Assembly (NCBI GenBank): GCA_050693935.1
Contig: JBOGWU010000277.1
Location: 1,289 to 65,288, forward strand
Source: Actinomycetota bacterium
GTDB lineage: Bacteria > Actinomycetota > CADDZG01 > WHSQ01
Direction: 5' to 3'
Length of the DNA stretch: 64,000 bases
In this document: positions 1 to 64,000 of the stretch, piece after piece
How positions within the stretch are numbered: position 1 is the first letter of the stretch
How the letters are laid out: each line of letters starts with the position of its first letter
Position numbers and translations under genes: made by a program
Notes under the pieces: model-generated
What the model was told of the DNA's origin: nothing
The model's database searches: none
What the model saw: only the letters and a program-made list of their open reading frames with translations

Positions 1-1049
<1,049 letters not shown>

Positions 1050-1098
1050 TCAGCGAGCCCCGACACTTGCGAGAGCAGATGCGCACTACAGTGAACCC

Positions 1099-1659
1099 AT
1101 GGCGCCCCTTTCGCCCCCCGATTCGCTGCACGACGGCGTCGTCGCCATCCGCTCGTGGGAGAACTCCGACCTCGATCGGCTGCTCGACCTCTTGGCCGAT
1201 CCCGAGATCCCCCGCTGGACCGGGATCCCGATCCCCTACACTCGCAAGGACGCCAAGGTCTTCTTCAAGTCCAACGCCCGGCAGGAGGCCATGGGCGTAG
1301 GTACCGACTCTGCGATCACCGACGCGGTCGGCGGCAAGTTGCTCGGAGGAGTCGGGCTCAAGCTTCATGTCGTTCACTCGAGCGCCGAGGTTGGCTACTG
1401 GGTGGCTGCCGGGGTTCGCAGGCGCGGAATCGCCTCGCGAGCCCTCAGGCTGATGGCTCGCTGGGCGTTCATGGACCTCGACGTAAAGCGACTCGAGTTG
1501 CTCACCCACGTCGGCAACCACGCCTCCGAGGGCGTGGCGCTCAACTGCGGATTCACGCGCGAGGGGGTGCTTCGCAGTTGCAGGGAGATCAAGGGCGAGC
1601 GCGTCGACCTGACCATCTTCTCGCTGCTGCCGAACGACCTCGACGGCCAGAGCACTTAG
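1099..1659 (+). CDS. GNAT family N-acetyltransferase (RimJ/RimL-like)
   Basis: This is ORF 964..1659 trimmed to the in-frame ATG at 1099 (MAPLSPPDSLHDGVVAIRSW...). The upstream part overlaps the ligA start. It has the acetyl-CoA-binding-type segment VGYWVAAGVRRRGIASRALRLMARWAF. Confidence 0.75.
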   Translation: MAPLSPPDSLHDGVVAIRSWENSDLDRLLDLLADPEIPRWTGIPIPYTRKDAKVFFKSNARQEAMGVGTDSAITDAVGGKLLGGVGLKLHVVHSSAEVGYWVAAGVRRRGIASRALRLMARWAFMDLDVKRLELLTHVGNHASEGVALNCGFTREGVLRSCREIKGERVDLTIFSLLPNDLDGQST

Positions 1660-3083
1660 AAGACTCGGCGCAGTGCCGAGCGCGCGGCGAAGGCACCGCA
1701 CATCCCGTGCACTCCCCCGCCGGGAGGACTCGACGACGAGCAGAAATAGAGCTTCCTGTTGGGCGTCGAGTAGGGGTCCAGGCGCGGCGCGGGACGCGTG
1801 AAGAGCTGACCGTAGTGCTGGAGGCCCCCCGAGATGTCACCCCCGATGTAATTGGCGTTGTACCTCTCGAACTCGGGAGCCGAGATGGTGGCCTTGGCAA
1901 GGATCGTGTCGCGAAAGCCGGGGGCGAAGCACTCGATCTGATCGATGATCCGCTCGCTCATGTCCATCGGAGAACCGCTCGGCACGTGGCAATAGGTCCA
2001 CACCGTGTGCTTGCCTTCAGGAGCGCGAGTCGAGTCGAAGATCGATTGCTGCGCGAGCAGGGCATATGGACGATCGGGATGACGGCCGCGCACGACGGCG
2101 TCCTCGGACGCGGCCACCTCCTCCAGGGTGCCGCCGAGATGAATGGTTCCCGCTCGCCGGCACGCATCCGACTTCCACGGGATCGGCTCGCTGAGCGCCA
2201 GGTCGACCTTGAATACGCCGGGGCCGTGCTGATAGCGCTCGAGCCGCCCCCGGTAACGAGGCGGCAATTGATCGCCGGCAATCGCCACGACCTGCCTAGG
2301 GGTGAGGTCGAACAGGACCGCGCGCGCCTCCGGCAGGTCATCCATGGCGGCGATTCGACGTCCAGTAACGAGTTCGCCACCCAGCGACTTCAGGTAGGTA
2401 ACCAGCGCGTCGGTGAGCACCTGGGCGCCGCCCTCGATCGTGGGCCAACCGTAGCCGTGCCCCACGAGCGCGAGCATGATTCCATAGGCCGCGGTGGGGG
2501 CTCGCCTCAGCGACAGCATCGAGTGCGCCGCGATTCCACCCAACAGCGCCTTCGCCCTGTCCTCTTCGTAGAGCGACGTCGCCAGACCGACTGCGGAGCG
2601 AATCGCGGAGGGGCCGAAGCGGGCGAGCGCAAGGGGATGGCGTGGCAGCCTGGCCGGACCCAGGATGTCTAGCACCAGCTTGTCGGTGTTTCGCACCAGC
2701 GGCTCCATGAGCTTGCGATATGCGCGAGCGTCGGCGCCGAGGCCCTCGGCGGTCTCCCCCACCGAGCGCTCGAGCACGGCCGCATCTCCGTCGTCGAGAG
2801 GATGAGCCAGCTGTGTGATCGGGTGACAAAAACGAACGCCGAGATCGGCCAGCGGCATTGACTTGAAGAACGGTGAGGCGAGCGCCAGAGGCTGAATCGC
2901 AGAACACACGTCGTGGGTGAACCCCGGCAGCGTTAGCTCGGCCGAGCGACATCCCCCTCCGGGCGTCTCGGCGGCCTCGAACACGACCACGGACTTCCCT
3001 GCCCTCGCAAGCTCGATGGCTGCGGCGAGCCCGTTGGGGCCGGCTCCGACGACCACGGCGTCGTAGGCGTGTTCCTCAGTCAT
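1656..3083 (-). CDS. Phytoene desaturase-family NAD(P)/FAD-dependent oxidoreductase (CrtI-like)
   Basis: 475 aa with an N-terminal dinucleotide-binding motif YDAVVVGAGPNGLAAAIELARAGKSVVVFE. The length and C-terminal pattern fit CrtI-like amine-oxidase-fold proteins. Confidence 0.75.
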   Translation of the reverse strand: MTEEHAYDAVVVGAGPNGLAAAIELARAGKSVVVFEAAETPGGGCRSAELTLPGFTHDVCSAIQPLALASPFFKSMPLADLGVRFCHPITQLAHPLDDGDAAVLERSVGETAEGLGADARAYRKLMEPLVRNTDKLVLDILGPARLPRHPLALARFGPSAIRSAVGLATSLYEEDRAKALLGGIAAHSMLSLRRAPTAAYGIMLALVGHGYGWPTIEGGAQVLTDALVTYLKSLGGELVTGRRIAAMDDLPEARAVLFDLTPRQVVAIAGDQLPPRYRGRLERYQHGPGVFKVDLALSEPIPWKSDACRRAGTIHLGGTLEEVAASEDAVVRGRHPDRPYALLAQQSIFDSTRAPEGKHTVWTYCHVPSGSPMDMSERIIDQIECFAPGFRDTILAKATISAPEFERYNANYIGGDISGGLQHYGQLFTRPAPRLDPYSTPNRKLYFCSSSSPPGGGVHGMCGAFAARSALRRVF

Positions 3084-3135
3084 GCCCCAAGTGTCACCGA
3101 TTGTCCGGGCCTCCGTCGAGGTGAAGGAAGGGGGC

Positions 3136-3933
3136 TTAGCGGCCGCGACGCAATGCTCTGATCGGAGTGCCCATCATGTAGATGCCGGAGCGGATCGCCG
3201 AGTTGTACCGGATGTTGCCGGCGTACCGCCACTGACGCTTCTTGTCTACGCACACGATCTGGGTTTCGACCGCCTCCGAGACGCCGAAGTGCTCGGCCAG
3301 GGCGGTGAGCGTGAAGACCCAGAAGCGATCCTCCTTACGGTGACCGCCGAACATGAGTCCGAGCTCGAACAAGGGATCGTTGGCTCGAAGCAGCACGTGC
3401 GCCTGCGCGGTAGTCACGCCGTCGGGACCCTCGAACGCGGAGAAGGTGATGAAGGAGGCGAACATGTGCCCCTCAGGAGTCATGAACGTGAACGACTCGT
3501 CGTCCGCGTACATCACGAGCACGCCGGTCGATAGCGTCAGTTTTCCCGGCATGGCGAGATTTAGCAGCGCGACGTCCCCGGGCGCGATGCCGGTGAGCGG
3601 ACCGTAGAAACGGTTTCCATCCGGCCAGAAGCTGGGGAACTTCGCCTTCCAGGTCGCCACCACTTCCTGCGGCGTCACTCCGGCCCCCGTCATCGGAATC
3701 TTGTAGGTCTTCTGCCACATCTTGCCGAAGCCCTGCATCGGGCTGGTCTGACGGCGACCGGTGACGTTGATGTTGCGGGCCTCGGGGGGAACCTCGCCGA
3801 GGCTCAGTGACTTGGTGGCGCGGGCCCAATAGGCGGCGTCGCGGGCGATCTTCTCCGCGATCTCCTCCGCCGGCTCTGCGGTCTCCTCAGTGGGGGCGGT
3901 CTCGGGAAGTTCCTCTGCAGTCATTTCAACCAC
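3136..3933 (-). CDS. Hypothetical protein, last gene of the partner-switching operon
   Basis: 265-aa ORF with coding-like composition. Its start lies 4 nt after the stop of the STAS gene at 3938. I recognise no family with confidence. Confidence 0.5.
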   Translation of the reverse strand: MVEMTAEELPETAPTEETAEPAEEIAEKIARDAAYWARATKSLSLGEVPPEARNINVTGRRQTSPMQGFGKMWQKTYKIPMTGAGVTPQEVVATWKAKFPSFWPDGNRFYGPLTGIAPGDVALLNLAMPGKLTLSTGVLVMYADDESFTFMTPEGHMFASFITFSAFEGPDGVTTAQAHVLLRANDPLFELGLMFGGHRKEDRFWVFTLTALAEHFGVSEAVETQIVCVDKKRQWRYAGNIRYNSAIRSGIYMMGTPIRALRRGR

Positions 3934-3937
3934 CCGT

Positions 3938-4291
3938 TCACGAGGCGCCGGCGGCGGTTAGCGCGTCGGCCTCGGTGTCGTAGATGCCCACGGCCTCATC
4001 GAGGCGCGTCAGCTCGAATATCTGGCGGTAGTGATCGGTGAGCCCGAATGCGAACAGCCGTTGCTTCTGGCGGTTGGTGCGAACCAGCAGCGTGACCAGG
4101 AGGCCGATGCCCGAACTGTTCATGTATTCGAGGTCGGTGAAGTTCAACAAGATCACCTGGGGCCGGGACTCGTTCGCTTCGGCGAAGGCACTCATGAGCG
4201 CATCATCCGAGGCCGCGGTCACCTCACCCTTGATGTCGATGATCGCGGCGCCTGGTCCTGCGTCACGAACGCCTAGCACTTCGTTCGTCAT
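3938..4291 (-). CDS. STAS-domain anti-sigma-factor antagonist (SpoIIAA/RsbV-like)
   Basis: 117 aa. The motif LNFTDLEYMNSSGIGLLVTL contains the conserved phosphorylatable Ser context (MNSSG). Confidence 0.85.
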   Translation of the reverse strand: MTNEVLGVRDAGPGAAIIDIKGEVTAASDDALMSAFAEANESRPQVILLNFTDLEYMNSSGIGLLVTLLVRTNRQKQRLFAFGLTDHYRQIFELTRLDEAVGIYDTEADALTAAGAS

Positions 4292-4359
4292 ACCTTCCTC
4301 CTCACCAGAGCCAACCGTTGCTGTCTTTGCGCCAAACGACCGTCACGACGATCGTTCCA

Positions 4360-4713
4360 CTAGGCTTTTGCTGCGAGTCCCTCGACCGCGCCGGCCTCAT
4401 CTCCGTGAATGTCGATGAAGTCCGACAGGCGGGTGATGTCGAAGATCTCCTTGTAGTGATCCATCAGCCCGAAGGCCCTGACCGCCTTGTTGGTTTCGCG
4501 CGCTCGACCGAGCAACCCGACGATCAGCGCTATCCCGGTCGAATTGATGTACGTCGCCTTCGAGAAGTTGAGGACGACCACCGACGCGTCTCCCACCGCA
4601 TCCCAGGCCGCCTGCAATGCCTTCTCGGCGGTTCCGTCGAGCTGACCGGCAAGGTCGATGATCGCGACGTCTCCAGTGTGGCGAACGCTGGCCACGAAGG
4701 CATTAGCGTCCAT
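4360..4713 (-). CDS. STAS-domain anti-sigma-factor antagonist (second copy)
   Basis: 117 aa, LNFSKATYINSTGIALIVGLL. Its start overlaps the stop of the upstream PP2C/kinase gene by 11 nt. Confidence 0.85.
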   Translation of the reverse strand: MDANAFVASVRHTGDVAIIDLAGQLDGTAEKALQAAWDAVGDASVVVLNFSKATYINSTGIALIVGLLGRARETNKAVRAFGLMDHYKEIFDITRLSDFIDIHGDEAGAVEGLAAKA

Positions 4714-6316
4714 GGGCGTCCCCTTTCAGGTGGAAGGTGAGTTCGACGGTGCGAGTGCTGCCATCACTTGTTACGTCCAGATCGTCGACCATGCTCTCGA
4801 TGAGGAACAGCCCCCATCCGCGCGGCTTCTGGCGGCCCTCGAGCTTGGCCTCGAGATTAGGCGCTTCCGGGTGAGCGAGTATTTCCGATCCACCCGTATC
4901 CGTGATCCGCACCCGAAGGTCGCCGCCGGCCACCTCGGCCACGATGCCTACCGGAATCAGCGGATCGTTGTGGTTGCCGTGCTCGATGGCGTTCATGGTT
5001 GCCTCGGCTACCGCGGTCTTGAGTCGTTCGAGCTGAGCGGCAGGCAGGCCGAGATCCACCACCGCGTCGGCAACCATCGCGAGCGCCTTCCGTTCGTTGC
5101 CCGGCTCACTGGGGAGGTCGAATTCGACGAGCACCCCGCTCGTGTTCTGATCCTCCATCGCACCAGCTTGCATCGCGTGCCCGGAGCGCTGCAAGGTCAC
5201 GAGGGTGATGTCGTCCTCTTGGTCCCACGCCGGCCCCACGAACCCGTCCAGGGCTTCCAGCAACTGGTCGATCAGGTCCTCGCCCCCGCGTCCCTCGCCG
5301 ACGATGCCCATCAGGCGGGGAAAACCGAACATCTCGCGCTCGGGGCTGTGAGCCTCGGCCAGGCCATCGGAGTGCATGAGCATGCTGTCCCCCGGCTCGA
5401 GCGTCGCCAGCTTTTCCTCGTAAGACATGTCGGGGAGCAATCCCAGCGGCATGCCCGTGGCGCGCAACTCGATGGTGTCGCCGCCGCTGCCCACGTAGGG
5501 AAGGTTGTGACCCGCATTGGCGAAGCGCAACGTGCCCGCAACCGGATCGAGGACCGCGTAGAGGCAGGTAACGAACATCTTGGGAGGCATGTCATCGACC
5601 AGCAGCGCGTTTACCCGCTCGAGCACCTTTGAGGGTGAGACCAGCCTGGGGGCCTCGGCCCTCAGCAGACTGTGAGTCGTGGCCATGACCAGCGCCGCCG
5701 GGACGCCCTTGTCGGTGACGTCGCCGACGACTATCCCGATCTTGTTGTCGGGGAGCTCGATGAAGTCGTAGAAGTCGCCCCCCACCTCGCGAGCGGGCCG
5801 GTAGTAGGCGGCAACGTGCCATCCCGGAAGGTCGGGGAGGTCGCGCGGCAGAAACTGCTGCTGGATGAGCTGTGCCACCCGCAACTCCTGTTCCACGCGC
5901 TCTCGCTCGCGAGCCTGGCTCTCCTGCTGGCGCACCAGCTGGGCCACGCGCACCGCGGGTGCCGCCTGTCCCGCCAGCGCGTCCAGCAGCTTGCGGTCGT
6001 CGGCGGAGTAGTCCTGTTCGCTGAGCCTAGGCCCGAGATTCAGGAGCCCTACGAGCTCGCCTTGGGTAACCAGCGGAACCACTATCCGAACTCCGGCCTC
6101 GAGGAGCTCCTCGCGTGCCGGCGAGTCCAGATGGAGGGATTCGAGCTCGACGGCGCCGGCCGCGGATTGGAAGTAGGCCAGGATCGGGTCATTGGGCGCG
6201 ATATCGACCGGAGCGACCTCCATGTCCCGGCGCGCAGGGGTGGAGTCGGCGTCGACCCTGACCTGCTCCCGGCGACGCCCTATGAAACGCCTCAACACAC
6301 CCGCTCCGGCACTCAT
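4703..6316 (-). CDS. Fusion protein with a GAF-like N-terminus, a PP2C (SpoIIE/RsbU-type) phosphatase and a C-terminal RsbW-like HATPase anti-sigma kinase domain
   Basis: 537 aa. The PP2C block is GGDFYDFIELPDNKIGIVVGDVTDKGVPAAL...FANAGHNLPY...LMHSDGLAEA...DDITLVTLQR. The C-terminal block is AVAEATMNAIEHGN...RVRITDTGG...GWGLFLIESMVDDLD. The SD aaaggag lies upstream of the ATG at 6314-6316. Confidence 0.85.
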   Translation of the reverse strand: MSAGAGVLRRFIGRRREQVRVDADSTPARRDMEVAPVDIAPNDPILAYFQSAAGAVELESLHLDSPAREELLEAGVRIVVPLVTQGELVGLLNLGPRLSEQDYSADDRKLLDALAGQAAPAVRVAQLVRQQESQARERERVEQELRVAQLIQQQFLPRDLPDLPGWHVAAYYRPAREVGGDFYDFIELPDNKIGIVVGDVTDKGVPAALVMATTHSLLRAEAPRLVSPSKVLERVNALLVDDMPPKMFVTCLYAVLDPVAGTLRFANAGHNLPYVGSGGDTIELRATGMPLGLLPDMSYEEKLATLEPGDSMLMHSDGLAEAHSPEREMFGFPRLMGIVGEGRGGEDLIDQLLEALDGFVGPAWDQEDDITLVTLQRSGHAMQAGAMEDQNTSGVLVEFDLPSEPGNERKALAMVADAVVDLGLPAAQLERLKTAVAEATMNAIEHGNHNDPLIPVGIVAEVAGGDLRVRITDTGGSEILAHPEAPNLEAKLEGRQKPRGWGLFLIESMVDDLDVTSDGSTRTVELTFHLKGDAHGR

Positions 6317-6346
6317 CTCATGCTCCTTTTACGCCCGTTCCGTTCC

Positions 6347-6361
6347 CGAATCGTTACGAGA
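6347..6361. promoter_or_regulatory. 15-nt motif CGAATCGTTACGAGA (palindromic core TCGTTACGA), copy 1, in the divergent intergenic region upstream of the partner-switching operon
   Basis: Identical 15-mer to 15421-15435. It lies 30 nt upstream of the ATG at 6316 on the minus strand. The core is TCGT-N-ACGA. Confidence 0.4.
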
Positions 6362-6505
6362 GCCCGTAGGGGCAAAACTTTCATCTCCGGCAATCCCAGA
6401 CAACCGCCATTAAGAGGCTCAGAGGCGTCACACCCACCGAATAGCCTGATCCTGCCCTGAGCGTCCGCGCCGCTCCGCTTGCCCCTATCGAAGGAGAAGA
6501 CCAAA

Positions 6506-6886
6506 ATGGTGGCAGATGAAAAAGCGCGCGCCGAGTTACAGCGCAGACTCGATGAGATCCTCGGTCCCGAGCCGGCGGCAACCCTGATGGGCGCGCTGCC
6601 CTCGGAGCCTGTGGCGACCAAGGTCACCCTCGATGCCCTCGAAGAGAGGATGAACCTCCGATTCGAGCAAGTCGACCTGCGCTTCGATCTGTTCGACGAG
6701 AAGATGGATCTGCGCTTCGAGCTCTTCGAGAATCGCATTCTCGCGGCTTTGCACGAGGCCATCGGGCTGGTCCGGTCGGATTTCTCGACCCAGTTGATCG
6801 CGCAGACACGCACCTTTGTCTTCGCCACCATCTCCACTCTGATCGCCCTGGCCGCCCTCGGGGTCGCCGCCCTTCGGTTCTCGTAG
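6506..6886 (+). CDS. Small coiled-coil protein with a C-terminal transmembrane anchor
   Basis: This is ORF 6479..6886 trimmed to the ATG at 6506, which sits 8 nt after the SD aaggaga. It has internal repeats MNLRFEQV / DLRFDLFDEK / MDLRFELFENR and a hydrophobic tail FVFATISTLIALAALGVAAL. Confidence 0.5.
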   Translation: MVADEKARAELQRRLDEILGPEPAATLMGALPSEPVATKVTLDALEERMNLRFEQVDLRFDLFDEKMDLRFELFENRILAALHEAIGLVRSDFSTQLIAQTRTFVFATISTLIALAALGVAALRFS

Positions 6887-6899
6887 GCTCTCGCGGCGC

Positions 6900-8117
6900 T
6901 CATCTCGAATCTCCTCCACCGCTCTCGCGAGCTTCGGTGGCCAGCCACAGCGAAGCCTGAGATGGGTTGATGGTCGAGTCGACCACGTTCACGAGGTCTG
7001 TGGTGAGTACCTCGAGGTCCACTTCGCGCCGGAGTCGAGCACCGAAATCGTTGAGGGTGCGTTCGGCATCGTAGCGACTGCGATTGAAGCGCCGGTCGAC
7101 CAGGGATTGCAACCTGGCCTTGAGGGGGCCGAAGGCCGCAATCACGCCGAGGGTCGAGGCGGCCACGATCACGGGCGAGTCCTCGCCGAGCGGAAGCACC
7201 GACTGCAGCGCCAGCACCGCCAGGAGGTAGCCGCCGGCCAGAATGGCGGAGAGCAGTCCGTAGGACACCGTCCGGCTGATGATCCGGTCTATGTCGTACA
7301 GCCGGTACCGGAGGATCGCGATGCCGACCGCCGCGGGAATAGTGAGGAACGCGGCGGTGGAGAGCAGTTGCCTCCAGAACCCGGACACGGGGATGAACGC
7401 GTTAACGATGAAGTCGGCCAGCACCAGAGCGCCGGCCAAGAGCAGCCACTTGATCTGCAGGCGCTCGACCCCGGATGACCTTCGCCACCGGAGAAGCAGC
7501 GACACGACGGAGGCAAGGAATCCAATCGCGATCAAGGCGAGAGAAACCGGTATCAAGACCCCGGCGATGCTCTCCGCGTCGATGGACTCAGGATCGATCA
7601 GCAGGGTCCTCCCCCTGAACTCCCAGGTTGCGATCGCGACCGGCCCCGTGACCAGCAAGCCGGCAACCAGGGGCGGCAACAAGGCCCAGCGCCAGCCTCG
7701 GTGCCAGAACCGGCCCGAGGGGAACAGCAGGAACAGGGGCGGCAGCAGGACGATCGGCCAGATCCAGATCCACTGGTAGAACCAGGCCGCCGCGGCCGCC
7801 CCCGGCAACGACTCGGGATCGACCACTAGGCCGCGAAGCGCGTCCTCCCCGGCGAAGTTGCCGGCGAACCCCACCAGCGGCGCCAGCAGAAACAGCCAGC
7901 CGATCGGATTCTCCGGACGGCGCGCGGTGATCAGGGCTCCGATGACCGGAAAAGCAAGAAACGTGATCCTGTCGATGTAGTCGCCGGCGCGCGAGCCGAA
8001 CTCGCGGGGGAGCTCGGCGGAAGATGACCAGGTCATTAGCGCGAGCGTCATGGCGGTAATGACCACGCCCAAAGCGAACAACGACCAGGCGAGCCTCGCC
8101 GCATTGCGCCGGGTCAC
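6900..8117 (-). CDS. Array paralog 7 (last in transcription order): polytopic membrane protein, sensor-module-like
   Basis: This is the C-terminal 405 codons of the 819-aa ORF 6900..9359. The GTG at 8115-8117 overlaps the stop of paralog 6 (GTGA). Motifs present: ARRPENPIGWLFLL, LLFPSGRFWHRGWRW, LRWRRSSGVERLQIKW, LRYRLYDIDRIISRT, VDRRFNRSRYDAERT, ASLWL. Confidence 0.8.
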   Translation of the reverse strand: MTRRNAARLAWSLFALGVVITAMTLALMTWSSSAELPREFGSRAGDYIDRITFLAFPVIGALITARRPENPIGWLFLLAPLVGFAGNFAGEDALRGLVVDPESLPGAAAAAWFYQWIWIWPIVLLPPLFLLFPSGRFWHRGWRWALLPPLVAGLLVTGPVAIATWEFRGRTLLIDPESIDAESIAGVLIPVSLALIAIGFLASVVSLLLRWRRSSGVERLQIKWLLLAGALVLADFIVNAFIPVSGFWRQLLSTAAFLTIPAAVGIAILRYRLYDIDRIISRTVSYGLLSAILAGGYLLAVLALQSVLPLGEDSPVIVAASTLGVIAAFGPLKARLQSLVDRRFNRSRYDAERTLNDFGARLRREVDLEVLTTDLVNVVDSTINPSQASLWLATEARESGGGDSR

Positions 8118-9359
8118 GGTCTTCCCCCCGAGCCACTCAGCCACAATGAGACGTGAGCCGGTTGCATTGTGGTGCGCACAACGCCGACCAGATCGGACGA
8201 CAGACTGTCGAGGTTGGTCTCCGCTCGCAGCCGTGCCGAGAAGTCGTCGATGGTCCTCGCCGCGTCGTAGCGGCTCCGGTTGAAGCGGCGGTCGACGAAG
8301 CTCTGGACCCTGGCGCGAACAGGTCGGAACAGCGCGACTACAGCGAGAGTCGACGCGGCGACAGTTATCGGTGAATCGTCTGCCACTCGAAGCAGCCTCT
8401 GCAGCGCCAGCACAAGGCCCAGGTAGCCGGCGGCCAGCACTGCAGTCACCACTCCGTAGACGAGCGTGCGATTGATGAGGCGATCGATGTCGTAGAGACC
8501 GTGTCGCACGATGCCTATTCCCTTTGCGACGGGGATGAACGTCAGGCCGAGCATGATCGCCAGGAAGCCGATTAGATCGGCGAGGCTGCCCTTGGGATTT
8601 CCGGCCACCGCAAACAAAACCTGAGCCCCCAATGAAGGCGGCGGCGAAGATCAGCACCGCAAAGACGAACCACCGAATCTGCTGGCGCTCCGAGTGTCCG
8701 GCCCGGCGCCAGCGGACCACCAACGAGGCGATCGCTCCAACCTCGGCGGCCCCGACGGCGACCATAAGCAGTGGATTGTCGGCCAATCCTCGAGCGGCCT
8801 CGATCCCCAACGGGTTAGTCATGCCCTCCACCGCGTCTATCGGTCCGGGCCGCAGCGCGAGCGCCAGGCATAAGGCTCCCAGGCCCAGCCCCGCCAGCCA
8901 CCCCACCCATCTCCAGCGAGGTGAGACCAACCTTCCGGTCGGAAACAGCAGGGTCAAGTACAAGAGAAAGCCGAATCCAGGAACGGCCACCCACAGGGTG
9001 AGCCATCCGAAGAAGGCGGCGAGAGGAAGGGAGCCTGAGCTCTCCACCGACTGGGAGGCATACGCGTCGGCGAACAGGAAGAGGCCGACCAAGAACGAGC
9101 TGCCGAGCATGAGCCAGCCTTCGGGGTTACGGCTCTTTCTAGTAGCGACCAGAGCGCCGGTGCCACCCAAGACCAGCAACCAGCCGTTGACGAGCACGGT
9201 CGCGAAGATCCCGTCCTCGAGGTGCAGGAAGAGCGAGGACAAGAACATGGCCAGCACGAGTCCGATTCCCAAGGATGGGAGCGCCGCGGCCCTGTGGCTG
9301 AGGCCGATCAATGCGCCGCGCTTCTCTATCTCATGGTCGCCGCGTTCGGTTGGAGCCAC
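8114..9359 (-). pseudogene. Array paralog 6, interrupted by a 1-nt frameshift at a C5/G5 run (8626-8630)
   Basis: The N-terminal half (frame of ORF 6900..9359, residues 1 to about 245) ends ...ERQQIRWFVFAVLIFAAAF. The C-terminal half continues in the frame of ORF 8114..8632 (GAQVLFAVAGNPKG...VRHGLYDIDRLINRT...VDRRFNRSRYDAART...AHVSLWL). Deleting one G from cattgggggctc restores a full-length paralog. The start (GTG 9359 or TTG 9311) is uncertain. Confidence 0.8.
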
Positions 9360-10531
9360 AGCGAGACGTGTGCGGGCTGCATGGTGTCACGCACGACTCC
9401 GACCAGATCGGTGGACAGGCTGTCGAGGTTGGTCTCGGCCCGCAAGCGCGCGGAGAAGTCATCGATGGTCCGGATGGCATCGAAGCGCCGGCGGTTGAAC
9501 CTCCGGTCCACCACCGCCTGGATTCGGTTTCTCAGCGGTCGGAACAGGGCGACCATCCCGAGCGTCGAGGCGGCGACGGTCACGGGCGAGTCATCAGACA
9601 CGGGAAGCGCGCCCTGCAGCAACAGAACCGCACCGAGGTAGCCCAATGCGAGCACCGCGCTCAGTCCACCGTAGACAATCGTTCGATTGATGATGCGGTC
9701 GATGTCGTAGAGCCTGTAGCGGAGCATGGCGATTCCGATGGTGATTGGAATCGACGTCACGGCCATGGAGAAGATGCCGTTCACCAGGTTGACCGTCGCA
9801 TCGGTCTCCCCGATGATTGCGAGCACCACCCCCTGCAGCAAGAGGTTAAGAACGACAACCACCCCGGCATAGGAGAACCACTTGAGTTGTTGGCGTTCGA
9901 CCGCGCGCGAGCGCCGGAAGCGCACGATCACAGAGACCACGGAAGCCACCACGCTGAACACGATCAGGACCTCGCCTACCCACAGAGCTACCTGCAGTGG
10001 AATGTCGAGCACCTCGATCCCGTAGGGGTTGGAGATCCTTCCATTGGTGTCCTGGAGCGCGCCCGGTGAAAAGGCGTAAGCGGACACGACCAAGGTCAGA
10101 CCAAGGCCCGTGGTCCAGACCAGCAACCTCCATCGGTGGGACAGGGGACGGCCGGTGGGAAACAGCTGGAGCACGAAGAGCAAGGGAGCAAGGGCGAGCG
10201 ACCAGATGAAGCTCCCCGCCCAGTCGACGAAGTCGCCCTCTGCACCTCGAGGAGTAGCCGGAGTCATCTCTGCATGTGTCGTCAAGAACGCCGCCATCAC
10301 TCCAAAGACTCCGAGCAGGCAGAGAATCCAGCCGATGGGGTTGTCGGAGCGGCGTGACGCAACGAGCCCGCCAACCACTCCACAGCCGATGACGAATATG
10401 CCAAACGGGATGATGTTGATGAGATCCGGCGACCGATCGCGCGTGAGAGAAAAAACGACGACGGCCAGCATTCCGACCAAGATGATGGCGGTCAGTCCCC
10501 ACGCGAGGGAGGCCTTTCCTCGGCCCCTCAT
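9326..10531 (-). CDS. Array paralog 5: polytopic membrane protein, sensor-module-like
   Basis: This is ORF 9326..10555 trimmed to the ATG at 10529-10531, which overlaps the upstream stop (ATGA). Motifs present: SRRSDNPIGWILCL, QLFPTGRPLSHRWRL, RFRRSRAVERQQLKWF, LRYRLYDIDRIINRT, VDRRFNRRRFDA, AHVSLWL. Confidence 0.8.
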   Translation of the reverse strand: MRGRGKASLAWGLTAIILVGMLAVVVFSLTRDRSPDLINIIPFGIFVIGCGVVGGLVASRRSDNPIGWILCLLGVFGVMAAFLTTHAEMTPATPRGAEGDFVDWAGSFIWSLALAPLLFVLQLFPTGRPLSHRWRLLVWTTGLGLTLVVSAYAFSPGALQDTNGRISNPYGIEVLDIPLQVALWVGEVLIVFSVVASVVSVIVRFRRSRAVERQQLKWFSYAGVVVVLNLLLQGVVLAIIGETDATVNLVNGIFSMAVTSIPITIGIAMLRYRLYDIDRIINRTIVYGGLSAVLALGYLGAVLLLQGALPVSDDSPVTVAASTLGMVALFRPLRNRIQAVVDRRFNRRRFDAIRTIDDFSARLRAETNLDSLSTDLVGVVRDTMQPAHVSLWLQPNAATMR

Positions 10532-11727
10532 GCGCTCGTTCCAGGTTTGATCCAAAGCGACAGGTGGGACGGCCGCACCGTGTCGTCCACCACGTTGAGC
10601 AGATCGCTGCTGAGCGCGTCGAGATCGACCTCTTGCCGCAAGCGCTGGCCGAACGATTCGATCGTCAGCGCGGCGTCGTAGCGACTTCGATTGAAGCGGT
10701 GATCCACTGCTGCCTGAACGCGGTTCCGCAAGGGACGGAAGGCGGCGACAACTGCAAGCGTCGACGCCGCCACGATCACGGGGGAGTCGTCCCGGACGGG
10801 AATCATCGACTGAAGCGCGAGCACCGCCAACAAGTAGCCCCCGGCCAGGATCGCGGTCAGCAGACCGTAGGCGAGTGTGCGACTGATCAGACGGTCGATG
10901 TCGTAGAGCCGGTACCGCAGCATGGCAACGCCGATGGTGATCGGAATCGACGTGACCGCGACTGAGAATAGACCTTCAACGACGTCCACCGCGGCGCTGC
11001 TCTCGTCGGCGAAGGAGAAGACCACCATCTGCACCATCAGGCTGCCGACAACCAGCACTCCGGCATAGGAGAACCACTTGAGCTGCTGGTGCTCCACACC
11101 TCTCGATCTTCGGAAGCGAATGACCAGGGAAACGAGAGACATCACGACGCTTGTCGTGATGAGTAACCCGGCCGCCGCGGACATGACCTTCAGCGGCACC
11201 TCGAGGACATCGATGCCATAGGGGTTCGTCGTCCTCGGGTTCGAGTTCGCGAGCGCGCCGGGAGCGAGAGCGGGAGCCAGGACGGCAAAGGCGATACCGA
11301 GGCCGGTTGTCCATACCAAAGCGTTCCACCGGCTCGTCAGGGGTCGCCCGTTAGGAAAAAGCTGAAGCACGAAAATTGCGGGGGCGAAGGCCAGCAACCA
11401 GATGAAGGCGAGGATCCAGTCGACGAAGCGTCCATCGCCACCGGATGTGAGCGGGGCGCGGTCTATGTAAAGCGACGAGAGCGTGGCCAGCATCCCGAAG
11501 AAGCCGACAAGACAAAGTATCCATCCGATCGGATTGACCGAGTGCCGCGAAGCGACGAGTGCCCCGACCACCGCGCACCCGCCGATGAACACCACGAACG
11601 TAACGGTGTTGACGATCTGACCGGATAAACCCCCCTCCGTGAGGTCGAGGACGACGACAAAGAGCGTCCCAACCCCGCTGATCGCGCACAGCGACCACGC
11701 AATTGCGGCAGCTTTTCGAGCGATCAT
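10528..11727 (-). CDS. Array paralog 4: polytopic membrane protein, sensor-module-like
   Basis: This is ORF 10528..11751 trimmed to the ATG at 11725-11727 (ATGA overlap). Motifs present: SRHSVNPIGWILCL, QLFPNGRPLTSRWNA, RFRRSRGVEHQQLKWF, LRYRLYDIDRLISRT, VDHRFNRSRYDAALT, SHLSLWI. Confidence 0.8.
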   Translation of the reverse strand: MIARKAAAIAWSLCAISGVGTLFVVVLDLTEGGLSGQIVNTVTFVVFIGGCAVVGALVASRHSVNPIGWILCLVGFFGMLATLSSLYIDRAPLTSGGDGRFVDWILAFIWLLAFAPAIFVLQLFPNGRPLTSRWNALVWTTGLGIAFAVLAPALAPGALANSNPRTTNPYGIDVLEVPLKVMSAAAGLLITTSVVMSLVSLVIRFRRSRGVEHQQLKWFSYAGVLVVGSLMVQMVVFSFADESSAAVDVVEGLFSVAVTSIPITIGVAMLRYRLYDIDRLISRTLAYGLLTAILAGGYLLAVLALQSMIPVRDDSPVIVAASTLAVVAAFRPLRNRVQAAVDHRFNRSRYDAALTIESFGQRLRQEVDLDALSSDLLNVVDDTVRPSHLSLWIKPGTSA

Positions 11728-12923
11728 CGGTTGACTCCAGGTTTGATCCACAGCGACAAGTGCGCAGGTCGCACGGTCGTATCCACGACCCGCATCAGGT
11801 CTGCCGTCAGGGCCTCGAGATCGACCTCCTCGCGCAGGCGCCGGCCGAAGGACTCGATAGTCAGCGCGGCGTCGTAGCGGCTGCGGTTGAAGCGGCGGTC
11901 CACGATTCGCTGGATGCGAGCGCGTAGAGGGCCGAAGGCCGCGACCACCAGCAGGGTCGATACGGCCACGATCAGCGGCGACTTCTCAGGAAGAGGAAGG
12001 ATCGACTGCAGCACCAGAACCGACAGGAAGTAGCCGCCGACCAGCAGTGAGGTTAGAAGCGCGTACGCGACCGACCTGCTAATGATGCGGTCCACGTCGT
12101 AGAGGCGGTAGCGCAGCACCGCCATCGCGATCGACACGGGAATGCCCATCACCAGAAGCGGGAACAAGAACCCCGGCAACCTCACCAAATCACCGAGCGG
12201 AACCAATACCGCGAAGGCGCTTCCCGCGAGAGCGACCCATTTGAGCTGCTGGCGCTCCTGTGCCGCGGCGCCCCGATATCTGACCACCAGTGACGCCGCA
12301 CTCAGGACGATGGCGACTAGAAGCACCGGCCCCAGCGCGGTGAACACGGTGTCTTCAGTATCGCCGAGGCCGGAGATCCCGATCGGGTTGGGGATCGAGT
12401 AACCCTCGCCCACCAAGCGTTCCTCCACCATCGAGAGAACGGCAGCGAATACCACAAGCGCTCCCGACAGCCATGCCACCGGGCGCCAGCGCGGGGAGGG
12501 AAGTCGTCCGTTCGGAAACAGCAGTAGCAGGAATGTAGGGATGACCATGATCAAGGGGAACCAGGCCCATGCCTCGATCCAAGCAGCCAGCGTCGCCCCG
12601 GGGGTGGCTTCATCTCGGTAAACCAGCCCGTATTGCGCGTAACTCGCCCCCCATATCAGGATCCCGGTCTGGAAGCCCACCCACAACATCAGCCACGCGA
12701 TGAGATTGTCGGGGCGCCGTTGCACGATCAGTGCGCCCATCGCTGGAAACGCGGTGAAGGCTGCCATGAGCAGCAGGTCCTCCAGCCATCCACCATCCGG
12801 TGCCGTGCCGCTTACGCGGTCGAGAATTTCGCTCGTCACCGTCATGCCGATGGTGAACGCGAGCAACACCCAGGCTGCGACTCGAAGGCGGCGCTGGCGC
12901 CGCGTCAGGCTGTCGGTAGTCAT
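11724..12923 (-). CDS. Array paralog 3: polytopic membrane protein, sensor-module-like
   Basis: This is ORF 11724..12947 trimmed to the ATG at 12921-12923 (ATGA overlap). Motifs present: QRRPDNLIAWLMLW, LLFPNGRLPSPRWRP, VRYRGAAAQERQQLKWV, LRYRLYDVDRIISRS, VDRRFNRSRYDAALT, AHLSLWI. Confidence 0.8.
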   Translation of the reverse strand: MTTDSLTRRQRRLRVAAWVLLAFTIGMTVTSEILDRVSGTAPDGGWLEDLLLMAAFTAFPAMGALIVQRRPDNLIAWLMLWVGFQTGILIWGASYAQYGLVYRDEATPGATLAAWIEAWAWFPLIMVIPTFLLLLFPNGRLPSPRWRPVAWLSGALVVFAAVLSMVEERLVGEGYSIPNPIGISGLGDTEDTVFTALGPVLLVAIVLSAASLVVRYRGAAAQERQQLKWVALAGSAFAVLVPLGDLVRLPGFLFPLLVMGIPVSIAMAVLRYRLYDVDRIISRSVAYALLTSLLVGGYFLSVLVLQSILPLPEKSPLIVAVSTLLVVAAFGPLRARIQRIVDRRFNRSRYDAALTIESFGRRLREEVDLEALTADLMRVVDTTVRPAHLSLWIKPGVNR

Positions 12924-14131
12924 GTCTGTCGCTCCGGGCTGATCCACAGCGAGACGTGGGTGGGTGCCATCGTGTGATCCACGACCGCGACCAAGCCGGA
13001 GGCGAGCGCGTCTAGCTCGACTTCGTTTCTGAGCCGCGCTCCGAAACTCTCGATGGTGTGCTCGGCGTCGTAGCGGCTGCGGTTGAAGCGGCGGTCGACC
13101 AGATGTCTGATCCGAGAACGAAGAGGTCCGAACGCGGCGACGACGGCCAGAGTCGACGCGGCCACGATGACCGGAGAATCGTCACGGACGGGAAGCACCG
13201 ATTGCAGTGCCAGCACCGCCACGAGGTAGGCGCCGGCCAGCAGCGCGGTGAGCAGGCCGTAGGCCAGCGTGCGGCTGATGATGCGATCGATGTCGAAGAG
13301 CCGGTAGCGAAGCATCGCAAAGCCCGTGGCAATTGGAAGCAGCAGGACGCCAACGCTTGCGAGCAGTTCGTTACCTGCTCCCTCCGATGAGGACATGGGG
13401 CCCACAACGGTTCCGACCACCGCGACGGCAAGGGCGAACAGGAACCACTTGAGTTGAAGTCGCTCGACCTCACCCGCGCTCCGATAGCGAAACACCAGCG
13501 ATGCGAAGGAGCCGAACAGTGCGGGGATCATGAAGGCATAGGGAAGGTCCCAAAGCACCGCGGCAAGTCCCTCCAACTCCGGAGTCTCATCGAGCAACAT
13601 CGGCCCGCGATATGGCCACGTACCGACTGCCCCGATTAACGTCGCGGCCACTCCGGCGAGCGCGAGTCCTTCCGCTACCCGCCAGCGTCGCGAGGGAAGC
13701 GCTCCGTCGGGAAAGCGAAGCACGGTAATGGCCGTCCACGACATGATCGGGGTCAATACCAAGTGGTAGATGCAGGATGCCGCCGCTCCACCCTGGAGCG
13801 TCCCCGGCTCGACAATGAGAGAGCGCGCCGCGTACTCGTACGCGAAGGTTCCTACCAACCCCGTCAGGCCAACGAGTACGAACAGCCGTGCCACTACGTG
13901 ACCAGGTCTTCGTGACAGGACGGTGAACCCCACAACCACGAAGACGAACTGGGATAGCGAATAGATCGGATCGCTAACATCGAGGTAGTCAGCGATGCCG
14001 GCGAGTTCTTCGGGCCTCATCAGCCCGAACGCCACAGTGATGCCCGCGAGACCCGCGCTCCCAAGCAACGCTAGTGCCCGCACGACGCTCGGCCACGCCG
14101 TGCCCGGTCGCGCCAGCGCCGTCGTCTTCAT
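12920..14131 (-). CDS. Array paralog 2: polytopic membrane protein, sensor-module-like
   Basis: This is ORF 12920..14158 trimmed to the ATG at 14129-14131 (ATGA overlap). Motifs present: SRRPGHVVARLFVL, LRFPDGALPSRRWRV, FRYRSAGEVERLQLKWF, LRYRLFDIDRIISRT, VDRRFNRSRYDAEHT, THVSLWI. Confidence 0.8.
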   Translation of the reverse strand: MKTTALARPGTAWPSVVRALALLGSAGLAGITVAFGLMRPEELAGIADYLDVSDPIYSLSQFVFVVVGFTVLSRRPGHVVARLFVLVGLTGLVGTFAYEYAARSLIVEPGTLQGGAAASCIYHLVLTPIMSWTAITVLRFPDGALPSRRWRVAEGLALAGVAATLIGAVGTWPYRGPMLLDETPELEGLAAVLWDLPYAFMIPALFGSFASLVFRYRSAGEVERLQLKWFLFALAVAVVGTVVGPMSSSEGAGNELLASVGVLLLPIATGFAMLRYRLFDIDRIISRTLAYGLLTALLAGAYLVAVLALQSVLPVRDDSPVIVAASTLAVVAAFGPLRSRIRHLVDRRFNRSRYDAEHTIESFGARLRNEVELDALASGLVAVVDHTMAPTHVSLWISPERQT

Positions 14132-15330
14132 CGAGCCTTCTCCGACGAGCGCAGCCACAACGACGCATGCGCGGGGTTCACCGTGCTGCGCACGACGGCG
14201 ACTAAATCGCTCGAGAGATCGTCGAGGTTCGTCTGCGCGCGGAGGCGAGTGCCGAACTTGTCGATCTCTCGCTCGGCGTCGTAGCGAGTGCGGTTGAATC
14301 GTCTTTCAACCCGCTCGCGGATACGCGCTCGCAAAGGACCGAAGACGGCAACCACGGCGAGAGTCGAGGCGGCAACGATCAGGGGCGAGTCATCCGGAAT
14401 TGGCATCACCGACTGGAGCGCGAGCACCGCGAGTAAGTAACCGCCGGCGAGCACGGCCGTCAGCGCCGAGTACGAGATGGTCCGGCTGACCAGGCGATCG
14501 ATGTCGTACAGGCGGTAACGGAGAATCGCCACGCCCGCGCAGATCGGAGGAGCCGACAACAGGATCGGATCGACGAACGGTAGGCGTCCGCCTGCGACCT
14601 GATCGAGAATTCCCTGCCCGACGAAACCCACCAACATCAGGACACCAGCGAAGGTGAACCATTTGAGCTGCTGGCGCTCCTCACCCCTCGAACGCCGGAA
14701 CCTGGTCACCAGGGCAGTCAGCGACAACACCACGAGCGCCAAGGCCCCGGCAAACAAAACGGCGCCGATGGCGCCCTCCTCTACGTCGCGCAGACCCGGG
14801 ATACCGATGGGGTTGATGAGCACGATCTCGCTTCCGGGAAGCTCGATCTCGGACTCCAGCGCCCCGAGCAGCACGAAGCTTCCCGTCCAGACGATGGTGG
14901 CGCGCCATATCCATGCAAAGCGTCCGGGGAGTGGTCTGCCCGTCGGAAAGACCTGCGGAAGCAGGAAGAGCAAGCTGGCCAGGTAAGCGAGCCAGTACCA
15001 CTCGATCACGCTTGCTAAGAGCCCCGGTGACGGCAGCGACCCCGAGCCGGACGCGAGTTCGTAGCGCGCGTAGGCCTCGACCGCGATCCCCAGCCCCCAG
15101 CTCAGCCCCGCCAAAGTGAAAATCCACCCCACGAGGTGTCCGCCGCGCCGGACCAAAATGATCCCTCCCACCACCACGTTGGGAAGCACCGCCGCCATGT
15201 GGAACATGAGCCCGTTCGCATCGAGTTCGCCCAGTTCAGCGTGCAGAATGAGGGCCGCGATCAAGGCGACCACAGCCACGGTACCGGGAATCAGGCGCGC
15301 CTTCATCGGCGCGCTTTCTGGCCTGCTCAT
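14128..15330 (-). CDS. Array paralog 1 (first in transcription order): polytopic membrane protein, sensor-module-like
   Basis: 400-aa ORF starting at the ATG at 15328-15330 (alternative ATG at 15306). Motifs present: VRRGGHLVGWIFTL, QVFPTGRPLPGRF, TRFRRSRGEERQQLKWF, LRYRLYDIDRLVSRT, VERRFNRTRYDAERE, AHASLWL. Confidence 0.8.
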   Translation of the reverse strand: MSRPESAPMKARLIPGTVAVVALIAALILHAELGELDANGLMFHMAAVLPNVVVGGIILVRRGGHLVGWIFTLAGLSWGLGIAVEAYARYELASGSGSLPSPGLLASVIEWYWLAYLASLLFLLPQVFPTGRPLPGRFAWIWRATIVWTGSFVLLGALESEIELPGSEIVLINPIGIPGLRDVEEGAIGAVLFAGALALVVLSLTALVTRFRRSRGEERQQLKWFTFAGVLMLVGFVGQGILDQVAGGRLPFVDPILLSAPPICAGVAILRYRLYDIDRLVSRTISYSALTAVLAGGYLLAVLALQSVMPIPDDSPLIVAASTLAVVAVFGPLRARIRERVERRFNRTRYDAEREIDKFGTRLRAQTNLDDLSSDLVAVVRSTVNPAHASLWLRSSEKAR

Positions 15331-15420
15331 CGCTCCGGGCCGGCGCTATCGGTTGTCTGGATCACGCTTGCCCCCGTGATTACTCCGCTCTACGGCCCCA
15401 CTCTCTACACCTAACGTCTG

Positions 15421-15435
15421 CGAATCGTTACGAGA
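15421..15435. promoter_or_regulatory. 15-nt motif CGAATCGTTACGAGA, copy 2, in the divergent intergenic region between array paralog 1 and the SARP-type regulator
   Basis: Identical to 6347-6361 and in the same orientation. It lies 90 nt upstream of the ATG at 15330 (minus strand) and 72 nt upstream of the TTG at 15507 (plus strand). Confidence 0.4.
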
Positions 15436-15506
15436 AAGGCCCTTGCGCCGTTTTCGTGCGCGCGGTTCCAATATGAGTAGTACATCCACCTTTTGAGGGG
15501 ACGGTT

Positions 15507-18380
15507 TTGTCCGACTTACGACTATTTCTGCTCGGTGCTCCTGGCATCGAACGAGACGGAAGCCCCGTCGACCTCGACACGCGCAAGGCCATCGCGCTCG
15601 TCGCCTACCTGGCGATAGAGGGACAGACCTTCCGCAGAGACTCCCTGGCCGGGCTCCTGTGGCCGGAGCACGGCGGAGATCAGGCGCGCGGCGCGCTCCG
15701 GCGCACCTTGTCGACGCTCAAGAAGGGAATGGGGGGCGAGGGGGTCGAGGCCGACCGAGCCACCGTCGGCCTCACCAGCGACGCCGTTTGGACGGACGCG
15801 ACGGAGTTCCGTCGGTTAATCGAACAGAGCCAGGTCCCCTTCGCGGAAGGCGACCCGGATGCGTGCTTGGCCCTGTTAGAGCGCGCCATCCAGTTGTATC
15901 GAGGCGATTTCATGGCGGGGTTCTCGCTGCGAGACAGCGTGGACTTCGAGGACTGGCAGTACTTTCAATCCGAATCCCATCGACGGCTCATGACCGGCGC
16001 GCTGGAGCGAGCCGTTGAGTGCCTGACGATGCGCGGTCGCTTTGCGGAGGCCATCGATCGCGCTCGCCGCTGGTTATCGCTAGATTCCCTGCACGAACCG
16101 GCGCACCGCAAGCTCATGGCGTTGTATGCGTGGAACGACCAGCGCGCCAGCGCACTCAAGCAGTATCGAGAGTGCGTCGGATTACTCGATCGCGAGCTGG
16201 GTGTCCCCCCACTCGAAGAGACCACCGAGCTCTACCGGCAGATCACCGACAATCGACTCCCGGAGCCCGAGCTCCTCTCGTTGCCGCAAGAGCTCGGCTC
16301 GGTGGAGCTCGCCGGCGTGCACGCGCCCACACCTACACCACTGGTAGGTCGAACGACCGAGCTTGCGCTCCTGCTAAACGCCTACGAGTCGGTGGGCGCG
16401 GCCGGACGAGTCGCGCTCATCGAGGGCGAGGCCGGTATCGGCAAGAGCCGACTCGCCGACGAGTTCCTCGCACGGTTGCACGAGCGCGGTTCGATGACAG
16501 CAACCGTCCGCTGCCACGCAGAGGAGACTCACCTCGCCTTCGGGGTAGTCACCGGACTCCTTCGCCAGACACTCGAGGAGAAGGGAAGGGAGTGGCTTGG
16601 GGTCGTGCCCGTGCACTGGCTGAGCGAGTGTGCCCGGCTGTTGCCCGAGCTGCTGACTCTCGGCATCGACGTCCCTCCTCCCACGCGGCTGGACGACCCC
16701 GGCGCCCAGGCTCGCTTCTTCGAGGGCATAGCCAGCTTCTTGACCTCGGCGAGTAACGGGCCTCAGCGGGGAGTGCTGCTCGTCGACGATCTGCACTGGA
16801 CGGACGAATCCTCGCTGGACGCGCTCCTCTACCTTGCAGGCCGCCTCAGGGGACGGCCCCTGCTCTTGCTCGGGACCTTTCGTTCCGACGAGGTCGGAGC
16901 GTCGGCGCGTGTCCGCCGGTTGGCGACCGCGGCCGGCCAGTATTCGATAGACAACATCGAGCTCCGGCGTTTGACCCGCGACGAGGTGTCCGAGCTGGTC
17001 ACCGCCGCCCGTCCCGGCGACGCGACCTTGAGCGACCGTCTCTACGAGGAGACCGAGGGACTTCCGTTCTTCCTCGTCGAGTACCTGGCGGCGCTCGACG
17101 AGGGTGCCGATCCCGAGTCGCCGCAATGGTCACCCCCGTCGGGTGTGCGCGAGCTCCTGTCGTCGCGCGTCGAGCAGCTGAACGAAACGGCGCGACAGGT
17201 GCTCACGACCGCCGCCGTTATCGGACGGAGCTTCGACTTCGACACGGTGCGCGAGGCGGGTGGTCGCTCGGATGACGAGACCGTCACCTCTCTCGACGAC
17301 CTCGCCGCCGCGGGCCTGATCAAAGAGGTGGCGCCGGCCGGGAAGGGGTTCCCCACCTTCGACTTCAGCCACGAGGGGATCCGCCGTCTCGTCTACGACG
17401 ACGCAAGCAGCGCCCGCCGAAGGTTGCTACATAGGCGCGTGGCGGACTCGCTGGCGCGCTCCCGACGGCGCCCGGCGGTGGAGCCGGGGGCAGTCGCCCA
17501 TCACTACGAACTCGCCGGCAACGATGCCGCCGCCGCGCGCTACTACGAGCTTTCGGGGCGCAAGGCCAGTTCGTTGTTCGCGCACGCCGAGGCAATGGCC
17601 CACTTTCGCACCGCGCTTGCGCTCGGACATCCCGAGCCCGCCCGCATTCACGAGGCCCTTGCCGACATTCAGACCTTCTCCGGCGACTACTCGGGTGCGC
17701 TGATCGAATATGAGACCGCCGCGGCGTTGAGCGACCAGCACGATCTGGTAACGATCGAGCACAAGATCGGAACCGTGCACCATCGAAGAGGAGATCTCGA
17801 CTCCGCTCGCAGCCACTTCGAAGGTGCCCTGGAGCTTCTCGACGACGACGACCACGCGCGGCGATCGCGCGTGTTCTCCGACCTCAGCCTCACGGCTCAT
17901 CGCTCGGGAGAGTCCGCCACCCCGGAGCTTCTGGCGAACGAGGCCTTGGGCCTTGCCGAAAAGACCGAGGACATCAACGCGCTGGCACAGGCACACAACA
18001 TCCTTGGCATCCTGGCCAAGAGCCGGGGCGATGTGGACAGCGCGCTCGAGCACCTTCAGCAGAGCGCCGATCTGGCCAGCGATCTCAGCGACCCGACGGC
18101 TCGTATTGCGGCGCTCAACAACCTCGCACTGGCCCGGGGAGAGGCCGGTGAACGCGACGCGGCCATCGAGATCCTGAACGAGGCACTCAAACTCTGCACC
18201 GAGCAGCAGGACCGTCATCGCGAGGCCGCGTTGCATAACAACCTGGCGGACCTCTTTCATCGCAACGGAGAGCGCGAGCGCTCGATGGAACACCTCAAGC
18301 AAGCGGTTGCGATCTTCGCCGAGATCGGTTCGAAGGAGTCGACCATGCAGCCCGAGATCTGGAAGCTGGTCGAATGGTAG
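15507..18380 (+). CDS. SARP/AfsR-type regulator with an OmpR-like winged helix, a BTAD domain, a P-loop NTPase and TPR repeats
   Basis: 957 aa with a TTG start 5 nt after the SD gagggga. The N-terminal wHTH is LFLLGAPGIERDGSPVDLDTRKAIALVAYLA. The BTAD block is LYRGDFMAGFSLRD...HRKLMALYAWNDQRASALKQYRECVGLLDRELGVPP. The Walker A motif is IEGEAGIGKSRL. The C-terminus has TPR-like repeats (NILGILAKSRGDVDSALEHLQQS...). Confidence 0.85.
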   Translation: MSDLRLFLLGAPGIERDGSPVDLDTRKAIALVAYLAIEGQTFRRDSLAGLLWPEHGGDQARGALRRTLSTLKKGMGGEGVEADRATVGLTSDAVWTDATEFRRLIEQSQVPFAEGDPDACLALLERAIQLYRGDFMAGFSLRDSVDFEDWQYFQSESHRRLMTGALERAVECLTMRGRFAEAIDRARRWLSLDSLHEPAHRKLMALYAWNDQRASALKQYRECVGLLDRELGVPPLEETTELYRQITDNRLPEPELLSLPQELGSVELAGVHAPTPTPLVGRTTELALLLNAYESVGAAGRVALIEGEAGIGKSRLADEFLARLHERGSMTATVRCHAEETHLAFGVVTGLLRQTLEEKGREWLGVVPVHWLSECARLLPELLTLGIDVPPPTRLDDPGAQARFFEGIASFLTSASNGPQRGVLLVDDLHWTDESSLDALLYLAGRLRGRPLLLLGTFRSDEVGASARVRRLATAAGQYSIDNIELRRLTRDEVSELVTAARPGDATLSDRLYEETEGLPFFLVEYLAALDEGADPESPQWSPPSGVRELLSSRVEQLNETARQVLTTAAVIGRSFDFDTVREAGGRSDDETVTSLDDLAAAGLIKEVAPAGKGFPTFDFSHEGIRRLVYDDASSARRRLLHRRVADSLARSRRRPAVEPGAVAHHYELAGNDAAAARYYELSGRKASSLFAHAEAMAHFRTALALGHPEPARIHEALADIQTFSGDYSGALIEYETAAALSDQHDLVTIEHKIGTVHHRRGDLDSARSHFEGALELLDDDDHARRSRVFSDLSLTAHRSGESATPELLANEALGLAEKTEDINALAQAHNILGILAKSRGDVDSALEHLQQSADLASDLSDPTARIAALNNLALARGEAGERDAAIEILNEALKLCTEQQDRHREAALHNNLADLFHRNGERERSMEHLKQAVAIFAEIGSKESTMQPEIWKLVEW

Positions 18381-18835
18381 GCAAGGGTATCCAGCGATTC
18401 ACCACAGAGTTGATGAGCGAGGGTCCGGGGACCTTCGTCGAGTTGCCGTTCGACGTTGTGGAAGCATTCGGGGCGAAGCGGGTACCGGTCCGATGCTCGA
18501 TCAACGGCGCCGCGTTCCGGAGCACCGTAGCGGTTTACGGAGGCCGTTACTACCTACCGATTAACAAGAAGCTCCAAAGTGAGGCCGGGGTTACTGCGGG
18601 TGACGAGGTCGAGATGGTCGTGGATCGCGACGACGCGCCCCGCAAAATCGAAATGCCCGACGATCTCCGCAGCGCGCTGGACGAGGACGACGAAGCCCGG
18701 CTCGCCTTCGAGGCACTGTCGTTCACGCACCGCAGAGAGTACGTCGAGTGGATCACCGAGGCCAAGCGTGACGAAACCAGGCAGCGCCGAATTCGCAAGG
18801 CCGTTCAGATGCTGGGCGAGGGAAAGACCCGCTAA
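18374..18835 (+). CDS. DUF1905 / YdeI-family protein
   Basis: 153 aa: FVELPFDVVEAFGAKRVPVRCSINGAAFRSTVAVYGGRYYLPINK..., followed by LSFTHRREYVEWITEAKRDETRQRRIRKAVQML. The ATG overlaps the regulator stop by 7 nt. Confidence 0.7.
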   Translation: MVGKGIQRFTTELMSEGPGTFVELPFDVVEAFGAKRVPVRCSINGAAFRSTVAVYGGRYYLPINKKLQSEAGVTAGDEVEMVVDRDDAPRKIEMPDDLRSALDEDDEARLAFEALSFTHRREYVEWITEAKRDETRQRRIRKAVQMLGEGKTR

Positions 18836-18844
18836 GTAGAAGCC

Positions 18845-19957
18845 TCAGGGTTCGGGGGGCTCGAGCTTGCCGGTCCTGCGATCCCGCTCGGTCTTGGCCT
18901 GGTGGCAGCGATAGCACCGCGGCTTGAGGTTTCCGTGGGAGGTGGGACCTAGAGCGACGCGCGGCTGAACGTGATCGAACTCCGTCTTGAACCGGTTCCC
19001 ACAGTCGACGCACACCACGCCCTCGAAATCGGGGGCTCACCCAACTCCAGGGCGACCCGCACCTCGACCGAGGGATCGCGCGAGTAGCGCTTGAAGTTGC
19101 GCAGGTCCACCCCGTCGAAGAACAACCCGTTCAGAAAGGCGTCCTGGGCAATCTGCTTGGCGACCTGGGGTGACACCGGGCCCACGCCGGGAATCTTGCA
19201 GACCTCACCTTCTTTGACGTCGGTCCAGCCGCGCTTGGCCACCTCGTGGCTGACCAGGATCACCAGCTCGGGCCGCTTGGCCCGGCCCTCGCCTGCGCCC
19301 GACAGCATCAGGGCGTAGGCATCGGCGAGATAACGCTCGAAGGGCTCTTTTTCCCCACCGGCCCTGGCCTTTCTTGCGAGCCTTTGGGCCTCGGCCTCGG
19401 CGCGCGCCACGATCGGCGACCCGATGTGGGGCTCCAGTTCCATGTGGATGTGCACCATGCCGAGCTCATCACTGTGACTGCGCGCGCCTTGCGCGCCGCG
19501 TGCTGACGCTCGGCAAGTCCCCGGTGTTGTTCGGCCTCCAGCTTGACCTTGCGGGCCTTCTCGCGGAGCACATGGAACGACTCGGACTGAGCCACCGTCA
19601 GAAGCTCGCTGGCGGAACGGGAGCCGACTCCTAGGCCTTGGCGATCTCGCAGGCCTGGTCCAATGAGACTTCGCCGCGCTTGAGGGCGCCTTCTAGCGGC
19701 GCGGAACCACTGAGCACCTTGCCGGTGGCGATGGTGTCCTTGGCCTTGCCCACCGAGCTCCCGGTCGACCGGGCGATCCCGGAGGGGTCGTCTAGCTTTC
19801 GCGCCAGTGCGGCGACCCCGAACGCGGCCAATCTCTGAGTCCGGGCATTAGCCTCGAGCAGCTCGCGAGCGTCGGCCGCGCCAAGCAACTCCGGCTCGAG
19901 GTTCGCGTTGGCCTTCTCGAGCAGCTCGTTGGCCTCGTCGACTTGCGTGAATTCCAT
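18845..19957 (-). pseudogene. DUF222 + HNH endonuclease gene (REP13E12-like family) disrupted by three frameshifts
   Basis: There are four pieces in three frames. (1) 19957-19631: MEFTQVDEANELLEK...GEVSLDQACEIAKA, then a stop. (2) GLGVGSRSASELLTVAQSESFHVLREKARKVKLEAEQHRGLAERQHAARKARAVTV. (3) DELGMVHIHMELEPHIG...VALELGEPP. (4) By my own translation, DFEGVVCVDCGNRFKTEFDHVQPRVALGPTSHGNLKPRCYRCHQAKTERDRRTGKLEPPEP, with the stop at 18845-18847 (HNH motif). Confidence 0.8.
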
Positions 19958-20059
19958 GCCCTCATCATGACGATGAGGTGTGACGAAAACTCTTTGGCTT
20001 CAGGGTGCACGGAGAGTTTCTGAAGTTTTTTCTCCGTTAGCCGATGGCGGGCGACAGAC

Positions 20060-20494
20060 TCAATCCGGTGAGTCCTGGATGTTCTCGGCCCCCAGTTCGA
20101 TGGGGATGTCGCCCGCGGGGTTGACTACCAGACCCGTGAAGCCCTGGTCCACCGCCACCTTCAGGATCTCCGCGGTCTGTAGCAGCGTGTAGCGACCGCC
20201 GGCGGGGCGCCAGGTGTCGAGCTCATCCTCGTCGGTGAACACGGGTAGAAGGTGCTCGCCCTCCTCGTTGGCCACGATGGGCACGGTCTCCGCGTCTGCG
20301 CCCGCGTCGCCCTCTTCGTCCTCCTCGACGAAAGGCAGGATGATCGTCGCCTGGTACAACATGTCGATGACTGGCTCCCAGGCATCGAGGTCTCCGGTGC
20401 GCGAGGCTTCGGTGGCCGCCTCGATCAGGCGGCTCGTCAGAGCAGACCGTTCCTGCCGGTCGTTCTCGTCGTTCAACGAGTTGAAGATGTTCAC
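20060..20494 (-). CDS. SseB-family protein
   Basis: This is ORF 20060..20647 trimmed to the GTG at 20492-20494, which overlaps the stop of the upstream methyltransferase (GTGA). It shows the pattern ATIILPFVEED...VPIVANEEGEHLLPVFTDEDELDTWRP...TGLVVNPAGD. Confidence 0.55.
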   Translation of the reverse strand: MNIFNSLNDENDRQERSALTSRLIEAATEASRTGDLDAWEPVIDMLYQATIILPFVEEDEEGDAGADAETVPIVANEEGEHLLPVFTDEDELDTWRPAGGRYTLLQTAEILKVAVDQGFTGLVVNPAGDIPIELGAENIQDSPD

Positions 20495-21246
20495 GGAGTG
20501 GCCCTTTCTGCAAGAAGCATGATCCGGCGGCGTTTGAACACGTAGTCCTCGCCGTCGCGATGGAAGTCCATCCTCGTCTTGGGTCCGTGCTCGTCGATGA
20601 AGCGTTTCACTCGCTCGATTCGCTCCTCCGGGAACTCGCCCGGCCACATCCAGTTCGAAAACCGCTCCCTTTGTTCCGCGATGCGCTCGGACACGATCTG
20701 CAGACCCGCCACGCGAAGAAGAGTTCGCAGCGCGCTCGGCGGTCGCGAGGATGCGTGGCTCGGATCGCGCACGATCTCGAGCTGGTTCATCACTACGGCC
20801 TCTTCGTAACGCTCGGTCGAGACTTGGTCGACGATCAATACCCTGCCGTCTTCTCTCATCACGCGCCTCATCTCCTTGAGAATGGGCAGTGGCTCCCAGA
20901 TGTGGTGCAGTGCCTGCGCGGTGGCGACCAGCTCCACCGCACGTGAGCCGAACGGCAGGCGGGCTCCGTCGGCCACCACCTGTTCCATCTCTGGATGCCT
21001 GCGCCGCGCTTCGAAGAGCATCCCGGGGGTCAGATCGACGGCGATGAGACGGGCGGCGACGTCCCCGAACAGTTGAAGGAAGTTGCCAGTTCCCGCTCCA
21101 ACCTCGACCACCGTCTCACCACCGGCCAGTCGGGCGAACTCAACCACCTTCAGCTCGTCGAAACGGCCTTGGGTTCGATCGGCGAACGACGTCGAGACCC
21201 GCTCGAACTCCGAGCGCAGAACCTCGGTGTGCCGGCGATCAGACAC
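20491..21246 (-). CDS. Class I SAM-dependent methyltransferase
   Basis: This is ORF 20491..21396 trimmed to the GTG at 21244-21246, which overlaps the mnmA end by 8 nt. The SAM motif is VVEVGAGTGNFLQLF, followed by ...VDLTPGML...ATAQALHHI. Confidence 0.75.
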   Translation of the reverse strand: MSDRRHTEVLRSEFERVSTSFADRTQGRFDELKVVEFARLAGGETVVEVGAGTGNFLQLFGDVAARLIAVDLTPGMLFEARRRHPEMEQVVADGARLPFGSRAVELVATAQALHHIWEPLPILKEMRRVMREDGRVLIVDQVSTERYEEAVVMNQLEIVRDPSHASSRPPSALRTLLRVAGLQIVSERIAEQRERFSNWMWPGEFPEERIERVKRFIDEHGPKTRMDFHRDGEDYVFKRRRIMLLAERATP

Positions 21247-22333
21247 GTGCCCCCGCGGCGACGGTGGACGAAATAACGCCGCCGCCGAGCAGCTCGTCGG
21301 GGCGATCGGCGTCATAGAGCGCGGCCGACTGCCCGCGGGCGACCGCCTCGACCGGGCGGTCGAAGGCCACCTCGAGCCGTCCGGCATCCGAAGCACTCAC
21401 GGTTGCGGCGTGGGTTTCACCGTGAGACCTGTACTGAACCAGTACGCGCCTGCCCTCGTCCAGAGCACCGGCGACGTAGCTCGTTTCCTCGGCGACGAAA
21501 CCCTCGCAGCCGAGCTCGTCGCGCTCGCTTACCACGATGGTGTTCGAGGGCGCGTCAATCGAGCGCACGAACACGGGCATGCCGAGCGAGATCCCGAGGC
21601 CCCTGCGCTGGCCCACGGTGTAGCGGGCCACCCCACGATGTTCTCCCACGCGCCGCCCGTCCGTCGTCACGATCGGCCCGGGACGGCCGGCATCGGGCAT
21701 GTGATCGTCCATGTAGGAGCCCAGATCGCCCCCTCTCACGAAGCAGATCTCCTGGCTGTCGGGCTTGGTCGCAGTGGGGAGACCGAGCTCGGCGGCGATG
21801 CGGCGGGTCTCGGTCTTGGGCATGTCGCCGACGGGAAACAGCGTGCGCGCCAGCTTCGCCTGGTCGAGCATCCAGAGCACGTAGCTCTGGTCCTTGAGGG
21901 GATCGATGCCGCGCAGCAACCGGTAGGTGCCGTCGCGCTCGGCGACGCGCGCGTAGTGGCCGGTGGCCAGCACGTCGGCACCCAGCGCTCCGGCTCGCTC
22001 GAGCAGCGCGTCGAACTTGATCCACTGATTGCAGCGCACACAGGGGTTGGGCGTCCGCCCCGCGGCGTAGTCGGCGTGGAAGTTGGCGACGACAGTGTCC
22101 TCGAAACGTTCTGCGAAGTTGAGCACGTAGAAGGGGATACTCAACGTGTCTGCTACGCGGCGAGCGTCGGCGGCCGCGCCAACGTTGCAGCATCCCGAGT
22201 CGAGGTTTGCGGCCTCGCCGCGCCACAGCTTGAGCATGATCCCGGTCACGTCGAAGCCGCGCTCGACGAGCAGCGCAGCAGCGACCGAGGAGTCGACCCC
22301 GCCGGACATGGCTACCACGGCTTTCTGCGCCAC
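21239..22333 (-). CDS. mnmA: tRNA 2-thiouridine(34) synthase MnmA/TrmU
   Basis: 364 aa: KAVVAMSGGVDSSVAAALLVERGFDVTGIMLKLW (PP-loop SGGxDS), with NPCVRCNQWIKF. Confidence 0.9.
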   Translation of the reverse strand: MAQKAVVAMSGGVDSSVAAALLVERGFDVTGIMLKLWRGEAANLDSGCCNVGAAADARRVADTLSIPFYVLNFAERFEDTVVANFHADYAAGRTPNPCVRCNQWIKFDALLERAGALGADVLATGHYARVAERDGTYRLLRGIDPLKDQSYVLWMLDQAKLARTLFPVGDMPKTETRRIAAELGLPTATKPDSQEICFVRGGDLGSYMDDHMPDAGRPGPIVTTDGRRVGEHRGVARYTVGQRRGLGISLGMPVFVRSIDAPSNTIVVSERDELGCEGFVAEETSYVAGALDEGRRVLVQYRSHGETHAATVSASDAGRLEVAFDRPVEAVARGQSAALYDADRPDELLGGGVISSTVAAGARV

Positions 22334-23479
22334 TCAGCCGACCTTCCGGGCGCGCTCGACGATGCCGGGCAGCACCTCGAGGACCACGTCGACGTCCTCG
22401 TCCGTCGACTCGCGTCCGAGCGAGAAGCGGACGCTGCCCTTGGCGATCTCGCGCGGCACCCCGATGGCAAGCAGCACGTGCGAGGGATCGATCGCGCCCG
22501 ACTGGCAGGCCGAACCGGCAGAACAGGCGATCCCCGCGCCGTCGAACAACAGAAGGAGCGTCTCGCCGTCGGCGCCGGAGAAGCTGACGTTGAGTGTTCC
22601 CGGCACCCGCTTCGTCGGGTGACCGTTGAGCCGGACGCCGTCGATGGACGACTCGATCCCCTTCCACAACCTCGCGCGGAGCGAGCCCACGCGCTCGATC
22701 TTGTGATCGACCTCCTTGGCGGCGATCTCCGCGGCGATGCCGAAGCCGGCGATCCCGGGCACGTTGTAGGTCCCCGACCGGAGCCCGCGCTCATGCCCGC
22801 CTCCGTGCAACACCGGCTCTAGCGGCGCATGGCTGCGCGCAAAGAGAGCGCCGACGCCCTTTGGGCCTCCCAGCTTGTGAGCCGAGAACGCAGCGAAGTC
22901 CACGCCCAGCTCGTGGACGTTGACCGGCAGGTTGCCGAGCATCTGGACCGCGTCGGTGTGCACGAGTGTGGACGGGTTTACCGCTTCGACGGCACGCACG
23001 ATTTCCGCAAGCGGCTGGGCCGTACCGATCTCGTTGTTGACCGCCATCACCGATACCAGGAGGGTCGTCGGCCTGACCGCGGCCGCGACCGCTTCCGGAT
23101 CAACCAGGCCGTCGGGCCGGACTTCGAGCACGGTGATCTCGTAGCCGTTGTGGCCGAGCCATTCGATCGAGTCGAGCACCGCGTGGTGCTCGAAGCTGGT
23201 GGTGATGAGGTGGTTGCCGTTGCCGCGCAGCTTGTGGGCCGCCCCCTTGATCGCCAGGTTGTCGGCCTCGGTACCGCCACCCGTGAACACGATCTCGGCG
23301 GGGCTCGCACCGATTGCGGTCGCCACCCTGTCTCTGGCGTCCTCGACGATCTCGCGCGCCGCCCGCCCGTAGGCATGGACCGAGGAAGGATTGCCGAACT
23401 CGCCCCTGAGGACGCCGATCATGGCCTCGGTCACCTCGAGGAGAACGGGGGTCGTGGCTGCGTAGTCGAGATAGTGCAT
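22334..23479 (-). CDS. iscS: Cysteine desulfurase (NifS/IscS family)
   Basis: 381 aa: MHYLDYAATTP...GNPSSVHAYGR...IVFTGGGTEADNLAIKG...SAHKLGGPKGVGALF (PLP lysine)...GSACQSG. It lies directly upstream of mnmA. Confidence 0.9.
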   Translation of the reverse strand: MHYLDYAATTPVLLEVTEAMIGVLRGEFGNPSSVHAYGRAAREIVEDARDRVATAIGASPAEIVFTGGGTEADNLAIKGAAHKLRGNGNHLITTSFEHHAVLDSIEWLGHNGYEITVLEVRPDGLVDPEAVAAAVRPTTLLVSVMAVNNEIGTAQPLAEIVRAVEAVNPSTLVHTDAVQMLGNLPVNVHELGVDFAAFSAHKLGGPKGVGALFARSHAPLEPVLHGGGHERGLRSGTYNVPGIAGFGIAAEIAAKEVDHKIERVGSLRARLWKGIESSIDGVRLNGHPTKRVPGTLNVSFSGADGETLLLLFDGAGIACSAGSACQSGAIDPSHVLLAIGVPREIAKGSVRFSLGRESTDEDVDVVLEVLPGIVERARKVG

Positions 23480-23634
23480 GCTTCAAAGCATAAGACCGCA
23501 AATGCGAGGGGGGCCGCGCCATCATCGGGCTGAAGAAGGTCAGGGACCTGACGGTCCTCGATGAGCAGGGGCACGAGCAGGGCCTTCCGATCGCTGCCGC
23601 CAGCGCCCTGCTGAAGGTCGGTAAGAACCTGCTG

Positions 23635-24426
23635 GTGTTGTCCGATGACGAACGTCAGATGGCGGTGTTCGACGCGGAGTCCGATGAACCCGGTTACCTC
23701 ATAAGGGTCATGAGCGGCAAGACCCCGCCAAGCGCCGACGAGCGAGCCGACCACAAGCCGGACTTCGAGTGCATGGCTCTGTTCGCTCCCTTTGGTCGCT
23801 TCGAGCAGGGCGCGATCCTCGGTCTGGGCTCAGGCTCCGCTCCCGACCGGGACAAGGGCACGCTGCTGTTGCTGACGGACGATCATCGGCCGAGAGAACC
23901 CTTCGAGGTCGTGGAACTGGGGGAACTTTACGAGCGGCTAAGAGAGGACCTCGACGACCTCAACATCGAGGGCAGCGCGGTCGTGGGGGACGACTTCCGT
24001 CTGATGCAACGAGGCAACGGTCCCAAGGGTCGTAACGCGCGCGTCGATGTCGAGCTGACCGCGGTCCGGCATGCGCTGGACCAACGCGAACAGCTTCCGG
24101 CCACTTCCGTCACCGGCATCGAGTTCTACGAGCTCGGTCAGGTGCGCGGCGTCCCTCTCTGCTTCTCCGACGCCTCCCCGCTACCCGACGGCCGCATGGC
24201 CTTCATCGCCTCGGCCGAGTCCTCCGGCGGGCACCTCGGCTCCTCCATCGGGCTGATGGAGTCCGACGGTACGGTCTCGTTCAACGAGCCCATCGATCAC
24301 GAGCTGAAGCTCGAGGGCCTGGTGGCGCGCGTCACCGACGAGGGTCAAGTGCATCTCCTGATGGTCAGCGATGCCGACGACCCCGACAGCCCGTCTCCCC
24401 TGATGGAGACCTATCTGGAGCTCTAA
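23635..24426 (+). CDS. Hypothetical protein (5' end uncertain)
   Basis: 263-aa ORF from the GTG at 23635. The same frame stays open back to 23494 and encodes protein-like sequence (IIGLKKVRDLTVLDEQGHEQGLPIAAASALLKVGKNLLVL) without an ATG, GTG or TTG. Confidence 0.5.
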   Translation: MLSDDERQMAVFDAESDEPGYLIRVMSGKTPPSADERADHKPDFECMALFAPFGRFEQGAILGLGSGSAPDRDKGTLLLLTDDHRPREPFEVVELGELYERLREDLDDLNIEGSAVVGDDFRLMQRGNGPKGRNARVDVELTAVRHALDQREQLPATSVTGIEFYELGQVRGVPLCFSDASPLPDGRMAFIASAESSGGHLGSSIGLMESDGTVSFNEPIDHELKLEGLVARVTDEGQVHLLMVSDADDPDSPSPLMETYLEL

Positions 24427-24511
24427 CGGCCGGGCGGCCCCCGCCCACTTTTCGACCGGCGCGCACCAAATCGGACCGGCACAGTCGAAAGAAGCCCGGT
24501 AGCGACGCAGG

Positions 24512-24625
24512 CTAGCCCGCGGGCTTGCTCGCGTCGCGCTCCGCATGGCCCACCGCCGGGGCCAGGCTCGACACCACCAGCGCGACCGCCGCGGTAACGG
24601 TCATCGTCAATTTCAGAATTCGCAT
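24512..24625 (-). CDS. Possible 37-aa signal-peptide-like small protein
   Basis: MRILKLTMTVTAAVALVVSSLAPAVGHAERDASKPAG. The ATG is at 24623-24625, preceded by cgagggcgg. This is the 3' part of a longer shadow ORF (24512..25030). Confidence 0.2.
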   Translation of the reverse strand: MRILKLTMTVTAAVALVVSSLAPAVGHAERDASKPAG

Positions 24626-24744
24626 CCGCCCTCGATATATGGGAGCCGGCCACCACCCCGCGAAGAGGGACGTGTCCAGGGCGTGTCGGCCGCGGCGACC
24701 GGGCTCCTCATGGCGTGTTTCGCCGTGAGGGCGCGCATCCCCTC

Positions 24745-25224
24745 CTAGTAGATGATGGCGTCGGGGCGGGCACGCCATCGATCGAGGACCGCTTTGGCCT
24801 CGTCTCGCATCAACTGCGACATCTCCAGCGAGCGCGACTCCAGCGCGAGGCCCAGCTCCCGATAGAGCCACTCGTCGTCGAAGCCGATCGCGGCGGCGTC
24901 CGCCCTGTGGTTGGCGAAGTAGACGTGCTCGACCCGTGCCCAGTACAACGCAGCCATGCACATCGGGCAGGGCTCGCTGCTGGAGTAGACGACGCAGCCG
25001 GCCAGGCGATGGTCCCCCAGGGTGCGGCATGCGTCTCGGATCGCGAGGATCTCGGCGTGAGCGCTCGGGTCCTTGTCGACGAGAACCCGGTTGCGGCCAC
25101 GGCCGACCACCTCGCCGCCCCGCACGACGATTGCGCCGAAGGGTCCTCCTGCGTCGTCCCCCACGGCCTCGGCCGAAAGGTCGATGGCCGCCTGCATGAA
25201 CCGGAACTCTGGATGTTTGGTCAC
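24745..25224 (-). CDS. guaD: Guanine deaminase-type CDA-fold nucleoside/nucleotide deaminase
   Basis: This is the C-terminal 159 codons of ORF 24745..26058, from the GTG at 25224. The sequence is GGPFGAIVVRGGEVVGRGRNRV...DPSAHAEILAIRDAC...SSSEPCPMCMAALYWARV...AAAIGFDDEWLYRE. The zinc motifs HAE and PCxxC are present, and the tail resembles Bacillus GuaD. Confidence 0.7.
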   Translation of the reverse strand: MTKHPEFRFMQAAIDLSAEAVGDDAGGPFGAIVVRGGEVVGRGRNRVLVDKDPSAHAEILAIRDACRTLGDHRLAGCVVYSSSEPCPMCMAALYWARVEHVYFANHRADAAAIGFDDEWLYRELGLALESRSLEMSQLMRDEAKAVLDRWRARPDAIIY

Positions 25225-25314
25225 AGCGCCTAATAATCCCCGACCGGCGCCTGAGTGGGGGGATTGAGGACCAATTCGACTCAAGAGCCCCAGGGGCATG
25301 CCGATGGAGTCAAC

Positions 25315-26391
25315 GTGCCAGACATTCACGATTTCCTGAGACTCGTCCTCGACCACAAAGCATCCGATTTGCACTTGAAGGCCGGCTCGCCGCCCACTCT
25401 TCGCGTGTCCGGAAATCTCGGACGCGTGAAGCTCGAGCGCCTGAGCGCGGCCGACTGCGAGCAGGCGGCCATGGTGATGATGAGCGAAGACCACATCGCC
25501 GAGCTCAAGGTCAAGGGCGAGGTCGATTTCGCCCATTCGGAGCCCGGGGTCGGGCGCTTCCGGGTCAACGTCCACCGCCAGCGGGGCAGCATCGCCATCG
25601 CCGCTCGCCTCGTGCTGGCGACGGTCCCCTCGTTTCAGTCGCTCGGACTTCCGAACGCCGTCGAGCAACTCGCCAACGAGCACCGTGGACTGCTGCTCGT
25701 CACGGGACCGACATCGTCGGGCAAGACGACCACCACCGGGGCCATCATCAGCCACATCAACAACACCAGGCCGGCTCACATTCTGACGATCGAGGATCCC
25801 ATCGAGATCCTGCACAACGATCAACAGTCGGTGGTGACTCAGCGAGAGATCGGGCAGGACACGGGTGATTTCGCAACCGCGCTGCGCGCGGCGATGCGCC
25901 AGGACCCAGACGTCATCTTCGTGGGCGAGATTCGCGACACCGAGACCGTGCGGGCCGCCCTGCAGGCGGCCGAGACCGGCCACTTCGTCGTAGCCACCAT
26001 GCACACGACCGACGTGTCCGAGACCGTCAACCGCGTCATCGACTTCTTTCCTCCGCACCAGCAGAACCAGGCACGCGTCGCCCTCGCGAGCACCATCGCG
26101 GGAGTCGTCTCGCAGCGACTACTCCCGCGCAAGGGCGGGGGCCGGGTCGCGGCCATCGAGGTAATGGTGATGAACGGACGCATCCGTGACCTGATCCTCA
26201 GCGCCGACAAGACCCACATGATGCACGAGATCATTGCGGAGTCCGGCTTCTACGGGATGCAGACCTTCGACCAGGCGCTGCTCGGCCTGTACCGGCAGGG
26301 TCTCGTCACGCTTGAGGACGCCAAGAACGCCGCGACCAACTCACACGACTTCCAGATCGCGCTGCGAGCCGAGGGCTTGCAGGAGATCTAG
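25315..26391 (+). CDS. pilT: Type IV pilus retraction ATPase PilT family
   Basis: This is ORF 25255..26391. The likely start is the GTG at 25315 (VPDIHDFLRLVLDHKASDLHLKAGSPP). The Walker A motif is GPTSSGKTTT. Other blocks are ILTIEDPIE, RAAMRQDPDVIFVGEIRD and GHFVVATMHT. Confidence 0.85.
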   Translation: MPDIHDFLRLVLDHKASDLHLKAGSPPTLRVSGNLGRVKLERLSAADCEQAAMVMMSEDHIAELKVKGEVDFAHSEPGVGRFRVNVHRQRGSIAIAARLVLATVPSFQSLGLPNAVEQLANEHRGLLLVTGPTSSGKTTTTGAIISHINNTRPAHILTIEDPIEILHNDQQSVVTQREIGQDTGDFATALRAAMRQDPDVIFVGEIRDTETVRAALQAAETGHFVVATMHTTDVSETVNRVIDFFPPHQQNQARVALASTIAGVVSQRLLPRKGGGRVAAIEVMVMNGRIRDLILSADKTHMMHEIIAESGFYGMQTFDQALLGLYRQGLVTLEDAKNAATNSHDFQIALRAEGLQEI

Positions 26392-26403
26392 GGGCGCTGC
26401 GAC

Positions 26404-27957
26404 TCACGCCCTGGAAGCCCCTTCGCGAGAGCGCAGCTTCGTAACCAGGTTGTTGAGGCTCGTGCGCTCCTGCGGGGTGAGGCCCGCCACCAGGTAGGCC
26501 GCCACGTACACGATCCCACCCAGGACTCCGAGTATCGCCAGGTCGAGCGGCGAGCGGGCGTCGAGAACTAGCTGCCCCGCCCACATCACCCCGGCGGCCG
26601 CGGCTCCAGGAATCAGCAGGCGCCCGTAGCGCGCGTCGTAGGGCTGAATTCGCACGAAGCGATGGACGAGCGTGAGCCTAAAGAGGTTCGAGACGGTGAA
26701 CGTGATGGCGTTGGCAAGCGCGGCTCCTTCGATGCCGTAGCGAGAGCAGAGCCAGATCGCGAGCACGACATCGAGCACGAGGGAGCTGACGTAGACGAGC
26801 AGGTCCCAGCCGGTGCGGCCCACCATGATCAGGATGAAGCCGGCGCTCCCCGTCACGACGTTGGCGAGTTGTCCCGCGAGCAGGATCAGCAGCGCGGTTC
26901 GCCCCGCGTCGGCGAAGTCCGAACCAAACAAGCTCATGACGGCATCGGGCGCGATCGCGATCAAGGCGAACACGGGCAGCGTTGCCGCCACCAGCCAGCG
27001 CGTGAGCGTCTTGTACAGGTCGTCGAGACGCGCGTGCTGACCTCGGTTGTAGAGGTCGGCCACGTAGGGACCGAACATCAGGTTGACGGACGTTAGAAAC
27101 AGCATCACCACCTGCCCGGCGCGCAGCGCCGCGGAGTAGACGCCCACTTCGGAATCGCTGACGAAGTAGGTGAGAACGAAGAGGTCGGTCCAGAACAAGA
27201 GTTGTGCAAACAGGGCGGCGGGCGCGCGCGGTCCCGCATAGCGCGCCAGCTTTCCGAGCCAGCCCACCTCCGGCGGCGCGATCTCCCAAGTTCGCGACTC
27301 CCTGCGCCACGACAGCCACGCTGCAACCGAGGCCGCCGCCCATGAGAGCGAGTAGGCCGCGATGCTGGCCGTGGCCGTCGTAGAAACCGTCCACATCAGC
27401 AGCGTCAGCAGTATCCATCCAACGTTCTGGCCCGCCCAGAAGATGAACAGGGTGTAGCGCATGATCTTGAGCCCGCGCGTCGCGGCCAGCCACACATTGG
27501 TGAGGGCGAGGAAGGGCAGCCCCGCGGCGGCGACCTCGACCGCCCAGCGATGATCAGCCCGGTCGACGTTGAACAGGCTGTAGATCGGCTCCGCGAAGAC
27601 AACGACGAGTCCGGCGACGGCGGCGCTGACCGCCAGGGCGATCCACGTCGCTCGCGCCACCGTCCCCCTGATGCGCCGCCACTCCCCCGTCCCGGCGTCC
27701 ACCGCCACGTCCCTCAAGACCGCCATGTCCATTCCGGCGCGCGTGGCGAAGGAGGCCACGAACGCCGCCTGAGTCAGCACCGTCACCACCCCGTAGCCGG
27801 CGCTGCCCAGGGTGCGGGTCATCAGCACCTGAATTACGAGTAGGGCGGCGGCGGCGACCCCAATGCCCACCACGTTCTGAGCGGTTCCTGACAGGATCGT
27901 GTGGTAATCCCCGCGGGGGGACTTCCCGCCCTCTTCGGCGCCGGGCGCCGCTCTCAT
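26404..27957 (-). CDS. Polysaccharide biosynthesis protein / oligosaccharide flippase (MOP/Wzx-like)
   Basis: 517 aa with about 14 hydrophobic segments, convergent with pilT and divergent from sqdB. Confidence 0.65.
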   Translation of the reverse strand: MRAAPGAEEGGKSPRGDYHTILSGTAQNVVGIGVAAAALLVIQVLMTRTLGSAGYGVVTVLTQAAFVASFATRAGMDMAVLRDVAVDAGTGEWRRIRGTVARATWIALAVSAAVAGLVVVFAEPIYSLFNVDRADHRWAVEVAAAGLPFLALTNVWLAATRGLKIMRYTLFIFWAGQNVGWILLTLLMWTVSTTATASIAAYSLSWAAASVAAWLSWRRESRTWEIAPPEVGWLGKLARYAGPRAPAALFAQLLFWTDLFVLTYFVSDSEVGVYSAALRAGQVVMLFLTSVNLMFGPYVADLYNRGQHARLDDLYKTLTRWLVAATLPVFALIAIAPDAVMSLFGSDFADAGRTALLILLAGQLANVVTGSAGFILIMVGRTGWDLLVYVSSLVLDVVLAIWLCSRYGIEGAALANAITFTVSNLFRLTLVHRFVRIQPYDARYGRLLIPGAAAAGVMWAGQLVLDARSPLDLAILGVLGGIVYVAAYLVAGLTPQERTSLNNLVTKLRSREGASRA

Positions 27958-28026
27958 CGTGCGAACTGGCTCGGCAAGTCAACCAACCTCGTGGCTCAAA
28001 GACGTCGTAGTGAACGGGAACGCTAG

Positions 28027-29271
<1,245 letters not shown>

Positions 29272-29291
29272 AAAAGGTGCCGGCCTCGTTC

Positions 29292-29333
29292 CTGGACCCT
29301 AGGGGGTGTGTTTCGCGACACTTCGGGGTCCAG
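29292..29333 (+). other. Imperfect stem-loop 21 nt downstream of the sqdB stop (possible U-tract-less terminator or leader structure)
   Basis: CTGGACCC at 29292-29299 pairs with GGGTCCAG at 29326-29333 (8 bp). An inner GTGT/ACAC stem sits at 29308-29321. No T-run follows. Confidence 0.25.
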
Positions 29334-29560
29334 AAAGACCCCAAACCGGCATCGAGGGGAAATGGGAGCTCACCGGCCTTGAGAGAGCCCGATGCCTTTC
29401 GAGGTCCGACGAACCCGACGGCCCTCCGCGGCGCTCCCCCGGCTTGATCGCACGCGGGAGGCATTATCCTGCTCGTTCCATCCTCGAGTGCCCTAGGCTC
29501 TCGGGCTGGCTGCCGACAATGGGACGGCCCTGAACCGCAGAGGAGGCCACGATCAAAGCG

Positions 29561-30616
29561 TTGGTGCTGTCGGGGGGGCACGGAATCCGCCTGCGCCCGA
29601 TAACCCATACCAGTGCCAAGCAGCTCGTGCCTATAGGGAATCGCCCGATCATCGATTTCGGCCTCGAGGCGATTGCGGAGGCGGGCGTCGAAGACGTGGG
29701 TATCGTGGTTGGTGAAACTCATGCCGAGATCGAGGCTTACGTCGGCGACGGTTCCCGGTACGGGATAGCGGTCACCTACATCTACCAGTCGGCCCCTCTG
29801 GGCCTCGCGCATGCGGTGCTCACGGCGGAGGAGTTCTTGGACAACGAGCCCTTCGTGATGTTTCTGGGCGACAACCTGATCGCCGGGGGTATCAGCGAGT
29901 TCGTGCAGCACTTCGTCAAGAGCAGACCCACGGCGCAGATCCTGCTCGCGAAGGTCCACGACCCCGAGCGATTCGGAGTCGCGGAGCTCGACGAGCTCGG
30001 CGGGGTGCGCCGATTGCTTGAGAAGCCTGCCGACCCCCCGAGCGATCTCGCGCTCGTGGGCGTTTACATGTTCTCGTCCCGGATCATGGAAGCGGCGCGA
30101 GCGATCCAACCGAGTGCTCGAGGCGAGCTCGAGATCACGGACGCGATCCAGTGGATGATCGACGCGGGAGATGATGTCCAGTCACAGATCATCGAGGGGT
30201 GGTGGAAAGACACCGGCCAGGTGGTCGATCTCTTGGAGGCGAACCGCATCGTGCTGGACACGTTGGAGTCAAGGATCGTGGGCAATGTGGACGCAGACTC
30301 GGAGGTCCAGGGACGGGTGGTCATCGAAGAGGGAGCGGTGCTTGTCAACAGCTACGTCCGGGGGCCGGCGACGATCGGATGCGGAGCCAAGCTGGTGAAC
30401 ACGTTCATCGGCCCTTACACGTCGGTGGGCCAGGATTGCGTGCTAACGGACTGCGAGGTGGAGCACTCGATCATCCTTGAGAAAAGCAGGATCGAGGGGA
30501 TCCGTCGAATCGAGGACTCGTTGATCGGCAAACAGGTCGAGGTGGCACCCGCCGGCGAGAAGCCGCGCGCCTTTCGACTGGTCCTCGGGGACCACAGCCG
30601 GGTGGGCCTCCTGTAG
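29561..30616 (+). CDS. rmlA: Glucose-1-phosphate thymidylyltransferase, long form (nucleotidyltransferase domain plus a left-handed beta-helix C-terminus)
   Basis: LVLSGGHGIRLRPITHTSAKQLVPIGNRPII...LGDNLI...EKP...GVYMF..., with a hexapeptide-repeat-like tail. The TTG at 29561 is the first canonical start. The frame is open from 29534, and a strong SD gaggagg (29539-29545) precedes an ATC at 29552. Confidence 0.8.
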   Translation: MVLSGGHGIRLRPITHTSAKQLVPIGNRPIIDFGLEAIAEAGVEDVGIVVGETHAEIEAYVGDGSRYGIAVTYIYQSAPLGLAHAVLTAEEFLDNEPFVMFLGDNLIAGGISEFVQHFVKSRPTAQILLAKVHDPERFGVAELDELGGVRRLLEKPADPPSDLALVGVYMFSSRIMEAARAIQPSARGELEITDAIQWMIDAGDDVQSQIIEGWWKDTGQVVDLLEANRIVLDTLESRIVGNVDADSEVQGRVVIEEGAVLVNSYVRGPATIGCGAKLVNTFIGPYTSVGQDCVLTDCEVEHSIILEKSRIEGIRRIEDSLIGKQVEVAPAGEKPRAFRLVLGDHSRVGLL

Positions 30617-31636
30617 ATGCGGCTCTTCGTTACGGGGGGCGCGGGGTTCATCGGATCCAACTTCATTCGTTGGGTGCTTGCCAATGACGTCCATGTCCGC
30701 ATAACCAATTACGACGTGCTCACCTACGCGGGGAACCCGGCCAACCTCCGAGGCCTTGAAGACGACCCCCGTTATGGCTTTGTGCAAGGCGACATCTGCG
30801 ATGTTGCGACCTTGTCTGAGCATCTGCCCGGACACGACGCGGTCGTGAACTTCGCCGCCACATCCCACGTAGACCGATCTATCGAAGGAGCTACGGAGTT
30901 CGTGCGGACCAACGTGGTCGGTGCCAACAGCCTCTTCGATGCGGCGATGCGTCTGAAGATCGAGAGGTTCCTGCACGTCTCGACCGACGAGACCTACGGT
31001 TCCATCGCGGAGCCCGGAGTCTTCTACGAGGGAGATGCCCTCGAGCCGAACAGCCCCTACGCGGCGTCAAAGGCTGCGGCGGACCTGCTTGCACGGTCCT
31101 ATCGGATGACCCACGGCTACCCCATCGTCATCACTCGCACGTCGAACACATTCGGTCCCTACCAGTTCCCCGAGAAGATCGTTCCTCTGTTCGTCACCAA
31201 CCTGATCGACGGGCTCAAGGTTCCTCTCTACGGTGACGGCCGCAACGTGCGCGACTGGACCTACGTGATCGACAATGTGCGCGCGCAATGGCTGGTGCTC
31301 ACCGAGGGCCAAGCCGGCGAGACCTACAACATCGGAGCGGGCAACGAAATGTCCAATGAAGAGTTGACTCATAGACTCCTGGAGCGCCTTGGTCGGCGCG
31401 GTAGGGAGGCGGAGGAGATGATCGAGTGGGTTGCCGATCGACCGGGCCACGACCTTCGTTACGCGATCGATTCCACGCGCGTCCGAGAGCTTGGCTGGAG
31501 ACCCGAGTCCACGTTTGACGAGGCGCTGGATGAGACGATCGCGTGGTACCGGGCGAACGAGTGGTGGTGGCGACCTCTCCAGGCACGAGGCGCCAGCCGG
31601 CGCCGGGGTCTCGGGCGCGTGCGGACGGCAACCTAG
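30617..31636 (+). CDS. rmlB: dTDP-glucose 4,6-dehydratase
   Basis: MRLFVTGGAGFIGSNFIRW...HVSTDETYGS...PYAASKAAADLLARSY...RTSNTFGPYQFPEKIVP. The start abuts the rmlA stop. Confidence 0.9.
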   Translation: MRLFVTGGAGFIGSNFIRWVLANDVHVRITNYDVLTYAGNPANLRGLEDDPRYGFVQGDICDVATLSEHLPGHDAVVNFAATSHVDRSIEGATEFVRTNVVGANSLFDAAMRLKIERFLHVSTDETYGSIAEPGVFYEGDALEPNSPYAASKAAADLLARSYRMTHGYPIVITRTSNTFGPYQFPEKIVPLFVTNLIDGLKVPLYGDGRNVRDWTYVIDNVRAQWLVLTEGQAGETYNIGAGNEMSNEELTHRLLERLGRRGREAEEMIEWVADRPGHDLRYAIDSTRVRELGWRPESTFDEALDETIAWYRANEWWWRPLQARGASRRRGLGRVRTAT

Positions 31637-31646
31637 CGGCCCCGCG

Positions 31647-32324
31647 ATGACGACCGGCTCGGGATCCCTGGAGCACCCCACCTACTGGTGGTACGTCGCG
31701 CGCAGGCGGCTCCTGGAGCGGGTTCTCGGCCCTTACGTATCCGCCGGGGACAGGATCCTCGACGTCGGAAGCGCGGACGGACCAAGCGTGGAGTGGCTTG
31801 GAGACCGGGTTTCGCTTGACATCGACCCGCGCGGCCTGCGGGCCGGCGGCGTCTCCGGCGCGGTCGAGTCGCTTCCCTTTTCCGATGACCGCTTCGATGT
31901 AGTGTGCGCGTTCGACGTGGTCGAGCACTGTCTCGACGAGACCAGGGCGTTGTCGGAGCTTCGACGTGTGACGAGACCGGGCGGCGCGGTGCTGCTGGCG
32001 GTCCCCGCCTACCAATGGATGTGGAGCGCTTTCGATGCTCGGGCAGGCCACCACCGGCGTTACACCCGAACTCGTTTGAAGCAGGCCACAGAGGCCGTCG
32101 GCTTGAAGGTCGAGCGGGCAACCTACGTCTTTGCCTCGACCCTGCCGTTCTTCATCGCGGCACGCCTCGTGACCAAGCTGAGAGGCTCGGGCGATCGCGT
32201 CCAAGCTCTCCCACCATTTGTGGCACGGTCGCTGCTCGCCGTGGCGCGGCTCGACGAGATGCTGCTGGCTCGCTGGAACCTCCCGGTCGGTTCATCAGTC
32301 GTTCTGTGCGGAAGAAAGGTGTAG
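31647..32324 (+). CDS. Class I SAM-dependent methyltransferase
   Basis: This is ORF 31431..32324 trimmed to the ATG at 31647, just after the rmlB stop. Blocks present: ILDVGSADGP...FDVVCAFDVVEH...RPGGAVLLAVP. Confidence 0.75.
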   Translation: MTTGSGSLEHPTYWWYVARRRLLERVLGPYVSAGDRILDVGSADGPSVEWLGDRVSLDIDPRGLRAGGVSGAVESLPFSDDRFDVVCAFDVVEHCLDETRALSELRRVTRPGGAVLLAVPAYQWMWSAFDARAGHHRRYTRTRLKQATEAVGLKVERATYVFASTLPFFIAARLVTKLRGSGDRVQALPPFVARSLLAVARLDEMLLARWNLPVGSSVVLCGRKV

Positions 32325-32361
32325 TCGTGATCGGTGGCGCAACAGCCCTCCTCCGAGAGTC

Positions 32362-33522
32362 GTGACGTCTCGACGGGACGAGCTGGAACCGATCCGCTTC
32401 AACCAACCGGCGATCGAGGGCCGGGAGCTAGAGTACATCCGCGCCTCAGTGGAGCAGGGTCACACATCGTCTTCCGGGCCGTTCGGATCACGAGTCGCGC
32501 AGTTGCTTGCGGACGAGACCGGCGCGAGCGAGGTGCTAATGACCACTTCGTGCACGGCGGCGCTCGAGTTGGCCGCGATGTTGCTGGAGCTTGAACCCGG
32601 AGATACCGTGGTAGTTCCCTCCTTCACCTTCACTTCCACTGCCCTCGCCTTCGCCCGCGAGGGCGCCCGGATAGTCTTCTGTGACATCGAACCCGAGACG
32701 TTGGGGATCGATCCCGAGCGCCTCGCTTTGGTAATGGACGAGTCCGTGCGGGCCGTCGTTCCCGTCCACTATGCGGGCGTTGCCGGTGACATGGGGGGAC
32801 TGTTCGAGGTCCTCGCTTCATGGCCTGGGGTCGCCGTGATCGAGGACAACGCCCACGGGCTGTTCGGTCGATGGCGAGAGCGACCCCTGGGAAGCCTGGG
32901 TCGGTTCTCGACGCTGAGTTTCCACGAGACGAAGAACTTCGTATGCGGAGAAGGCGGCGCGCTGGTGCTGAACGACGCGGCCGACGTCGACCGAGCGCGC
33001 GTGTTGTACGACAAGGGGACCAACCGTCGGGCCTTCTTCCTCGGCCAGGTGGACAAGTACTCGTGGAAGGACGTGGGCTCGTCTTTCGGGCTGGCCGACT
33101 CGCTGGCCGCATTCCTATGGGCTCAGCTCGAGCAGCGGGAAGTCATCCTGGCCAAGCGGCGCACCGTTTGGGAACGCTACCTCGGGCTGCTCCAACCCCA
33201 CGCCGCCGAGCATGGATTTTCACTGCCCGTTGTCCCAGGGGACCGTCGACAGGGGTATCACATGTTCTATGTACTGCTACCGGACAACCACGCCCGCGAT
33301 CACGTCTTGGGTCGCATGCGGGCCGAGGGAGTGCAACCGACATTTCACTACGTCCCTCTCCATAGCTCGGACGGGGGGCGCAAGTTCTCGGCCAAACCCA
33401 GCGCCTGCCCGGTGACCGACGACATCAGTGGGCGGCTGCTACGGCTGCCTTTCTACAACAACCTTTCCAGCGCGGACGTGAATCGAGTGGTGACTACATT
33501 CCTGGAGGCCCTTCGGCCGTGA
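32362..33522 (+). CDS. wecE: dTDP-4-amino-4,6-dideoxyhexose transaminase (WecE/DegT/DnrJ/EryC1 family)
   Basis: This is ORF 32218..33522 trimmed to the GTG at 32362. WecE-like blocks are present: RFNQPAIEGRELEYI, TTSCTAALELAA, VVVPSFTFTSTA, VHYAGVA, SFHETKNFVCGEGGAL, DKGTNRRAFFLGQVDKYSWKDVGSS, HMFYVLL, FHYVPLHSS and LLRLPFYNNLS. Confidence 0.8.
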   Translation: MTSRRDELEPIRFNQPAIEGRELEYIRASVEQGHTSSSGPFGSRVAQLLADETGASEVLMTTSCTAALELAAMLLELEPGDTVVVPSFTFTSTALAFAREGARIVFCDIEPETLGIDPERLALVMDESVRAVVPVHYAGVAGDMGGLFEVLASWPGVAVIEDNAHGLFGRWRERPLGSLGRFSTLSFHETKNFVCGEGGALVLNDAADVDRARVLYDKGTNRRAFFLGQVDKYSWKDVGSSFGLADSLAAFLWAQLEQREVILAKRRTVWERYLGLLQPHAAEHGFSLPVVPGDRRQGYHMFYVLLPDNHARDHVLGRMRAEGVQPTFHYVPLHSSDGGRKFSAKPSACPVTDDISGRLLRLPFYNNLSSADVNRVVTTFLEALRP

Positions 33523-34729
33523 AGTCCATCGGAGCCCGCAACTCGCGAAGGGGTGCAGCAAGCATCCAGGCGAACGCGATCACCTGCGCCGCCACGAACG
33601 CGGTAACAACTCGGTCGAGGGGCTCGAACGGCAGCGTAATCAGAAGCGCCGCGCCGACGACCACGGCCGTGAGCCAGCCCCAATTGAGGGGGCGTGAGGT
33701 ACCGCACGCAAGCATCAGCAGCAGCAGGGCGAGATTGCCCACGGCCACTGTGGTTCCGACGCCAATCAGGGCGGGCGTGTGCCAGGGGAGGGCGACATCG
33801 GGGCCGAAGACCAAGCGCAGACCGGGCTCGACGACGGTTGCCCCTGCGATAAACGCTATGGTCGCCAGTCCGACCACGGACGTCAGGATCCACCTCCGGA
33901 CGCTTCGGAGGCGCCGGCTGTCGTCGGCCAGGACCATCCGGGTCAGGGTCGGGGTGAGCTGCGGTGCCATGCCGAGCGCGATCAGGTAAGGCGCGCGCCA
34001 CACCGCCATGGTCACGAACAACGAGGTGACCTGTTGGGGCGCGCCTCCGAGCGCAGCCAGCGCGACGGGGCCCCCGGTGAGAACGATCTGAGCGATAAGC
34101 GAGCCGGCCGCCACCCCGGATACCAGTGCCAGTGGAGAGGAGATCAACTCGGTTCCGCCGGAATCCCGATCGTGGTACCTGAGGCTCGAGGGCCACAGGA
34201 GACCCGAGAGGGGGCCGGCGACGAGAGCCAGGCCGAACGCAACGGCGCCACCGCCGTTCACCACCACCACGGCCCCCCCGAGCACGCGGACGAGGTTGTC
34301 GGCCGCCATCGACATCCCGGTCGCGGCGTAGCGGCCCCGCCCGGCGAGGCCGCCCCGCACCGAGCCCGAGAAGGTCGCCCCCGCGGTGATCCCGGCAACC
34401 ATTGCGGGGTACACGATCGACTGGTCATGGAACAGGACCTCCCGTGCGAGGTACGCGACAACCCCGCTGAACGCCGACAAGACGGCGGTTCCGACCCAGA
34501 TGCGACTCCGCGAGCGCGCCAGTGTGCCCTCGGCTCCCTGGGTGATTAGCCGGATCGTCCAGTGCTGCAGGGGAAAGGTGAGGATCGCGGCGGCCATCGT
34601 CCAGTAGGTCCAGAGGACCGATATGGGGGCCGCGTCCCGGGCGCCCAGCGCACGGGTGGCCATGGCGAAAAAGACGTAGGCGAGCAGGCCCCCGGCGATG
34701 GTTCCGGCACCAAGGGCTCCCGTTCGCAT
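33494..34729 (-). CDS. Polytopic membrane protein, flippase/MOP-like
   Basis: This is ORF 33494..34888 trimmed to the ATG at 34727-34729 (MRTGALGAGTIAGGLLAYVFF...). It has about 12 hydrophobic segments. Its 3' end overlaps the wecE 3' end by 29 nt (convergent). Confidence 0.5.
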   Translation of the reverse strand: MRTGALGAGTIAGGLLAYVFFAMATRALGARDAAPISVLWTYWTMAAAILTFPLQHWTIRLITQGAEGTLARSRSRIWVGTAVLSAFSGVVAYLAREVLFHDQSIVYPAMVAGITAGATFSGSVRGGLAGRGRYAATGMSMAADNLVRVLGGAVVVVNGGGAVAFGLALVAGPLSGLLWPSSLRYHDRDSGGTELISSPLALVSGVAAGSLIAQIVLTGGPVALAALGGAPQQVTSLFVTMAVWRAPYLIALGMAPQLTPTLTRMVLADDSRRLRSVRRWILTSVVGLATIAFIAGATVVEPGLRLVFGPDVALPWHTPALIGVGTTVAVGNLALLLLMLACGTSRPLNWGWLTAVVVGAALLITLPFEPLDRVVTAFVAAQVIAFAWMLAAPLRELRAPMDFTAEGPPGM

Positions 34730-34915
34730 CAACACGCGCGCCCGCACTCTGCCTCCCTGCTCCCACGAGGGGGACCCGGCTCGAGAACCCCCATCCTGCC
34801 AGCGATCACGGGAGGCCTGTCGGGCCCCCCTATGCCACTTTCCACCCCGCTCCTGGGGTAGCCTGACCGACGGAGTGCGGATCACCACACCTGCCGGTGC
34901 AAGAGGATCTCTTGG

Positions 34916-35938
34916 GTGACCATGTCTGAAACCCCTGGCTCAATCTCAAATGCTGTGGACGCGGATTTGAGCGCGCGCGAGCGGGTCTCGGAATCGACAA
35001 TCATGGATCCCGCCGCCTTCACCTATTCCATTGTGATCCCGGTCTTCAACAGCGAGGCAATCGTGGGCGAGACCATCGACCGCGTCGTGAAGTTCTTCTC
35101 CGAGGCGGGTCTCAGGTTCGAGCTCATCCTGGTCAATGACGGCAGCCGGGACGGCAGTTGGAACGTCCTCAAGCAGCATGCTCGGGCGAGCCCCAACATC
35201 GTGGCGCTCAATCTCTTACACAACTCCGGTCAGCACAGGGCTAACCTCGCCGGGTTCCGTGAGGCCACCGGGGACTACATCATCACGATGGACGACGATC
35301 TGCAGAACCCCCCCGACCAGATCGGGCTCCTGATCGACGAGGCGATGAAGAGCAGAGACGTTGTCTTCGGCAAGTTCTCCCACAAGCAGGCGCCCGGCCA
35401 CAGAGCCCTCGGCAGCAAGGCCATAAGCTTGATCAACCGCCGCATCTTCGGCCAGCCGCCCGATCTGACGGTCTCCAACTTCCGCATCCTGCGTCGGGAC
35501 GTCGTGGATCGGATATGCGCCTCGAGGACGGCCTACCCGTACATCACCGGGCAGGCGCTGCTGTACTCGAGCAACCGCGCCAATGTGACCGTGCGACACG
35601 ACCAGCGACCCGTTGGAGGGAGTTCTTACAACTTCGTTCGAATAGCTCGCCTCGTCGCGGCGATCCTGTTCAGCTACTCGTCCTTCCCGCTGCGTCTGGC
35701 CGCGTTCATCGGCTTCCTTATCTCGGTTTTCTCGTTCGTCATCGGAGCCGTCTATTTGATCCACGGTCTTGTCAGCGACTCGAGCGTTGAAGGGTGGACT
35801 TCGTTGATCGTGATGCTGGCATTCTTCAACGGCGTGACGATCGCCCTGCTCTCGATGCTCGGCGAGTATGTCGTGCGAACGCTCAACTCGGTCAGCGCGA
35901 ACGAGCCCTACCATGTTGTGGAACGCATTCACGGATGA
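34916..35938 (+). CDS. GT2 polyprenyl-phosphate glycosyltransferase (ArnC/GtrB/DPM1-like) with two C-terminal TM helices
   Basis: YSIVIPVFNSE...LILVNDGSRDGS...ITMDDDLQNPPDQI...SNFRILRRDV, followed by the hydrophobic segments FPLRLAAFIGFLISVFSFVIGAVYLI and LIVMLAFFNGVTIALLSML. The start is the GTG at 34916 or the ATG at 34922. Confidence 0.8.
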   Translation: MTMSETPGSISNAVDADLSARERVSESTIMDPAAFTYSIVIPVFNSEAIVGETIDRVVKFFSEAGLRFELILVNDGSRDGSWNVLKQHARASPNIVALNLLHNSGQHRANLAGFREATGDYIITMDDDLQNPPDQIGLLIDEAMKSRDVVFGKFSHKQAPGHRALGSKAISLINRRIFGQPPDLTVSNFRILRRDVVDRICASRTAYPYITGQALLYSSNRANVTVRHDQRPVGGSSYNFVRIARLVAAILFSYSSFPLRLAAFIGFLISVFSFVIGAVYLIHGLVSDSSVEGWTSLIVMLAFFNGVTIALLSMLGEYVVRTLNSVSANEPYHVVERIHG

Positions 35939-36696
35939 CCCGCTACCTGCTGGTCGTCGGCGCCCAGCGGTGTGGAACGACCTATCTCTACCAGGTGCTC
36001 GATGAGCACCCGGAGATCGCGATGGCGAAGCCGGCCCGTCCCGAGCCGAAGTTCTTCTTCGACGCCGAGAAATACCGGAGGGGCCTGACGTGGTACGAGG
36101 CCAACTACTTCGCCGGAGCCGAGGGCGTTCCTGTGCACGGGGAGAAGAGCACGACTTACATTGAATCCCCGGTAGCGGCGGAGCGCGCCGCCGCAATGAT
36201 CCCCAACGCCGATGTTCTCGTCATGTTGCGCGATCCGATCGACCGAGCGATATCCAATTGGCGGTTCAGCTCCGCGTCGGGACTCGAGGATCGCCCGCTC
36301 GGCCAAGCACTGGCCGAGAATCTCCAAGGTCCCAGGTCGTGGGACCCAACGAGCATCTCGGTGTCACCGTTCGCATACCTCGAACGCGGGCGCTACGCCG
36401 CATACCTCGAGTCGTGGCGCCAAAGCTTCGGGCAGCGGATGCACGTCCTCTTCCTCGAGGAGTTTGCAGGCAACCCGGAGGCGCTCGCGTGCTTGTACCG
36501 GTCGGTCGGCGTCGCCTCGGCTTTTCTGCCGCCAAGCCTGAACGCTCGGATCAATGTCGGCGAGGCGCCCACGACGACCATCGAGCCGTCACTCGCCCGA
36601 AGCCTGCGGCTCTACTTCGAGGAGAGCGACGAGCTGCTGCGCGCCGAGCTGGGAGGAAAGCTTCCATGGGATCGCTTGGCTGAGGGGCAACCGTAG
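35935..36696 (+). CDS. Sulfotransferase (PAPS-dependent family)
   Basis: This is ORF 35794..36696 trimmed to the ATG at 35935, which overlaps the GT2 stop (ATGA). The 5'-PSB-like motif is VVGAQRCGTTYLY and the 3'-PB-like motif is VMLRDPIDRAISNWRFS. Confidence 0.75.
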   Translation: MTRYLLVVGAQRCGTTYLYQVLDEHPEIAMAKPARPEPKFFFDAEKYRRGLTWYEANYFAGAEGVPVHGEKSTTYIESPVAAERAAAMIPNADVLVMLRDPIDRAISNWRFSSASGLEDRPLGQALAENLQGPRSWDPTSISVSPFAYLERGRYAAYLESWRQSFGQRMHVLFLEEFAGNPEALACLYRSVGVASAFLPPSLNARINVGEAPTTTIEPSLARSLRLYFEESDELLRAELGGKLPWDRLAEGQP

Positions 36697-36734
36697 GACG
36701 ACATCGGGCCCCTTAGCCGAGTCCGGACCGACGA

Positions 36735-37532
36735 TCAACGCTTTACACAGACGTACTCGAACGCGTCGGGTGCCACCACAGGAATGATCAGGCGGTTGAG
36801 GAAGTGCACCCGCTTGAACAGACGGTCGCGCACGCCGTGGCTCGTATGCGAGAGAAGCACGAACAAGAGCCGTTCGAGGCTGGCGTGCGGCCGGTCTCGG
36901 CGACGGGCTACGAGGTTGAAGCCGGACTCATCGATGAGTCGGCGCAACGTGCGGTCGTTGTGGATCTGGCTCGTGTTGGGGACAAGGATGTACCAGTGGG
37001 ACCCGAACAGACGACCCCATAGGGAGCGGCTGTCGTAGGTATTGAAGGCCCAGACTCCACCTGGCTTCAGAGCAGCATGGAACTTCGCCATCACGGATCG
37101 AGGGTCGCGCAGAATCGTCATGACTCCCCACGACGCGATCACGTCATAGGCTGCCTCGTCCAGCTCGAGGGTCTCGATCGAGCCGGCCCTCACCGGCACT
37201 CCCCAGCGATCTGACGCGTACTCGGCCATCGGTTTCGAGAGCTCGACACCCTCGGTATCGAAGCCGGCGCTCTTGGCTTCGGCGAGGAAGAACCCGGCCG
37301 CGGAGGCCACCTCGATGAGCTTGCGGCCGGAGACATGCTTCTGGATGCGGCGGAGCCTGCCGCGCGCGGTCCGGCGCAGGTACCGCTCGCCGCTGAGGAA
37401 CGAGTAGTAGTTCAGGTTGTCCTGGCCGCCCTCGAAGAACTCCTCGGATCCGTAGAGCTTCTGCAGCGAGTCGACCGTCAATCGAGGGTTCGCGTAGAGC
37501 GTGGCGCATCGAGCGCAAACGCCGAAGTGCAA
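36735..37532 (-). CDS. Class I SAM-dependent methyltransferase (true 5' end probably further upstream)
   Basis: 265-aa ORF from a TTG, with KLIEVASAAGFFLAEA...YDVIASWGVMTILRDP...LKPGGVWAF. The frame is open to 37688, and the upstream in-frame sequence encodes EPAACPVCGKREISRRFPKTFRGIELHFGVCARCATLY, a CxxC...CxxC zinc ribbon that the TTG start would cut in half. Confidence 0.65.
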   Translation of the reverse strand: MHFGVCARCATLYANPRLTVDSLQKLYGSEEFFEGGQDNLNYYSFLSGERYLRRTARGRLRRIQKHVSGRKLIEVASAAGFFLAEAKSAGFDTEGVELSKPMAEYASDRWGVPVRAGSIETLELDEAAYDVIASWGVMTILRDPRSVMAKFHAALKPGGVWAFNTYDSRSLWGRLFGSHWYILVPNTSQIHNDRTLRRLIDESGFNLVARRRDRPHASLERLLFVLLSHTSHGVRDRLFKRVHFLNRLIIPVVAPDAFEYVCVKR

Positions 37533-37923
37533 CTCGATTCCCCGAAAGGTCTTGGGAAACCTCCGAGAGATCTCCCGTTTACCGCAAACAGGGCAGGCGG
37601 CGGGCTCGAACTCGAGGGCTCCGAGTGGCTCGAACCGTGGTGTGCTCCGATCGGGCTCTTCGATGGGTGTCCTCCCGCCGCCTGGACGTCATTGCCTGGG
37701 AAAACGGTACCGGATGGTCACCGTTCCTGTAGGAGATCTCAAGTCGGTCGAGCGCATGCTTCTGGTACTGTCCGACCCGCAGAAGGGACCCTCATCGCGC
37801 GGGTACTAGGTCGAGAACACGGATGTTGGACAACGGGGCGGGGAAAGGAAGTCGTCTTCTGAACGGACGCGAGGTGTCACGGAGCCGGACTTTGCCGGAT
37901 GGTTTGGGACCTCACCGAGCTCC

Positions 37924-39486
37924 ATGATCCGCGACCAACAGGAGGCGGACACCGAGGAGCGGCGATGGTGGCGGAGCATCGATCCTCTAGTCGGCGTGGT
38001 AGGGGTCACTGCCCTGATCGTGTACATCTTGCACGGCTTCGATGGCAGTCTCCAACGGGACGTCGCGATCTACAGCTACGGAGCGCAGCAGGTCGTTGAA
38101 GGGGTCCCTCCCTACGTAAGTCTCCTCAACAGGGCGGGACCGCTTGCGCATTTCGTCCCTGCGGTAGGCGTAGCAGCCGCGCGCGCGTTCGGATTCAATG
38201 ATGTCTTCGGCATGAGGGTGCTGTTCATGCTCCTCTCGGTCGCGAGCGTATGCGTGATGTATGTGCTCGCACGCAAGCTGTTCGGCTCCCGTCTCGCTGG
38301 GCTGGCTGGGGCCGCTGCACTGTTGAGCTTCCACGGCTTCATCCGATACGCGACCTACGGGCCCCGCGAGAAAACCATCATGGTGCTTCTGCTCCTCTGC
38401 ACCCTGCTGGCGGTTGCGAATCACAGGTGGTTCGCAACCGGGCTCTGCGTGAGCCTCGCAACGCTTGTCTGGCAGCCGGTGTTTGTGGTCGGACTAGCTG
38501 CGGCGCTTAGCGCAGCTCTCTCTCTTCGGCGCTCTGAGCGGATCAGCGCCCTCGTCCGAATCGCGCTGGGGGGCATGGTTCCCGCGGCGCTGTGCGTCAT
38601 CTACTTCGTTCTAATCGGCGCCTTCAGGGAGTTCATCGACGCATTCCTGCTCATCAACGCCAGGTACACCATTCCTGCGCCGTTCATGGGGGACCCGGCG
38701 CATAGGTGGATGAAGCTGCAAGGCGGCTACGGCGTTTCCCTGTGGGTGATCGTGGTTGGTCTGGTGGCTCTGGTGATCCTTACGCTCGTGGCGATCCGTC
38801 GCGAGGGCTGGAGGGCTCCCGCTCGCTTGCCGGTCGCAGCTGTGGGCGCCGCGTGCTTGGTTGCCGTTGCTTGGACTCTGCGCGACTTCAACAGTTGGCC
38901 CGACGCGTTCCCGCTCCTCCCAGCCGCCGCGGCGGGGATCGGCGGGATCGCCAAAGTACTCATCGATCGTCTGGCCGCCAGAGTTGCAGGCTCGCTTGTT
39001 CTCGCTTGGATTGTCGCCTCGGGAGCGATAGCGGTTTCCTTTTCGATTACCCATCAGCAGTACGAGCTGAAGGAACAGCAGGAGTCGGTGGAGGCGATGC
39101 TCGCACAGCTTCCGCCCGACGCGTCGATCCAGTCGATCGGTGCACCGCAAGCGCTGGTCCTCTCGAGGATGAGGAACCCCACTCGTCATCAGATGTTCGA
39201 GCGAGGATTGGAGGATTACGTCGAGGAAACCTGGCCGGGTGGTCTGAGCGGATTCGCTCAATGGATCGGACGAGAGCAGCCGACCATCATCTCCCTCTCG
39301 AGGCCGCTCGATTGGTTGCGCCCGCTGCTGATGGCCGAGTATCGGCGTGCGGGACGTGCTCCCGGCTGGCGATGGTTCGTGCACCGCTCCGTGGCAACTA
39401 ACGTCCGTATGGGACAGGCGGCCGAGACGGACGAGTTGGGTTCGGACGAGGCAGTGGAACGTGTGTGGGGCCGCAACACCAAGTAA
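37924..39486 (+). CDS. Polytopic membrane protein, putative polyprenol-phosphate-sugar-dependent glycosyltransferase (GT-C fold, GT87/DUF2029-like)
   Basis: 520 aa with many TM segments. The first loop, LQRDVAIYSYGAQQVVEGVPPYVS, resembles the D-x3-Y...G-x3-Y loop of PimE-type enzymes. That resemblance is from memory and is not verified. Confidence 0.5.
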   Translation: MIRDQQEADTEERRWWRSIDPLVGVVGVTALIVYILHGFDGSLQRDVAIYSYGAQQVVEGVPPYVSLLNRAGPLAHFVPAVGVAAARAFGFNDVFGMRVLFMLLSVASVCVMYVLARKLFGSRLAGLAGAAALLSFHGFIRYATYGPREKTIMVLLLLCTLLAVANHRWFATGLCVSLATLVWQPVFVVGLAAALSAALSLRRSERISALVRIALGGMVPAALCVIYFVLIGAFREFIDAFLLINARYTIPAPFMGDPAHRWMKLQGGYGVSLWVIVVGLVALVILTLVAIRREGWRAPARLPVAAVGAACLVAVAWTLRDFNSWPDAFPLLPAAAAGIGGIAKVLIDRLAARVAGSLVLAWIVASGAIAVSFSITHQQYELKEQQESVEAMLAQLPPDASIQSIGAPQALVLSRMRNPTRHQMFERGLEDYVEETWPGGLSGFAQWIGREQPTIISLSRPLDWLRPLLMAEYRRAGRAPGWRWFVHRSVATNVRMGQAAETDELGSDEAVERVWGRNTK

Positions 39487-41447
39487 TGTCTGACTCTTCG
39501 GGCCCTCTGGCTGCCGCACTGCAGGGGGTTCCGGTCGCCTTGGTGCTACTGCTGCTCGGTTATCTGATCGCCAGATCCCTCGTTTCCGACCAGCATCGGC
39601 GCACCGTCCTGCCGTGGGCACTCGCGCTGCCGTGCGTGACCGGCTTCGCTCTACTCCTCACTCTCGCCCACATGGCGACGGGCGGACGTGTGCTCGCGAA
39701 TGCCCTCCTCGTTCGCGGCGTGACGGTAGCAGCCATCGTTGCGCTGGCGCTATGGCAGTGGCGCCCAAAGACAGAGCGTCCTCCGGACCGTCCCCACAGG
39801 GTCGCAGTCGTAGCAGCACTCGGTGTCGCCGGCGTCGGCCTGCTCCTGTGGAGCTATGCGGCCACCAGGATGATCCCTCTTCACTTCGCGCCCGATACCC
39901 GAGTGCACATGGGCTACGCGAACCTGTTGATCAACGGGTCGCCCACTCCCACCGCGGCGCTGTCGGGGGACATCCCAAATTTCTATCCGTGGCTCTTTCA
40001 CGCGCTGGTCGCGTTCGTGGCGCGGCTGACTCCCGGCGGGAATGCCTTTCATGCCATGGTTCCGGTCCACTTTCTTTTCGTTGTGGGAGCCGTTCTGGCC
40101 CTGTTCGCTCTCGGTCAACGCTTGACGGGAAAGGTCGTCACCGGCTTGTGGGCCGCACTCTTCGGAGGGTTGGCCGGCGGCATTGGGTTTGTCGTTGCGC
40201 GGGGACCGGCGATAGTCACCTCGCCCCAGGGACCGCACTTGCTGGATTATCTGGGCGATCTCCTGCTGATCAGATCCCACAACTTTGCCCTCTCGAACCT
40301 CATTCCGCCCTTTCCTCGCGATCTGACCTACGCGCTGTTTCTCGCCTTCGTCCTGCTTCTGATGTGCGCGGTGCAAGAACGTTCGACCCCATTTCTGATC
40401 GGAGCGGGCGCGGTTCTGGGGGGGATTGGGCTCGCCGGCGGAGAGGCCCTGTTCGCCGGGTCGTCCGTGGCGTTACTCGTCATACTTGCGACCGGCCGCG
40501 ACAACCTCCTTGTTCGGCTCATCGCCGTGGCGCTGCCCGCGGGAGTCATCTACGCCATCTGGGCGGCCCCCCTCTTTATCAACTACTTTCGCCATGACGG
40601 ATTCTTCGATATGTCCAGCCCTCCGCTCGAAATGCCGCTTTGGGCGATCGCAGCCTCTTGGGGAGTGAGTCTTCCATTCGGTATCTACGGAGCCGTGTGG
40701 ATCCTCCCCAGGATTCGCGGCCACCCGGCGCTGACCGTCGCGGCGGCGGTCCTCGCCGGATCGATGGTCGTTCTCTTCGGGAGCGGTCTCATTCTCACGG
40801 TGCTGGGCGAGGGATTTGCTCCCCTGAGCCGGGCAAGTCGCTATTGGCCGTTGGTTCACGTTGGGGTCGTGCTCTTCGCTGCGATCGGCGCAACCGAGGT
40901 GCTTTCCAGATTTCGCAGGTGGCCTGCGCTGGCTTGGGTAACCGTGGCAGCGGTACTGCTTGTCGCCTTGCCGTCACCGGTGCTTATCCAACTTGCCTAT
41001 CCGCAGCACGTAAATTCGCCCCCTCTGGTTGCGCGGTCTCTCGTGGGCCAGCGCACGGTCCTCGAGGAACTCGACACACCCGAGGGCGTCGAGTGCACAA
41101 TCGTTGCTCCGCAGTCGATCTCCCCGCTCATCTTCGCCTACGACGGCCACAGGATCGTGGCTATCATCCTGGGCCCGAAGCATAAGGACAACCTCGCGCG
41201 CGTGAGGTGGCGGGACATCTATCGAGTAACCGAGGACCTTTCCACTCGTTTCCGGGACAGCAAGACTCTGATGTCAGACAGTATCGGAGTCGGGCCTTGG
41301 CGAGAGCTCATAGCAAAGTACGGCGTCGATGCAATCGTGAAACGTGACGAGGGCCGAGGTGCCGCATCGTTCTCGGGACTGCCCGTCCGATCGGTCGCGA
41401 CGGTGGAGGGCTGGGCCGTAGCGTGGGTTGACGACTGCCAAAGCTAG
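39486..41447 (+). CDS. Large polytopic membrane protein (putative GT-C glycosyltransferase or polymerase)
   Basis: This is ORF 39465..41447 trimmed to the ATG at 39486, which overlaps the upstream TAA (TAATG). It has 653 aa, about 14 or more hydrophobic segments and a soluble C-terminal domain. Confidence 0.45.
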   Translation: MSDSSGPLAAALQGVPVALVLLLLGYLIARSLVSDQHRRTVLPWALALPCVTGFALLLTLAHMATGGRVLANALLVRGVTVAAIVALALWQWRPKTERPPDRPHRVAVVAALGVAGVGLLLWSYAATRMIPLHFAPDTRVHMGYANLLINGSPTPTAALSGDIPNFYPWLFHALVAFVARLTPGGNAFHAMVPVHFLFVVGAVLALFALGQRLTGKVVTGLWAALFGGLAGGIGFVVARGPAIVTSPQGPHLLDYLGDLLLIRSHNFALSNLIPPFPRDLTYALFLAFVLLLMCAVQERSTPFLIGAGAVLGGIGLAGGEALFAGSSVALLVILATGRDNLLVRLIAVALPAGVIYAIWAAPLFINYFRHDGFFDMSSPPLEMPLWAIAASWGVSLPFGIYGAVWILPRIRGHPALTVAAAVLAGSMVVLFGSGLILTVLGEGFAPLSRASRYWPLVHVGVVLFAAIGATEVLSRFRRWPALAWVTVAAVLLVALPSPVLIQLAYPQHVNSPPLVARSLVGQRTVLEELDTPEGVECTIVAPQSISPLIFAYDGHRIVAIILGPKHKDNLARVRWRDIYRVTEDLSTRFRDSKTLMSDSIGVGPWRELIAKYGVDAIVKRDEGRGAASFSGLPVRSVATVEGWAVAWVDDCQS

Positions 41448-41526
41448 TCGCGCGGGTCGCTGGCTGCGACATGAGTCTGGCGATCCCTGGGGGACGAGAT
41501 TCTCCCTAAAGCGGAGTCACACTGCC

Positions 41527-42477
41527 TCAGATACCCCGCGACTCGGAGGCTCCGAGCCCCCGGTACCACTCGGTCGTACGGCCCAGACCGTCCTTGACGT
41601 CGACGGCCACCTGGAAGCCCAGCAGCCGGGTCGCCTTACTGATGTCCACAGAGCTCTTGTAGACCTCACCGGCACGGCGTTCTTCGAAGTGGATATCGAC
41701 ATCGGCCCCCGCCGCGTCGCGGACGATCTCGGCGATCTCGAGAATCGATGTCTGGACGCTGGTACCGAGTTGGAAGACCTCGCCGGCGACACCCTCGCTG
41801 GTCACGGCGCCGAAGATGCCCGCGCACAGGTCTTCGACGTAAATGAAATCGCGCGTCTGGGTGCCGTCACCGTAGATGTGCAGATCCTCACCATCAAGCG
41901 CTCGCGAGATGAAGGCCGGAACCGCGTTCTTTGACTTGTGAGCGGAGAGAGGGCCGTAGACGTTCGAGAACCGAAGCGCGACAGTATCGAGGCCGAAGGA
42001 GCCGGCGTAGGCCTGGCAATAGGCCTCGCCTACCAACTTTCCGGCTCCGTAGGGCGACAGTGGACGAGCCACGATGTTCTCGTGGATCGGCGGAGTCACA
42101 TCGCCGACGGCCGCGCCCGAGGAGGCGAACACGAAGCGGCCGATCCCCCTGCTCCGGCACGCCTCGAGCACCCTGAAGGTGGTCTGGGCGTTTCCCTCGA
42201 AGTCGCGCACCGGGTCCTCGACCGAGGGGGCCACCCCCGTCTCACTGGCGAGATGAACCACAGCATCCACATCCTCGAGCGCCGGTTCCAGGACGGCTGA
42301 ATCACCCACATCGCCCACGATGACCTCGGCCCGACCGTCGACCATTTCCTCCCGCCCGGTCCTGAGGTCGTCCACCACCCTCAGCCTCCACTCGGTGCGG
42401 TCCTTCAGGAACCTAACCAGGTTGGCCCCGATGAAGCCGCACCCCCCGGTAATCAACACGCGTCGCTCGTCACTCAT
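41527..42477 (-). CDS. NAD-dependent nucleotide-sugar epimerase/dehydratase (SDR)
   Basis: 316 aa: RVLITGGCGFIGANLVRFL...FASSGAAVG...PLSPYGAGKLVGEAY (YxxxK). Confidence 0.8.
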   Translation of the reverse strand: MSDERRVLITGGCGFIGANLVRFLKDRTEWRLRVVDDLRTGREEMVDGRAEVIVGDVGDSAVLEPALEDVDAVVHLASETGVAPSVEDPVRDFEGNAQTTFRVLEACRSRGIGRFVFASSGAAVGDVTPPIHENIVARPLSPYGAGKLVGEAYCQAYAGSFGLDTVALRFSNVYGPLSAHKSKNAVPAFISRALDGEDLHIYGDGTQTRDFIYVEDLCAGIFGAVTSEGVAGEVFQLGTSVQTSILEIAEIVRDAAGADVDIHFEERRAGEVYKSSVDISKATRLLGFQVAVDVKDGLGRTTEWYRGLGASESRGI

Positions 42478-42503
42478 ATAGATTCATCTCCTATGCAGGT
42501 CTT

Positions 42504-43580
42504 TTGTTCACCCCGGCCGGTGGCCGCATGATCGTTCTGAGGATTCTCGGCTTCGCCGTCGCTGTGGTCTTGCTGATCCTAGCGGCGCGCGGCTTCGGCC
42601 GGCGCTCCCTGCGACTCCCCGACGCCCTCATCATGGCCGGAGTGGCGGTGGCGCTGGGCTTCGTGTCGCTGACCCCGAGCGCGGTGGACCCGCTGCTGCG
42701 CGAACTGGGTTTCCCTCCAGGGGATGCTCGCCGGGTCATCGGTGTGCTGGTGCTGTCCAACATCCTTGTGTTCGTGCTGCTGCTTCGTTCGTTCGCAAAC
42801 ACCGACAAGCTCGAGCGCCGCTTCGGGGACTTCGCCGACCGCATCGCCGCCCGTAGGTTCGCCGAGGAGTTCGGTCCCGATAAAAACCCCGCCGGCACCC
42901 AGAAGCTCGCGGTGGTGATTCCCGCTCTCAACGAGGAGGGCAGCCTTCCCGAGGTACTCGCTACGGTCCCCAAGAAGGTTCACGGACTCGGCGTCGAATG
43001 CATTGTCGTGTCCGATGGCTCGACCGACGCCACCGAAGAGGCAGCCCGGCTGCACGGCGCCCTGGTCGTGCGCAGGGACCTTCGCAGGGGTCAGGGCGCG
43101 GCGGTCGCCCTGGGATACCGGATCGGATTGCTGCGCGGCGCGGCGGTCGTCGCCACGCTCGACGCCGACGGCCAGTACGACCCCCTCGAGCTGCCGCAGC
43201 TCGTGAAGCCCATCCTCGACGGCGAGGCCGATGTGGTCCACGGGTCCCGCATCCTCGGCCGCTACGAGAGTCCGATCAAGGGTCGCCAGCAGGGCGTCAG
43301 GCTGTTCGCCTGGCTCACCTCGAGGCTGGCGCGCAGCCCGATCACCGATCCCGCCAGCGGCTTCCGCGCGTTCTCGCCCGACGCCCTCAAGGTGCTCGAG
43401 TTCCGTGAGAACCAGTTCCATGCCAGCGAGGTCACCATCGCGGCCAGCAAGCGGGACCTGCGTGTGAGAGAGGTCCCCTGCACCTTCCGCGAGCGCGCCG
43501 CCGGCACCACCAAGAAACCGCCGTTCCTCAAGTACGGCTACGGCTACACGCGCTCACTCCTTCGCACCTGGCTCGGCTGA
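42504..43580 (+). CDS. GT2 glycosyltransferase with an N-terminal membrane domain (DUF2304-like plus a DPG-synthase-like catalytic domain)
   Basis: The N-terminus has 3-4 TM segments (ILGFAVAVVLLILAA..., VIGVLVLSNILVFVLLL). It is followed by LAVVIPALNEEGSLPEVL...VVSDGSTDAT...TLDADGQYDP...DPASGFRAFS. The start is the TTG at 42504 or the ATG at 42528. Confidence 0.75.
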   Translation: MFTPAGGRMIVLRILGFAVAVVLLILAARGFGRRSLRLPDALIMAGVAVALGFVSLTPSAVDPLLRELGFPPGDARRVIGVLVLSNILVFVLLLRSFANTDKLERRFGDFADRIAARRFAEEFGPDKNPAGTQKLAVVIPALNEEGSLPEVLATVPKKVHGLGVECIVVSDGSTDATEEAARLHGALVVRRDLRRGQGAAVALGYRIGLLRGAAVVATLDADGQYDPLELPQLVKPILDGEADVVHGSRILGRYESPIKGRQQGVRLFAWLTSRLARSPITDPASGFRAFSPDALKVLEFRENQFHASEVTIAASKRDLRVREVPCTFRERAAGTTKKPPFLKYGYGYTRSLLRTWLG

Positions 43581-44945
43581 TGCTCCTCGGCGTCGCCTGA
43601 AGCGATCGAACAACGCGGACGCCCCCAGCGCGCCCGCCACTCCGGACAGCGGAACCGCCGGAATCACGTAGCGGAAGTGGTAGACGGCCACCATCGTGGG
43701 GATCAGGAGCAGCGCCAGCGCGGTGAGGGAGAAGAGCCAGCATTCCGGCGCCGGGCTGCGAGCCGATCCCGAGGAGGTTCCCAGCACGCCGCCCGCAAGG
43801 CCGACGACCAACAACAGGGCCAGCAGAGGACCGTATGCGTAGGCCGCGTTCTGGTAGCGGCGGAGGAAGCTCGCGAGGCCCCGGTCGATGGTGAACTCTT
43901 CATCGATGCCGGAGCCGGGCGGGGGCCCTCCCTCGGCTCTGATCACCGGCGGGCGCGGATCGGCCTCCCGCAGGGTCCTCACGAAGCGCCATCGTTTGAC
44001 GTTGGGCTCACGCGACTCCGGCGGGCTGGGTTCGAAATACCGCAGGAAGTCGACTCCCACCGCCCCCAGGTAGGCCCCCGGCATGCCGGTGATCATCAGC
44101 CTCGAATAGCGAATCAGCCTGGCGTTTCCCTGCGGACTGCCAAGCACCCTCTGGATCTCGAGGTCCGAGGTGAACACCCCCTTGGTGCCGGTGGTCGACG
44201 GCTCGACCTCGCAGAACTCGCGCAGATCTTCCGGCACTTCGACCTTGTCGCAGTCGGCGAACTCGACAACCCGTCCGAATAGAAAGAGTCCGTTGCGATC
44301 GGTGAGACCCGCCGATCCCGTCTCCGATCGGAACCACATTCCGTAGACGGCCAGAGGTACAACAAAGCCCACGACCAGCGCCACCACCCGCGTCCAGCCG
44401 GCTTTTCGGAGCAGCAGGTAGAGCAGAACCGGAGCGACGACTACTCCGCCGATGAAACGCAGCAGTGCGCTGAGCCCGACGACCAAACCGCTCGCGCCCG
44501 CCCCAAACCAGGACGGCCGCTCAGGCCAGGCCACAAGAAGCAGCGCTCCGACGACGAAGAGATTGAAGAACGCTTCCGTTAGAAGGTAGTGCTCGAGGTT
44601 CAAGATGAAGCCGTCGAGCAACGCCGGCACGGTCCCAAGCGCCGCGACCACGGCGGGTAACCCGAGCCTGCGCATGAAGGCGTAGAGCAGGATCGCCACC
44701 GCGATTCCGGCGAGGTGTTGGACCAGCGCGACCGGCACCAGGCTGCCTGTAGCCACCAGCGGCTTGATGAGCAGCGGGTACAGCACCGGCCGCAGGCCGG
44801 AGGCACCCATCTCGATGGCCTGGTTCAGGTAGGCGTGGGTGTCCATCTGGAGCAACAACAAGGGCTGGTACGCCAGCATCACGATCACCCGCAACGCCAC
44901 TCCGGCCGAAAGGACCACGGCGAAGGGCCAGTGTCCGGCCGGCAA
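43554..44945 (-). CDS. Polytopic membrane protein, putative lipid-carrier-dependent glycosyltransferase (GT-C, ArnT/PMT-like)
   Basis: 463 aa with a first-loop acidic/aromatic motif LLLQMDTHAYLNQAIEMG, about 9 TM segments and a soluble region from 250 to 380. Confidence 0.5.
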   Translation of the reverse strand: MPAGHWPFAVVLSAGVALRVIVMLAYQPLLLLQMDTHAYLNQAIEMGASGLRPVLYPLLIKPLVATGSLVPVALVQHLAGIAVAILLYAFMRRLGLPAVVAALGTVPALLDGFILNLEHYLLTEAFFNLFVVGALLLVAWPERPSWFGAGASGLVVGLSALLRFIGGVVVAPVLLYLLLRKAGWTRVVALVVGFVVPLAVYGMWFRSETGSAGLTDRNGLFLFGRVVEFADCDKVEVPEDLREFCEVEPSTTGTKGVFTSDLEIQRVLGSPQGNARLIRYSRLMITGMPGAYLGAVGVDFLRYFEPSPPESREPNVKRWRFVRTLREADPRPPVIRAEGGPPPGSGIDEEFTIDRGLASFLRRYQNAAYAYGPLLALLLVVGLAGGVLGTSSGSARSPAPECWLFSLTALALLLIPTMVAVYHFRYVIPAVPLSGVAGALGASALFDRFRRRRGASAEPGAKE

Positions 44946-44955
44946 CTTGACGGAC

Positions 44956-45333
44956 CTAGTTATTCGGGGTCTCGGGCGGTGATTCGCGCAGGCGGCGTTC
45001 TAGATCGGCGATGGCCTGGTCGAGGTCCGCCCCCGGGGCCTTTCCCCGGCGCTGGTCGAAGTCACGCATCCGCTTTGGATAACCGATCACCTGTGCGTCG
45101 TACACGGGGATACCGCGCCGCTCGCAGAACTTGCGGCCGTGATCGCGGTCGCGGACCGGAGCGCGAGTGTGGTCGCCATCGCGATCGACCAGCAGCAGCG
45201 AGGTGGGACTGGTGGGAGTTCGCGGTTCCAGGTACCCCTCCACGCCGCGATGCCCCGCCACCCACTCTTCGAGGTGACGGAGATCGGGGCCCTTCTTGCT
45301 GAAGAAGTTCCGAAAGCTGTCGCCGATTCCCAA
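44956..45333 (-). CDS. Hypothetical protein
   Basis: 125-aa ORF between etfA and the GT-C gene on the same strand, with coding-like composition. Confidence 0.45.
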   Translation of the reverse strand: MGIGDSFRNFFSKKGPDLRHLEEWVAGHRGVEGYLEPRTPTSPTSLLLVDRDGDHTRAPVRDRDHGRKFCERRGIPVYDAQVIGYPKRMRDFDQRRGKAPGADLDQAIADLERRLRESPPETPNN

Positions 45334-45360
45334 GTCCTAGCCGACTCCTTGGTGGACCAC

Positions 45361-46317
45361 TCAGCCCCTGCGGGACTTCACCTCATCGATCAACTGAGGA
45401 AGGATCTTCAGTGCATCCCCAACGATACCGAGGTCTGCGATCTGGAAGATGGGGGCTTCCTCGTCCTTGTTGATCGCGACGATCTTCTTTGCGCCCTTCA
45501 TTCCGACTATGTGCTGGGTGGCGCCGGAGATCCCGACGGCGAGATAGACGTTGGGTTTGACGGTGGTGCCGGTCTGTCCGATCTGCATCGCGTAGGGCAC
45601 CCAACCCGAATCGACGACTGCTCGCGTCGCTCCGACCGCGGTGTTGCCAATGCTTTTGGCGAGTTGGTCGAGCAACTCGAAGTTGCCGGGCTCCTGCAGT
45701 CCCCGCCCGCCCGAGATCACCATGGCCGCCTCCTCGAGCTTCGGCCCGGAGGTCTCCTCCACGTGGCGCTCCACGCGCTTTGCCTTCTTGAGCTCGTCTG
45801 CGATCTCGACGGTGACCGGCACCGTCTCGGTGGAGCCACCGACGGGGCTCGCCTCGAATGACTTGGGTCGCACGAGAACGAGCTTGGGCGAGCCATCGAG
45901 CTTGACGTCGACCAGCGTCGAACCGCCGAACACCTGGGTCTGCGCAGTGTCGGGGTCGATGATCTCGGAGACGTTGCTCATGAGCGTGGAGCCGGTCTTG
46001 GCGCTGAGACGGCCCGCGATGTCGCGCGAGTCGTAGTTGGTCGCGAACAAGACGAGGTCAGGCGAGTGTTCCTCGACGAGTCGATACAGCGCCTCGGCCG
46101 CCGGTTGAGCGACGAAATCGGAGTAGACCGAGTCGTCCGAGGCGAAGACAGTGGTGGCGCCGTGCTCGCCGAGCTCCTTGGCCGCGTCGGTCGCGCCGGG
46201 GCCGAGTGCGACCGCCTCGACGTCGCCACCCAAGTCCCTCGCCTTGGCGAGGATCTCGAGAGCCGACGAGTCGACCGCGCCGTCGTGAAGCTCCGCGAAA
46301 ACCCAAATTTTTGACAT
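45361..46317 (-). CDS. etfA: Electron transfer flavoprotein subunit alpha
   Basis: 318 aa. The C-terminal FAD-binding block is VISGGRGL...[55 protein letters not shown]. Confidence 0.9.
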
Positions 46318-46320
46318 GAG

Positions 46321-47088
46321 TTAGATCACCTTCGCTTCCTTGAGGAAGTCGGCGATGCGGGCCGCGCCCGAGCCGTCGTCGGCGACCACCTCGCCGGCCT
46401 TGCGCTCGGTGGCCTTGGCGATGTTGGCGATCGTCTGCTCGACCTTGACGTCGTCCCCGGAGAGTTCGAGGTCGGCGAGCGACCACTGCTCGACCGGCTT
46501 CTTCTTCGCCGCCATGATTCCCTTGAAGGAGGCGTAGCGCGGCTCGTTCACTCCCGCGGTCACGGTTATCAGCGCGGGAAGCGGCGACTCGACGACGTGG
46601 TACCCGTCGGCGGTCTGCCGGTCGATCTTGATGGACCCCTCGGCGCCCTCGATCTTCTTGACGAAGGTGAGCTGTGGCAGGGAGAGAAACTCGGCCAGGC
46701 TCGATGGCATCGTGCCGGTGTAACCGTCGGTGGACTCCACTCCGGCGATCACCAGGTCGAATGCCCCGGCCTTGGTGATGGCCGCCCCCAGGACCCTGGC
46801 GGTTATCAGGGCGTCGGCCCCCGCCAGGCTCTCGTCGGTTACGAGCACACCCTTGTCCGCCCCCATCGACAAACCGCGCCGGATCGCCTCCATGGCGGTG
46901 GCCGGGCCCATCGAGACCAGGGTCACCTCGCCGCCGTGGGCCTCCTTGAGCTGAAGGCCGGCCTCGACGCCGAACTCGTCGCCGGGGTCGAGCACGCCCT
47001 GGACTCCGGCCCGTTTGAGGCGCTCGCCCTCCATCTCGCCGGGGAGGTTCGGATCGGGGATGTGTTTTACGCACACCGCGATGTTCAA
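46321..47088 (-). CDS. etfB: Electron transfer flavoprotein subunit beta
   Basis: This is ORF 46321..47133 trimmed to the TTG at 47086-47088, 5 nt after a perfect SD aaggagg. The product begins (M)NIAVCVKHIPDP, typical of EtfB. Confidence 0.9.
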   Translation of the reverse strand: MNIAVCVKHIPDPNLPGEMEGERLKRAGVQGVLDPGDEFGVEAGLQLKEAHGGEVTLVSMGPATAMEAIRRGLSMGADKGVLVTDESLAGADALITARVLGAAITKAGAFDLVIAGVESTDGYTGTMPSSLAEFLSLPQLTFVKKIEGAEGSIKIDRQTADGYHVVESPLPALITVTAGVNEPRYASFKGIMAAKKKPVEQWSLADLELSGDDVKVEQTIANIAKATERKAGEVVADDGSGAARIADFLKEAKVI

Positions 47089-47148
47089 TTCGGCCTCCTT
47101 GTCATTTTTTGGGATGCGTGCTTGCAATAGCAAGCACCCTACCGCGGA

Positions 47149-48097
47149 TCAGCGCCGTGATGCGTACCGCTCCAGGCCCTCGCGCTCGGTCATCGCTCCG
47201 TCGCCGTCCTCCACCACCAGATCGAGGTGGGCCACCACCTCGGAAACGGCCAGGAAGCGCTCGTAGCCGGTCGCCTTGGGATAGAGCCGCGCGGCCAGCT
47301 CGAAGGGCGTCTGCCCCTTCGTATCGAGCGCCTGGGCCACCTTGACCTTGCGGCGCAGATGGTGGTCGATCGTGCGCTCGACCAACGGCTGGGGCTCACC
47401 GATCTGCTCGCCGTGGCCCGGATAGGCCAGGGTGAGCTCCATCTTCCCCATCGCCTCGAGCGAGTCGAGGTACTGGCGGAGCGAGCGTCGTCGCTCGGTG
47501 GGATCGTCGACGCTCGGCTCCATCAGTGGATTTCGGAGAGACGTGCGGCAGCAGCTGATCGCCGGCGAACAGCGTGCGACTGCCCGGCTCGAGATAGACC
47601 ATGTGCCCGCCGGTGTGTCCGGGGCTGAAATGAGCCTCGAGGCAGAAGCCAGCGAACTCGAAGCGGTCGCCGGGCGCGACCGAAACGAGTTCCTCGTAGC
47701 GCAGCGGCGGCCGCGGCTCCTTTTTGCGCGCCTCGTCGAGCTTCAAGAGCATCTCCAGCGGGAAGCCCTGCGCAAGGAGCATGCGGCCCCAGTCCTCGCG
47801 CCGGTTCCCCCGCCGGAGCCGCGCTACCTCGGGGGCCGGGAAGTGGATCGTCGCTCCCGTTTTCTCGGCCACCGCGTGCATGAGTCCGAAGTGATCGGGA
47901 TGTGCGTGCGTGATGACGATGCGTTCGAGCCGGTCCAGGTCGTCGCCGATGAGCTCGAAGAGGAGCTCCTCGGAGGCGGGCAGGTTGATGCCCGAGTCGA
48001 TGAGCGTGACCGGCTCGGCCTCGATCAGATAGGCATTGACGGGCCCGACTGCATAAGGGGTCGGCGTCTCCAGGCGCCGAACGGGAAGGGTAGACAC
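47149..48097 (-). pseudogene. MBL-fold metallo-hydrolase split by a 1-nt frameshift at 47531-47533
   Basis: The N-terminal part is ORF 47396..48097 (ITHAHPDHFG...SPGHTGGHMVY...FAGDQLLPHVSP). The C-terminal part is ORF 47149..47523 (MEPSVDDPTERRRSLRQYLDSLEAM...YPGHGE). Removing one A from ccg aaa tcc joins them as ...HVSPNPLMEPSVDD.... Confidence 0.75.
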
Positions 48098-48124
48098 TGC
48101 GACAGTCTAGGAGGCCGCCTCCGA

Positions 48125-48487
48125 CTAGTCCTTTCGCGGAGTCAGGATGCAGAACTCGTTGCCCTCGGGGTCGGCGAGCACCTGCCAGGTCACATCGGGG
48201 TCTTTGCTCTGTCCGATGTCGACGTGGGTGGCGCCGAGCTCGAGCACGCGGTCGACCTCGGCGGCCTGGTCATCCGGATTGAGGTCGAAGTGGATCCGGT
48301 TCTTGGCCGCTTTGGCATCGGGGACCTTGAGGAACAGAATCGCTACTCCTGCCTCATCCTGACGCTCGATGGCGACCTCGTCGTCAGAATCGAAGGTGAT
48401 CTTGTAGTCGAGGACCTGGCTCCAGAAGTCCGCGAGTCGATGCGGGTCGGACGCATCGACGGTGACGGTATAAAGCTCGCTGCTCAC
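48125..48487 (-). CDS. VOC/glyoxalase-family protein
   Basis: This is ORF 48125..48520 trimmed to the GTG at 48485-48487, which follows the SD aaaggagga. Blocks present: FWSQVLDY...RIHFDL...GATHVD...VLADPEGNEFCI. Confidence 0.7.
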   Translation of the reverse strand: MSSELYTVTVDASDPHRLADFWSQVLDYKITFDSDDEVAIERQDEAGVAILFLKVPDAKAAKNRIHFDLNPDDQAAEVDRVLELGATHVDIGQSKDPDVTWQVLADPEGNEFCILTPRKD

Positions 48488-48516
48488 TGCATTCCTCCTT
48501 TTAGAGCGCGGTCTTA

Positions 48517-49299
48517 TCAACGGCCTTTGAACTCGGCCTTCCCCGGACCGCTGGCTACGAACGACTCCATGCCGATCGTCTGGTCCTCGGTCGAGAAGAG
48601 CGCGGCGAAGGCCTGCCGTTCGATCGTGAGCGCGGTGGTCATATCGACATCGACGCCCTGTTGTATCGCTTGTTTGGCCGCCATGAGCGCCACCGCCGGC
48701 CCCGACGCGTAACCCCCGGCCAGCTCGAGGGCTCGCTCGTGCACCACCTCGGGCGCCACGACCTCGTTCACGAGTCCAATCCTGAGAGCCTCATCCGCAT
48801 CGACGAACCGTCCCGAGTAGATGATCTCCTTGGCGCGGCCAAGCCCCACGAGCCGGGGTAACCGCTGCGTTCCGCCCGCCCCTGGCATCACCCCTAGCAG
48901 GATCTCTGGCTGCCCGAGCTTCGAGTCCTCGGCACAGATGCGGAGGTCGCACGCAAGCGCTAGCTCGCACCCGCCTCCCAGGGCATAGCCGGTGATCGCC
49001 GCGATCGTGATCTGAGGCAGTTGCTCGAGGCGCGTGAAGACGTTCTGGAAGCGGCCGATGTAGCGGTACATCGTGGTGGTGTCCTGGGTGGCCATCTCTT
49101 TGATGTCGGCCCCGGCCGCGAACACCCGCTCGCCACCCCAGACGACGATCGCACGGGCGGCCTCGTTGGTCGCGAGCGCGTCGACCGCCTCGCCGATCTC
49201 GGTCGCCACCTGTTCGTTGAGGGCGTTGACCTTCGGCCGGTCGAGCCGAATCGTCGCAACTCCGCTGTCGGACACCTCGTAGTTCACGAACTCGCCCAC
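48517..49299 (-). CDS. Enoyl-CoA hydratase/isomerase (crotonase)
   Basis: This is ORF 48517..49692 trimmed to the GTG at 49299, 7 nt after the SD ggagg (alternative GTG at 49287). Blocks present: VATIRLDRPKVNALN...VVWGGERVFAAGADIKEM...GYALGGGCELALACDLR...GQPEILLGVMPGAGGTQRL. Confidence 0.85.
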   Translation of the reverse strand: MGEFVNYEVSDSGVATIRLDRPKVNALNEQVATEIGEAVDALATNEAARAIVVWGGERVFAAGADIKEMATQDTTTMYRYIGRFQNVFTRLEQLPQITIAAITGYALGGGCELALACDLRICAEDSKLGQPEILLGVMPGAGGTQRLPRLVGLGRAKEIIYSGRFVDADEALRIGLVNEVVAPEVVHERALELAGGYASGPAVALMAAKQAIQQGVDVDMTTALTIERQAFAALFSTEDQTIGMESFVASGPGKAEFKGR

Positions 49300-49343
49300 G
49301 CGCCGGCCTCCACAATGATCGTCAGGTTGATCGTCCGTACAGG

Positions 49344-49964
49344 TTAGTAGCCTCGTGCAATCCACTCGTCGAGGTGCGGGAGCTCCGCTCCGATCGTCGT
49401 GGTGTCTCCATGACCCGGATACACCTTCGTTTCGCTCGGGAGCGTCAATAGCCTCGTACGAATGGACTCGATGATCGTCGGGAAGTCGGAGAACTTGCGC
49501 CCCGTCGCACCCGGTCCCCCGTGGAACAACGTGTCGCCGACGAAGACGGCTTCGTGACCGTCGTAGAGACACACGCCGCCCGGTGAGTGCCCCGGGGTGT
49601 GCAACACCTGGAGGCGCGCGCCGGCGATGGTGAACATGTCCCCATCCTTTAGGTCGACATCCCATCTCTTGTTCGGATAGACCTGCTCCCACAGCTCCTG
49701 ATCGCCGGGGTGCAGAGCGACCGGTGCGTTCAACTGGGGCTGGAGCTCATCGAGAGCGTTGATGTGATCGTTGTGCGCGTGCGTGCACACGATCAGGTTG
49801 ACGGTTCTTCCCCCGACACCCTCGATGATCGCTTCGGCGCAGTGAGCCGCGTCGATCACCGCGCACTCCTTAGAGTCTCCGACGATCCAGATGTTGTCCT
49901 CGACGTCGAAGTCCTCGCCGTCGAGACTGAACACTCCCTTGGTCACCACCCGATCGATCCTCAT
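49344..49964 (-). CDS. MBL-fold hydrolase (glyoxalase II-like; candidate S-formylmycothiol hydrolase)
   Basis: This is the C-terminal 206 codons of ORF 49344..50768. The ATG at 49962-49964 overlaps the stop of the upstream dehydrogenase (ATGA). Blocks present: CTHAHNDHI...HTPGHSPGG...YPGHGD. Confidence 0.8.
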
Positions 49965-51052
49965 GTGTTTAACACCACGACCGAGCGCAGCACCTCGCCC
50001 GCCTCCATCTTGCGAAACGCGTCCTCCACGTCGTCGAGGCCGATGCGTTCGCTGACGAAGCGGTCGAGGTCCAGCCGGCCCTGAAGGTAGAGGTCGATCA
50101 ACATGGGGAAGTCGCGCGTCGGCAGGCAATCCCCGTACCACGCCGGCTTGAGGGCACCGCCACGCCCGTAGAACTCGATCATCGGAAGCTCGATCATCAT
50201 GGCCGGATTCGGCACACCGGCCTGCACCAGCGTTCCGGCGAGGTCGCGCGCAAAGAAAGCCTGCTTCATCACGTCGGGATGTCCCACCGCCTCGATGGTC
50301 ACGTCGGCGCCGAAGCCGCCGGTCAGCTCCCTGATGGCCTCGACCGGATCCGTCTTCGACGAGTCGATGGTGTGAGTCGCGCCGAAGTCCTCGGCCCAGG
50401 TGAGCTTGGTGGGATCGATATCGACTCCGATGATCTTCGCTGCACCGGCGAGCTTGGCCCCGAGGATGGCCGCGTCTCCCACTCCCCCACAGCCGAACAC
50501 CGCAACGGAGTCGCCGCGCGTGACACCGCCGGTGTACATCGCCGCGCCGAGGCCCGCCATCACGCCACAGCCGATCAGCCCCGCGGTCTCGGGCGGCGCG
50601 TCGGCGTTCACCTTGATCGCCTGCCCCGCGGCAACCAGCGTCTTGGGTGTGAGCACACCGATGCCGAGCGCCGGGCTCAACGGGGTTCCATCCGACAACG
50701 TCATGGGTTGCGTCGCGTTGGCCGACTCGAAGCAGTACCACGGCCGCCCCCTTCTGCAAGAGCGGCACTCACCGCAGGGAGCGCGCCACGCCAGGATGAC
50801 GAAGTCCCCCGGTTCGAGATCGGTCACGTCCTCCCCAACTGCTTCGACCACGCCGGCCGCCTCGTGGCCCAGCAGGAAGGGATAGTCGTCGTTGATCGCT
50901 CCCACCTTGTAGTGAAGGTCGGTGTGGCAGACGCCGCACGCCTGCACGGCGACGAGCGCCTCACCCGGGCCCGGATCGGGAACCGAGATGGTGGCTATCT
51001 CGACCGGCTCGCCCTTGGTGCGCGAGATGACTCCCTTGACCTCGTGGGGCAC
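49961..51052 (-). CDS. mscR: S-(hydroxymethyl)mycothiol dehydrogenase-type class III zinc alcohol dehydrogenase
   Basis: This is ORF 49961..51190 trimmed to the GTG at 51050-51052, 6 nt after the SD aaggag. Blocks present: [30 protein letters not shown]...[11 protein letters not shown]...[15 protein letters not shown]...[10 protein letters not shown]...[40 protein letters not shown]. From memory it is very close to mycobacterial MscR. Confidence 0.85.
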
Positions 51053-51179
51053 GTCCGTCTCCTTGTTCGCGTGAATCGAAGAGTCGCCAGGGTAAGCGAG
51101 GCGCGGTCTCTCAAAGGGACCGTTGTGCACTAACGTCAACCTCGGACGACGAAGTCGACTGCGACCGGGAGGCTGAAGC

Positions 51180-52502
51180 GTGTCTGACAAACTGCTCGAC
51201 GAACTGATCCAGTGGCTGCGAATCCCATCGATCTCCTCGGGCGGCGGAGACCCGCAGGACCTGGCACGGGCCGCCGAGTGGGCGCGCGACTACATCGTCG
51301 CGGCCGGGGGTGCAGCCGAGGTCGTGTCGACAAAGCTCAATCCGCTGGTGGTAGGCGAGCTTCGCTCCGCGGATCCCGGTGCCCCGACCGTCATCATCTA
51401 CGGTCACTACGACGTCCAGAGCGCCGACCCCCTCGATGCTTGGACCTCACCCCCCTTCGAGCCCGAGATCCGCGACGATCGCCTCTACGCGCGCGGGGCA
51501 GCCGACGACAAGGGCAACTTCTTCCCGTTGCTCTACGTAGCCTGCGAGCTGGCACGCGCCGGCGAGCTCCCGCTCAATATTCGCGTCCTCTCAGAGGGCG
51601 AGGAGGAGGTCGGCGGCGATAGCGTCGGCAAGTGGGTGATGGCCGACGAGCGCGGCGCGGACTGCGCGATCGTGTTCGACGGCGGGATGTTGGATGAGGC
51701 CACTCCGGCCCTGACGTTGGGCGTGCGCGGCATGGTGTCGATGTCAATCGAAGTGCACGCGGCGCGCGGGAACCTGCATTCGGGTCACTTCGGAGGCAGC
51801 GCTCTCAACGCGACGCATGTCTTGCAGCGGATGATTGCAAACGTCCTACCGGGACCCGACGGCCGCCTCCGCGACGAGCTTCGCGTTGGCTTGGCCGGCC
51901 CCACCGACGAAGAGCTGAAGTCATGGGCGCAGCTCCCCAACCCGGCGGAGATGTTCGAGCAGGTTGGAGCCCGGCCGATCCACGCGGGCTCGACCGAGTC
52001 CTATTACGAGCAGAGTTGGACCGACGCATCGATCGACGTGAACGGCATCGCAGGCGGCGACGCGGTGCAGAAGCGGACGATCATCCCCGCGGCCGCCAGC
52101 GCCAAGCTGTCGATGCGGCTCGCTCCCAACCAGACGGGAGCGGAGATGGGACCAATCCTCGAGGGCCTGGTGCGTGAGGGAGTCCCCGACGGCGCCGACG
52201 TGGAGATCACGTGGGACACCGGCGATGCGGCGTCATTCGACCCCGCCGATCCTGCACTGGCGCTCGGCATCGAGGCGCTGGAGGAAGCCTGCGGCGCCGC
52301 GCCCGCGCTGATTCGCTCCGGCGGCTCGATTCCGGTGCTGGCCTCCTTTGCGGCGCGAGGCATCCCGACCATCCTGAGCGGGTTCGTCCTCGCCGACGAC
52401 AACCTGCACGCGCCCGACGAGAGCTATCGGCTCGAGAGCCTGCGGCTGGGCGAGGCCGCCGCCCGGGCCCTATACGCGAAGTTGGCGACGCTGCGCCGTT
52501 GA
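51180..52502 (+). CDS. M20 family metallopeptidase (dipeptidase-like)
   Basis: 440 aa: WLRIPSIS...[13 protein letters not shown]...WTSPPFEP...[14 protein letters not shown]...SEGEEEVGG. Confidence 0.85.
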
Positions 52503-52537
52503 GCGTGCCACATGCTAAGTCGCTTGGAGAGGCTTGA

Positions 52538-53227
52538 TCACTCCTTCTCCAAGCGATCTCCCTGCTTGCGCACCGGGAGCTCGAGAGCCGACGCGGGAGC
52601 AAGCGCCTTGTAGAAGAGCTCCTTGGCTGCGGCCGCGAGACGATCAAGATCGGGTGGATTGCCGAACGTGATGGCCGTCCCCATGCTGAAGCTCATCGCC
52701 GCGTTCAGCAGATAGGCGCACATCTCGGGATCGCTCGCGTGTAGAAGCCCGGTCTCGGTCCCCGCCTCGATGGCGCGGGTAAGGAACTCGATGAAGTGTC
52801 GCTCCGCGGTCAGTACCTCTTCCGAGATGCCGGACTGCCACAGGTGGCGGGTTATCACCTCGCACTCTCGCCGGTGCTCGACGATGTATTCGAATAGCGA
52901 GTCGATGATGTCGTCGATCGCATCGCGGTAATCCACCGGCTCGCCCCGCTCGAGCGCTGCGAAATAGTCACCCGCGCCGGCCAAAAACCGCTCCTCCATC
53001 CCCTTGTGGAAGTCGCCGTGCAGGGCCAGCAGGACGTCGTTCTTGGAGGGGAAGTAGAGGTACATCGTTCCGATGGCAACCCCTGCCCTGGTGGCGATGC
53101 TCTGCACCGTGGTCTCGTCGAAGCCCTTCTCGAGAAACAGGTCGAGGGCGGCGTCCAGGAACTCCTGGCGGCGCTCGCCCCGGGGCTTGGAGACTCTCTT
53201 CCTGGGTGTCTCGACGGCTTCGTCCAT
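52538..53227 (-). CDS. TetR/AcrR family transcriptional regulator
   Basis: 229 aa. The N-terminal HTH is RRQEFLDAALDLFLEKGFDETTVQSIATRAGVAIGTMYLYFPSKNDV. Confidence 0.9.
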   Translation of the reverse strand: MDEAVETPRKRVSKPRGERRQEFLDAALDLFLEKGFDETTVQSIATRAGVAIGTMYLYFPSKNDVLLALHGDFHKGMEERFLAGAGDYFAALERGEPVDYRDAIDDIIDSLFEYIVEHRRECEVITRHLWQSGISEEVLTAERHFIEFLTRAIEAGTETGLLHASDPEMCAYLLNAAMSFSMGTAITFGNPPDLDRLAAAAKELFYKALAPASALELPVRKQGDRLEKE

Positions 53228-53311
53228 GGACTTGCTCTTCCGCCGCGGTGAACTCGGTTCAGTAAAGGCTACCAGGTGGGCCGAGCGACCCCCGTTACCG
53301 ACTGCTTGACT

Positions 53312-53351
53312 TATGAATGAGATTCACTCAGTATGAATGACGTTCACTCAG
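53312..53351. promoter_or_regulatory. Two tandem 20-bp repeats, each with an inverted-repeat core: candidate TetR operator pair
   Basis: TATGAATGAGATTCACTCAG at 53312-53331 and TATGAATGACGTTCACTCAG at 53332-53351 match at 18 of 20 positions. The cores are TGAAT-N3-ATTCA and TGAA-N5-TTCA. TTGACT at 53306-53311 is -35-like. The site lies in the gap between the TetR gene (minus) and a small plus-strand ORF. Confidence 0.55.
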
Positions 53352-53368
53352 CGACGGAGGGAGATGCG

Positions 53369-53611
53369 ATGAAAGCGACGAGGTCGAATCGAGCGCCCCT
53401 CGCCGGGGCCCTTCCCCACGACACCGCTCGCTCGTCGGGGGACCCTAGGAAGCAGGTGGTGGGAGTGATCCTTAGCGACGGAACCGTTTACACAGTGCCC
53501 GGCACACGCGACGATTCGCCGCGCGGCCCCTGGTCGCAGGGAAGGTTCTCGGGCTCCGGCTGGACCCTTTGGTGGGAGCGCAGGGTCACTACGAAGCAAG
53601 GCCGGCCCTGA
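53369..53611 (+). CDS. Possible small protein (80 aa) downstream of the operator pair
   Basis: The ATG at 53369 lies 5-6 nt after the SD ggaggga (MKATRSNRAPLAG...TVYTVPGTRDD...). It is Arg/Gly/Ser-rich, and its 3' end overlaps the convergent methyltransferase by 23 nt. Whether it is coding is uncertain. Confidence 0.25.
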   Translation: MKATRSNRAPLAGALPHDTARSSGDPRKQVVGVILSDGTVYTVPGTRDDSPRGPWSQGRFSGSGWTLWWERRVTTKQGRP

Positions 53612-54323
53612 ACGCCTGGGTCTCGTAGGGCAACTCGAATGTGTCCCGACCCGAAAGGTCCGGGTGGCGCTCACACAGAGCCCCGATCTCGTCGAGCACT
53701 CGCCCTCGCTCCCGCTCGCTCAGGGTCGCAACCGCGCTGCGAGAACCGACATGGGCGAGCAGCGTGTCACGGTCGAGCATCTGGCTCGTGCGCCACTGCC
53801 GAGACTCGAAAGCCGCGAACCCCGGCAGCCGGCCCAGGTTCGCCCGAGTCTCGAGCGAGTTTTCGGCGCCTGCGATCCGCGTTACCTCGGCCACCCACCC
53901 CACCGACTCGTCGCGAACGTTCCAGATAAGGCCCAACCTTCCGCCGGGCGACAACAGACGCCGAATCTCGGGAACGGCGCGCTCTTGATCGAACCAGTGG
54001 AAGGCCTGAGCTACTACTACCGCCTCCGCCCAGTGAGATCGCACCGGTGTGGCCTCGGCGACCGAGCAGGCCGCCATTGCCGAGGGCACTGTTCGTCGCA
54101 ACTCCGACACCATGCGGTGCTGAGGTTCGAGCGCCACCACTTCGGCGGCGAGAGCGACCAAGGCGCCGGTCAGTTTTCCCGTCCCCGCGCCCAGGTCGAC
54201 GATCCTGCTCGACTCACCTACCAGCCAGCGCACCGCGTCGGCCGGGTAGGTGGCTCGACCTCGCTCGTACTCGGTGGCGGTTCGTCCGAACGAAGTCGCG
54301 CGCGCGGCTCGCGCTCGATCCAC
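53589..54323 (-). CDS. Class I SAM-dependent methyltransferase
   Basis: 244 aa: RIVDLGAGTGKLTGAL...VVVAQAFHWFD...LSPGGRLGLIWN. Confidence 0.8.
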   Translation of the reverse strand: MDRARAARATSFGRTATEYERGRATYPADAVRWLVGESSRIVDLGAGTGKLTGALVALAAEVVALEPQHRMVSELRRTVPSAMAACSVAEATPVRSHWAEAVVVAQAFHWFDQERAVPEIRRLLSPGGRLGLIWNVRDESVGWVAEVTRIAGAENSLETRANLGRLPGFAAFESRQWRTSQMLDRDTLLAHVGSRSAVATLSERERGRVLDEIGALCERHPDLSGRDTFELPYETQAFRAGLAS

Positions 54324-54332
54324 GCCCGATAC

Positions 54333-55400
54333 CTATCCCTTCAGGACTCGCTCGACGATCGCGTCGCCGATCTCGGTCGTCGAAGCGCGGCCCCCGAGAT
54401 CGGGCGACTTGATCCCCTCCGAGAGCGTGACTTCTATGGCGTCCATCACCAGATCTCCAAGCTCGCCCAGATCGTAGAAGTCGAGCAACATCTTCGCCGT
54501 CCAGATCTGACCGATCGGGTTTGCGATTCCCTTGCCGGCGATGTCTGGAGCCGAGCCGTGCACGGGCTCGAACATCGAGGGCGCCGTGCGGTCGGGATTG
54601 AGGTTGGCGGCCGGCGCGACACCGATGCTGCCCATTATGGCTCCGCCGATGTCCGTCAGGATGTCGCCGAGCAAGTTGGAGGCGACCACCACGTCCAGCG
54701 TGTGCGGTCGAGTCACGAAGAAGGCGGCGAGGGCGTCGGCGAGCACCAGCCGGGCTTCAATCGACGGGTAGTCCTGAGCCACCTCCCTGAAGACATCGTC
54801 CCAAAACGGCATGGTGTAGACGATCCCGTTGGACTTGGTGGCGCCGACGACCTCCTTGCGGCCCTGGGATGTGGCGAGCTCGAACGCGCAGCGAACCGCT
54901 CGGGTAACGCCGAGGCGCGAGAAGTAGTTGACCTGCATCGCCGCCTCATGCTCGGTGCCCGAGTGGATGCGGCCGCCAACGTCTGAGTACTCGCCCTCGG
55001 AGTTCTCGCGCACGACCATGAAATCGATGTCGCCAGGCTCCCGGTCGCGCAACGGACTGTGCATCCCTCGCAACAGCTTGACCGGTCGCAGGTTCACGTA
55101 CTGCCGGAAGTGACGGCGGATCGGGATGAGCAGTCCCCACAGACTCACGTGGTCGGGAACGCCCGGCCACCCCACCGCACCCAAAAGGATCGTGTCGAAG
55201 CCGGCCAGTGTCTCGAGGGCGTCATCCGGCATCATCTTGTCGTGCTGAAGGTAGTACTCGCAGCCCCACGAGAAATCCTGGAACTCGAACTTGAGCCCTC
55301 CGTGCACCCGTGCAGCCGCATCGAGCACGCGGCGCGCCTCGACGACGACCTCCGGCCCGATGCCGTCGCCCGGTATGCACGCAACCCTGATCACCGACAC
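54333..55400 (-). CDS. Tartrate dehydrogenase/decarboxylase / D-malate dehydrogenase (decarboxylating), IPMDH family
   Basis: 355 aa: IPGDGIGPEVV...CEYYLQHDKMMPDD...LGAVGWPGVPDHVSLWGLLIPIRRHFRQYVNLRPV...VVRENSEGEYS...ATKSNG...SNLLGDILTD...FEPVHGSAPDIAGKGIANP. From memory it is close to E. coli YeaU/TtuC-type enzymes. Confidence 0.85.
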   Translation of the reverse strand: MSVIRVACIPGDGIGPEVVVEARRVLDAAARVHGGLKFEFQDFSWGCEYYLQHDKMMPDDALETLAGFDTILLGAVGWPGVPDHVSLWGLLIPIRRHFRQYVNLRPVKLLRGMHSPLRDREPGDIDFMVVRENSEGEYSDVGGRIHSGTEHEAAMQVNYFSRLGVTRAVRCAFELATSQGRKEVVGATKSNGIVYTMPFWDDVFREVAQDYPSIEARLVLADALAAFFVTRPHTLDVVVASNLLGDILTDIGGAIMGSIGVAPAANLNPDRTAPSMFEPVHGSAPDIAGKGIANPIGQIWTAKMLLDFYDLGELGDLVMDAIEVTLSEGIKSPDLGGRASTTEIGDAIVERVLKG

Positions 55401-56149
55401 AAAAGACCTCCGTTCACGTTGACGGTTTCCCCGGTGATGAACGCGGCCTCGTCGGAGACGAGGAAACGAACCGTGGCGGCCACCTCTTCGGGACGGCCCC
55501 TGCGCCCAACCGGAATGCGTCGCTCATCATGATGCTTTGGCTCTTCACCGCTCCTGACCGTGTCGATCATTCCCGGCGACACCGTATTCACAGTGACGTT
55601 GTGCTCCGCGAACTCGAGTGCGAGCGCCTTGGTTAGGCCCAGCAGCGCGGCCTTGGCCGTTACGACGTGGGCGCGATGCGTGGCGCCGGTCTGCCCCGTC
55701 AGCCCACCGATCATCACGATGCGGCCCCAGCCGGCCTCGACCATGTCGGGAAGGACCTCACGGCTGGTGAAAAAGGCGCCGTCCACGATGACATCGACGA
55801 TCTCTCGCCATTGGTCGTGCGATAGCTCGAGGAACGAAGCTTCGCGGCGCACGGCGGCGGCATGCACCAAGATCGTCGGAGGACCAAGCTCCCGTCGCAC
55901 TCGATCCACCGCGGCCCTCACCGCAGACTCGTCTCGAACGTCCGCGACCAAGGCCAGTGCTCGCCGTCCCCGAGCGCGCACCTCGTCGGCGACGCCGGAG
56001 GCCGCGGAGCCATCGGAGCCCACCAACACCGCGACGTCGGCCTCAGAGGAAGCCAGCTGGAGCGCGATGGCTCGTCCGATGTTGCGTCCTCCCCCGGTCA
56101 CGAGCGCGATCCGTGGAATGGAATGCTCCCCGTCGGTTCTGCTGGTCAC
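55391..56149 (-). CDS. SDR family oxidoreductase (FabG-like)
   Basis: 252 aa: ALVTGGGRNIGRAIAL...HAAA...YVTAKAAL (YxxxK)...VNTVSPGMI. Its 3' end overlaps the downstream start by 10 nt. Confidence 0.85.
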   Translation of the reverse strand: MTSRTDGEHSIPRIALVTGGGRNIGRAIALQLASSEADVAVLVGSDGSAASGVADEVRARGRRALALVADVRDESAVRAAVDRVRRELGPPTILVHAAAVRREASFLELSHDQWREIVDVIVDGAFFTSREVLPDMVEAGWGRIVMIGGLTGQTGATHRAHVVTAKAALLGLTKALALEFAEHNVTVNTVSPGMIDTVRSGEEPKHHDERRIPVGRRGRPEEVAATVRFLVSDEAAFITGETVNVNGGLLCR

Positions 56150-56254
56150 AGCGCGTCACCCTCGACTCGATTCGCACAGCCCGGACAAATGGTGCAGCGG
56201 CATCCGTATGATATGCACCGCAGAGACGTCTACTACACGGAAAGGCATTCCACG

Positions 56255-57064
56255 GTGCAGAACGACGGACCGAAGACCGTCCAGACGTTCGATCGAGCGG
56301 TCGCCATCCTGGACGCCTTCACCACCGACCGGCCGGAGCTTGGTGTCTCGGAGATCGCGCGTGTCACGGGACTGAGCCGGAGCACGGTTCACCGCCTTCT
56401 GGCGACGCTGCGCCGTCATGAGCTCGTGCAGCAGATTCCGACCACCAGGAACTACGCCCTCGGCCCCCATCTGCTCCGTCTCGCCCAGATCGCCTTCTCG
56501 AACGTCAATCTGCAAAACGTGGCGAAGACGGTGATGATCGAACTGCGCGATCGGTGCGGCGAGACCGTGGGTCTTCACATTCGTCTCGGCCCGTTTACGC
56601 GCACGGTGCTGGATCAGGTCGAGAGCAAACAGGCTCTCCGCAGGACTTACAACGAGATCGGTGTGGCGATACCCATCTACCAGGGCGCGCCGGGAAAGGT
56701 GCTGCTCGGTAACGACGACCCCGAATTCCAGGAGAAGGTCCTGTCCGGCAAGCTCGAGGCCGCCACCACTCGCACGATCACGGACCCCGTCAAGCTGCGT
56801 GCGGAGCTCATACGCGCCAGGAAGAACGGCTACGCCTTCTCGTTCGAGGAGCGCGTGGTGGGCATCTCCACAGTGGCCGTGCCCATCGCGGATCACACGG
56901 GAGTGGTCATCGCGGCCTTGAGCGTGACCGGCCCGAACAGCCGCGTCGGCCGCAAGCAACTACTCGAGTTCGTCCCCCATGCGCGGGATGCCGCACGGAG
57001 GATCTCGGCGAGCCTCGGGTTCACGGGCGACTTCCTGCCCCCCGCGTCGACCGCCACCTCCTAG
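56255..57064 (+). CDS. IclR family transcriptional regulator
   Basis: This is ORF 55862..57064 trimmed to the GTG at 56255. Blocks present: VQTFDRAVAILDAF...LGVSEIARVTGLSRSTVHRLLATL...GYAFSFEERVVGISTVAVPI. Confidence 0.85.
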   Translation: MQNDGPKTVQTFDRAVAILDAFTTDRPELGVSEIARVTGLSRSTVHRLLATLRRHELVQQIPTTRNYALGPHLLRLAQIAFSNVNLQNVAKTVMIELRDRCGETVGLHIRLGPFTRTVLDQVESKQALRRTYNEIGVAIPIYQGAPGKVLLGNDDPEFQEKVLSGKLEAATTRTITDPVKLRAELIRARKNGYAFSFEERVVGISTVAVPIADHTGVVIAALSVTGPNSRVGRKQLLEFVPHARDAARRISASLGFTGDFLPPASTATS

Positions 57065-57139
57065 TCGGCCGCTCTTTCTCCCAAATAGGGCGTTTGACGC
57101 ATCCTGTACTTCGACCTAACTTTGCATACAGTAGAATCA

Positions 57140-57158
57140 CGTTCCGCATCATGGAACG
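57140..57158. promoter_or_regulatory. Inverted repeat CGTTCC-N7-GGAACG just downstream of a TAGAAT -10-like hexamer (57132-57137): candidate operator and promoter of the dehydrogenase/PrpD/tct operon
   Basis: Coordinates were checked against the frame of ORF 57094. The site lies in the 137-nt gap between the IclR gene and the IPMDH-like gene. Confidence 0.35.
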
Positions 57159-57201
57159 GCTCGTTGGATGCAACCAACCATGCATTCGGGGGGATGCAGG
57201 G

Positions 57202-58323
57202 ATGCCGGGACCTCTCAAGCGACTCCACATCGGCGTGATGCTCGGGGACGACATCGGCCCCGAGATCGTTCCGCAGGCGGTAAAGGTCATGCGGGCGGCG
57301 GCCGGACGGGAGCCCGGGCTCGAGCTGGAGTTCCACGACTGGCCCGTGGGGTGGTCGAGCTATCTGGACAACGGGCACACCCTGCCGAACGAGACGCTCG
57401 ACGGTCTGGGCAACATGGACGGCATCATCCTGGGCCCCATCGGTCATGCGGCCTACCCGCGAGGTCGCCCCGAGTGCGTCAACCCTCATCCCATCATCCG
57501 CAAGCACTTCGACCTGTTCGCGAACCTGAGACCGGCCCGCACGCGTGCGACGCTGCCGCACCTCCACTCCGACGTCGACATCCTGGTCGTGCGCGAGAAC
57601 AACGAAGGGTTTCAGCCCGACCGCAACATGGTGGCCGGCTCAGGAGAGTTCCAGCCGACCGAGGACAGCGCGTTCAGCATCCGAGTCATCACCAAGCGGC
57701 AGTCGGAACGCATCGCACGCGTGTCGTTCGATGCTGCTCGCAGGCGCAACGGGAAGCGACGGGTAACGGCCATCCACAAGCGATCGGTGTTCAAGCTGAC
57801 CGACGGCCTCTTCATGGATACCGTCGAGGAGGTTTCGAAGGACTACCCCGACATCACTCTGGACGATCATCAGATCGACACCGCGGCGCTTCATCTGGTC
57901 ATGCGGCCGCAGAACTTCGACGTGCTGTGCTGCTCCAACATGTTCGGGGACATCCTGTCCGACCTCACAGCCGGCCTCGTCGGTGGGATGGGCCTTGCCG
58001 CTGCCCTCAGCGCCGGAGATGACCACGCCATGGCGCAGGCGACCCACGGGTCCGCGCCCGATATCTCGGGTAAGGGAATCGCCAACCCCTACGCGATCAT
58101 CCTCTCGGCCAAGATGCTGTTGGAGTGGCTCTATGAGAAGCATCAAGACCCGCGCCTCCAGCGAGCCGCGCTGTGTATCGATGTGGCCGTCGAAAGAGCT
58201 TTGGCAGAGGGCAAGTACCTGACACCGGATCTCGGGGGAAGCGCATCGACCCAAGAGGTGGGCGATGCGATCGCCGAGAGCTGCACGACCGTAGCCATCG
58301 ATCCACCCGATGGGAAAGGGTAG
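57202..58323 (+). CDS. Isocitrate/isopropylmalate dehydrogenase-family beta-decarboxylating dehydrogenase (divergent member)
   Basis: This is ORF 57094..58323 trimmed to the ATG at 57202. Blocks present: IGVMLGDDIGPEIV...NLRPAR...VVRENNEGF...IHKRSVFK...SNMFGDILSDL...HGSAPDISGKGIANP. Confidence 0.75.
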   Translation: MPGPLKRLHIGVMLGDDIGPEIVPQAVKVMRAAAGREPGLELEFHDWPVGWSSYLDNGHTLPNETLDGLGNMDGIILGPIGHAAYPRGRPECVNPHPIIRKHFDLFANLRPARTRATLPHLHSDVDILVVRENNEGFQPDRNMVAGSGEFQPTEDSAFSIRVITKRQSERIARVSFDAARRRNGKRRVTAIHKRSVFKLTDGLFMDTVEEVSKDYPDITLDDHQIDTAALHLVMRPQNFDVLCCSNMFGDILSDLTAGLVGGMGLAAALSAGDDHAMAQATHGSAPDISGKGIANPYAIILSAKMLLEWLYEKHQDPRLQRAALCIDVAVERALAEGKYLTPDLGGSASTQEVGDAIAESCTTVAIDPPDGKG

Positions 58324-58325
58324 CC

Positions 58326-59705
58326 ATGTCTCTAACGCACTACGTCGCCGAGTTCTCATTGAGCCTCGACTACGACGACATCCCCGAGGGCGTGCGACGC
58401 ACCGCCATCGAGCACATCCTGGATGGGTACGGGCTGGCACTGAGCGGCCATGCGGAGGAGGGTCATGCGATCCTCCGTCGCTACGCTCAGCGCGCGAGCT
58501 GCGCCGAGGAGGTCGTCGTCTTCGGGACCTCGCTTCGTTCGACCGCGGAACTCGCCGCTCTGGTCAACGGACAGGCCATGCACGCCATGGACTACGACGA
58601 CACCCAGCTCTCGACCAACCCGGCCAGTGTCTACGGTCTGCTGACCCATCCCACGACGCCCGTGCTCGGCGCGACCTCCGCGGTCGCCGAGCTGACCGGG
58701 GCTTCGGGCCGCGATCTCCTGACCGCGTACGTCGCCGGCGTGGAAGTCGCATGCCGGACCTCGGACGCGTCGGATCCCCGCCACTACCAAAAGGGCTTCC
58801 ACTCCACCGGCACCTTCGGCGCCATCGGAGCCGCTGCGGGAGCGGCCAAGCTCTTTGGACTCACGACGGAGCAGACGCAGTTCTGTCTCGGAATCGCCGC
58901 CTCTCTCTCCGGCGGCTATCGAGAAAACTTCGGGACGATGACCAAGCCGCTGCACGCGGGCCAGGCCGCTCAGGCCGGGGTGTTCGCGGCCCGCTTGGCC
59001 CACGACGGCTTCACCGCAGCGCGGAACATTCTCGAGGCCAAGCGCGGCATGTACGAGGCCTCGAGCGACGGCTACGAGCCCACCCGCATCGACGGCAAGC
59101 TCGGCTCGCCGTTCTTCCTGGAGGATCCTGGCGTGTCCATCAAGCCCTACCCCTCGGGGTCGCTATCGCATCCGGGTCAGGACGCGGTGCTCGAGTTGGT
59201 GCGCGAGCACGACCTGAAGCCCGAGGACGTCACCGAGGCCATCGCCGGCACCAACTCCGCGACCACCAACGCGCTCATCTATCCCCTGCCTCAGACGGCG
59301 CTCGAAGCGAAGTTCTCGTTCCCGTTCTTCCTTGCGATTGCGATCCTCCGCCACAAGGTGGGCATCGAGGAGTTCCGCGATGAGGTAGTGCTCGATCCCG
59401 AGGTGCAGGAGCTGATGAAACGTTGCCACCATGTGGTCGACGAGGAGATCGACGCACGCGGCTTCCAGCACATGGACACACGCGTGGTCATCAAGCTGAA
59501 GGACGGACGCGTGCTCGAGAAGCTCGAGTCGTTTGCCACCGGCCACCCCAACAAGCCCATGACCCACGACCAGCTCGAGACCAAGTTCTTCGAATGTGCG
59601 GAGCTCGCCATCGACCGGGACCGTGCCCGGCTCGCAGCCGACATCATCTGGCGGCTGGATGAGCTGGGTCACGTGGGCAAGCTCCACGAAATGCTGGCGA
59701 GCTGA
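58326..59705 (+). CDS. MmgE/PrpD family protein (2-methylcitrate dehydratase-like)
   Basis: This is ORF 58173..59705 trimmed to the ATG at 58326, 3 nt after the upstream stop. Blocks present: VAEFSLSLDYDDIPEGV...NGQAMHAMDYDDT...GFHSTGTFGAIGAAAGAAKL...GTMTKPLHAGQAAQAG. Confidence 0.85.
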   Translation: MSLTHYVAEFSLSLDYDDIPEGVRRTAIEHILDGYGLALSGHAEEGHAILRRYAQRASCAEEVVVFGTSLRSTAELAALVNGQAMHAMDYDDTQLSTNPASVYGLLTHPTTPVLGATSAVAELTGASGRDLLTAYVAGVEVACRTSDASDPRHYQKGFHSTGTFGAIGAAAGAAKLFGLTTEQTQFCLGIAASLSGGYRENFGTMTKPLHAGQAAQAGVFAARLAHDGFTAARNILEAKRGMYEASSDGYEPTRIDGKLGSPFFLEDPGVSIKPYPSGSLSHPGQDAVLELVREHDLKPEDVTEAIAGTNSATTNALIYPLPQTALEAKFSFPFFLAIAILRHKVGIEEFRDEVVLDPEVQELMKRCHHVVDEEIDARGFQHMDTRVVIKLKDGRVLEKLESFATGHPNKPMTHDQLETKFFECAELAIDRDRARLAADIIWRLDELGHVGKLHEMLAS

Positions 59706-59721
59706 TCATGGAGCCAACGGC

Positions 59722-60198
59722 GTGAAGACCAGGACCAGAGCACAGCGGATCGACGTCGGCCTTGGGGCGATAGTCGTCGCGCTGGGCATCTTCGTCCTCC
59801 TACAGGGTCAGGAACTGGACTTCTATCTGGATGGAATCCCGGGCCCGGGATTCTTTCCAACTCTGCTGGCGGGGGCCCTGGCGATCACCGGAGCGCTGTT
59901 GTGCCTCAGCGGCCTCGTCGGCAGCAAGGACACCTCAGGAGACATCGAGCCCGCCACTCGGGAGCAGGCGAAGCGTTCCCTGGGAATCTGGGTCGCGATG
60001 CTTGCGTCGGTGCTGCTGATCTCCTTCGTCGGGTTTCTCATCGCGATGTTCGTACTTGTGGGAGTTCTCATCTTCGGGCTCGAGGGCCAGCGAAACCTCA
60101 GGGGCCTAGCCGCGGTGATCCTCATTCCCCTGTCGTGTTACATGCTGTTCGCAGAGTTACTCCAGGTCCAGCTGCCGACGGGGGTGTTCGGGATCTGA
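59722..60198 (+). CDS. tctB: Tripartite tricarboxylate transporter small membrane subunit TctB
   Basis: This is ORF 59596..60198 trimmed to the GTG at 59722. It has 158 aa, 4 TM segments and GPGFFPTLLAG. Confidence 0.75.
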   Translation: MKTRTRAQRIDVGLGAIVVALGIFVLLQGQELDFYLDGIPGPGFFPTLLAGALAITGALLCLSGLVGSKDTSGDIEPATREQAKRSLGIWVAMLASVLLISFVGFLIAMFVLVGVLIFGLEGQRNLRGLAAVILIPLSCYMLFAELLQVQLPTGVFGI

Positions 60199-61793
60199 TG
60201 GAGGCGCTACAAGGACTTGCCGACGGGTTTGCGGCGGCGATAACGCCGACCAACCTCTTCTGGGCGTTCTTCGGAGTGGTCGCCGGGACGCTCGTCGGAG
60301 TGCTGCCGGGACTCGGCCCCCCCGCCACCATCGCCATCTTGCTGCCGCTCTCGATCAACCTCGAGCCGGCAACGGGGCTAATCATGATGGCGGGCATCTA
60401 TTACGGCGCTAAGTACGGCGGTTCGACTACCTCGATCCTCCTCAACATTCCCGGGGAAGACGCGTCGGTAGTGACCGCGTTCGATGGGTACCAAATGGCC
60501 CGGCAGGGCAGAGCCGGGCCCGCTTTAGGCATCGCCGCGATCGGCTCCTTCATCGCGGGGACCGTGGGCCTGATCGGGCTCACTTTTCTCGCACCGGCCG
60601 TTGCGCAGCTGGCGATCGTCTTCGGGCCCCCCGAGTACGCGGCCCTCATGCTGTTGGGATTGAGCCTCGTCATGATCCTGGCGGGTGCCTCGAAGCTCAA
60701 AGCCGTTATCTCAGGGCTGCTTGGGTTTCTGCTGTCGACGATTGGCCTCGACCTGTTCACGGGATCCACGCGCTTCACGTTTGGTCAGATCGATCTTGCC
60801 AACGGAGTCGAGTTCGTCGCTCTCAGCATCGGCATCTTCGCCCTGGGTGAAGTGATGGTCAACGTCGAGGAAGAGACGGGACACCAGCTCTTCAAGGTCC
60901 CCAAGAAGCTGAGGGAGCTATTCCCCACCAAGAAGGACTTCAAGGACTCCGCAGGCTCGATCGCGCAGGGGTCGGTGGTCGGATTCTTCATCGGGGCACT
61001 GCCCGGGGCGGGTTCGACCGTAGCCTCGTTCATCAGCTACACCCTGGCTAAGCGCTTCTCGCGTCACCGCGAGGAGTTCGGCAAGGGCGCCATCGCCGGA
61101 GTCGCCGCGCCCGAGGCCGCAAACAATTCCGCAACCGCGGGCGCTTTCGTCCCGCTGTTGACCCTTGGGATCCCCGGCTCGGCAACCACAGCGATCATGC
61201 TCGGGGCGCTGTTCCTTTATGGGCTGCAGCCCGGACCGTTGTTCTTCACTGAGAACCCCGACGTCGTATGGCCGATCATCGCGAGCATGTATATCGGCAA
61301 TGTGATGTTGGTGGTGCTGAACCTTCCGCTGGTGCCGGTGTTCGCGAGCATCCTGAGAATTCCGTACTACATCATGTACCCCGCGATCGTCGTCATCTCC
61401 GTCATCGGCGTTTACAGCATCAACGGCTCGATGTTCGACGTGGGACTGCTCGTCATCTTCGGCCTGCTCGGCTACGTGATGCGAAAGGTTGGTCTGCCGA
61501 CCGCTCCCCTGGTCCTCGCCTTCGTGCTCGGGCCGCTGTTCGAGCAGGCCGTACGCCGGTCGCTGGTGATTTCGCAAGGCAGTCCGGAGATCTTCATCAC
61601 TCGTCCGTGGAGCATCGTGTTCATTGTCGTCACCGCCCTGATGATCCTCGGACCCATGCTGGCCGCGCTGCGCGGGCGTACGGCGACGCCGGACCAGAGC
61701 GACGAGGCGGTCCCGAGGAACGAGCCGCCACCGGACGATCAAGAGGGCGACGGCGTCGCAAAGAAACCCGACGAGTTCCGATCCAACGTCTAG
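60198..61793 (+). CDS. tctA: Tripartite tricarboxylate transporter permease TctA
   Basis: This is ORF 59901..61793 trimmed to the ATG at 60198, which overlaps the tctB stop (TGATG). Blocks present: [17 protein letters not shown]...[20 protein letters not shown]...[16 protein letters not shown]...[27 protein letters not shown]. Confidence 0.9.
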
Positions 61794-61796
61794 ACC

Positions 61797-62828
61797 GTGG
61801 AGGTTCGAATGCTTGGTAGTCGAAAGACAGTGTCACTGTTGTCCGCCCTGCTGCTCGTGTTTGCCGCAGGCTGTGGGCTGAACACTGATGATTCATCGGA
61901 CGACGGCGGTGGTGGGGGCGGGGAGGCCTCAGCGCCTTCCGAAACCGAGTTCCTCGTCCACACGGGTCCCGGAGGTGGGAGCGACATCTTCGTTCGCGAC
62001 GTCATCTCGATGTTGAGAGACGAGGAGATCATCTCCAAAAACTGGCCGGTTCGAAACGAGGAGGCCGGTGAGGGCGCGGGAGCGATGTCCTACCTGCTGA
62101 GCAAGGCCAGCGAGGACGGCAACATCTCCGCCATGACCACGACCTGGCTGACCACGCCGAACACCATCGAAGGGGCCGAAACGACGGTGTCGGACCTCAC
62201 CCCCGTAGCCGGCCTCATCATCGAGCCCGAGGTGATGGCGGTCACGGCCGACTCGCCCTACGAGACGCTGACGGACTTCGTCGACGACGCCAAGGAGAAT
62301 CCGGGCGACCTCGTTCAGGCCGGAGGCTCTACCACCGAGGTGGGAGCACTGAACGGAAAGGCGCTTGCCACCGAGGCGGGCACGAGCTGGGAGTTCCTCT
62401 CCTTCGAGGAGGTCGGGCAGCGCATCGCGGCAATGCTGAACGGTGACGCCGACATGATGTTCGGGAGCGCGCAGGACTTCATCTCCCAGGTCGAGGCCGG
62501 CAAGCTCAAGATCATCGCGACCATCAGCCCCGAGCCCTCGCCGATCTACCCCGACGCGCCCACCACCGAGGACGAGGGTTTCACGACCGAACTGGTGCCG
62601 CAGGTCCGCGGCATCATGGCCCCTCCGGACATCCCCGCCGACGCACTCGAGTACTACCAGGGTGTGTTCTCGGATCTTGTCGAGACCGAGTCGTGGCAGG
62701 AGTTCGCGGAGAAGAACGGCGTCGTGACCGACCTGCGACTGGGTGAGGAGTGGGGCGACTTCCTCACCGAACAAGAAGAGGTCGTTCGGGAGAAGCTCGA
62801 CGAGGTCGGCCTGTTGATCGAGAACTGA
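61797..62828 (+). CDS. tctC: Tripartite tricarboxylate transporter substrate-binding protein TctC (Bug family), lipoprotein
   Basis: 343 aa. The lipobox is LLVFAAGC, followed by a Gly/Asp/Ser linker. The start is the GTG at 61797 or the ATG at 61809. Confidence 0.8.
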   Translation: MEVRMLGSRKTVSLLSALLLVFAAGCGLNTDDSSDDGGGGGGEASAPSETEFLVHTGPGGGSDIFVRDVISMLRDEEIISKNWPVRNEEAGEGAGAMSYLLSKASEDGNISAMTTTWLTTPNTIEGAETTVSDLTPVAGLIIEPEVMAVTADSPYETLTDFVDDAKENPGDLVQAGGSTTEVGALNGKALATEAGTSWEFLSFEEVGQRIAAMLNGDADMMFGSAQDFISQVEAGKLKIIATISPEPSPIYPDAPTTEDEGFTTELVPQVRGIMAPPDIPADALEYYQGVFSDLVETESWQEFAEKNGVVTDLRLGEEWGDFLTEQEEVVREKLDEVGLLIEN

Positions 62829-62833
62829 TCGAC

Positions 62834-64000
62834 TTGGGTGCGACCACCACCATCTCCGAGTTCGTCGCCGGGCTCGGGATGGGAGGCATTCCCGACGAGG
62901 TGGCCCACCAGGGCAAGCGATGCCTGATCGACTGGCTCGGTGTGACCCTCGCGGGATCGGCCGACCCCTCGGCCGGGGTGCTTCTCGCCGTCGCGGACGA
63001 GATCGCCCCGGTTCCCCACGCGACGGTGCTCGGCTGCGGACGGCGCACCGGATTGCTGGGTGCGGCCCTGACCAACGGGTATCTGTCGCACGTGCTCGAC
63101 TACGACGACACGTATAACCCGGCGCGCACGACCGTGCACGGCAGCGCGCCGGTGTGGCCGGCCGTGTTAGGGCTGGCCGAAACGCGCGGGGTGTCGGGGG
63201 CCGACGCGCTCGTGGCCTTCGTCTGCGGCTTCGAGACCGAGGTCAGAGTCGCTCTTGCGGCCGGGCCCGCACACTACGAGGCCGGCTGGCACGTCACCGG
63301 CACGGTCGGGCACCTGGGCGCGGCGGCGGCCGCCGCGAGACTGCTTGGCCTGAAGCCCACCTCGATCGCCCACGCGCTGGGCGCGGCCGGGACGCAGGCC
63401 GCCGGACTCAAGGGCGTATACGGCAGCATGGGCAAGGCGCTTCATCCAGGCAAGGCCGCCATGGACGGGCTCCTCGCCGCCCTGCTCGCGGCCGAGGGCT
63501 TCGACGGATCGACCACCATCCTCGAGGCGAAGCATGGGTTCCTTCGGGTGCTGTCGCCCGATCCCGACCCCGAGCTCGTTTGCGAAGGTCTCGGCGAGCG
63601 TTGGATGCTGCCCGACGATGGCTTCAAGCCCTACGCATGTGGGTCGCTCACACATCCCATCATCGAGGCCGTGATCGCGCTCCGGGCCGAGCACGACCTG
63701 ACCGCGCGCGACATCGCAGCCATCGAGGCGACCGTCAACGACTATGTGTCCTGGGTCACGGCCAAGGACCAGCCGGCGACGGGGCTCGAGGGGAAGTTCA
63801 GCATCTTCCACTGTGCCGCGGTCGCGGCGGTCGACGGCGCGGCAAGCGTCGCGCAATTCACCGACGAGCGCGTGAACGATCCCGAGGTCGTCGCGATGAG
63901 GAGCCGGGTGTCGATCGTCGTCGACGACGCTCTGGCGAAGGACGCGGCCGCGGTCAGGCTCACGCTGACCGACGGGAGCACACTCACCCAGGAGATCCCG
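62834..64000 (+). CDS. Second MmgE/PrpD family protein (3' end beyond the window)
   Basis: My own translation gives LGATTTISEFVAGLGMGGIPDEVAHQGKRCLIDWLGV...NGYLSHVLDYDDTY...GWHVTGTVGHLGAAAAAARL...GSMGKALHPGKAAMDG...FKPYACGS.... The frame is open to 64000 and is not in the ORF track (no stop). The start (TTG 62834 or an upstream CTG) is uncertain. Confidence 0.8.
   Translation, partial: MGATTTISEFVAGLGMGGIPDEVAHQGKRCLIDWLGVTLAGSADPSAGVLLAVADEIAPVPHATVLGCGRRTGLLGAALTNGYLSHVLDYDDTYNPARTTVHGSAPVWPAVLGLAETRGVSGADALVAFVCGFETEVRVALAAGPAHYEAGWHVTGTVGHLGAAAAAARLLGLKPTSIAHALGAAGTQAAGLKGVYGSMGKALHPGKAAMDGLLAALLAAEGFDGSTTILEAKHGFLRVLSPDPDPELVCEGLGERWMLPDDGFKPYACGSLTHPIIEAVIALRAEHDLTARDIAAIEATVNDYVSWVTAKDQPATGLEGKFSIFHCAAVAAVDGAASVAQFTDERVNDPEVVAMRSRVSIVVDDALAKDAAAVRLTLTDGSTLTQEIP

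Follow-up and report, generated by a model that had tools for sequence, protein, structure and literature searches.

Seven tandem membrane-protein paralogs as candidate detachable sensor subunits of a partner-switching-type phosphatase/kinase cassette

The window analysed in this work is a 64-kb stretch of DNA from an Actinomycetota bacterium. Its region 6900-15330 is filled on the minus strand by seven co-directional paralogous genes, six of them intact (399-405 aa) and one frameshifted. These are g1 (14128..15330, 400 aa), g2 (12920..14131, 403 aa), g3 (11724..12923, 399 aa), g4 (10528..11727, 399 aa), g5 (9326..10531, 401 aa), g6 (8114..9359, approximately 415 codons with one frameshift) and g7 (6900..8117, 405 aa), the product of the last being identical to the database protein P0121. 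Their products are called sensors below, in line with the interpretation proposed. Five junctions of the array are 4-nt overlaps: the ATG of g2 overlaps the stop codon of g1 in the sequence ATGA, the same overlap joins g3 to g2, g4 to g3 and g5 to g4, and the GTG start of g7 overlaps the stop codon of g6 (GTGA). Such overlapping start/stop junctions point to translational coupling of the sensors. The seven tandem minus-strand paralogs had been recognized in an earlier note on this DNA, and the codon counts given there agree with these lengths if translation is taken to begin at the ATGA and GTGA overlaps.

The g6 gene has no ATGA start junction, its frameshift lies at or near a run of five G residues at about 8632-8640 and a motif has decayed to VRHGLYDID; it is a probable pseudogene. 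The same frameshift recurs in an independent, near-identical public contig (L001, GCA_975305665.1; 7 mismatches in 14.6 kb) which contains the same seven genes. At the DNA level the copies form a seven-copy repeat with a period of 1196-1215 nt and 60-74 % identity, a pattern that cannot be due to chance. No copy besides the seven was found across the whole 64 kb.

Hydropathy analysis predicted approximately 10 TM segments in each paralog, followed by a cytoplasmic tail of about 65 aa; the K/R-rich loops share one side of the membrane with the tail, assigned as the cytoplasmic side. The tail comprises a linker helix (DRRFNRSRYDA...) and then ...DLxxLxxDLxxVVxxTxxPxHxSLWL, and in g1 the tail behind the 10 TM helices has a putative GAF helix a1 and strand b1. 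The motifs RxRRSxGxERQQLKW, LRYRLYDIDR, DSPVxVAASTL, DRRFNRSRYDA and H(V/L)SLW, listed in the earlier note, were all found in the alignment. The divergence of the N-terminal parts against conserved C-terminal thirds, claimed in the same place, was also seen there: identity among the paralogs is 24-32 % in the N-part, except for g4/g5 (56 %), versus 53-75 % in the C-terminal thirds. g5 is the closest paralog of g4 (58-59 % identity), and the two are a recent pair. When dN/dS was calculated per domain, as had been suggested, dN was higher in the N-part (0.7-1.0) than in the TM9-10 segment (0.14-0.39), dS was 0.8-2, that is saturated, in every segment, and the conserved part gave dN/dS of 0.1-0.3. 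Since the synonymous sites are saturated, the contrast in identity between the N-part and the C-terminal third reflects selection and not gene conversion.

A single effector gene (4703..6316, minus strand) encodes a protein of 537 aa with an N-terminal partial GAF domain, a SpoIIE/PP2C phosphatase domain (PF07228, E 1.4e-49) and, fused to the phosphatase, an RsbW-like serine kinase domain of the HATPase_c_2 type (PF13581, E 3.7e-21); its matches to the spIIAB and RsbW models were weak and below the cut-offs. Two STAS genes lie on the same strand. STAS protein 1 (4360..4713), of the anti-sigma-factor-antagonist type, is encoded in nearly all related loci and is presumed to be the substrate of the effector; STAS protein 2 (3938..4291) is the second of the cassette, and the two proteins scored 51.0 and 57.5 bits with TIGR00377 (cut-off 53.45). 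The minus strand also carries a conserved cassette gene for a 265-aa protein with no family match (3136..3933; 1-2 copies in related loci) and a conserved gene for an FAD oxidoreductase of the CrtI/CrtO type, with scores below family cut-offs (1656..3083). The divergent plus-strand gene at 15507..18380, conserved beside the cassette, encodes a SARP-like regulator with BTAD, AAA_16 and TPR domains. Between the array and the effector there is a small, lineage-specific plus-strand gene (6479..6886), whose 135-aa product has a coiled coil and a C-terminal TM helix. Components of partner switching, namely a PP2C phosphatase, an RsbW-type kinase and single-domain STAS proteins, are all present in the cassette; the cassette encodes no sigma or anti-sigma target, and its conserved part was free of sigma-factor genes both in the window and at related loci.

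Direct repeats of the CGTAACG type with a period of 11-12 nt are present, here and in most related loci, upstream of g1 (CGTAACG-ATTC-GCAGACG, 15410..15432, minus strand) and of the effector (CGTAACG-ATTC-GGGAACG, 6326..6358, minus strand, approximately 45 nt from the ATG). SARP-activated promoters consist of direct heptamer repeats with an 11-nt period beside a -10 element. The repeats found here adjoin the SARP gene in most loci and may form part of a candidate promoter of this type. The effector and g7 are separated by 580 nt that contain the opposite-strand gene; because of this gap, the gene within it and the upstream element of the effector itself, the array and the effector are probably transcribed separately in the window. 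The effector ATG, the Shine-Dalgarno sequence and the upstream element are conserved in essentially all loci.

The cassette, in the order divergent SARP-like regulator, 0 to 8 or more sensors, effector, two STAS genes, 265-aa gene and CrtI-like oxidoreductase, recurs across two phyla, in dozens of loci from MAGs of soil Actinomycetota and Chloroflexota. The synteny survey comprised 44 loci anchored on the effector. In approximately 34 of them at least one sensor gene was present within the stretch covered, nearly always directly upstream and on the same strand, and at least 13 of these sensor-bearing loci had 2 to 8 or more copies. Copy numbers of 7 and 8, in the very same cassette, were seen at two loci picked via a sensor protein, and arrays of 6-8 intact sensor genes recur in other genomes. 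The survey of related genomes proposed in the earlier note thus gave a copy number of 0 to 8 or more with conserved cassette neighbours, and the SARP gene and the STAS/PP2C operon, named there as neighbours, are conserved beside the array in other genomes too. The author of the note knew of no characterised system built as such a seven-gene array. No account of the sensor array or the cassette was found in the literature searched. The array is one case of a recurrent cassette of variable copy number and hence not unique to this genome. Approximately 10 related loci encode an effector with the same truncated GAF and have no sensor gene within the stretch covered, which in 4-5 of them includes 5-10 kb of upstream flank; a sensor may thus not be an absolute requirement for the effector, or else the sensors of these genomes are encoded elsewhere. 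Between genomes in which the cassette neighbours are 89-97 % identical, the best sensor matches reach only 40-68 %, and sensor repertoires turn over much faster than the effector. That the sensors change so quickly while the effector stays conserved suggests adaptation to chemical or physical cues of the local environment.

No family reached the threshold when Pfam, NCBIfam and PADLOC were searched with the sensors, and transporter, enzyme and anti-phage defence families gave no significant match; a Foldseek search of the PDB, with E 0.001 or better required, matched no solved structure. With the literature searched being equally silent, these results agree with the view that the family is uncharacterised. 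g7 matched HisKA_7TM (PF16927) at E 7e-5 with 23.2 bits, under the gathering threshold of 28.6 bits; there was no PF16927 match in the remaining paralogs and only 1 of 62 family members matched at E 0.01 or better. Assignment as a HisKA_7TM histidine kinase was rejected, as no paralog has a HisKA or HATPase_c core and the fused relatives carry PP2C. A match of g1 to PrsK (TIGR02916; E 1.7e-9, model positions 60-349) spans only the N-terminal membrane region and the GAF start, and its 36.8 bits against a cut-off of 300 bits led to rejection of a PrsK equivalog. Sensors and the N-termini of HisKA_7TM and PrsK proteins share a weak similarity in the TM region, with scores below curated cut-offs, and both are N-terminal input regions with several TM helices, to which PrsK-type kinases append a GAF domain, but the sensors have no histidine-kinase domain attached. 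At E 1e-30 or better the family search returned 6,804 cluster representatives, most of which came from soil metagenomes, and stand-alone members of approximately 400 aa number in thousands.

In relatives the sensor module is fused to the N-terminus of an effector-type protein with GAF, SpoIIE/PP2C and RsbW-like kinase domains. A chimeric query composed of the C-terminal third of g7 and effector residues 45-190 gave one HSP to each of the fusions P0123, P0132 and P0139, covering 91-100 % of the query length with 48-50 % identity. True fusions, in which the linker between SLWL and IAPxDP is 16-30 aa long, include P0212 (7TM-GAF-PAS-SpoIIE), P0218, P0237, P0303 and P0299 (947 aa, 7TM-GAF-SpoIIE-HATPase_c_2). 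Diversified input combined with a common output surface, as first suggested from the divergence pattern, is supported by the dN contrast and by the joining of the conserved C-terminus to a GAF-PP2C effector in the fused homologs.

In the fusions the Pfam GAF model was aligned over its whole length (profile 1-132/133) with scores above threshold, the match beginning approximately 22 residues before SLWL, within the segment homologous to the tail, as in P0123 (380-511), P0212, P0237 and P0303. The end of each paralog would therefore comprise no more of a GAF domain than its first helix and first strand. The GAF match of the window effector covers profile positions 69-127 only, and the effector appears to carry the remainder of the GAF begun in the sensor tails. 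The GAF models (PF01590 and PF13492) gave no match on the window tails alone, and no single window polypeptide contains a complete GAF, running from helix a1 to the C-terminal helix. When the PDB was searched with a profile built from fused tail-plus-GAF segments, only GAF domains were retrieved; several alignments ran from the tail to the C-terminal helix, for example with 3eea_A (residues 6-159 of 162), but with weak E-values. The AF2 model of P0123 (pLDDT 82.5) has the tail as a helix (381-396) and a strand (401-403) preceding the remaining strands, and Foldseek weakly aligned it to the GAF domain 3oov_A (164 aa) over 170 columns at E 0.012, with a TM-score of 0.52 normalised to the target. 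The profile matches and the P0123 model thus agree weakly with one GAF fold being formed by tail and effector N-terminus. AF2 on the tail-plus-GAF segment alone gave a poor model (pLDDT 50.9, 8 sequences).

We propose, with a probability of roughly 0.6, that the paralogs are interchangeable, detachable sensor input subunits of a partner-switching-type cassette, split off from the effector within the GAF domain. A 7TM-GAF-PP2C(-kinase) gene would have undergone fission within the GAF, after which its sensor half would have been amplified in tandem and diversified, and the sensors would be co-translated from one polycistronic mRNA. We infer a physical docking of the conserved tail of each sensor to the effector, which would most simply donate the missing a1 and b1 of the GAF. 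Docking would tether the effector to the membrane and set its phosphatase/kinase balance toward the STAS proteins, its presumed substrates, many different membrane or extracytoplasmic inputs being led to one output. A more tentative view, to which we give less than even odds, is that the split GAF acts as a plug-in interface, at which up to eight or more rapidly diversifying sensors would compete or alternate to complete the regulatory domain of one conserved phosphatase/kinase; the fragment-complementation architecture, with many inputs to one output, would then be conserved across Actinomycetota and Chloroflexota.

It is rather unlikely that sensor and effector are coupled without completion of the GAF, the tail being an autonomous helical output or dimerisation element and the GAF-like domain of the effector folding by itself, with coupling via another surface, via sensor hetero-oligomers or by co-regulation only. 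The sensorless loci would fit such an arrangement, the invariant DRRFxRxxYDA helix, which precedes the GAF start, could serve as the signalling element in its own right, and a window tail added to the effector N-terminus made the Pfam GAF match neither longer nor higher-scoring. The GAF part of the P0123 model is, moreover, compact with only approximately 4 strands, and its confidence is moderate (pLDDT of about 40-75 over residues 400-490). However, the end-to-end GAF alignment in the fusions requires the tail segment, whose sequence agrees with the canonical GAF N-terminus. Strand b1 is internal to the sheet of the GAF fold, so a domain devoid of b1 should be incomplete.

An activity of the 400-aa proteins of their own, as transporters, enzymes or scaffolds merely sharing the operon neighbourhood of the phosphatase cassette, is improbable. 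Such a role would suit the abundance of stand-alone members and the fact that no known signalling domain was detected in the sensors, but the module is naturally fused to GAF-PP2C, GAF-PAS-PP2C and GAF-PP2C-kinase proteins and shows strict synteny with the effector in two phyla. In place of a transporter, an enzyme or a solved structure, the searches yielded only the weak matches to HisKA_7TM and PrsK, which concern the sensor regions at the N-termini of histidine kinases.

Still less probable is a store of silent cassettes for DNA-level switching or translational fusion, from which homologous recombination within the conserved 3' third, or else read-through, would connect a single sensor at a time to the effector gene. 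The copies do have this third in common, in many related loci the last sensor is in frame with the effector, sometimes with one stop codon between them, and the database ORFs P0122 and P0136 read through the intergenic region. Against this, the DNA of the conserved third is only 60-74 % identical, with no long identical tracts and with saturated dS, a separate start codon within a coupling overlap is present for every copy, and the effector has its own conserved initiation signals and upstream element. Several junctions contain multiple stops, the window has the 580-nt spacer with its opposite-strand gene, and no recombinase gene was found in the cassette. That the array consists of functionless, decaying remnants of duplication is the least credible explanation. 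The frameshift of g6 and the loss of its coupled start would suit it, but the other six genes are intact, the conserved part is under constraint (dN/dS 0.1-0.3), arrays of 6-8 intact genes exist in other genomes and orthologs of individual paralogs, 89-96 % identical, occur in other samples.

To our knowledge, the reception of signals by PP2C partner-switching pathways is poorly understood beyond a few model organisms. By splitting the input from the output genes and multiplying the input, the cassette provides a natural system in which to study integration of many signals by one phosphatase and to ask whether alternative partners complete a regulatory domain in trans. Completion in trans, if true, would be a new wiring principle for bacterial signalling and a ready scaffold for synthetic sensors. 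The proposal also gives a very large family of 'hypothetical proteins' a concrete, testable role.

The cassette is uncharacterised, and the novelty would lie in the identity of the module as the detached sensor half of a GAF-PP2C effector. Taken together, sensor and effector resemble the membrane-bound GAF/PAS-PP2C sensor phosphatases in having a membrane sensor, GAF, PP2C and STAS substrates, and the N-terminal halves of the uncharacterised fusions P0299, P0218 and P0212 are clearly homologous to the sensors. Unlike in those phosphatases, the array sensor is a separate polypeptide cut within the GAF and there are seven diverged copies per effector. In Chlamydia trachomatis the sensor-domain phosphatase RsbU, part of a system with two STAS proteins, RsbV1 and RsbV2, has a periplasmic ligand-binding domain as its sensor (PMC8256260), whereas the array sensor is predicted to be a 10-TM bundle.

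The phosphatase and HATPase_c_2 kinase on one protein, with single-domain STAS genes adjoining, recall SypE. HsbR/HsbA of Pseudomonas is a further bifunctional phosphatase-kinase/STAS pair. SypE and HsbR take their input from a phosphorelay by way of a receiver domain, in contrast to the window effector with its truncated GAF and array of detached membrane modules. The Vibrio fischeri SypE, a bifunctional regulator with PP2C and RsbW-like kinase activities, acts on the STAS protein SypA (PMC8256260, PMC10120452). As the locus studied here has no sigma factor, the STAS protein is probably the output.

The RsbR paralogs of the Bacillus subtilis stressosome, RsbRA-RD, are soluble proteins with a complete STAS C-terminus that form a 1.8-MDa complex (PMC9765535, PMC11821858). 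As is proposed for the sensors, they combine a variable N-terminal sensing part with a conserved C-terminal part and feed one downstream PP2C pathway. They are, however, not homologous to the sensors and not encoded as one tandem array, and where they have a full STAS domain as the conserved part, the sensors have two TM helices and a putative GAF fragment.

Seven ORFs sharing one architecture lie on the minus strand between 6900 and 15330, in a window whose G+C content is 63-68%. ORF starts were set at the 4-nt overlaps of a start codon with the preceding stop (ATGA at the g1/g2, g2/g3, g3/g4 and g4/g5 junctions and GTGA at g6/g7), which reproduced exactly the gene lengths given in the earlier note: the intact paralogs comprise 400, 403, 399, 399, 401 and 405 aa, and g6 is frameshifted. 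Hydropathy analysis gave approximately 10 TM segments per paralog and placed the basic loops LFPxGRxxSxRW, RxRRSxGxERQQLKW and LRYRLYDIDRxIxR together with the 65-aa C-terminal tail all on one side of the membrane, presumably the cytoplasmic one. At the DNA level the seven copies repeat every 1196-1215 nt, the 3' third being 60-74% identical between them, and no further copy was found elsewhere in the 64-kb window. The 4-nt overlaps argue for transcription of g1-g7 as one polycistronic, translationally coupled message, and simple sequence scans revealed no terminators or promoters above background inside the array.

The reading frame of g6 (8114-9359, minus strand) shifts within or close to a G5 run at approximately 8632-8640. 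The gene does not have a coupled ATGA start, and its LRYRLYDID motif, now VRHGLYDID, has decayed. The same frameshift recurs in an independent public contig that is almost identical to the window (GCA_975305665.1, 7 mismatches over 14.6 kb). On these grounds g6 is most likely a pseudogene; a homopolymer sequencing error common to both contigs is a less likely source of the lesion.

Downstream of the array, the same strand next carries the effector gene (4703-6316), whose 537-aa product has a partial GAF domain, a SpoIIE/PP2C phosphatase and an RsbW-like HATPase_c_2 kinase. Its N-terminus matches GAF models only in their C-terminal half (profile positions 69-127 of 129). By alignment, the sensors and the effector are the two halves of a protein that is undivided in relatives, with the break lying within the GAF domain. 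Fusions of the sensor module with the effector were found as 7TM-GAF-PAS-SpoIIE (P0212), 7TM-GAF-SpoIIE (P0218, P0237 and P0303) and 7TM-GAF-SpoIIE-HATPase_c_2 (P0299 and P0313); P0299 is equivalent to a single window sensor followed colinearly by the window effector. A chimeric query joining the C-terminal third of g7 to effector residues 45-190 aligned with three naturally fused proteins, P0123, P0132 and P0139, in one HSP, over 91-100% of the length and with 48-50% identity. Only 16-30 residues separate the SLWL and IAPxDP motifs in true fusions. Pfam GAF models align with the fusions end to end and above threshold, for instance with residues 380-511 of P0123 (profile 1-132/133, 35.4 bits) and 408-547 of P0237 (profile 1-133). 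Since the GAF domain of the fusions starts approximately 22 residues before SLWL, within the tail-homologous segment, and the tail sequence DLxxLxxDLxxVVxxTxxPxHxSLWL resembles a canonical GAF N-terminus (helix a1 and strand b1), each ~400-aa sensor ends directly after a1-b1, the rest of the domain being carried by the single effector.

A profile of the fused tail and GAF segments compared with the PDB retrieved GAF domains exclusively, and several alignments extended from the tail through the final helix (e.g. 3eea_A, residues 6-159 of 162), with weak E-values. A Pfam scan of the window tail joined to the effector N-terminus did not raise the GAF score. The AF2 model of the tail and GAF segment of the fusions reached a pLDDT of 50.9 from an alignment of only 8 sequences, and the GAF part was just moderately confident in the model of a full fusion. 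The protein search with the fused tail-GAF segment returned chiefly short fragments of split effectors. Two apparent fusions, P0136 (locus L002) and P0122, were rejected as ORFs that really run through the intergenic element. L002 (ENA contig_2473, 1.7 Mb; 9100-12100) is syntenic with the window and holds a single sensor copy; several frameshifts run across both its sensor and its effector and probably reflect long-read assembly errors or a decaying locus.

To survey the genomic context, 44 effector-anchored loci from Actinomycetota and Chloroflexota MAGs were scanned with a seven-paralog profile and the window neighbour genes. The recurrent order was a divergent SARP-like regulator (BTAD-AAA_16-TPR), from 0 to at least 8 sensors, the effector, two STAS proteins, p265 (a ~265-aa protein of unknown function, in 1-2 copies) and, as the last gene, a CrtI/CrtO-like FAD oxidoreductase. 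Counted upstream of the effector on the same strand, sensor copies numbered at least 8 in L015, 7 in L004, at least 6 in L042, 4-5 in L005, 4 each in L025 and L028, 3-4 in L039, 3 each in L018 and L021, at least 3 in L003, 2 each in L011, L013, L029 and L030, and one in several other loci. About 10 loci had an effector and no sensor gene within the recovered stretch, 5-10 kb of upstream flank being covered in 4-5 of them. Two independently retrieved sensor-anchored loci, lying on 3.6-Mb and 0.53-Mb contigs, carried 7 and 8 sensors with 4-nt overlaps and the identical cassette. Since sensor arrays stand within the same cassette at related loci, the window array is one member of a recurrent class and not a one-off; copy number varies across related genomes, and the neighbours singled out in the earlier note, the SARP gene and the STAS/PP2C operon, are conserved. 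The p265 and oxidoreductase genes (1656-3933, minus strand in the window), the former with no family match, are conserved at the cassette end in two phyla, p265 being duplicated in some Chloroflexota loci, and the pair may be the regulated output.

The sensors turn over far faster than their neighbours. L003 and the window share 89-97% identity in the effector, STAS proteins, p265, oxidoreductase and GNAT gene, whereas the best sensor-to-sensor identities are just 40-68%. L004, whose effector is 83% identical to that of the window, has recognisable orthologs for only two or three sensors (69% and 57%). Because sensor identity between genomes lies so far below that of the cassette neighbours, gain, loss and replacement of sensors are frequent.

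The gap between g7 and the effector is 580 nt in the window. It contains a small plus-strand gene (6479-6886) for a 135-aa protein with a coiled coil and a C-terminal TM helix and no family match; homologs occupy the corresponding spot in L005 and in L004, the latter locus having two copies, and an SRPBCC-like gene stands at the spacer position in L015 and L042. A minus-strand ORF (6313-6903) with ATGA overlaps at both ends spans the same gap and is probably not coding, since the conserved protein sits on the opposite strand. In L003 the sensor-effector junction is approximately 15 nt and holds no gene. Sensor and effector share a reading frame at about 14 of 21 junctions, compared with one third expected by chance, and in about 8 loci (L003, L011, L016, L018, L026, L028, L039 and L045) a single in-frame stop separates the stop-to-stop ORFs of the last sensor and the effector. 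Read-through of that stop, yielding a programmed fusion, would exploit such an arrangement and is unlikely, as the junctions carry the effector's own ATG, a Shine-Dalgarno sequence and a conserved element, often with several stops. The excess of in-frame junctions is probably the trace of an ancestral fusion.

The conserved element is a direct repeat, CGTAACG-N4/5-(C/G)G(G/T)AACG, with a period of 11-12 nt and with three repeats in many Chloroflexota loci. In the window one copy lies upstream of the effector (6326-6358, minus strand) and a second between g1 and the divergent SARP gene (15410-15432, minus strand), the two copies being mapped to 6352-6358 and 15426-15432. In nearly all loci the first is found approximately 45 nt upstream of the effector ATG; the second lies in the gap separating the SARP gene from the first sensor, approximately 70 nt from the SARP start, and both recur at the same positions in L004-L045. 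SARP-dependent promoters contain direct heptamer repeats spaced by one helical turn, beside the SARP gene. In view of this resemblance, it is plausible that the divergent SARP-like regulator controls array and effector together, and the element is a candidate SARP box or promoter, which may act as promoter or as operator. In the actinobacterial loci, though, a Shine-Dalgarno role is probable for the downstream 'TAAAAGGAG'.

The previously noticed pattern of diverged N-terminal parts and conserved C-terminal thirds was upheld by alignment of the paralogs and per-segment dN/dS. Upstream of LRYRLYDID pairwise identity is 24-32% (56% for the recent pair g4/g5), and downstream of it 53-75%. By the Nei-Gojobori method synonymous sites are saturated in all three segments (dS 0.8-2), and dN drops from 0.7-1.0 in the N-terminal part to 0.14-0.39 in the TM9-10 segment, the tail standing at 0.17-0.52. 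The saturated dS, combined with low dN in the C-terminal segments, shows that the paralogs are old and that their C-terminal conservation reflects long-term purifying selection at the protein level. Gene conversion would also keep the C-terminal thirds alike, and is ruled out by the saturated dS and the lack of long identical tracts. The most constrained portion is the one that adjoins the effector in the fusions, and linkage of sensors and effector is conserved.

No Pfam or NCBIfam model reached its cut-off with the sensor paralogs. The weak similarities found, of g7 to HisKA_7TM (23.2 bits, cut-off 28.6) and of g1 to PrsK positions 60-349 (36.8 bits, cut-off 300), concern N-terminal membrane input regions of histidine kinases. 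The AF2 model of a fused relative shows a helical bundle whose pLDDT exceeds 90 for most of residues 1-280, and Foldseek comparison of this model with the PDB gave nothing at an E-value of 0.001 or better. None of the three resources placed these proteins in a well-characterised family. A role in anti-phage defence was dismissed, as PADLOC gave no match to the sensors and just one generic TPR match. A word-indexed search with g4 returned more than 4,000 matches; nearly all are unnamed proteins of ~400 aa, and soil MAGs of Actinomycetota are the main source. When the fused P0123 was searched exhaustively, 36,864 cluster representatives matched at E ≤1e-3, of which 6,804 reached E ≤1e-30, totals that also take in matches to its GAF part alone. 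Four proteins of 880-1070 aa (P0242, P0272, P0314 and P0345) hit the sensor module two or three times along their length and may be tandem sensor-sensor fusions or neighbouring genes merged by gene calling. Elsewhere in the window, 37924-41447 and 59901-61793 show a strong AT skew of opposite sign to that of the array, which points to T-rich plus-strand genes for membrane proteins; no members of the sensor family were found there.

We propose, with a probability of roughly 0.6, that the sensors are the input subunits of the cassette and act through their conserved tail. A sensor would dock to the effector via the tail, most simply by donating a1 and b1. Because b1 lies within the sheet of the GAF fold, a GAF domain missing this strand would be expected to be incomplete. 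Such docking would anchor the effector at the membrane and pass the conformational state of the 10-TM bundle to the PP2C/kinase pair, which in turn would set the phosphorylation of the two STAS proteins. Split-GAF complementation as the specific mechanism is put forward more tentatively, at odds of about one in three. Both estimates were held down by the flat chimera score, the moderate GAF model, the sensor-less loci and the inferred nature of the docking. There is no sigma factor within the cassette, and p265, the oxidoreductase and the SARP-like regulator are candidate targets of the STAS proteins.

A literature search that covered few subscription journals, and in which absence is no proof, returned no description of the sensor family itself, of a membrane input detached by a break inside a GAF domain, of tandem arrays of up to 8 or more fast-turnover input paralogs, or of such an array embedded in a SARP-like-regulator cassette across two phyla. 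A split and amplified membrane input is of interest to the field of bacterial signal transduction. The components themselves, PP2C phosphatase, RsbW-like kinase, STAS, GAF and a multi-TM input region, are of known kinds. In joining kinase and phosphatase the effector resembles SypE, which acts on SypA and is of the dual kinase/phosphatase type (PMC8256260). The two STAS proteins of the cassette are reminiscent of Chlamydia, in which the sensor phosphatase RsbU stands alongside RsbV1 and RsbV2 (PMC8256260). The layout of the window sensors, variable in the sensing part and conserved in the coupling part, has a counterpart in the Bacillus stressosome, whose RsbR paralogs (PMC9765535) share no homology with them.

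What the first reader, a model, noticed from the sequence alone, without database searches (positions are those of the whole stretch)
6900..15330. The paralogs look like sensor-kinase input modules that lack any output domain
From memory, the ordered motif set (RxxxNPIGWL after TM2, LFPxGRxxSxRWR, NPxGI, ERQQLKW, LRYRLYDIDR, DRRFNRxRYDA, HVSLWL) also occurs at the N-terminus of many actinobacterial membrane histidine kinases and other signalling proteins. In those proteins a HisKA/HATPase or other output domain follows the ...SLWL segment. Here every copy stops 4-12 residues after SLW(L/I). The array would then be a bank of stand-alone sensor modules that must signal through a separate partner.
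Basis: inference. Interest (0 to 1): 0.7.

Follow-up and report, generated by a model that had tools for sequence, protein, structure and literature searches.

The report
Detached membrane sensor bank, split GAF
Seven tandem genes encode ten-helix membrane sensor modules of the kind normally fused to histidine kinases, each cut off just inside a GAF domain whose remainder starts the neighbouring phosphatase/kinase, so many sensors probably feed one soluble switch.

Summary
Window 6900-15330 (minus strand) holds seven tandem paralogues of a ~400-aa, 10-TM protein. One (c6) is frameshifted. All carry the listed motifs and stop 6-13 residues after SLW(L/I).

- The module is homologous to the N-terminal input region of GAF-HisKA_3 histidine kinases (Deinococcus, Streptomyces) and of PrsK.
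- The stand-alone form dominates a very large family that no Pfam model covers (26,341 clusters at 50% identity).
- The separate partner lies next door. It is a truncated-GAF/SpoIIE(PP2C)/RsbW-like kinase protein followed by two STAS proteins, a conserved 265-aa protein and a CrtI-like oxidoreductase, with a divergent SARP-type regulator. This synteny recurs in Actinomycetota and Chloroflexota.
- Two natural fusions (919 and 910 aa), one in the same full gene context, join the module seamlessly to the phosphatase. In the 919-aa one Pfam then reads one complete GAF domain across the junction.
- So the modules end with helix 1 and strand 1 of a GAF whose remainder starts the phosphatase.

An 18-nt element precedes both the array and the phosphatase operon.

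Physical completion of the GAF in trans is inferred, not shown; an AlphaFold chimera was inconclusive.

The parts
14128..15330 (-). c1, stand-alone 10-TM sensor module (400 aa as the longest ORF)
   Evidence: ORF and translation. AlphaFold model has pLDDT 87 and ten long helices. It hits PrsK TIGR02916 positions 60-349 at E 1.7e-9.
12920..14158 (-). c2, paralogue (412 aa; likely start ATG 14131, overlapping the c1 stop by 4 nt)
11724..12947 (-). c3, paralogue (407 aa; likely start ATG 12923)
10528..11751 (-). c4, paralogue (407 aa; likely start ATG 11727)
   Evidence: It is 31% identical over 326 aa to the Deinococcus GAF-HisKA_3 kinase.
9326..10555 (-). c5, paralogue (409 aa; likely start ATG 10531)
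8114..9359 (-). c6, paralogue broken by a +1 frameshift at the G5 run 8626-8630 (414 aa if one G is removed); probably a pseudogene
   Evidence: The same G5 run is present in a second, 99.95%-identical assembly. Only the C-terminal 164 aa are called as a gene there.
6900..8144 (-). c7, last paralogue (414 aa; likely start GTG 8117)
   Evidence: Weak HisKA_7TM hit at E 7e-5.
15415..15432 (-). 18-nt cis element CGTAACGATTCGCAGACG upstream of c1, in the intergenic region shared with the divergent regulator gene
   Evidence: The same element lies upstream of first or orphan module genes in 34 places in related loci.
6341..6358 (-). Second copy of the cis element, CGTAACGATTCGGGAACG; 9 nt later comes TAAAAG, and the phosphatase ATG follows 9 nt after that
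   Evidence: Found upstream of the phosphatase gene in 24 genome loci and 51 of 71 metagenome loci.
4703..6316 (-). Soluble partner (537 aa): basic N-peptide + linker, GAF lacking its first helix and strand, SpoIIE/PP2C phosphatase, RsbW-like HATPase_c_2 kinase
   Evidence: Pfam SpoIIE 1.4e-49, HATPase_c_2 3.7e-21, and GAF_3 only at profile positions 70-127 of 129. NCBIfam hits to SpoIIAB/RsbW models. Directly downstream of module arrays in 26 of 51 genome loci with enough flank.
4360..4713 (-). STAS protein 1 (117 aa, anti-sigma-factor antagonist type, 'INSTG')
   Evidence: A STAS gene lies downstream of the phosphatase in 57 of 57 metagenome loci.
3938..4291 (-). STAS protein 2 (117 aa, 'MNSSG')
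3136..3933 (-). Conserved 265-aa protein with no family match; a regular cluster member
   Evidence: No Pfam or NCBIfam hit. Present downstream in 30 genome loci, also beside the fused gene.
1656..3083 (-). CrtI/CrtO-like FAD-dependent oxidoreductase; a frequent cluster member
15507..18380 (+). Divergent SARP/AfsR-like regulator (BTAD + AAA_16 + TPR, 957 aa)
   Evidence: Pfam, NCBIfam. On the opposite strand next to the array in 32 genome loci and next to the fused gene.

Best explanation
The array is a bank of detached membrane input modules for a partner-switching signalling cassette.

Each gene encodes a 10-TM module. TM1-TM7 and the short outer loops vary. The last two TM helices and a ~70-residue cytoplasmic tail are conserved. 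The tail ends with the first helix and first strand (..SLWL) of a GAF domain.

The rest of that GAF domain opens the soluble protein encoded just downstream (4703-6316). That protein also carries a PP2C phosphatase and an RsbW-type serine kinase, and two STAS substrates follow it.

Proposed mechanism:
- Each module offers its helix-strand tail to complete, or at least dock on, the incomplete GAF of the one phosphatase/kinase.
- This holds the soluble protein at the membrane. A conformational signal from the module then shifts the balance between phosphatase and kinase.
- That balance sets the phosphorylation state of the STAS proteins. They relay to an output that is not identified; the divergent SARP-type regulator is the obvious candidate.
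- The 18-nt element upstream of both the array and the phosphatase operon makes them one regulon.

Shown: the anatomy, homology to kinase input modules, stand-alone architecture, conserved synteny, natural fusions with one continuous GAF, and the shared cis element.

Inferred: physical completion of the GAF in trans, the direction of signal flow, the output, and SARP binding to the element.
For: Homology to kinase input modules.

Stand-alone form dominates.

Conserved synteny in Actinomycetota and Chloroflexota, in the order SARP(-) | modules x1-17 | GAF-PP2C-HATPase_c_2 | STAS | STAS | 265-aa | FAD oxidoreductase.

Reciprocal test starting from the phosphatase:
- a STAS gene downstream in 57 of 57 loci;
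- a module immediately upstream in 38 of 61 loci;
- a module somewhere in the locus in about 48 of 61.

Rosetta-stone fusions:
- P0409 (919 aa) and P0420 (910 aa) join module to phosphatase through an 11-14-residue loop, without the basic N-peptide.
- In P0409, Pfam GAF_3 covers residues 378-500 as profile 1-127 of 129, spanning the junction.
- P0409 sits in the same SARP/STAS/STAS/267-aa context, with the same cis element. P0420 is followed by a STAS gene.

Collinearity with PrsK: c1 matches positions 60-349 and the phosphatase N-terminus matches 405-470. A joined sequence gives one stretch, 120-470, at E 2e-16.

Seamless in-silico joins of the window's own pieces extend the GAF match to the whole profile for c1, c6 and c7 with GAF_3, and for c5 with PF01590. 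GAF_3 scores are 42.8, 35.9 and 37.3 bits, against 34.8 for the phosphatase piece alone.

The tail is the conserved part of the paralogues: 63% against 29% identity.

In the AlphaFold monomer the SLWL segment is low-confidence (pLDDT 52-58), while the TM core is above 90.

Shared cis element.
Against: - An AlphaFold run on c7 tail + natural linker + phosphatase 1-190 did not dock the tail (pLDDT below 50 for residues 59-108). The module side of the alignment had only seven rows and there was no genome pairing.
- The gain in GAF score from adding the tail is small (1-8 bits), and c2-c4 tails do not extend the match.
- Pfam also sees only the C-terminal half of the GAF in the fused kinases. A partial Pfam match is therefore not proof of truncation by itself.
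- Fused forms are rare: two genuine ones among the 120 best hits and none in 80 metagenome loci. They could be secondary fusions.
- About 13 of 61 phosphatase loci show no module within the flanks held.
- Many single modules sit far from any phosphatase gene.
- No sigma factor or other proven output was found in the cluster.
- There are no experimental data.
Confidence: 0.6

Rival explanations
1. The modules do signal to the downstream phosphatase/kinase, but not by completing its GAF. The conserved helical tail, or the membrane itself through the phosphatase's basic N-terminal peptide (FRRRxLGRR), is merely a docking surface. The helix-strand remnant of the GAF has no structural role in the partner.
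For: The basic N-peptide and variable linker are conserved in the split phosphatases of 22 loci and are absent from the fusions. This suggests a separate tethering device. AlphaFold did not insert SLWL into the phosphatase domain. The GAF score gains are small.
Against: In the fused P0409 the tail and the phosphatase N-terminus are read as one GAF domain, profile 1-127 of 129. S, L and W of SLWL are invariant in the seven copies and nearly invariant in 103 family members. That is hard to explain for a leftover strand.
Confidence: 0.22
2. The modules are outputs rather than inputs. They would be membrane proteins with their own transport or enzymatic function, whose expression is controlled by the SARP / partner-switching cassette, and they do not talk to the phosphatase.
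For: The modules share a cis element with the phosphatase operon, which shows co-regulation and not direction. Some sources label fragments as 'amino acid transporter'. Many single copies lie away from the cassette.
Against: No transport or catalytic family recurs among 103 members. Foldseek finds no solved fold (best E 2.7e-3, TM 0.32). The module sits at the N-terminal input position of histidine kinases and of the fused phosphatases.
Confidence: 0.1
3. The copies are decaying remnants of truncated histidine-kinase genes with no present function.
For: One copy (c6) is frameshifted, and the same frameshift is in a second assembly. All copies lack the kinase core.
Against: The same truncation point, length (~400 aa) and motifs recur in thousands of clusters across two phyla. 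The tail is strongly conserved. The genes are translationally coupled and have a conserved promoter-proximal element.
Confidence: 0.03

Closest known systems
GAF-HisKA_3 membrane sensor histidine kinases carrying the same N-terminal module (Deinococcus peraridilitoris WP_015231682.1, 717 aa; Streptomyces sp. YIM 121038 WP_138957284.1, 707 aa)
   Same: They have the same multi-TM module with the same ordered motifs (R..N.IGW, FPNGRLPS..W, NP., RF.R..G.ER.Q.KWF, LRYRLYDID). c4 is 31% identical over 326 aa at E 2e-38.
   Different: The kinases continue into a whole GAF, HisKA_3 and HATPase_c, and pair with a NarL-type response regulator. The window proteins stop after the first helix and strand of the GAF, and no response regulator is adjacent.
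PrsK, the XrtA/PEP-CTERM system histidine kinase (NCBIfam TIGR02916)
   Same: There is remote but repeated similarity of the membrane region, linker and start of the GAF: c1 matches positions 60-349 at E 1.7e-9, and 40 of 103 members hit the model. The phosphatase N-terminus matches the next part, 405-470.
   Different: Scores are far below the model cut-off (37 against 300 bits). There is no HisKA/HATPase and no PEP-CTERM context.
Fused module-GAF-SpoIIE-HATPase_c_2 proteins (P0409, 919 aa, NCBI 'SpoIIE family protein phosphatase'; P0420, 910 aa)
   Same: They align collinearly with module + phosphatase at 50-53% identity over 85-94% of the joined query. P0409 lies in the same SARP/STAS/STAS/267-aa cluster with the same cis element; only a downstream STAS gene is seen for P0420.
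   Different: They are one polypeptide with one sensor. In the window the protein is split inside the GAF, and the N-terminal piece is multiplied seven-fold.
RsbU/RsbW/RsbV and SpoIIE/SpoIIAB/SpoIIAA partner-switching modules; multidomain fusions such as M. tuberculosis Rv1364c (named from my own knowledge)
   Same: The cassette has a PP2C phosphatase, an RsbW-type serine kinase and STAS antagonists with the conserved serine motif.
   Different: Phosphatase and kinase are fused. No sigma factor gene is in the cluster. The input comes from detached membrane proteins rather than RsbT, the stressosome or an N-terminal domain of the phosphatase.
Stressosome RsbR paralogues of Bacillus (named from my own knowledge)
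   Same: The logic is the same: several paralogous sensors with variable sensing ends and a conserved end that fits a common downstream machine.
   Different: RsbR proteins are soluble globin/STAS proteins. Here the sensors are 10-TM proteins and the conserved end is a GAF fragment. There is no homology.
SARP/AfsR-type regulators and their promoters (binding-site rule recalled from my own knowledge)
   Same: The regulator is a BTAD + AAA + TPR protein. The cis element can be read as two 8-mers ending in ACG, 11 bp apart. It ends 9-10 nt upstream of a conserved -10-like (T)A.
   Different: Binding was not tested. The repeat is weak (CnnnnACG). The regulator's best NCBIfam hits are all far below cut-off.

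Membership tests
GAF-HisKA_3 sensor histidine kinase | N-terminal multi-TM input module with the ordered motif set | tested here: met
   BLASTP of c4 against WP_015231682.1 gives 31% identity over 326 aa at E 2e-38. tblastn hits two annotated kinases.
GAF-HisKA_3 sensor histidine kinase | Complete GAF domain after the membrane module | tested here: not met
   The proteins end 6-13 residues after SLW(L/I), which is GAF profile position ~28.
GAF-HisKA_3 sensor histidine kinase | HisKA_3 dimerisation/phosphoacceptor domain and HATPase_c | tested here: not met
   No such Pfam hit in any of the seven copies or in 103 family members.
GAF-HisKA_3 sensor histidine kinase | Adjacent cognate response regulator | tested here: not met
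   The neighbours are a PP2C/kinase, STAS proteins and a SARP regulator. The two reference kinases do have a response regulator next to them.
Pfam HisKA_7TM (PF16927) | Score at or above the gathering threshold (28.6 bits) | tested here: not met
   The best is c7 at 23.2 bits, E 7e-5. Only 5 of 103 members hit at E<=0.01.
PrsK (TIGR02916) | Full-length equivalog match (cut-off 300 bits) including the kinase core | tested here: not met
   Only positions 60-349 of 679 match, at 36.8 bits. 40 of 103 members match this N-terminal part.
Partner-switching cassette (RsbU/W/V type), for the cluster as a whole | PP2C (SpoIIE-family) phosphatase | tested here: met
   PF07228 at E 1.4e-49, residues 189-377.
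Partner-switching cassette (RsbU/W/V type), for the cluster as a whole | RsbW/SpoIIAB-type serine kinase (HATPase_c_2) | tested here: met
   PF13581 at E 3.7e-21. TIGR01925 SpoIIAB at 1.2e-11 and RsbW models.
Partner-switching cassette (RsbU/W/V type), for the cluster as a whole | STAS antagonist with the phosphorylatable serine | tested here: met
   There are two 117-aa STAS proteins: PF01740 at 2.5e-14 and 2.8e-9, TIGR00377 at 1e-15 and 1.1e-13. The sequences read INSTG and MNSSG. Phosphorylation itself cannot be tested here.
Partner-switching cassette (RsbU/W/V type), for the cluster as a whole | A sigma factor or other defined target held by the kinase or STAS | tested here: inconclusive
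   No sigma factor gene lies among the conserved cluster members. The rest of the window was only sampled.
Naturally split domain reconstituted in trans (split GAF) | The two fragments are contiguous in one domain in fused relatives | tested here: met
   In P0409, GAF_3 covers residues 378-500 as profile 1-127 of 129 across the junction. The alignment of tails, fusions and phosphatase N-terminus agrees.
Naturally split domain reconstituted in trans (split GAF) | The fragments associate physically and rebuild the fold | tested here: inconclusive
   The AlphaFold chimera with an unpaired, shallow alignment showed no docking and low confidence.
SARP-dependent promoter | Direct repeats at 11-bp spacing ending ~8 bp upstream of the -10 and bound by the SARP | tested here: inconclusive
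   The element is CCGTAACGnTTCnnGGACG followed 9-10 nt later by a conserved (T)A, found at 67 sites. Binding cannot be tested here.

The most novel reading that the evidence does not exclude
A signalling protein has been split by evolution inside a GAF domain. The N-terminal piece (10-TM sensor plus GAF helix 1 and strand 1) was then amplified into arrays of up to 17 divergent sensors. These compete to complete the GAF of a single soluble phosphatase/kinase. This would be natural protein-fragment complementation used as a many-to-one wiring device between membrane sensors and a partner-switching switch.
Probability: 0.4. Interest if true: 0.85.

Novelty: new variant of a known kind. Interest (0 to 1): 0.74.

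Why it matters
- The family is very large: 26,341 clusters at 50% identity, common in soil Actinomycetota and Chloroflexota. It has no Pfam model, and sources call it 'hypothetical protein'.
- This work gives the family a place as the input layer of a conserved partner-switching cassette, and a concrete, testable mechanism.
- If GAF completion in trans is real, it would be a new way to connect many sensors to one transducer. It would also be a rare natural case of a domain split into two genes that must reassemble, and a ready-made complementation pair for synthetic biology.
- The work also defines a regulon marker, the 18-nt element. It links orphan modules elsewhere in the genome to the same system.
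- The cassette includes a conserved unknown 265-aa protein and a CrtI-like oxidoreductase. These may be its physiological output.

Tried and rejected
- Pfam and NCBIfam on the seven copies gave nothing above cut-off, only weak HisKA_7TM and PrsK hits.
- Foldseek of the AlphaFold model against the PDB gave no significant match; the best hits were generic GPCR-like bundles with TM about 0.3.
- The search for homologous proteins with the C-terminal profile and with the phosphatase N-terminus returned only close fragments, so no architectures could be tabulated from them.
- A look-up of the exact c1 protein found nothing on record.
- A block alignment with module fragments was misaligned by MAFFT and was dropped.
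- The accepted chimera run was inconclusive.
- P0466 (1410 aa) looked like a fusion. It is a read-through of frameshifted tandem copies that includes the translated cis element ('RNDSRT'), so it was rejected as an artefact.
- The ~900-aa representatives with two matched stretches are most probably two tandem copies read as one, by analogy with the window's own 819-aa ORF. Their sequences were not inspected.
- Reading the cis element as an ECF or SigB/SigF-type promoter was considered and set aside, because the spacing and hexamers do not fit those consensus sequences as I recall them.
- I first read 'TAGAAAGGA' before the phosphatase ATG as a Shine-Dalgarno site. It may instead be the -10 of a leaderless or short-leader transcript. 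This is not resolved.
- Literature searches for HisKA_7TM, for partner switching with these domains, and for split GAF domains found no description of this system.

Full report
**1. What is in the sequence**

Window 6900-15330 carries seven head-to-tail paralogues on the minus strand: c1 14128-15330, c2 12920-14158, c3 11724-12947, c4 10528-11751, c5 9326-10555, c6 8114-9359 and c7 6900-8144.
- The 819-aa ORF 6900-9359 is c6 read through into c7.
- c6 changes frame at a G5 run (8626-8630). Deleting one G restores a 414-aa protein.
- A second public assembly differs by 7 bases in 14.6 kb and has the same G5 run. The frameshift is therefore probably real.
- Five of the six junctions allow a 4-nt ATGA/GTGA stop-start overlap, which is typical of translational coupling.
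Each protein stops 6-13 residues after SLW(L/I).
- The paralogues are 29% identical on average in TM1-TM7 and 63% identical in the last 139 residues.
- AlphaFold with 103 homologues gives a confident ten-helix membrane bundle (mean pLDDT 87). It is followed by three cytoplasmic helices and a low-confidence SLWL end with pLDDT 52-58.
- By the positive-inside rule the arginine-rich motifs and the C-terminus are cytoplasmic. This is my reading of the sequence.

**2. Family and architecture**

No Pfam or NCBIfam model reaches its cut-off. The weak hits go to HisKA_7TM and to the N-terminal half of the PrsK histidine kinase model: c1 matches positions 60-349 of 679 at E 1.7e-9.

Across 103 family members, 40 hit PrsK and 5 hit HisKA_7TM. 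No transport or catalytic family recurs. Foldseek finds no related solved structure.

The C-terminal profile finds 26,341 cluster representatives at E<=1e-3. Nearly all of the best 150 are ~390-420 aa with the match at the very C-terminus.

In 79 loci from species-representative genomes plus the window, 276 of 279 complete copies end within 40 residues of the profile end. Loci hold 1-17 copies. The loci come from Actinomycetota (Rubrobacteraceae, Nocardioidaceae, Kribbella, Solirubrobacterales, Acidimicrobiia) and Chloroflexota (Limnocylindria, Chloroflexia, Ktedonobacterales, Thermomicrobiales).

The stand-alone form is therefore the rule.

**3. Relation to kinases**

tblastn against plasmids finds annotated 'GAF domain-containing sensor histidine kinase' genes in Deinococcus peraridilitoris (717 aa) and Streptomyces sp. 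YIM 121038 (707 aa).
- In both, the module is the N-terminal ~400 residues. GAF, HisKA_3 and HATPase_c follow, and a response regulator gene is adjacent.
- c4 aligns with the Deinococcus kinase over 326 residues at 31% identity (E 2e-38), with the motif set conserved.

**4. The partner**

Downstream on the same strand lie, in order:
- a 537-aa protein with SpoIIE/PP2C and RsbW-like HATPase_c_2 domains, whose GAF match covers only profile positions 70-127 (4703-6316);
- two 117-aa STAS proteins (4360-4713 and 3938-4291);
- a 265-aa protein with no family match (3136-3933);
- a CrtI/CrtO-like oxidoreductase (1656-3083).

A SARP/AfsR-like BTAD-AAA-TPR regulator is divergent from c1 (15507-18380).

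This order recurs widely.
- Among the 79 module-seeded loci, the phosphatase is found in 35, the regulator in 31 and the 265-aa protein in 29 (one search counts 36, 32 and 30 including the window itself).
- The phosphatase lies directly downstream in 26 of 51 loci with at least 2.5 kb of downstream sequence. By my reading of the table, that is most arrays of two or more copies.
- Seeding instead from the phosphatase N-terminus in metagenome contigs gives the reciprocal figures. A STAS gene is downstream in 57 of 57 loci. A module is immediately upstream in 38 of 61 loci. About 48 of 61 have a module somewhere in the locus, including a variant order with modules after the 265-aa gene.

**5. The split GAF**

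The split phosphatases start with a basic peptide (FRRRxLGRR), then a variable linker, then the conserved 'APVDIAPNDPLLAYLQSA..'.

A search with an artificial join of c1 and the phosphatase found two natural fusions: P0409 (919 aa, NCBI MAG, 94% coverage) and P0420 (910 aa, forest soil).
- Their junctions are seamless. P0409 reads '...QPARVSVWLRDQTKVGAEALADIAPNDPVVAYFQSA...', with no basic peptide.
- In P0409, Pfam GAF_3 covers residues 378-500 as profile 1-127 of 129, and PF01590 covers profile 1-132 of 133. The module tail and the phosphatase N-terminus together make one GAF domain.
- P0409 sits between a SARP gene and STAS, STAS and a 267-aa gene. The same upstream element precedes it.
- P0420 is followed by a STAS gene.

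Independent support comes from two further tests.
- The PrsK model matches c1 at positions 60-349 and the phosphatase N-terminus at 405-470. A joined sequence aligns as one stretch, 120-470, at E 2e-16.
- Seamless joins of the window's own pieces extend the GAF match to the full profile for c1, c6, c7 and c5, but not for c2-c4.

The alignment of tails, fusions, kinases and phosphatase N-terminus shows the break between strand 1 and the next segment.

In the AlphaFold run the structured part of the phosphatase N-domain has only helix-strand-helix-strand-strand-long helix. The 'VDIA' segment is not paired.

**6. What is not shown**

The AlphaFold chimera was c7 tail, natural linker and phosphatase 1-190. 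It had seven rows on the module side and unpaired rows on the other. It did not dock the tail (mean pLDDT 66; residues 59-108 below 50). Paired alignments could not be submitted. Association in trans therefore remains an inference from comparative genomics.

**7. Shared cis element**

CGTAACGNTTCNNGNACG occurs twice in the window, against 0.47 expected by chance.
- One copy is at 6341-6358, 25 nt before the phosphatase ATG.
- The other is at 15415-15432, 85 nt before the c1 ATG, in the region shared with the regulator gene.

In 1.09 Mb of related loci it occurs 70 times with at most one mismatch; my estimate of the chance expectation is about 1. Of these, 64 are on the coding strand: 24 upstream of phosphatase genes and 34 upstream of first or solitary module genes. 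It also occurs upstream of 51 of 71 phosphatase genes in metagenome loci.

Aligned on the element, a conserved (T)A follows 9-10 nt later.

The element can be read as two ACG-ending 8-mers 11 bp apart, just upstream of a -10. From what I recall, this is the layout of SARP sites. Binding by the divergent regulator is an inference.

Solitary modules that carry the element are probably part of the same regulon.

**8. Mechanism proposed**

Variable membrane modules sense different, unknown, probably membrane-associated cues. Their common tail docks on, and probably completes, the GAF of the one phosphatase/kinase. This shifts the balance between dephosphorylation and phosphorylation of the two STAS proteins. 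The STAS proteins pass the state to an unidentified target, with the SARP regulator as a candidate. That would close a loop through the shared element.

My estimated probabilities:
- stand-alone input modules related to kinase sensors: about 0.9;
- the phosphatase/kinase is their partner: about 0.75-0.8;
- GAF completion in trans: about 0.4-0.45.

**9. Origin of the window**

The phosphatase is 100% identical to an NCBI protein from an Actinomycetota MAG on a 69,996-nt contig (P0388). The c6 C-terminal fragment is annotated there as a separate hypothetical protein (P0003).

**10. Verdict**

The system is best filed as a new variant of known kinds: partner-switching signalling combined with kinase-type input modules. 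It is distinguished by detachment of the input module at a point inside a domain and by its multiplication into arrays.

Noticed in passing
window 6341-6358 (-) and 15415-15432 (-); 70 sites in L001-L079; L080 1697-1714: A conserved 18-nt element, CCGTAACGnTTCnnGGACG, is followed 9-10 nt later by a -10-like (T)A. It lies upstream of the phosphatase operon, of the first module gene, of solitary module genes and of the fused gene. In many genomes it overlaps the coding tail of the last module, where it translates as 'RNDSRT'.
   Followed up: yes
window 8626-8630: A G5 run causes a +1 frameshift in copy c6. The same run is present in a second assembly (L084, GCA_975305665.1) that differs by 7 bases in 14.6 kb, so it is probably a real pseudogene rather than a sequencing error.
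   Followed up: yes
window junctions at 14128-14131, 12920-12923, 11724-11727, 10528-10531, 8114-8117: ATGA or GTGA 4-nt stop/start overlaps link successive module genes. This suggests translational coupling and start codons 8-9 codons downstream of the longest ORF starts.
   Followed up: yes
window 6479-6886 (+): A 135-aa ORF lies on the opposite strand between c7 and the phosphatase gene. It has repeated 'DLRFE'-like heptads and a C-terminal hydrophobic helix. Relatives occur only in the two closest loci (L001, L002), where the module-to-phosphatase gap is also enlarged to 490-750 nt instead of 30-150 nt.
   Followed up: partly
window 6200-6316 (-), residues 1-38 of the phosphatase: A basic N-terminal peptide (..LRRFIGRRRE.., consensus FRRRxLGRR) plus a variable linker is conserved in split phosphatases of 22 loci and absent from the two natural fusions. 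It may be a membrane-targeting or docking peptide acquired after the split.
   Followed up: partly
window 3136-3933 (-) and 1656-3083 (-): A 265-aa protein with no Pfam or NCBIfam match and a CrtI/CrtO-like FAD oxidoreductase are regular members of the cluster across phyla. They may be the regulated output.
   Followed up: partly
L018, L040, L041, L043, L050, L076, L099, L124, L132, L134, L138: An alternative cluster order exists in which the module array follows the 265-aa / oxidoreductase genes instead of preceding the phosphatase. Some loci have arrays on both sides.
   Followed up: partly
window 37924-39486 (+) and 39465-41447 (+): Two large adjacent ORFs (520 and 660 aa) lie in a stretch of strong negative AT skew, which suggests membrane proteins. 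Neither has a Pfam match at E<=1e-5.
   Followed up: no
window 26404-27957 (-), 59901-61793 (+), 24745-26058 (-): Ordinary genes elsewhere in the window: a MatE/Polysacc_synt-type flippase, a TctA tricarboxylate transporter subunit, and a protein with a C-terminal cytidine/deoxycytidylate deaminase domain.
   Followed up: no
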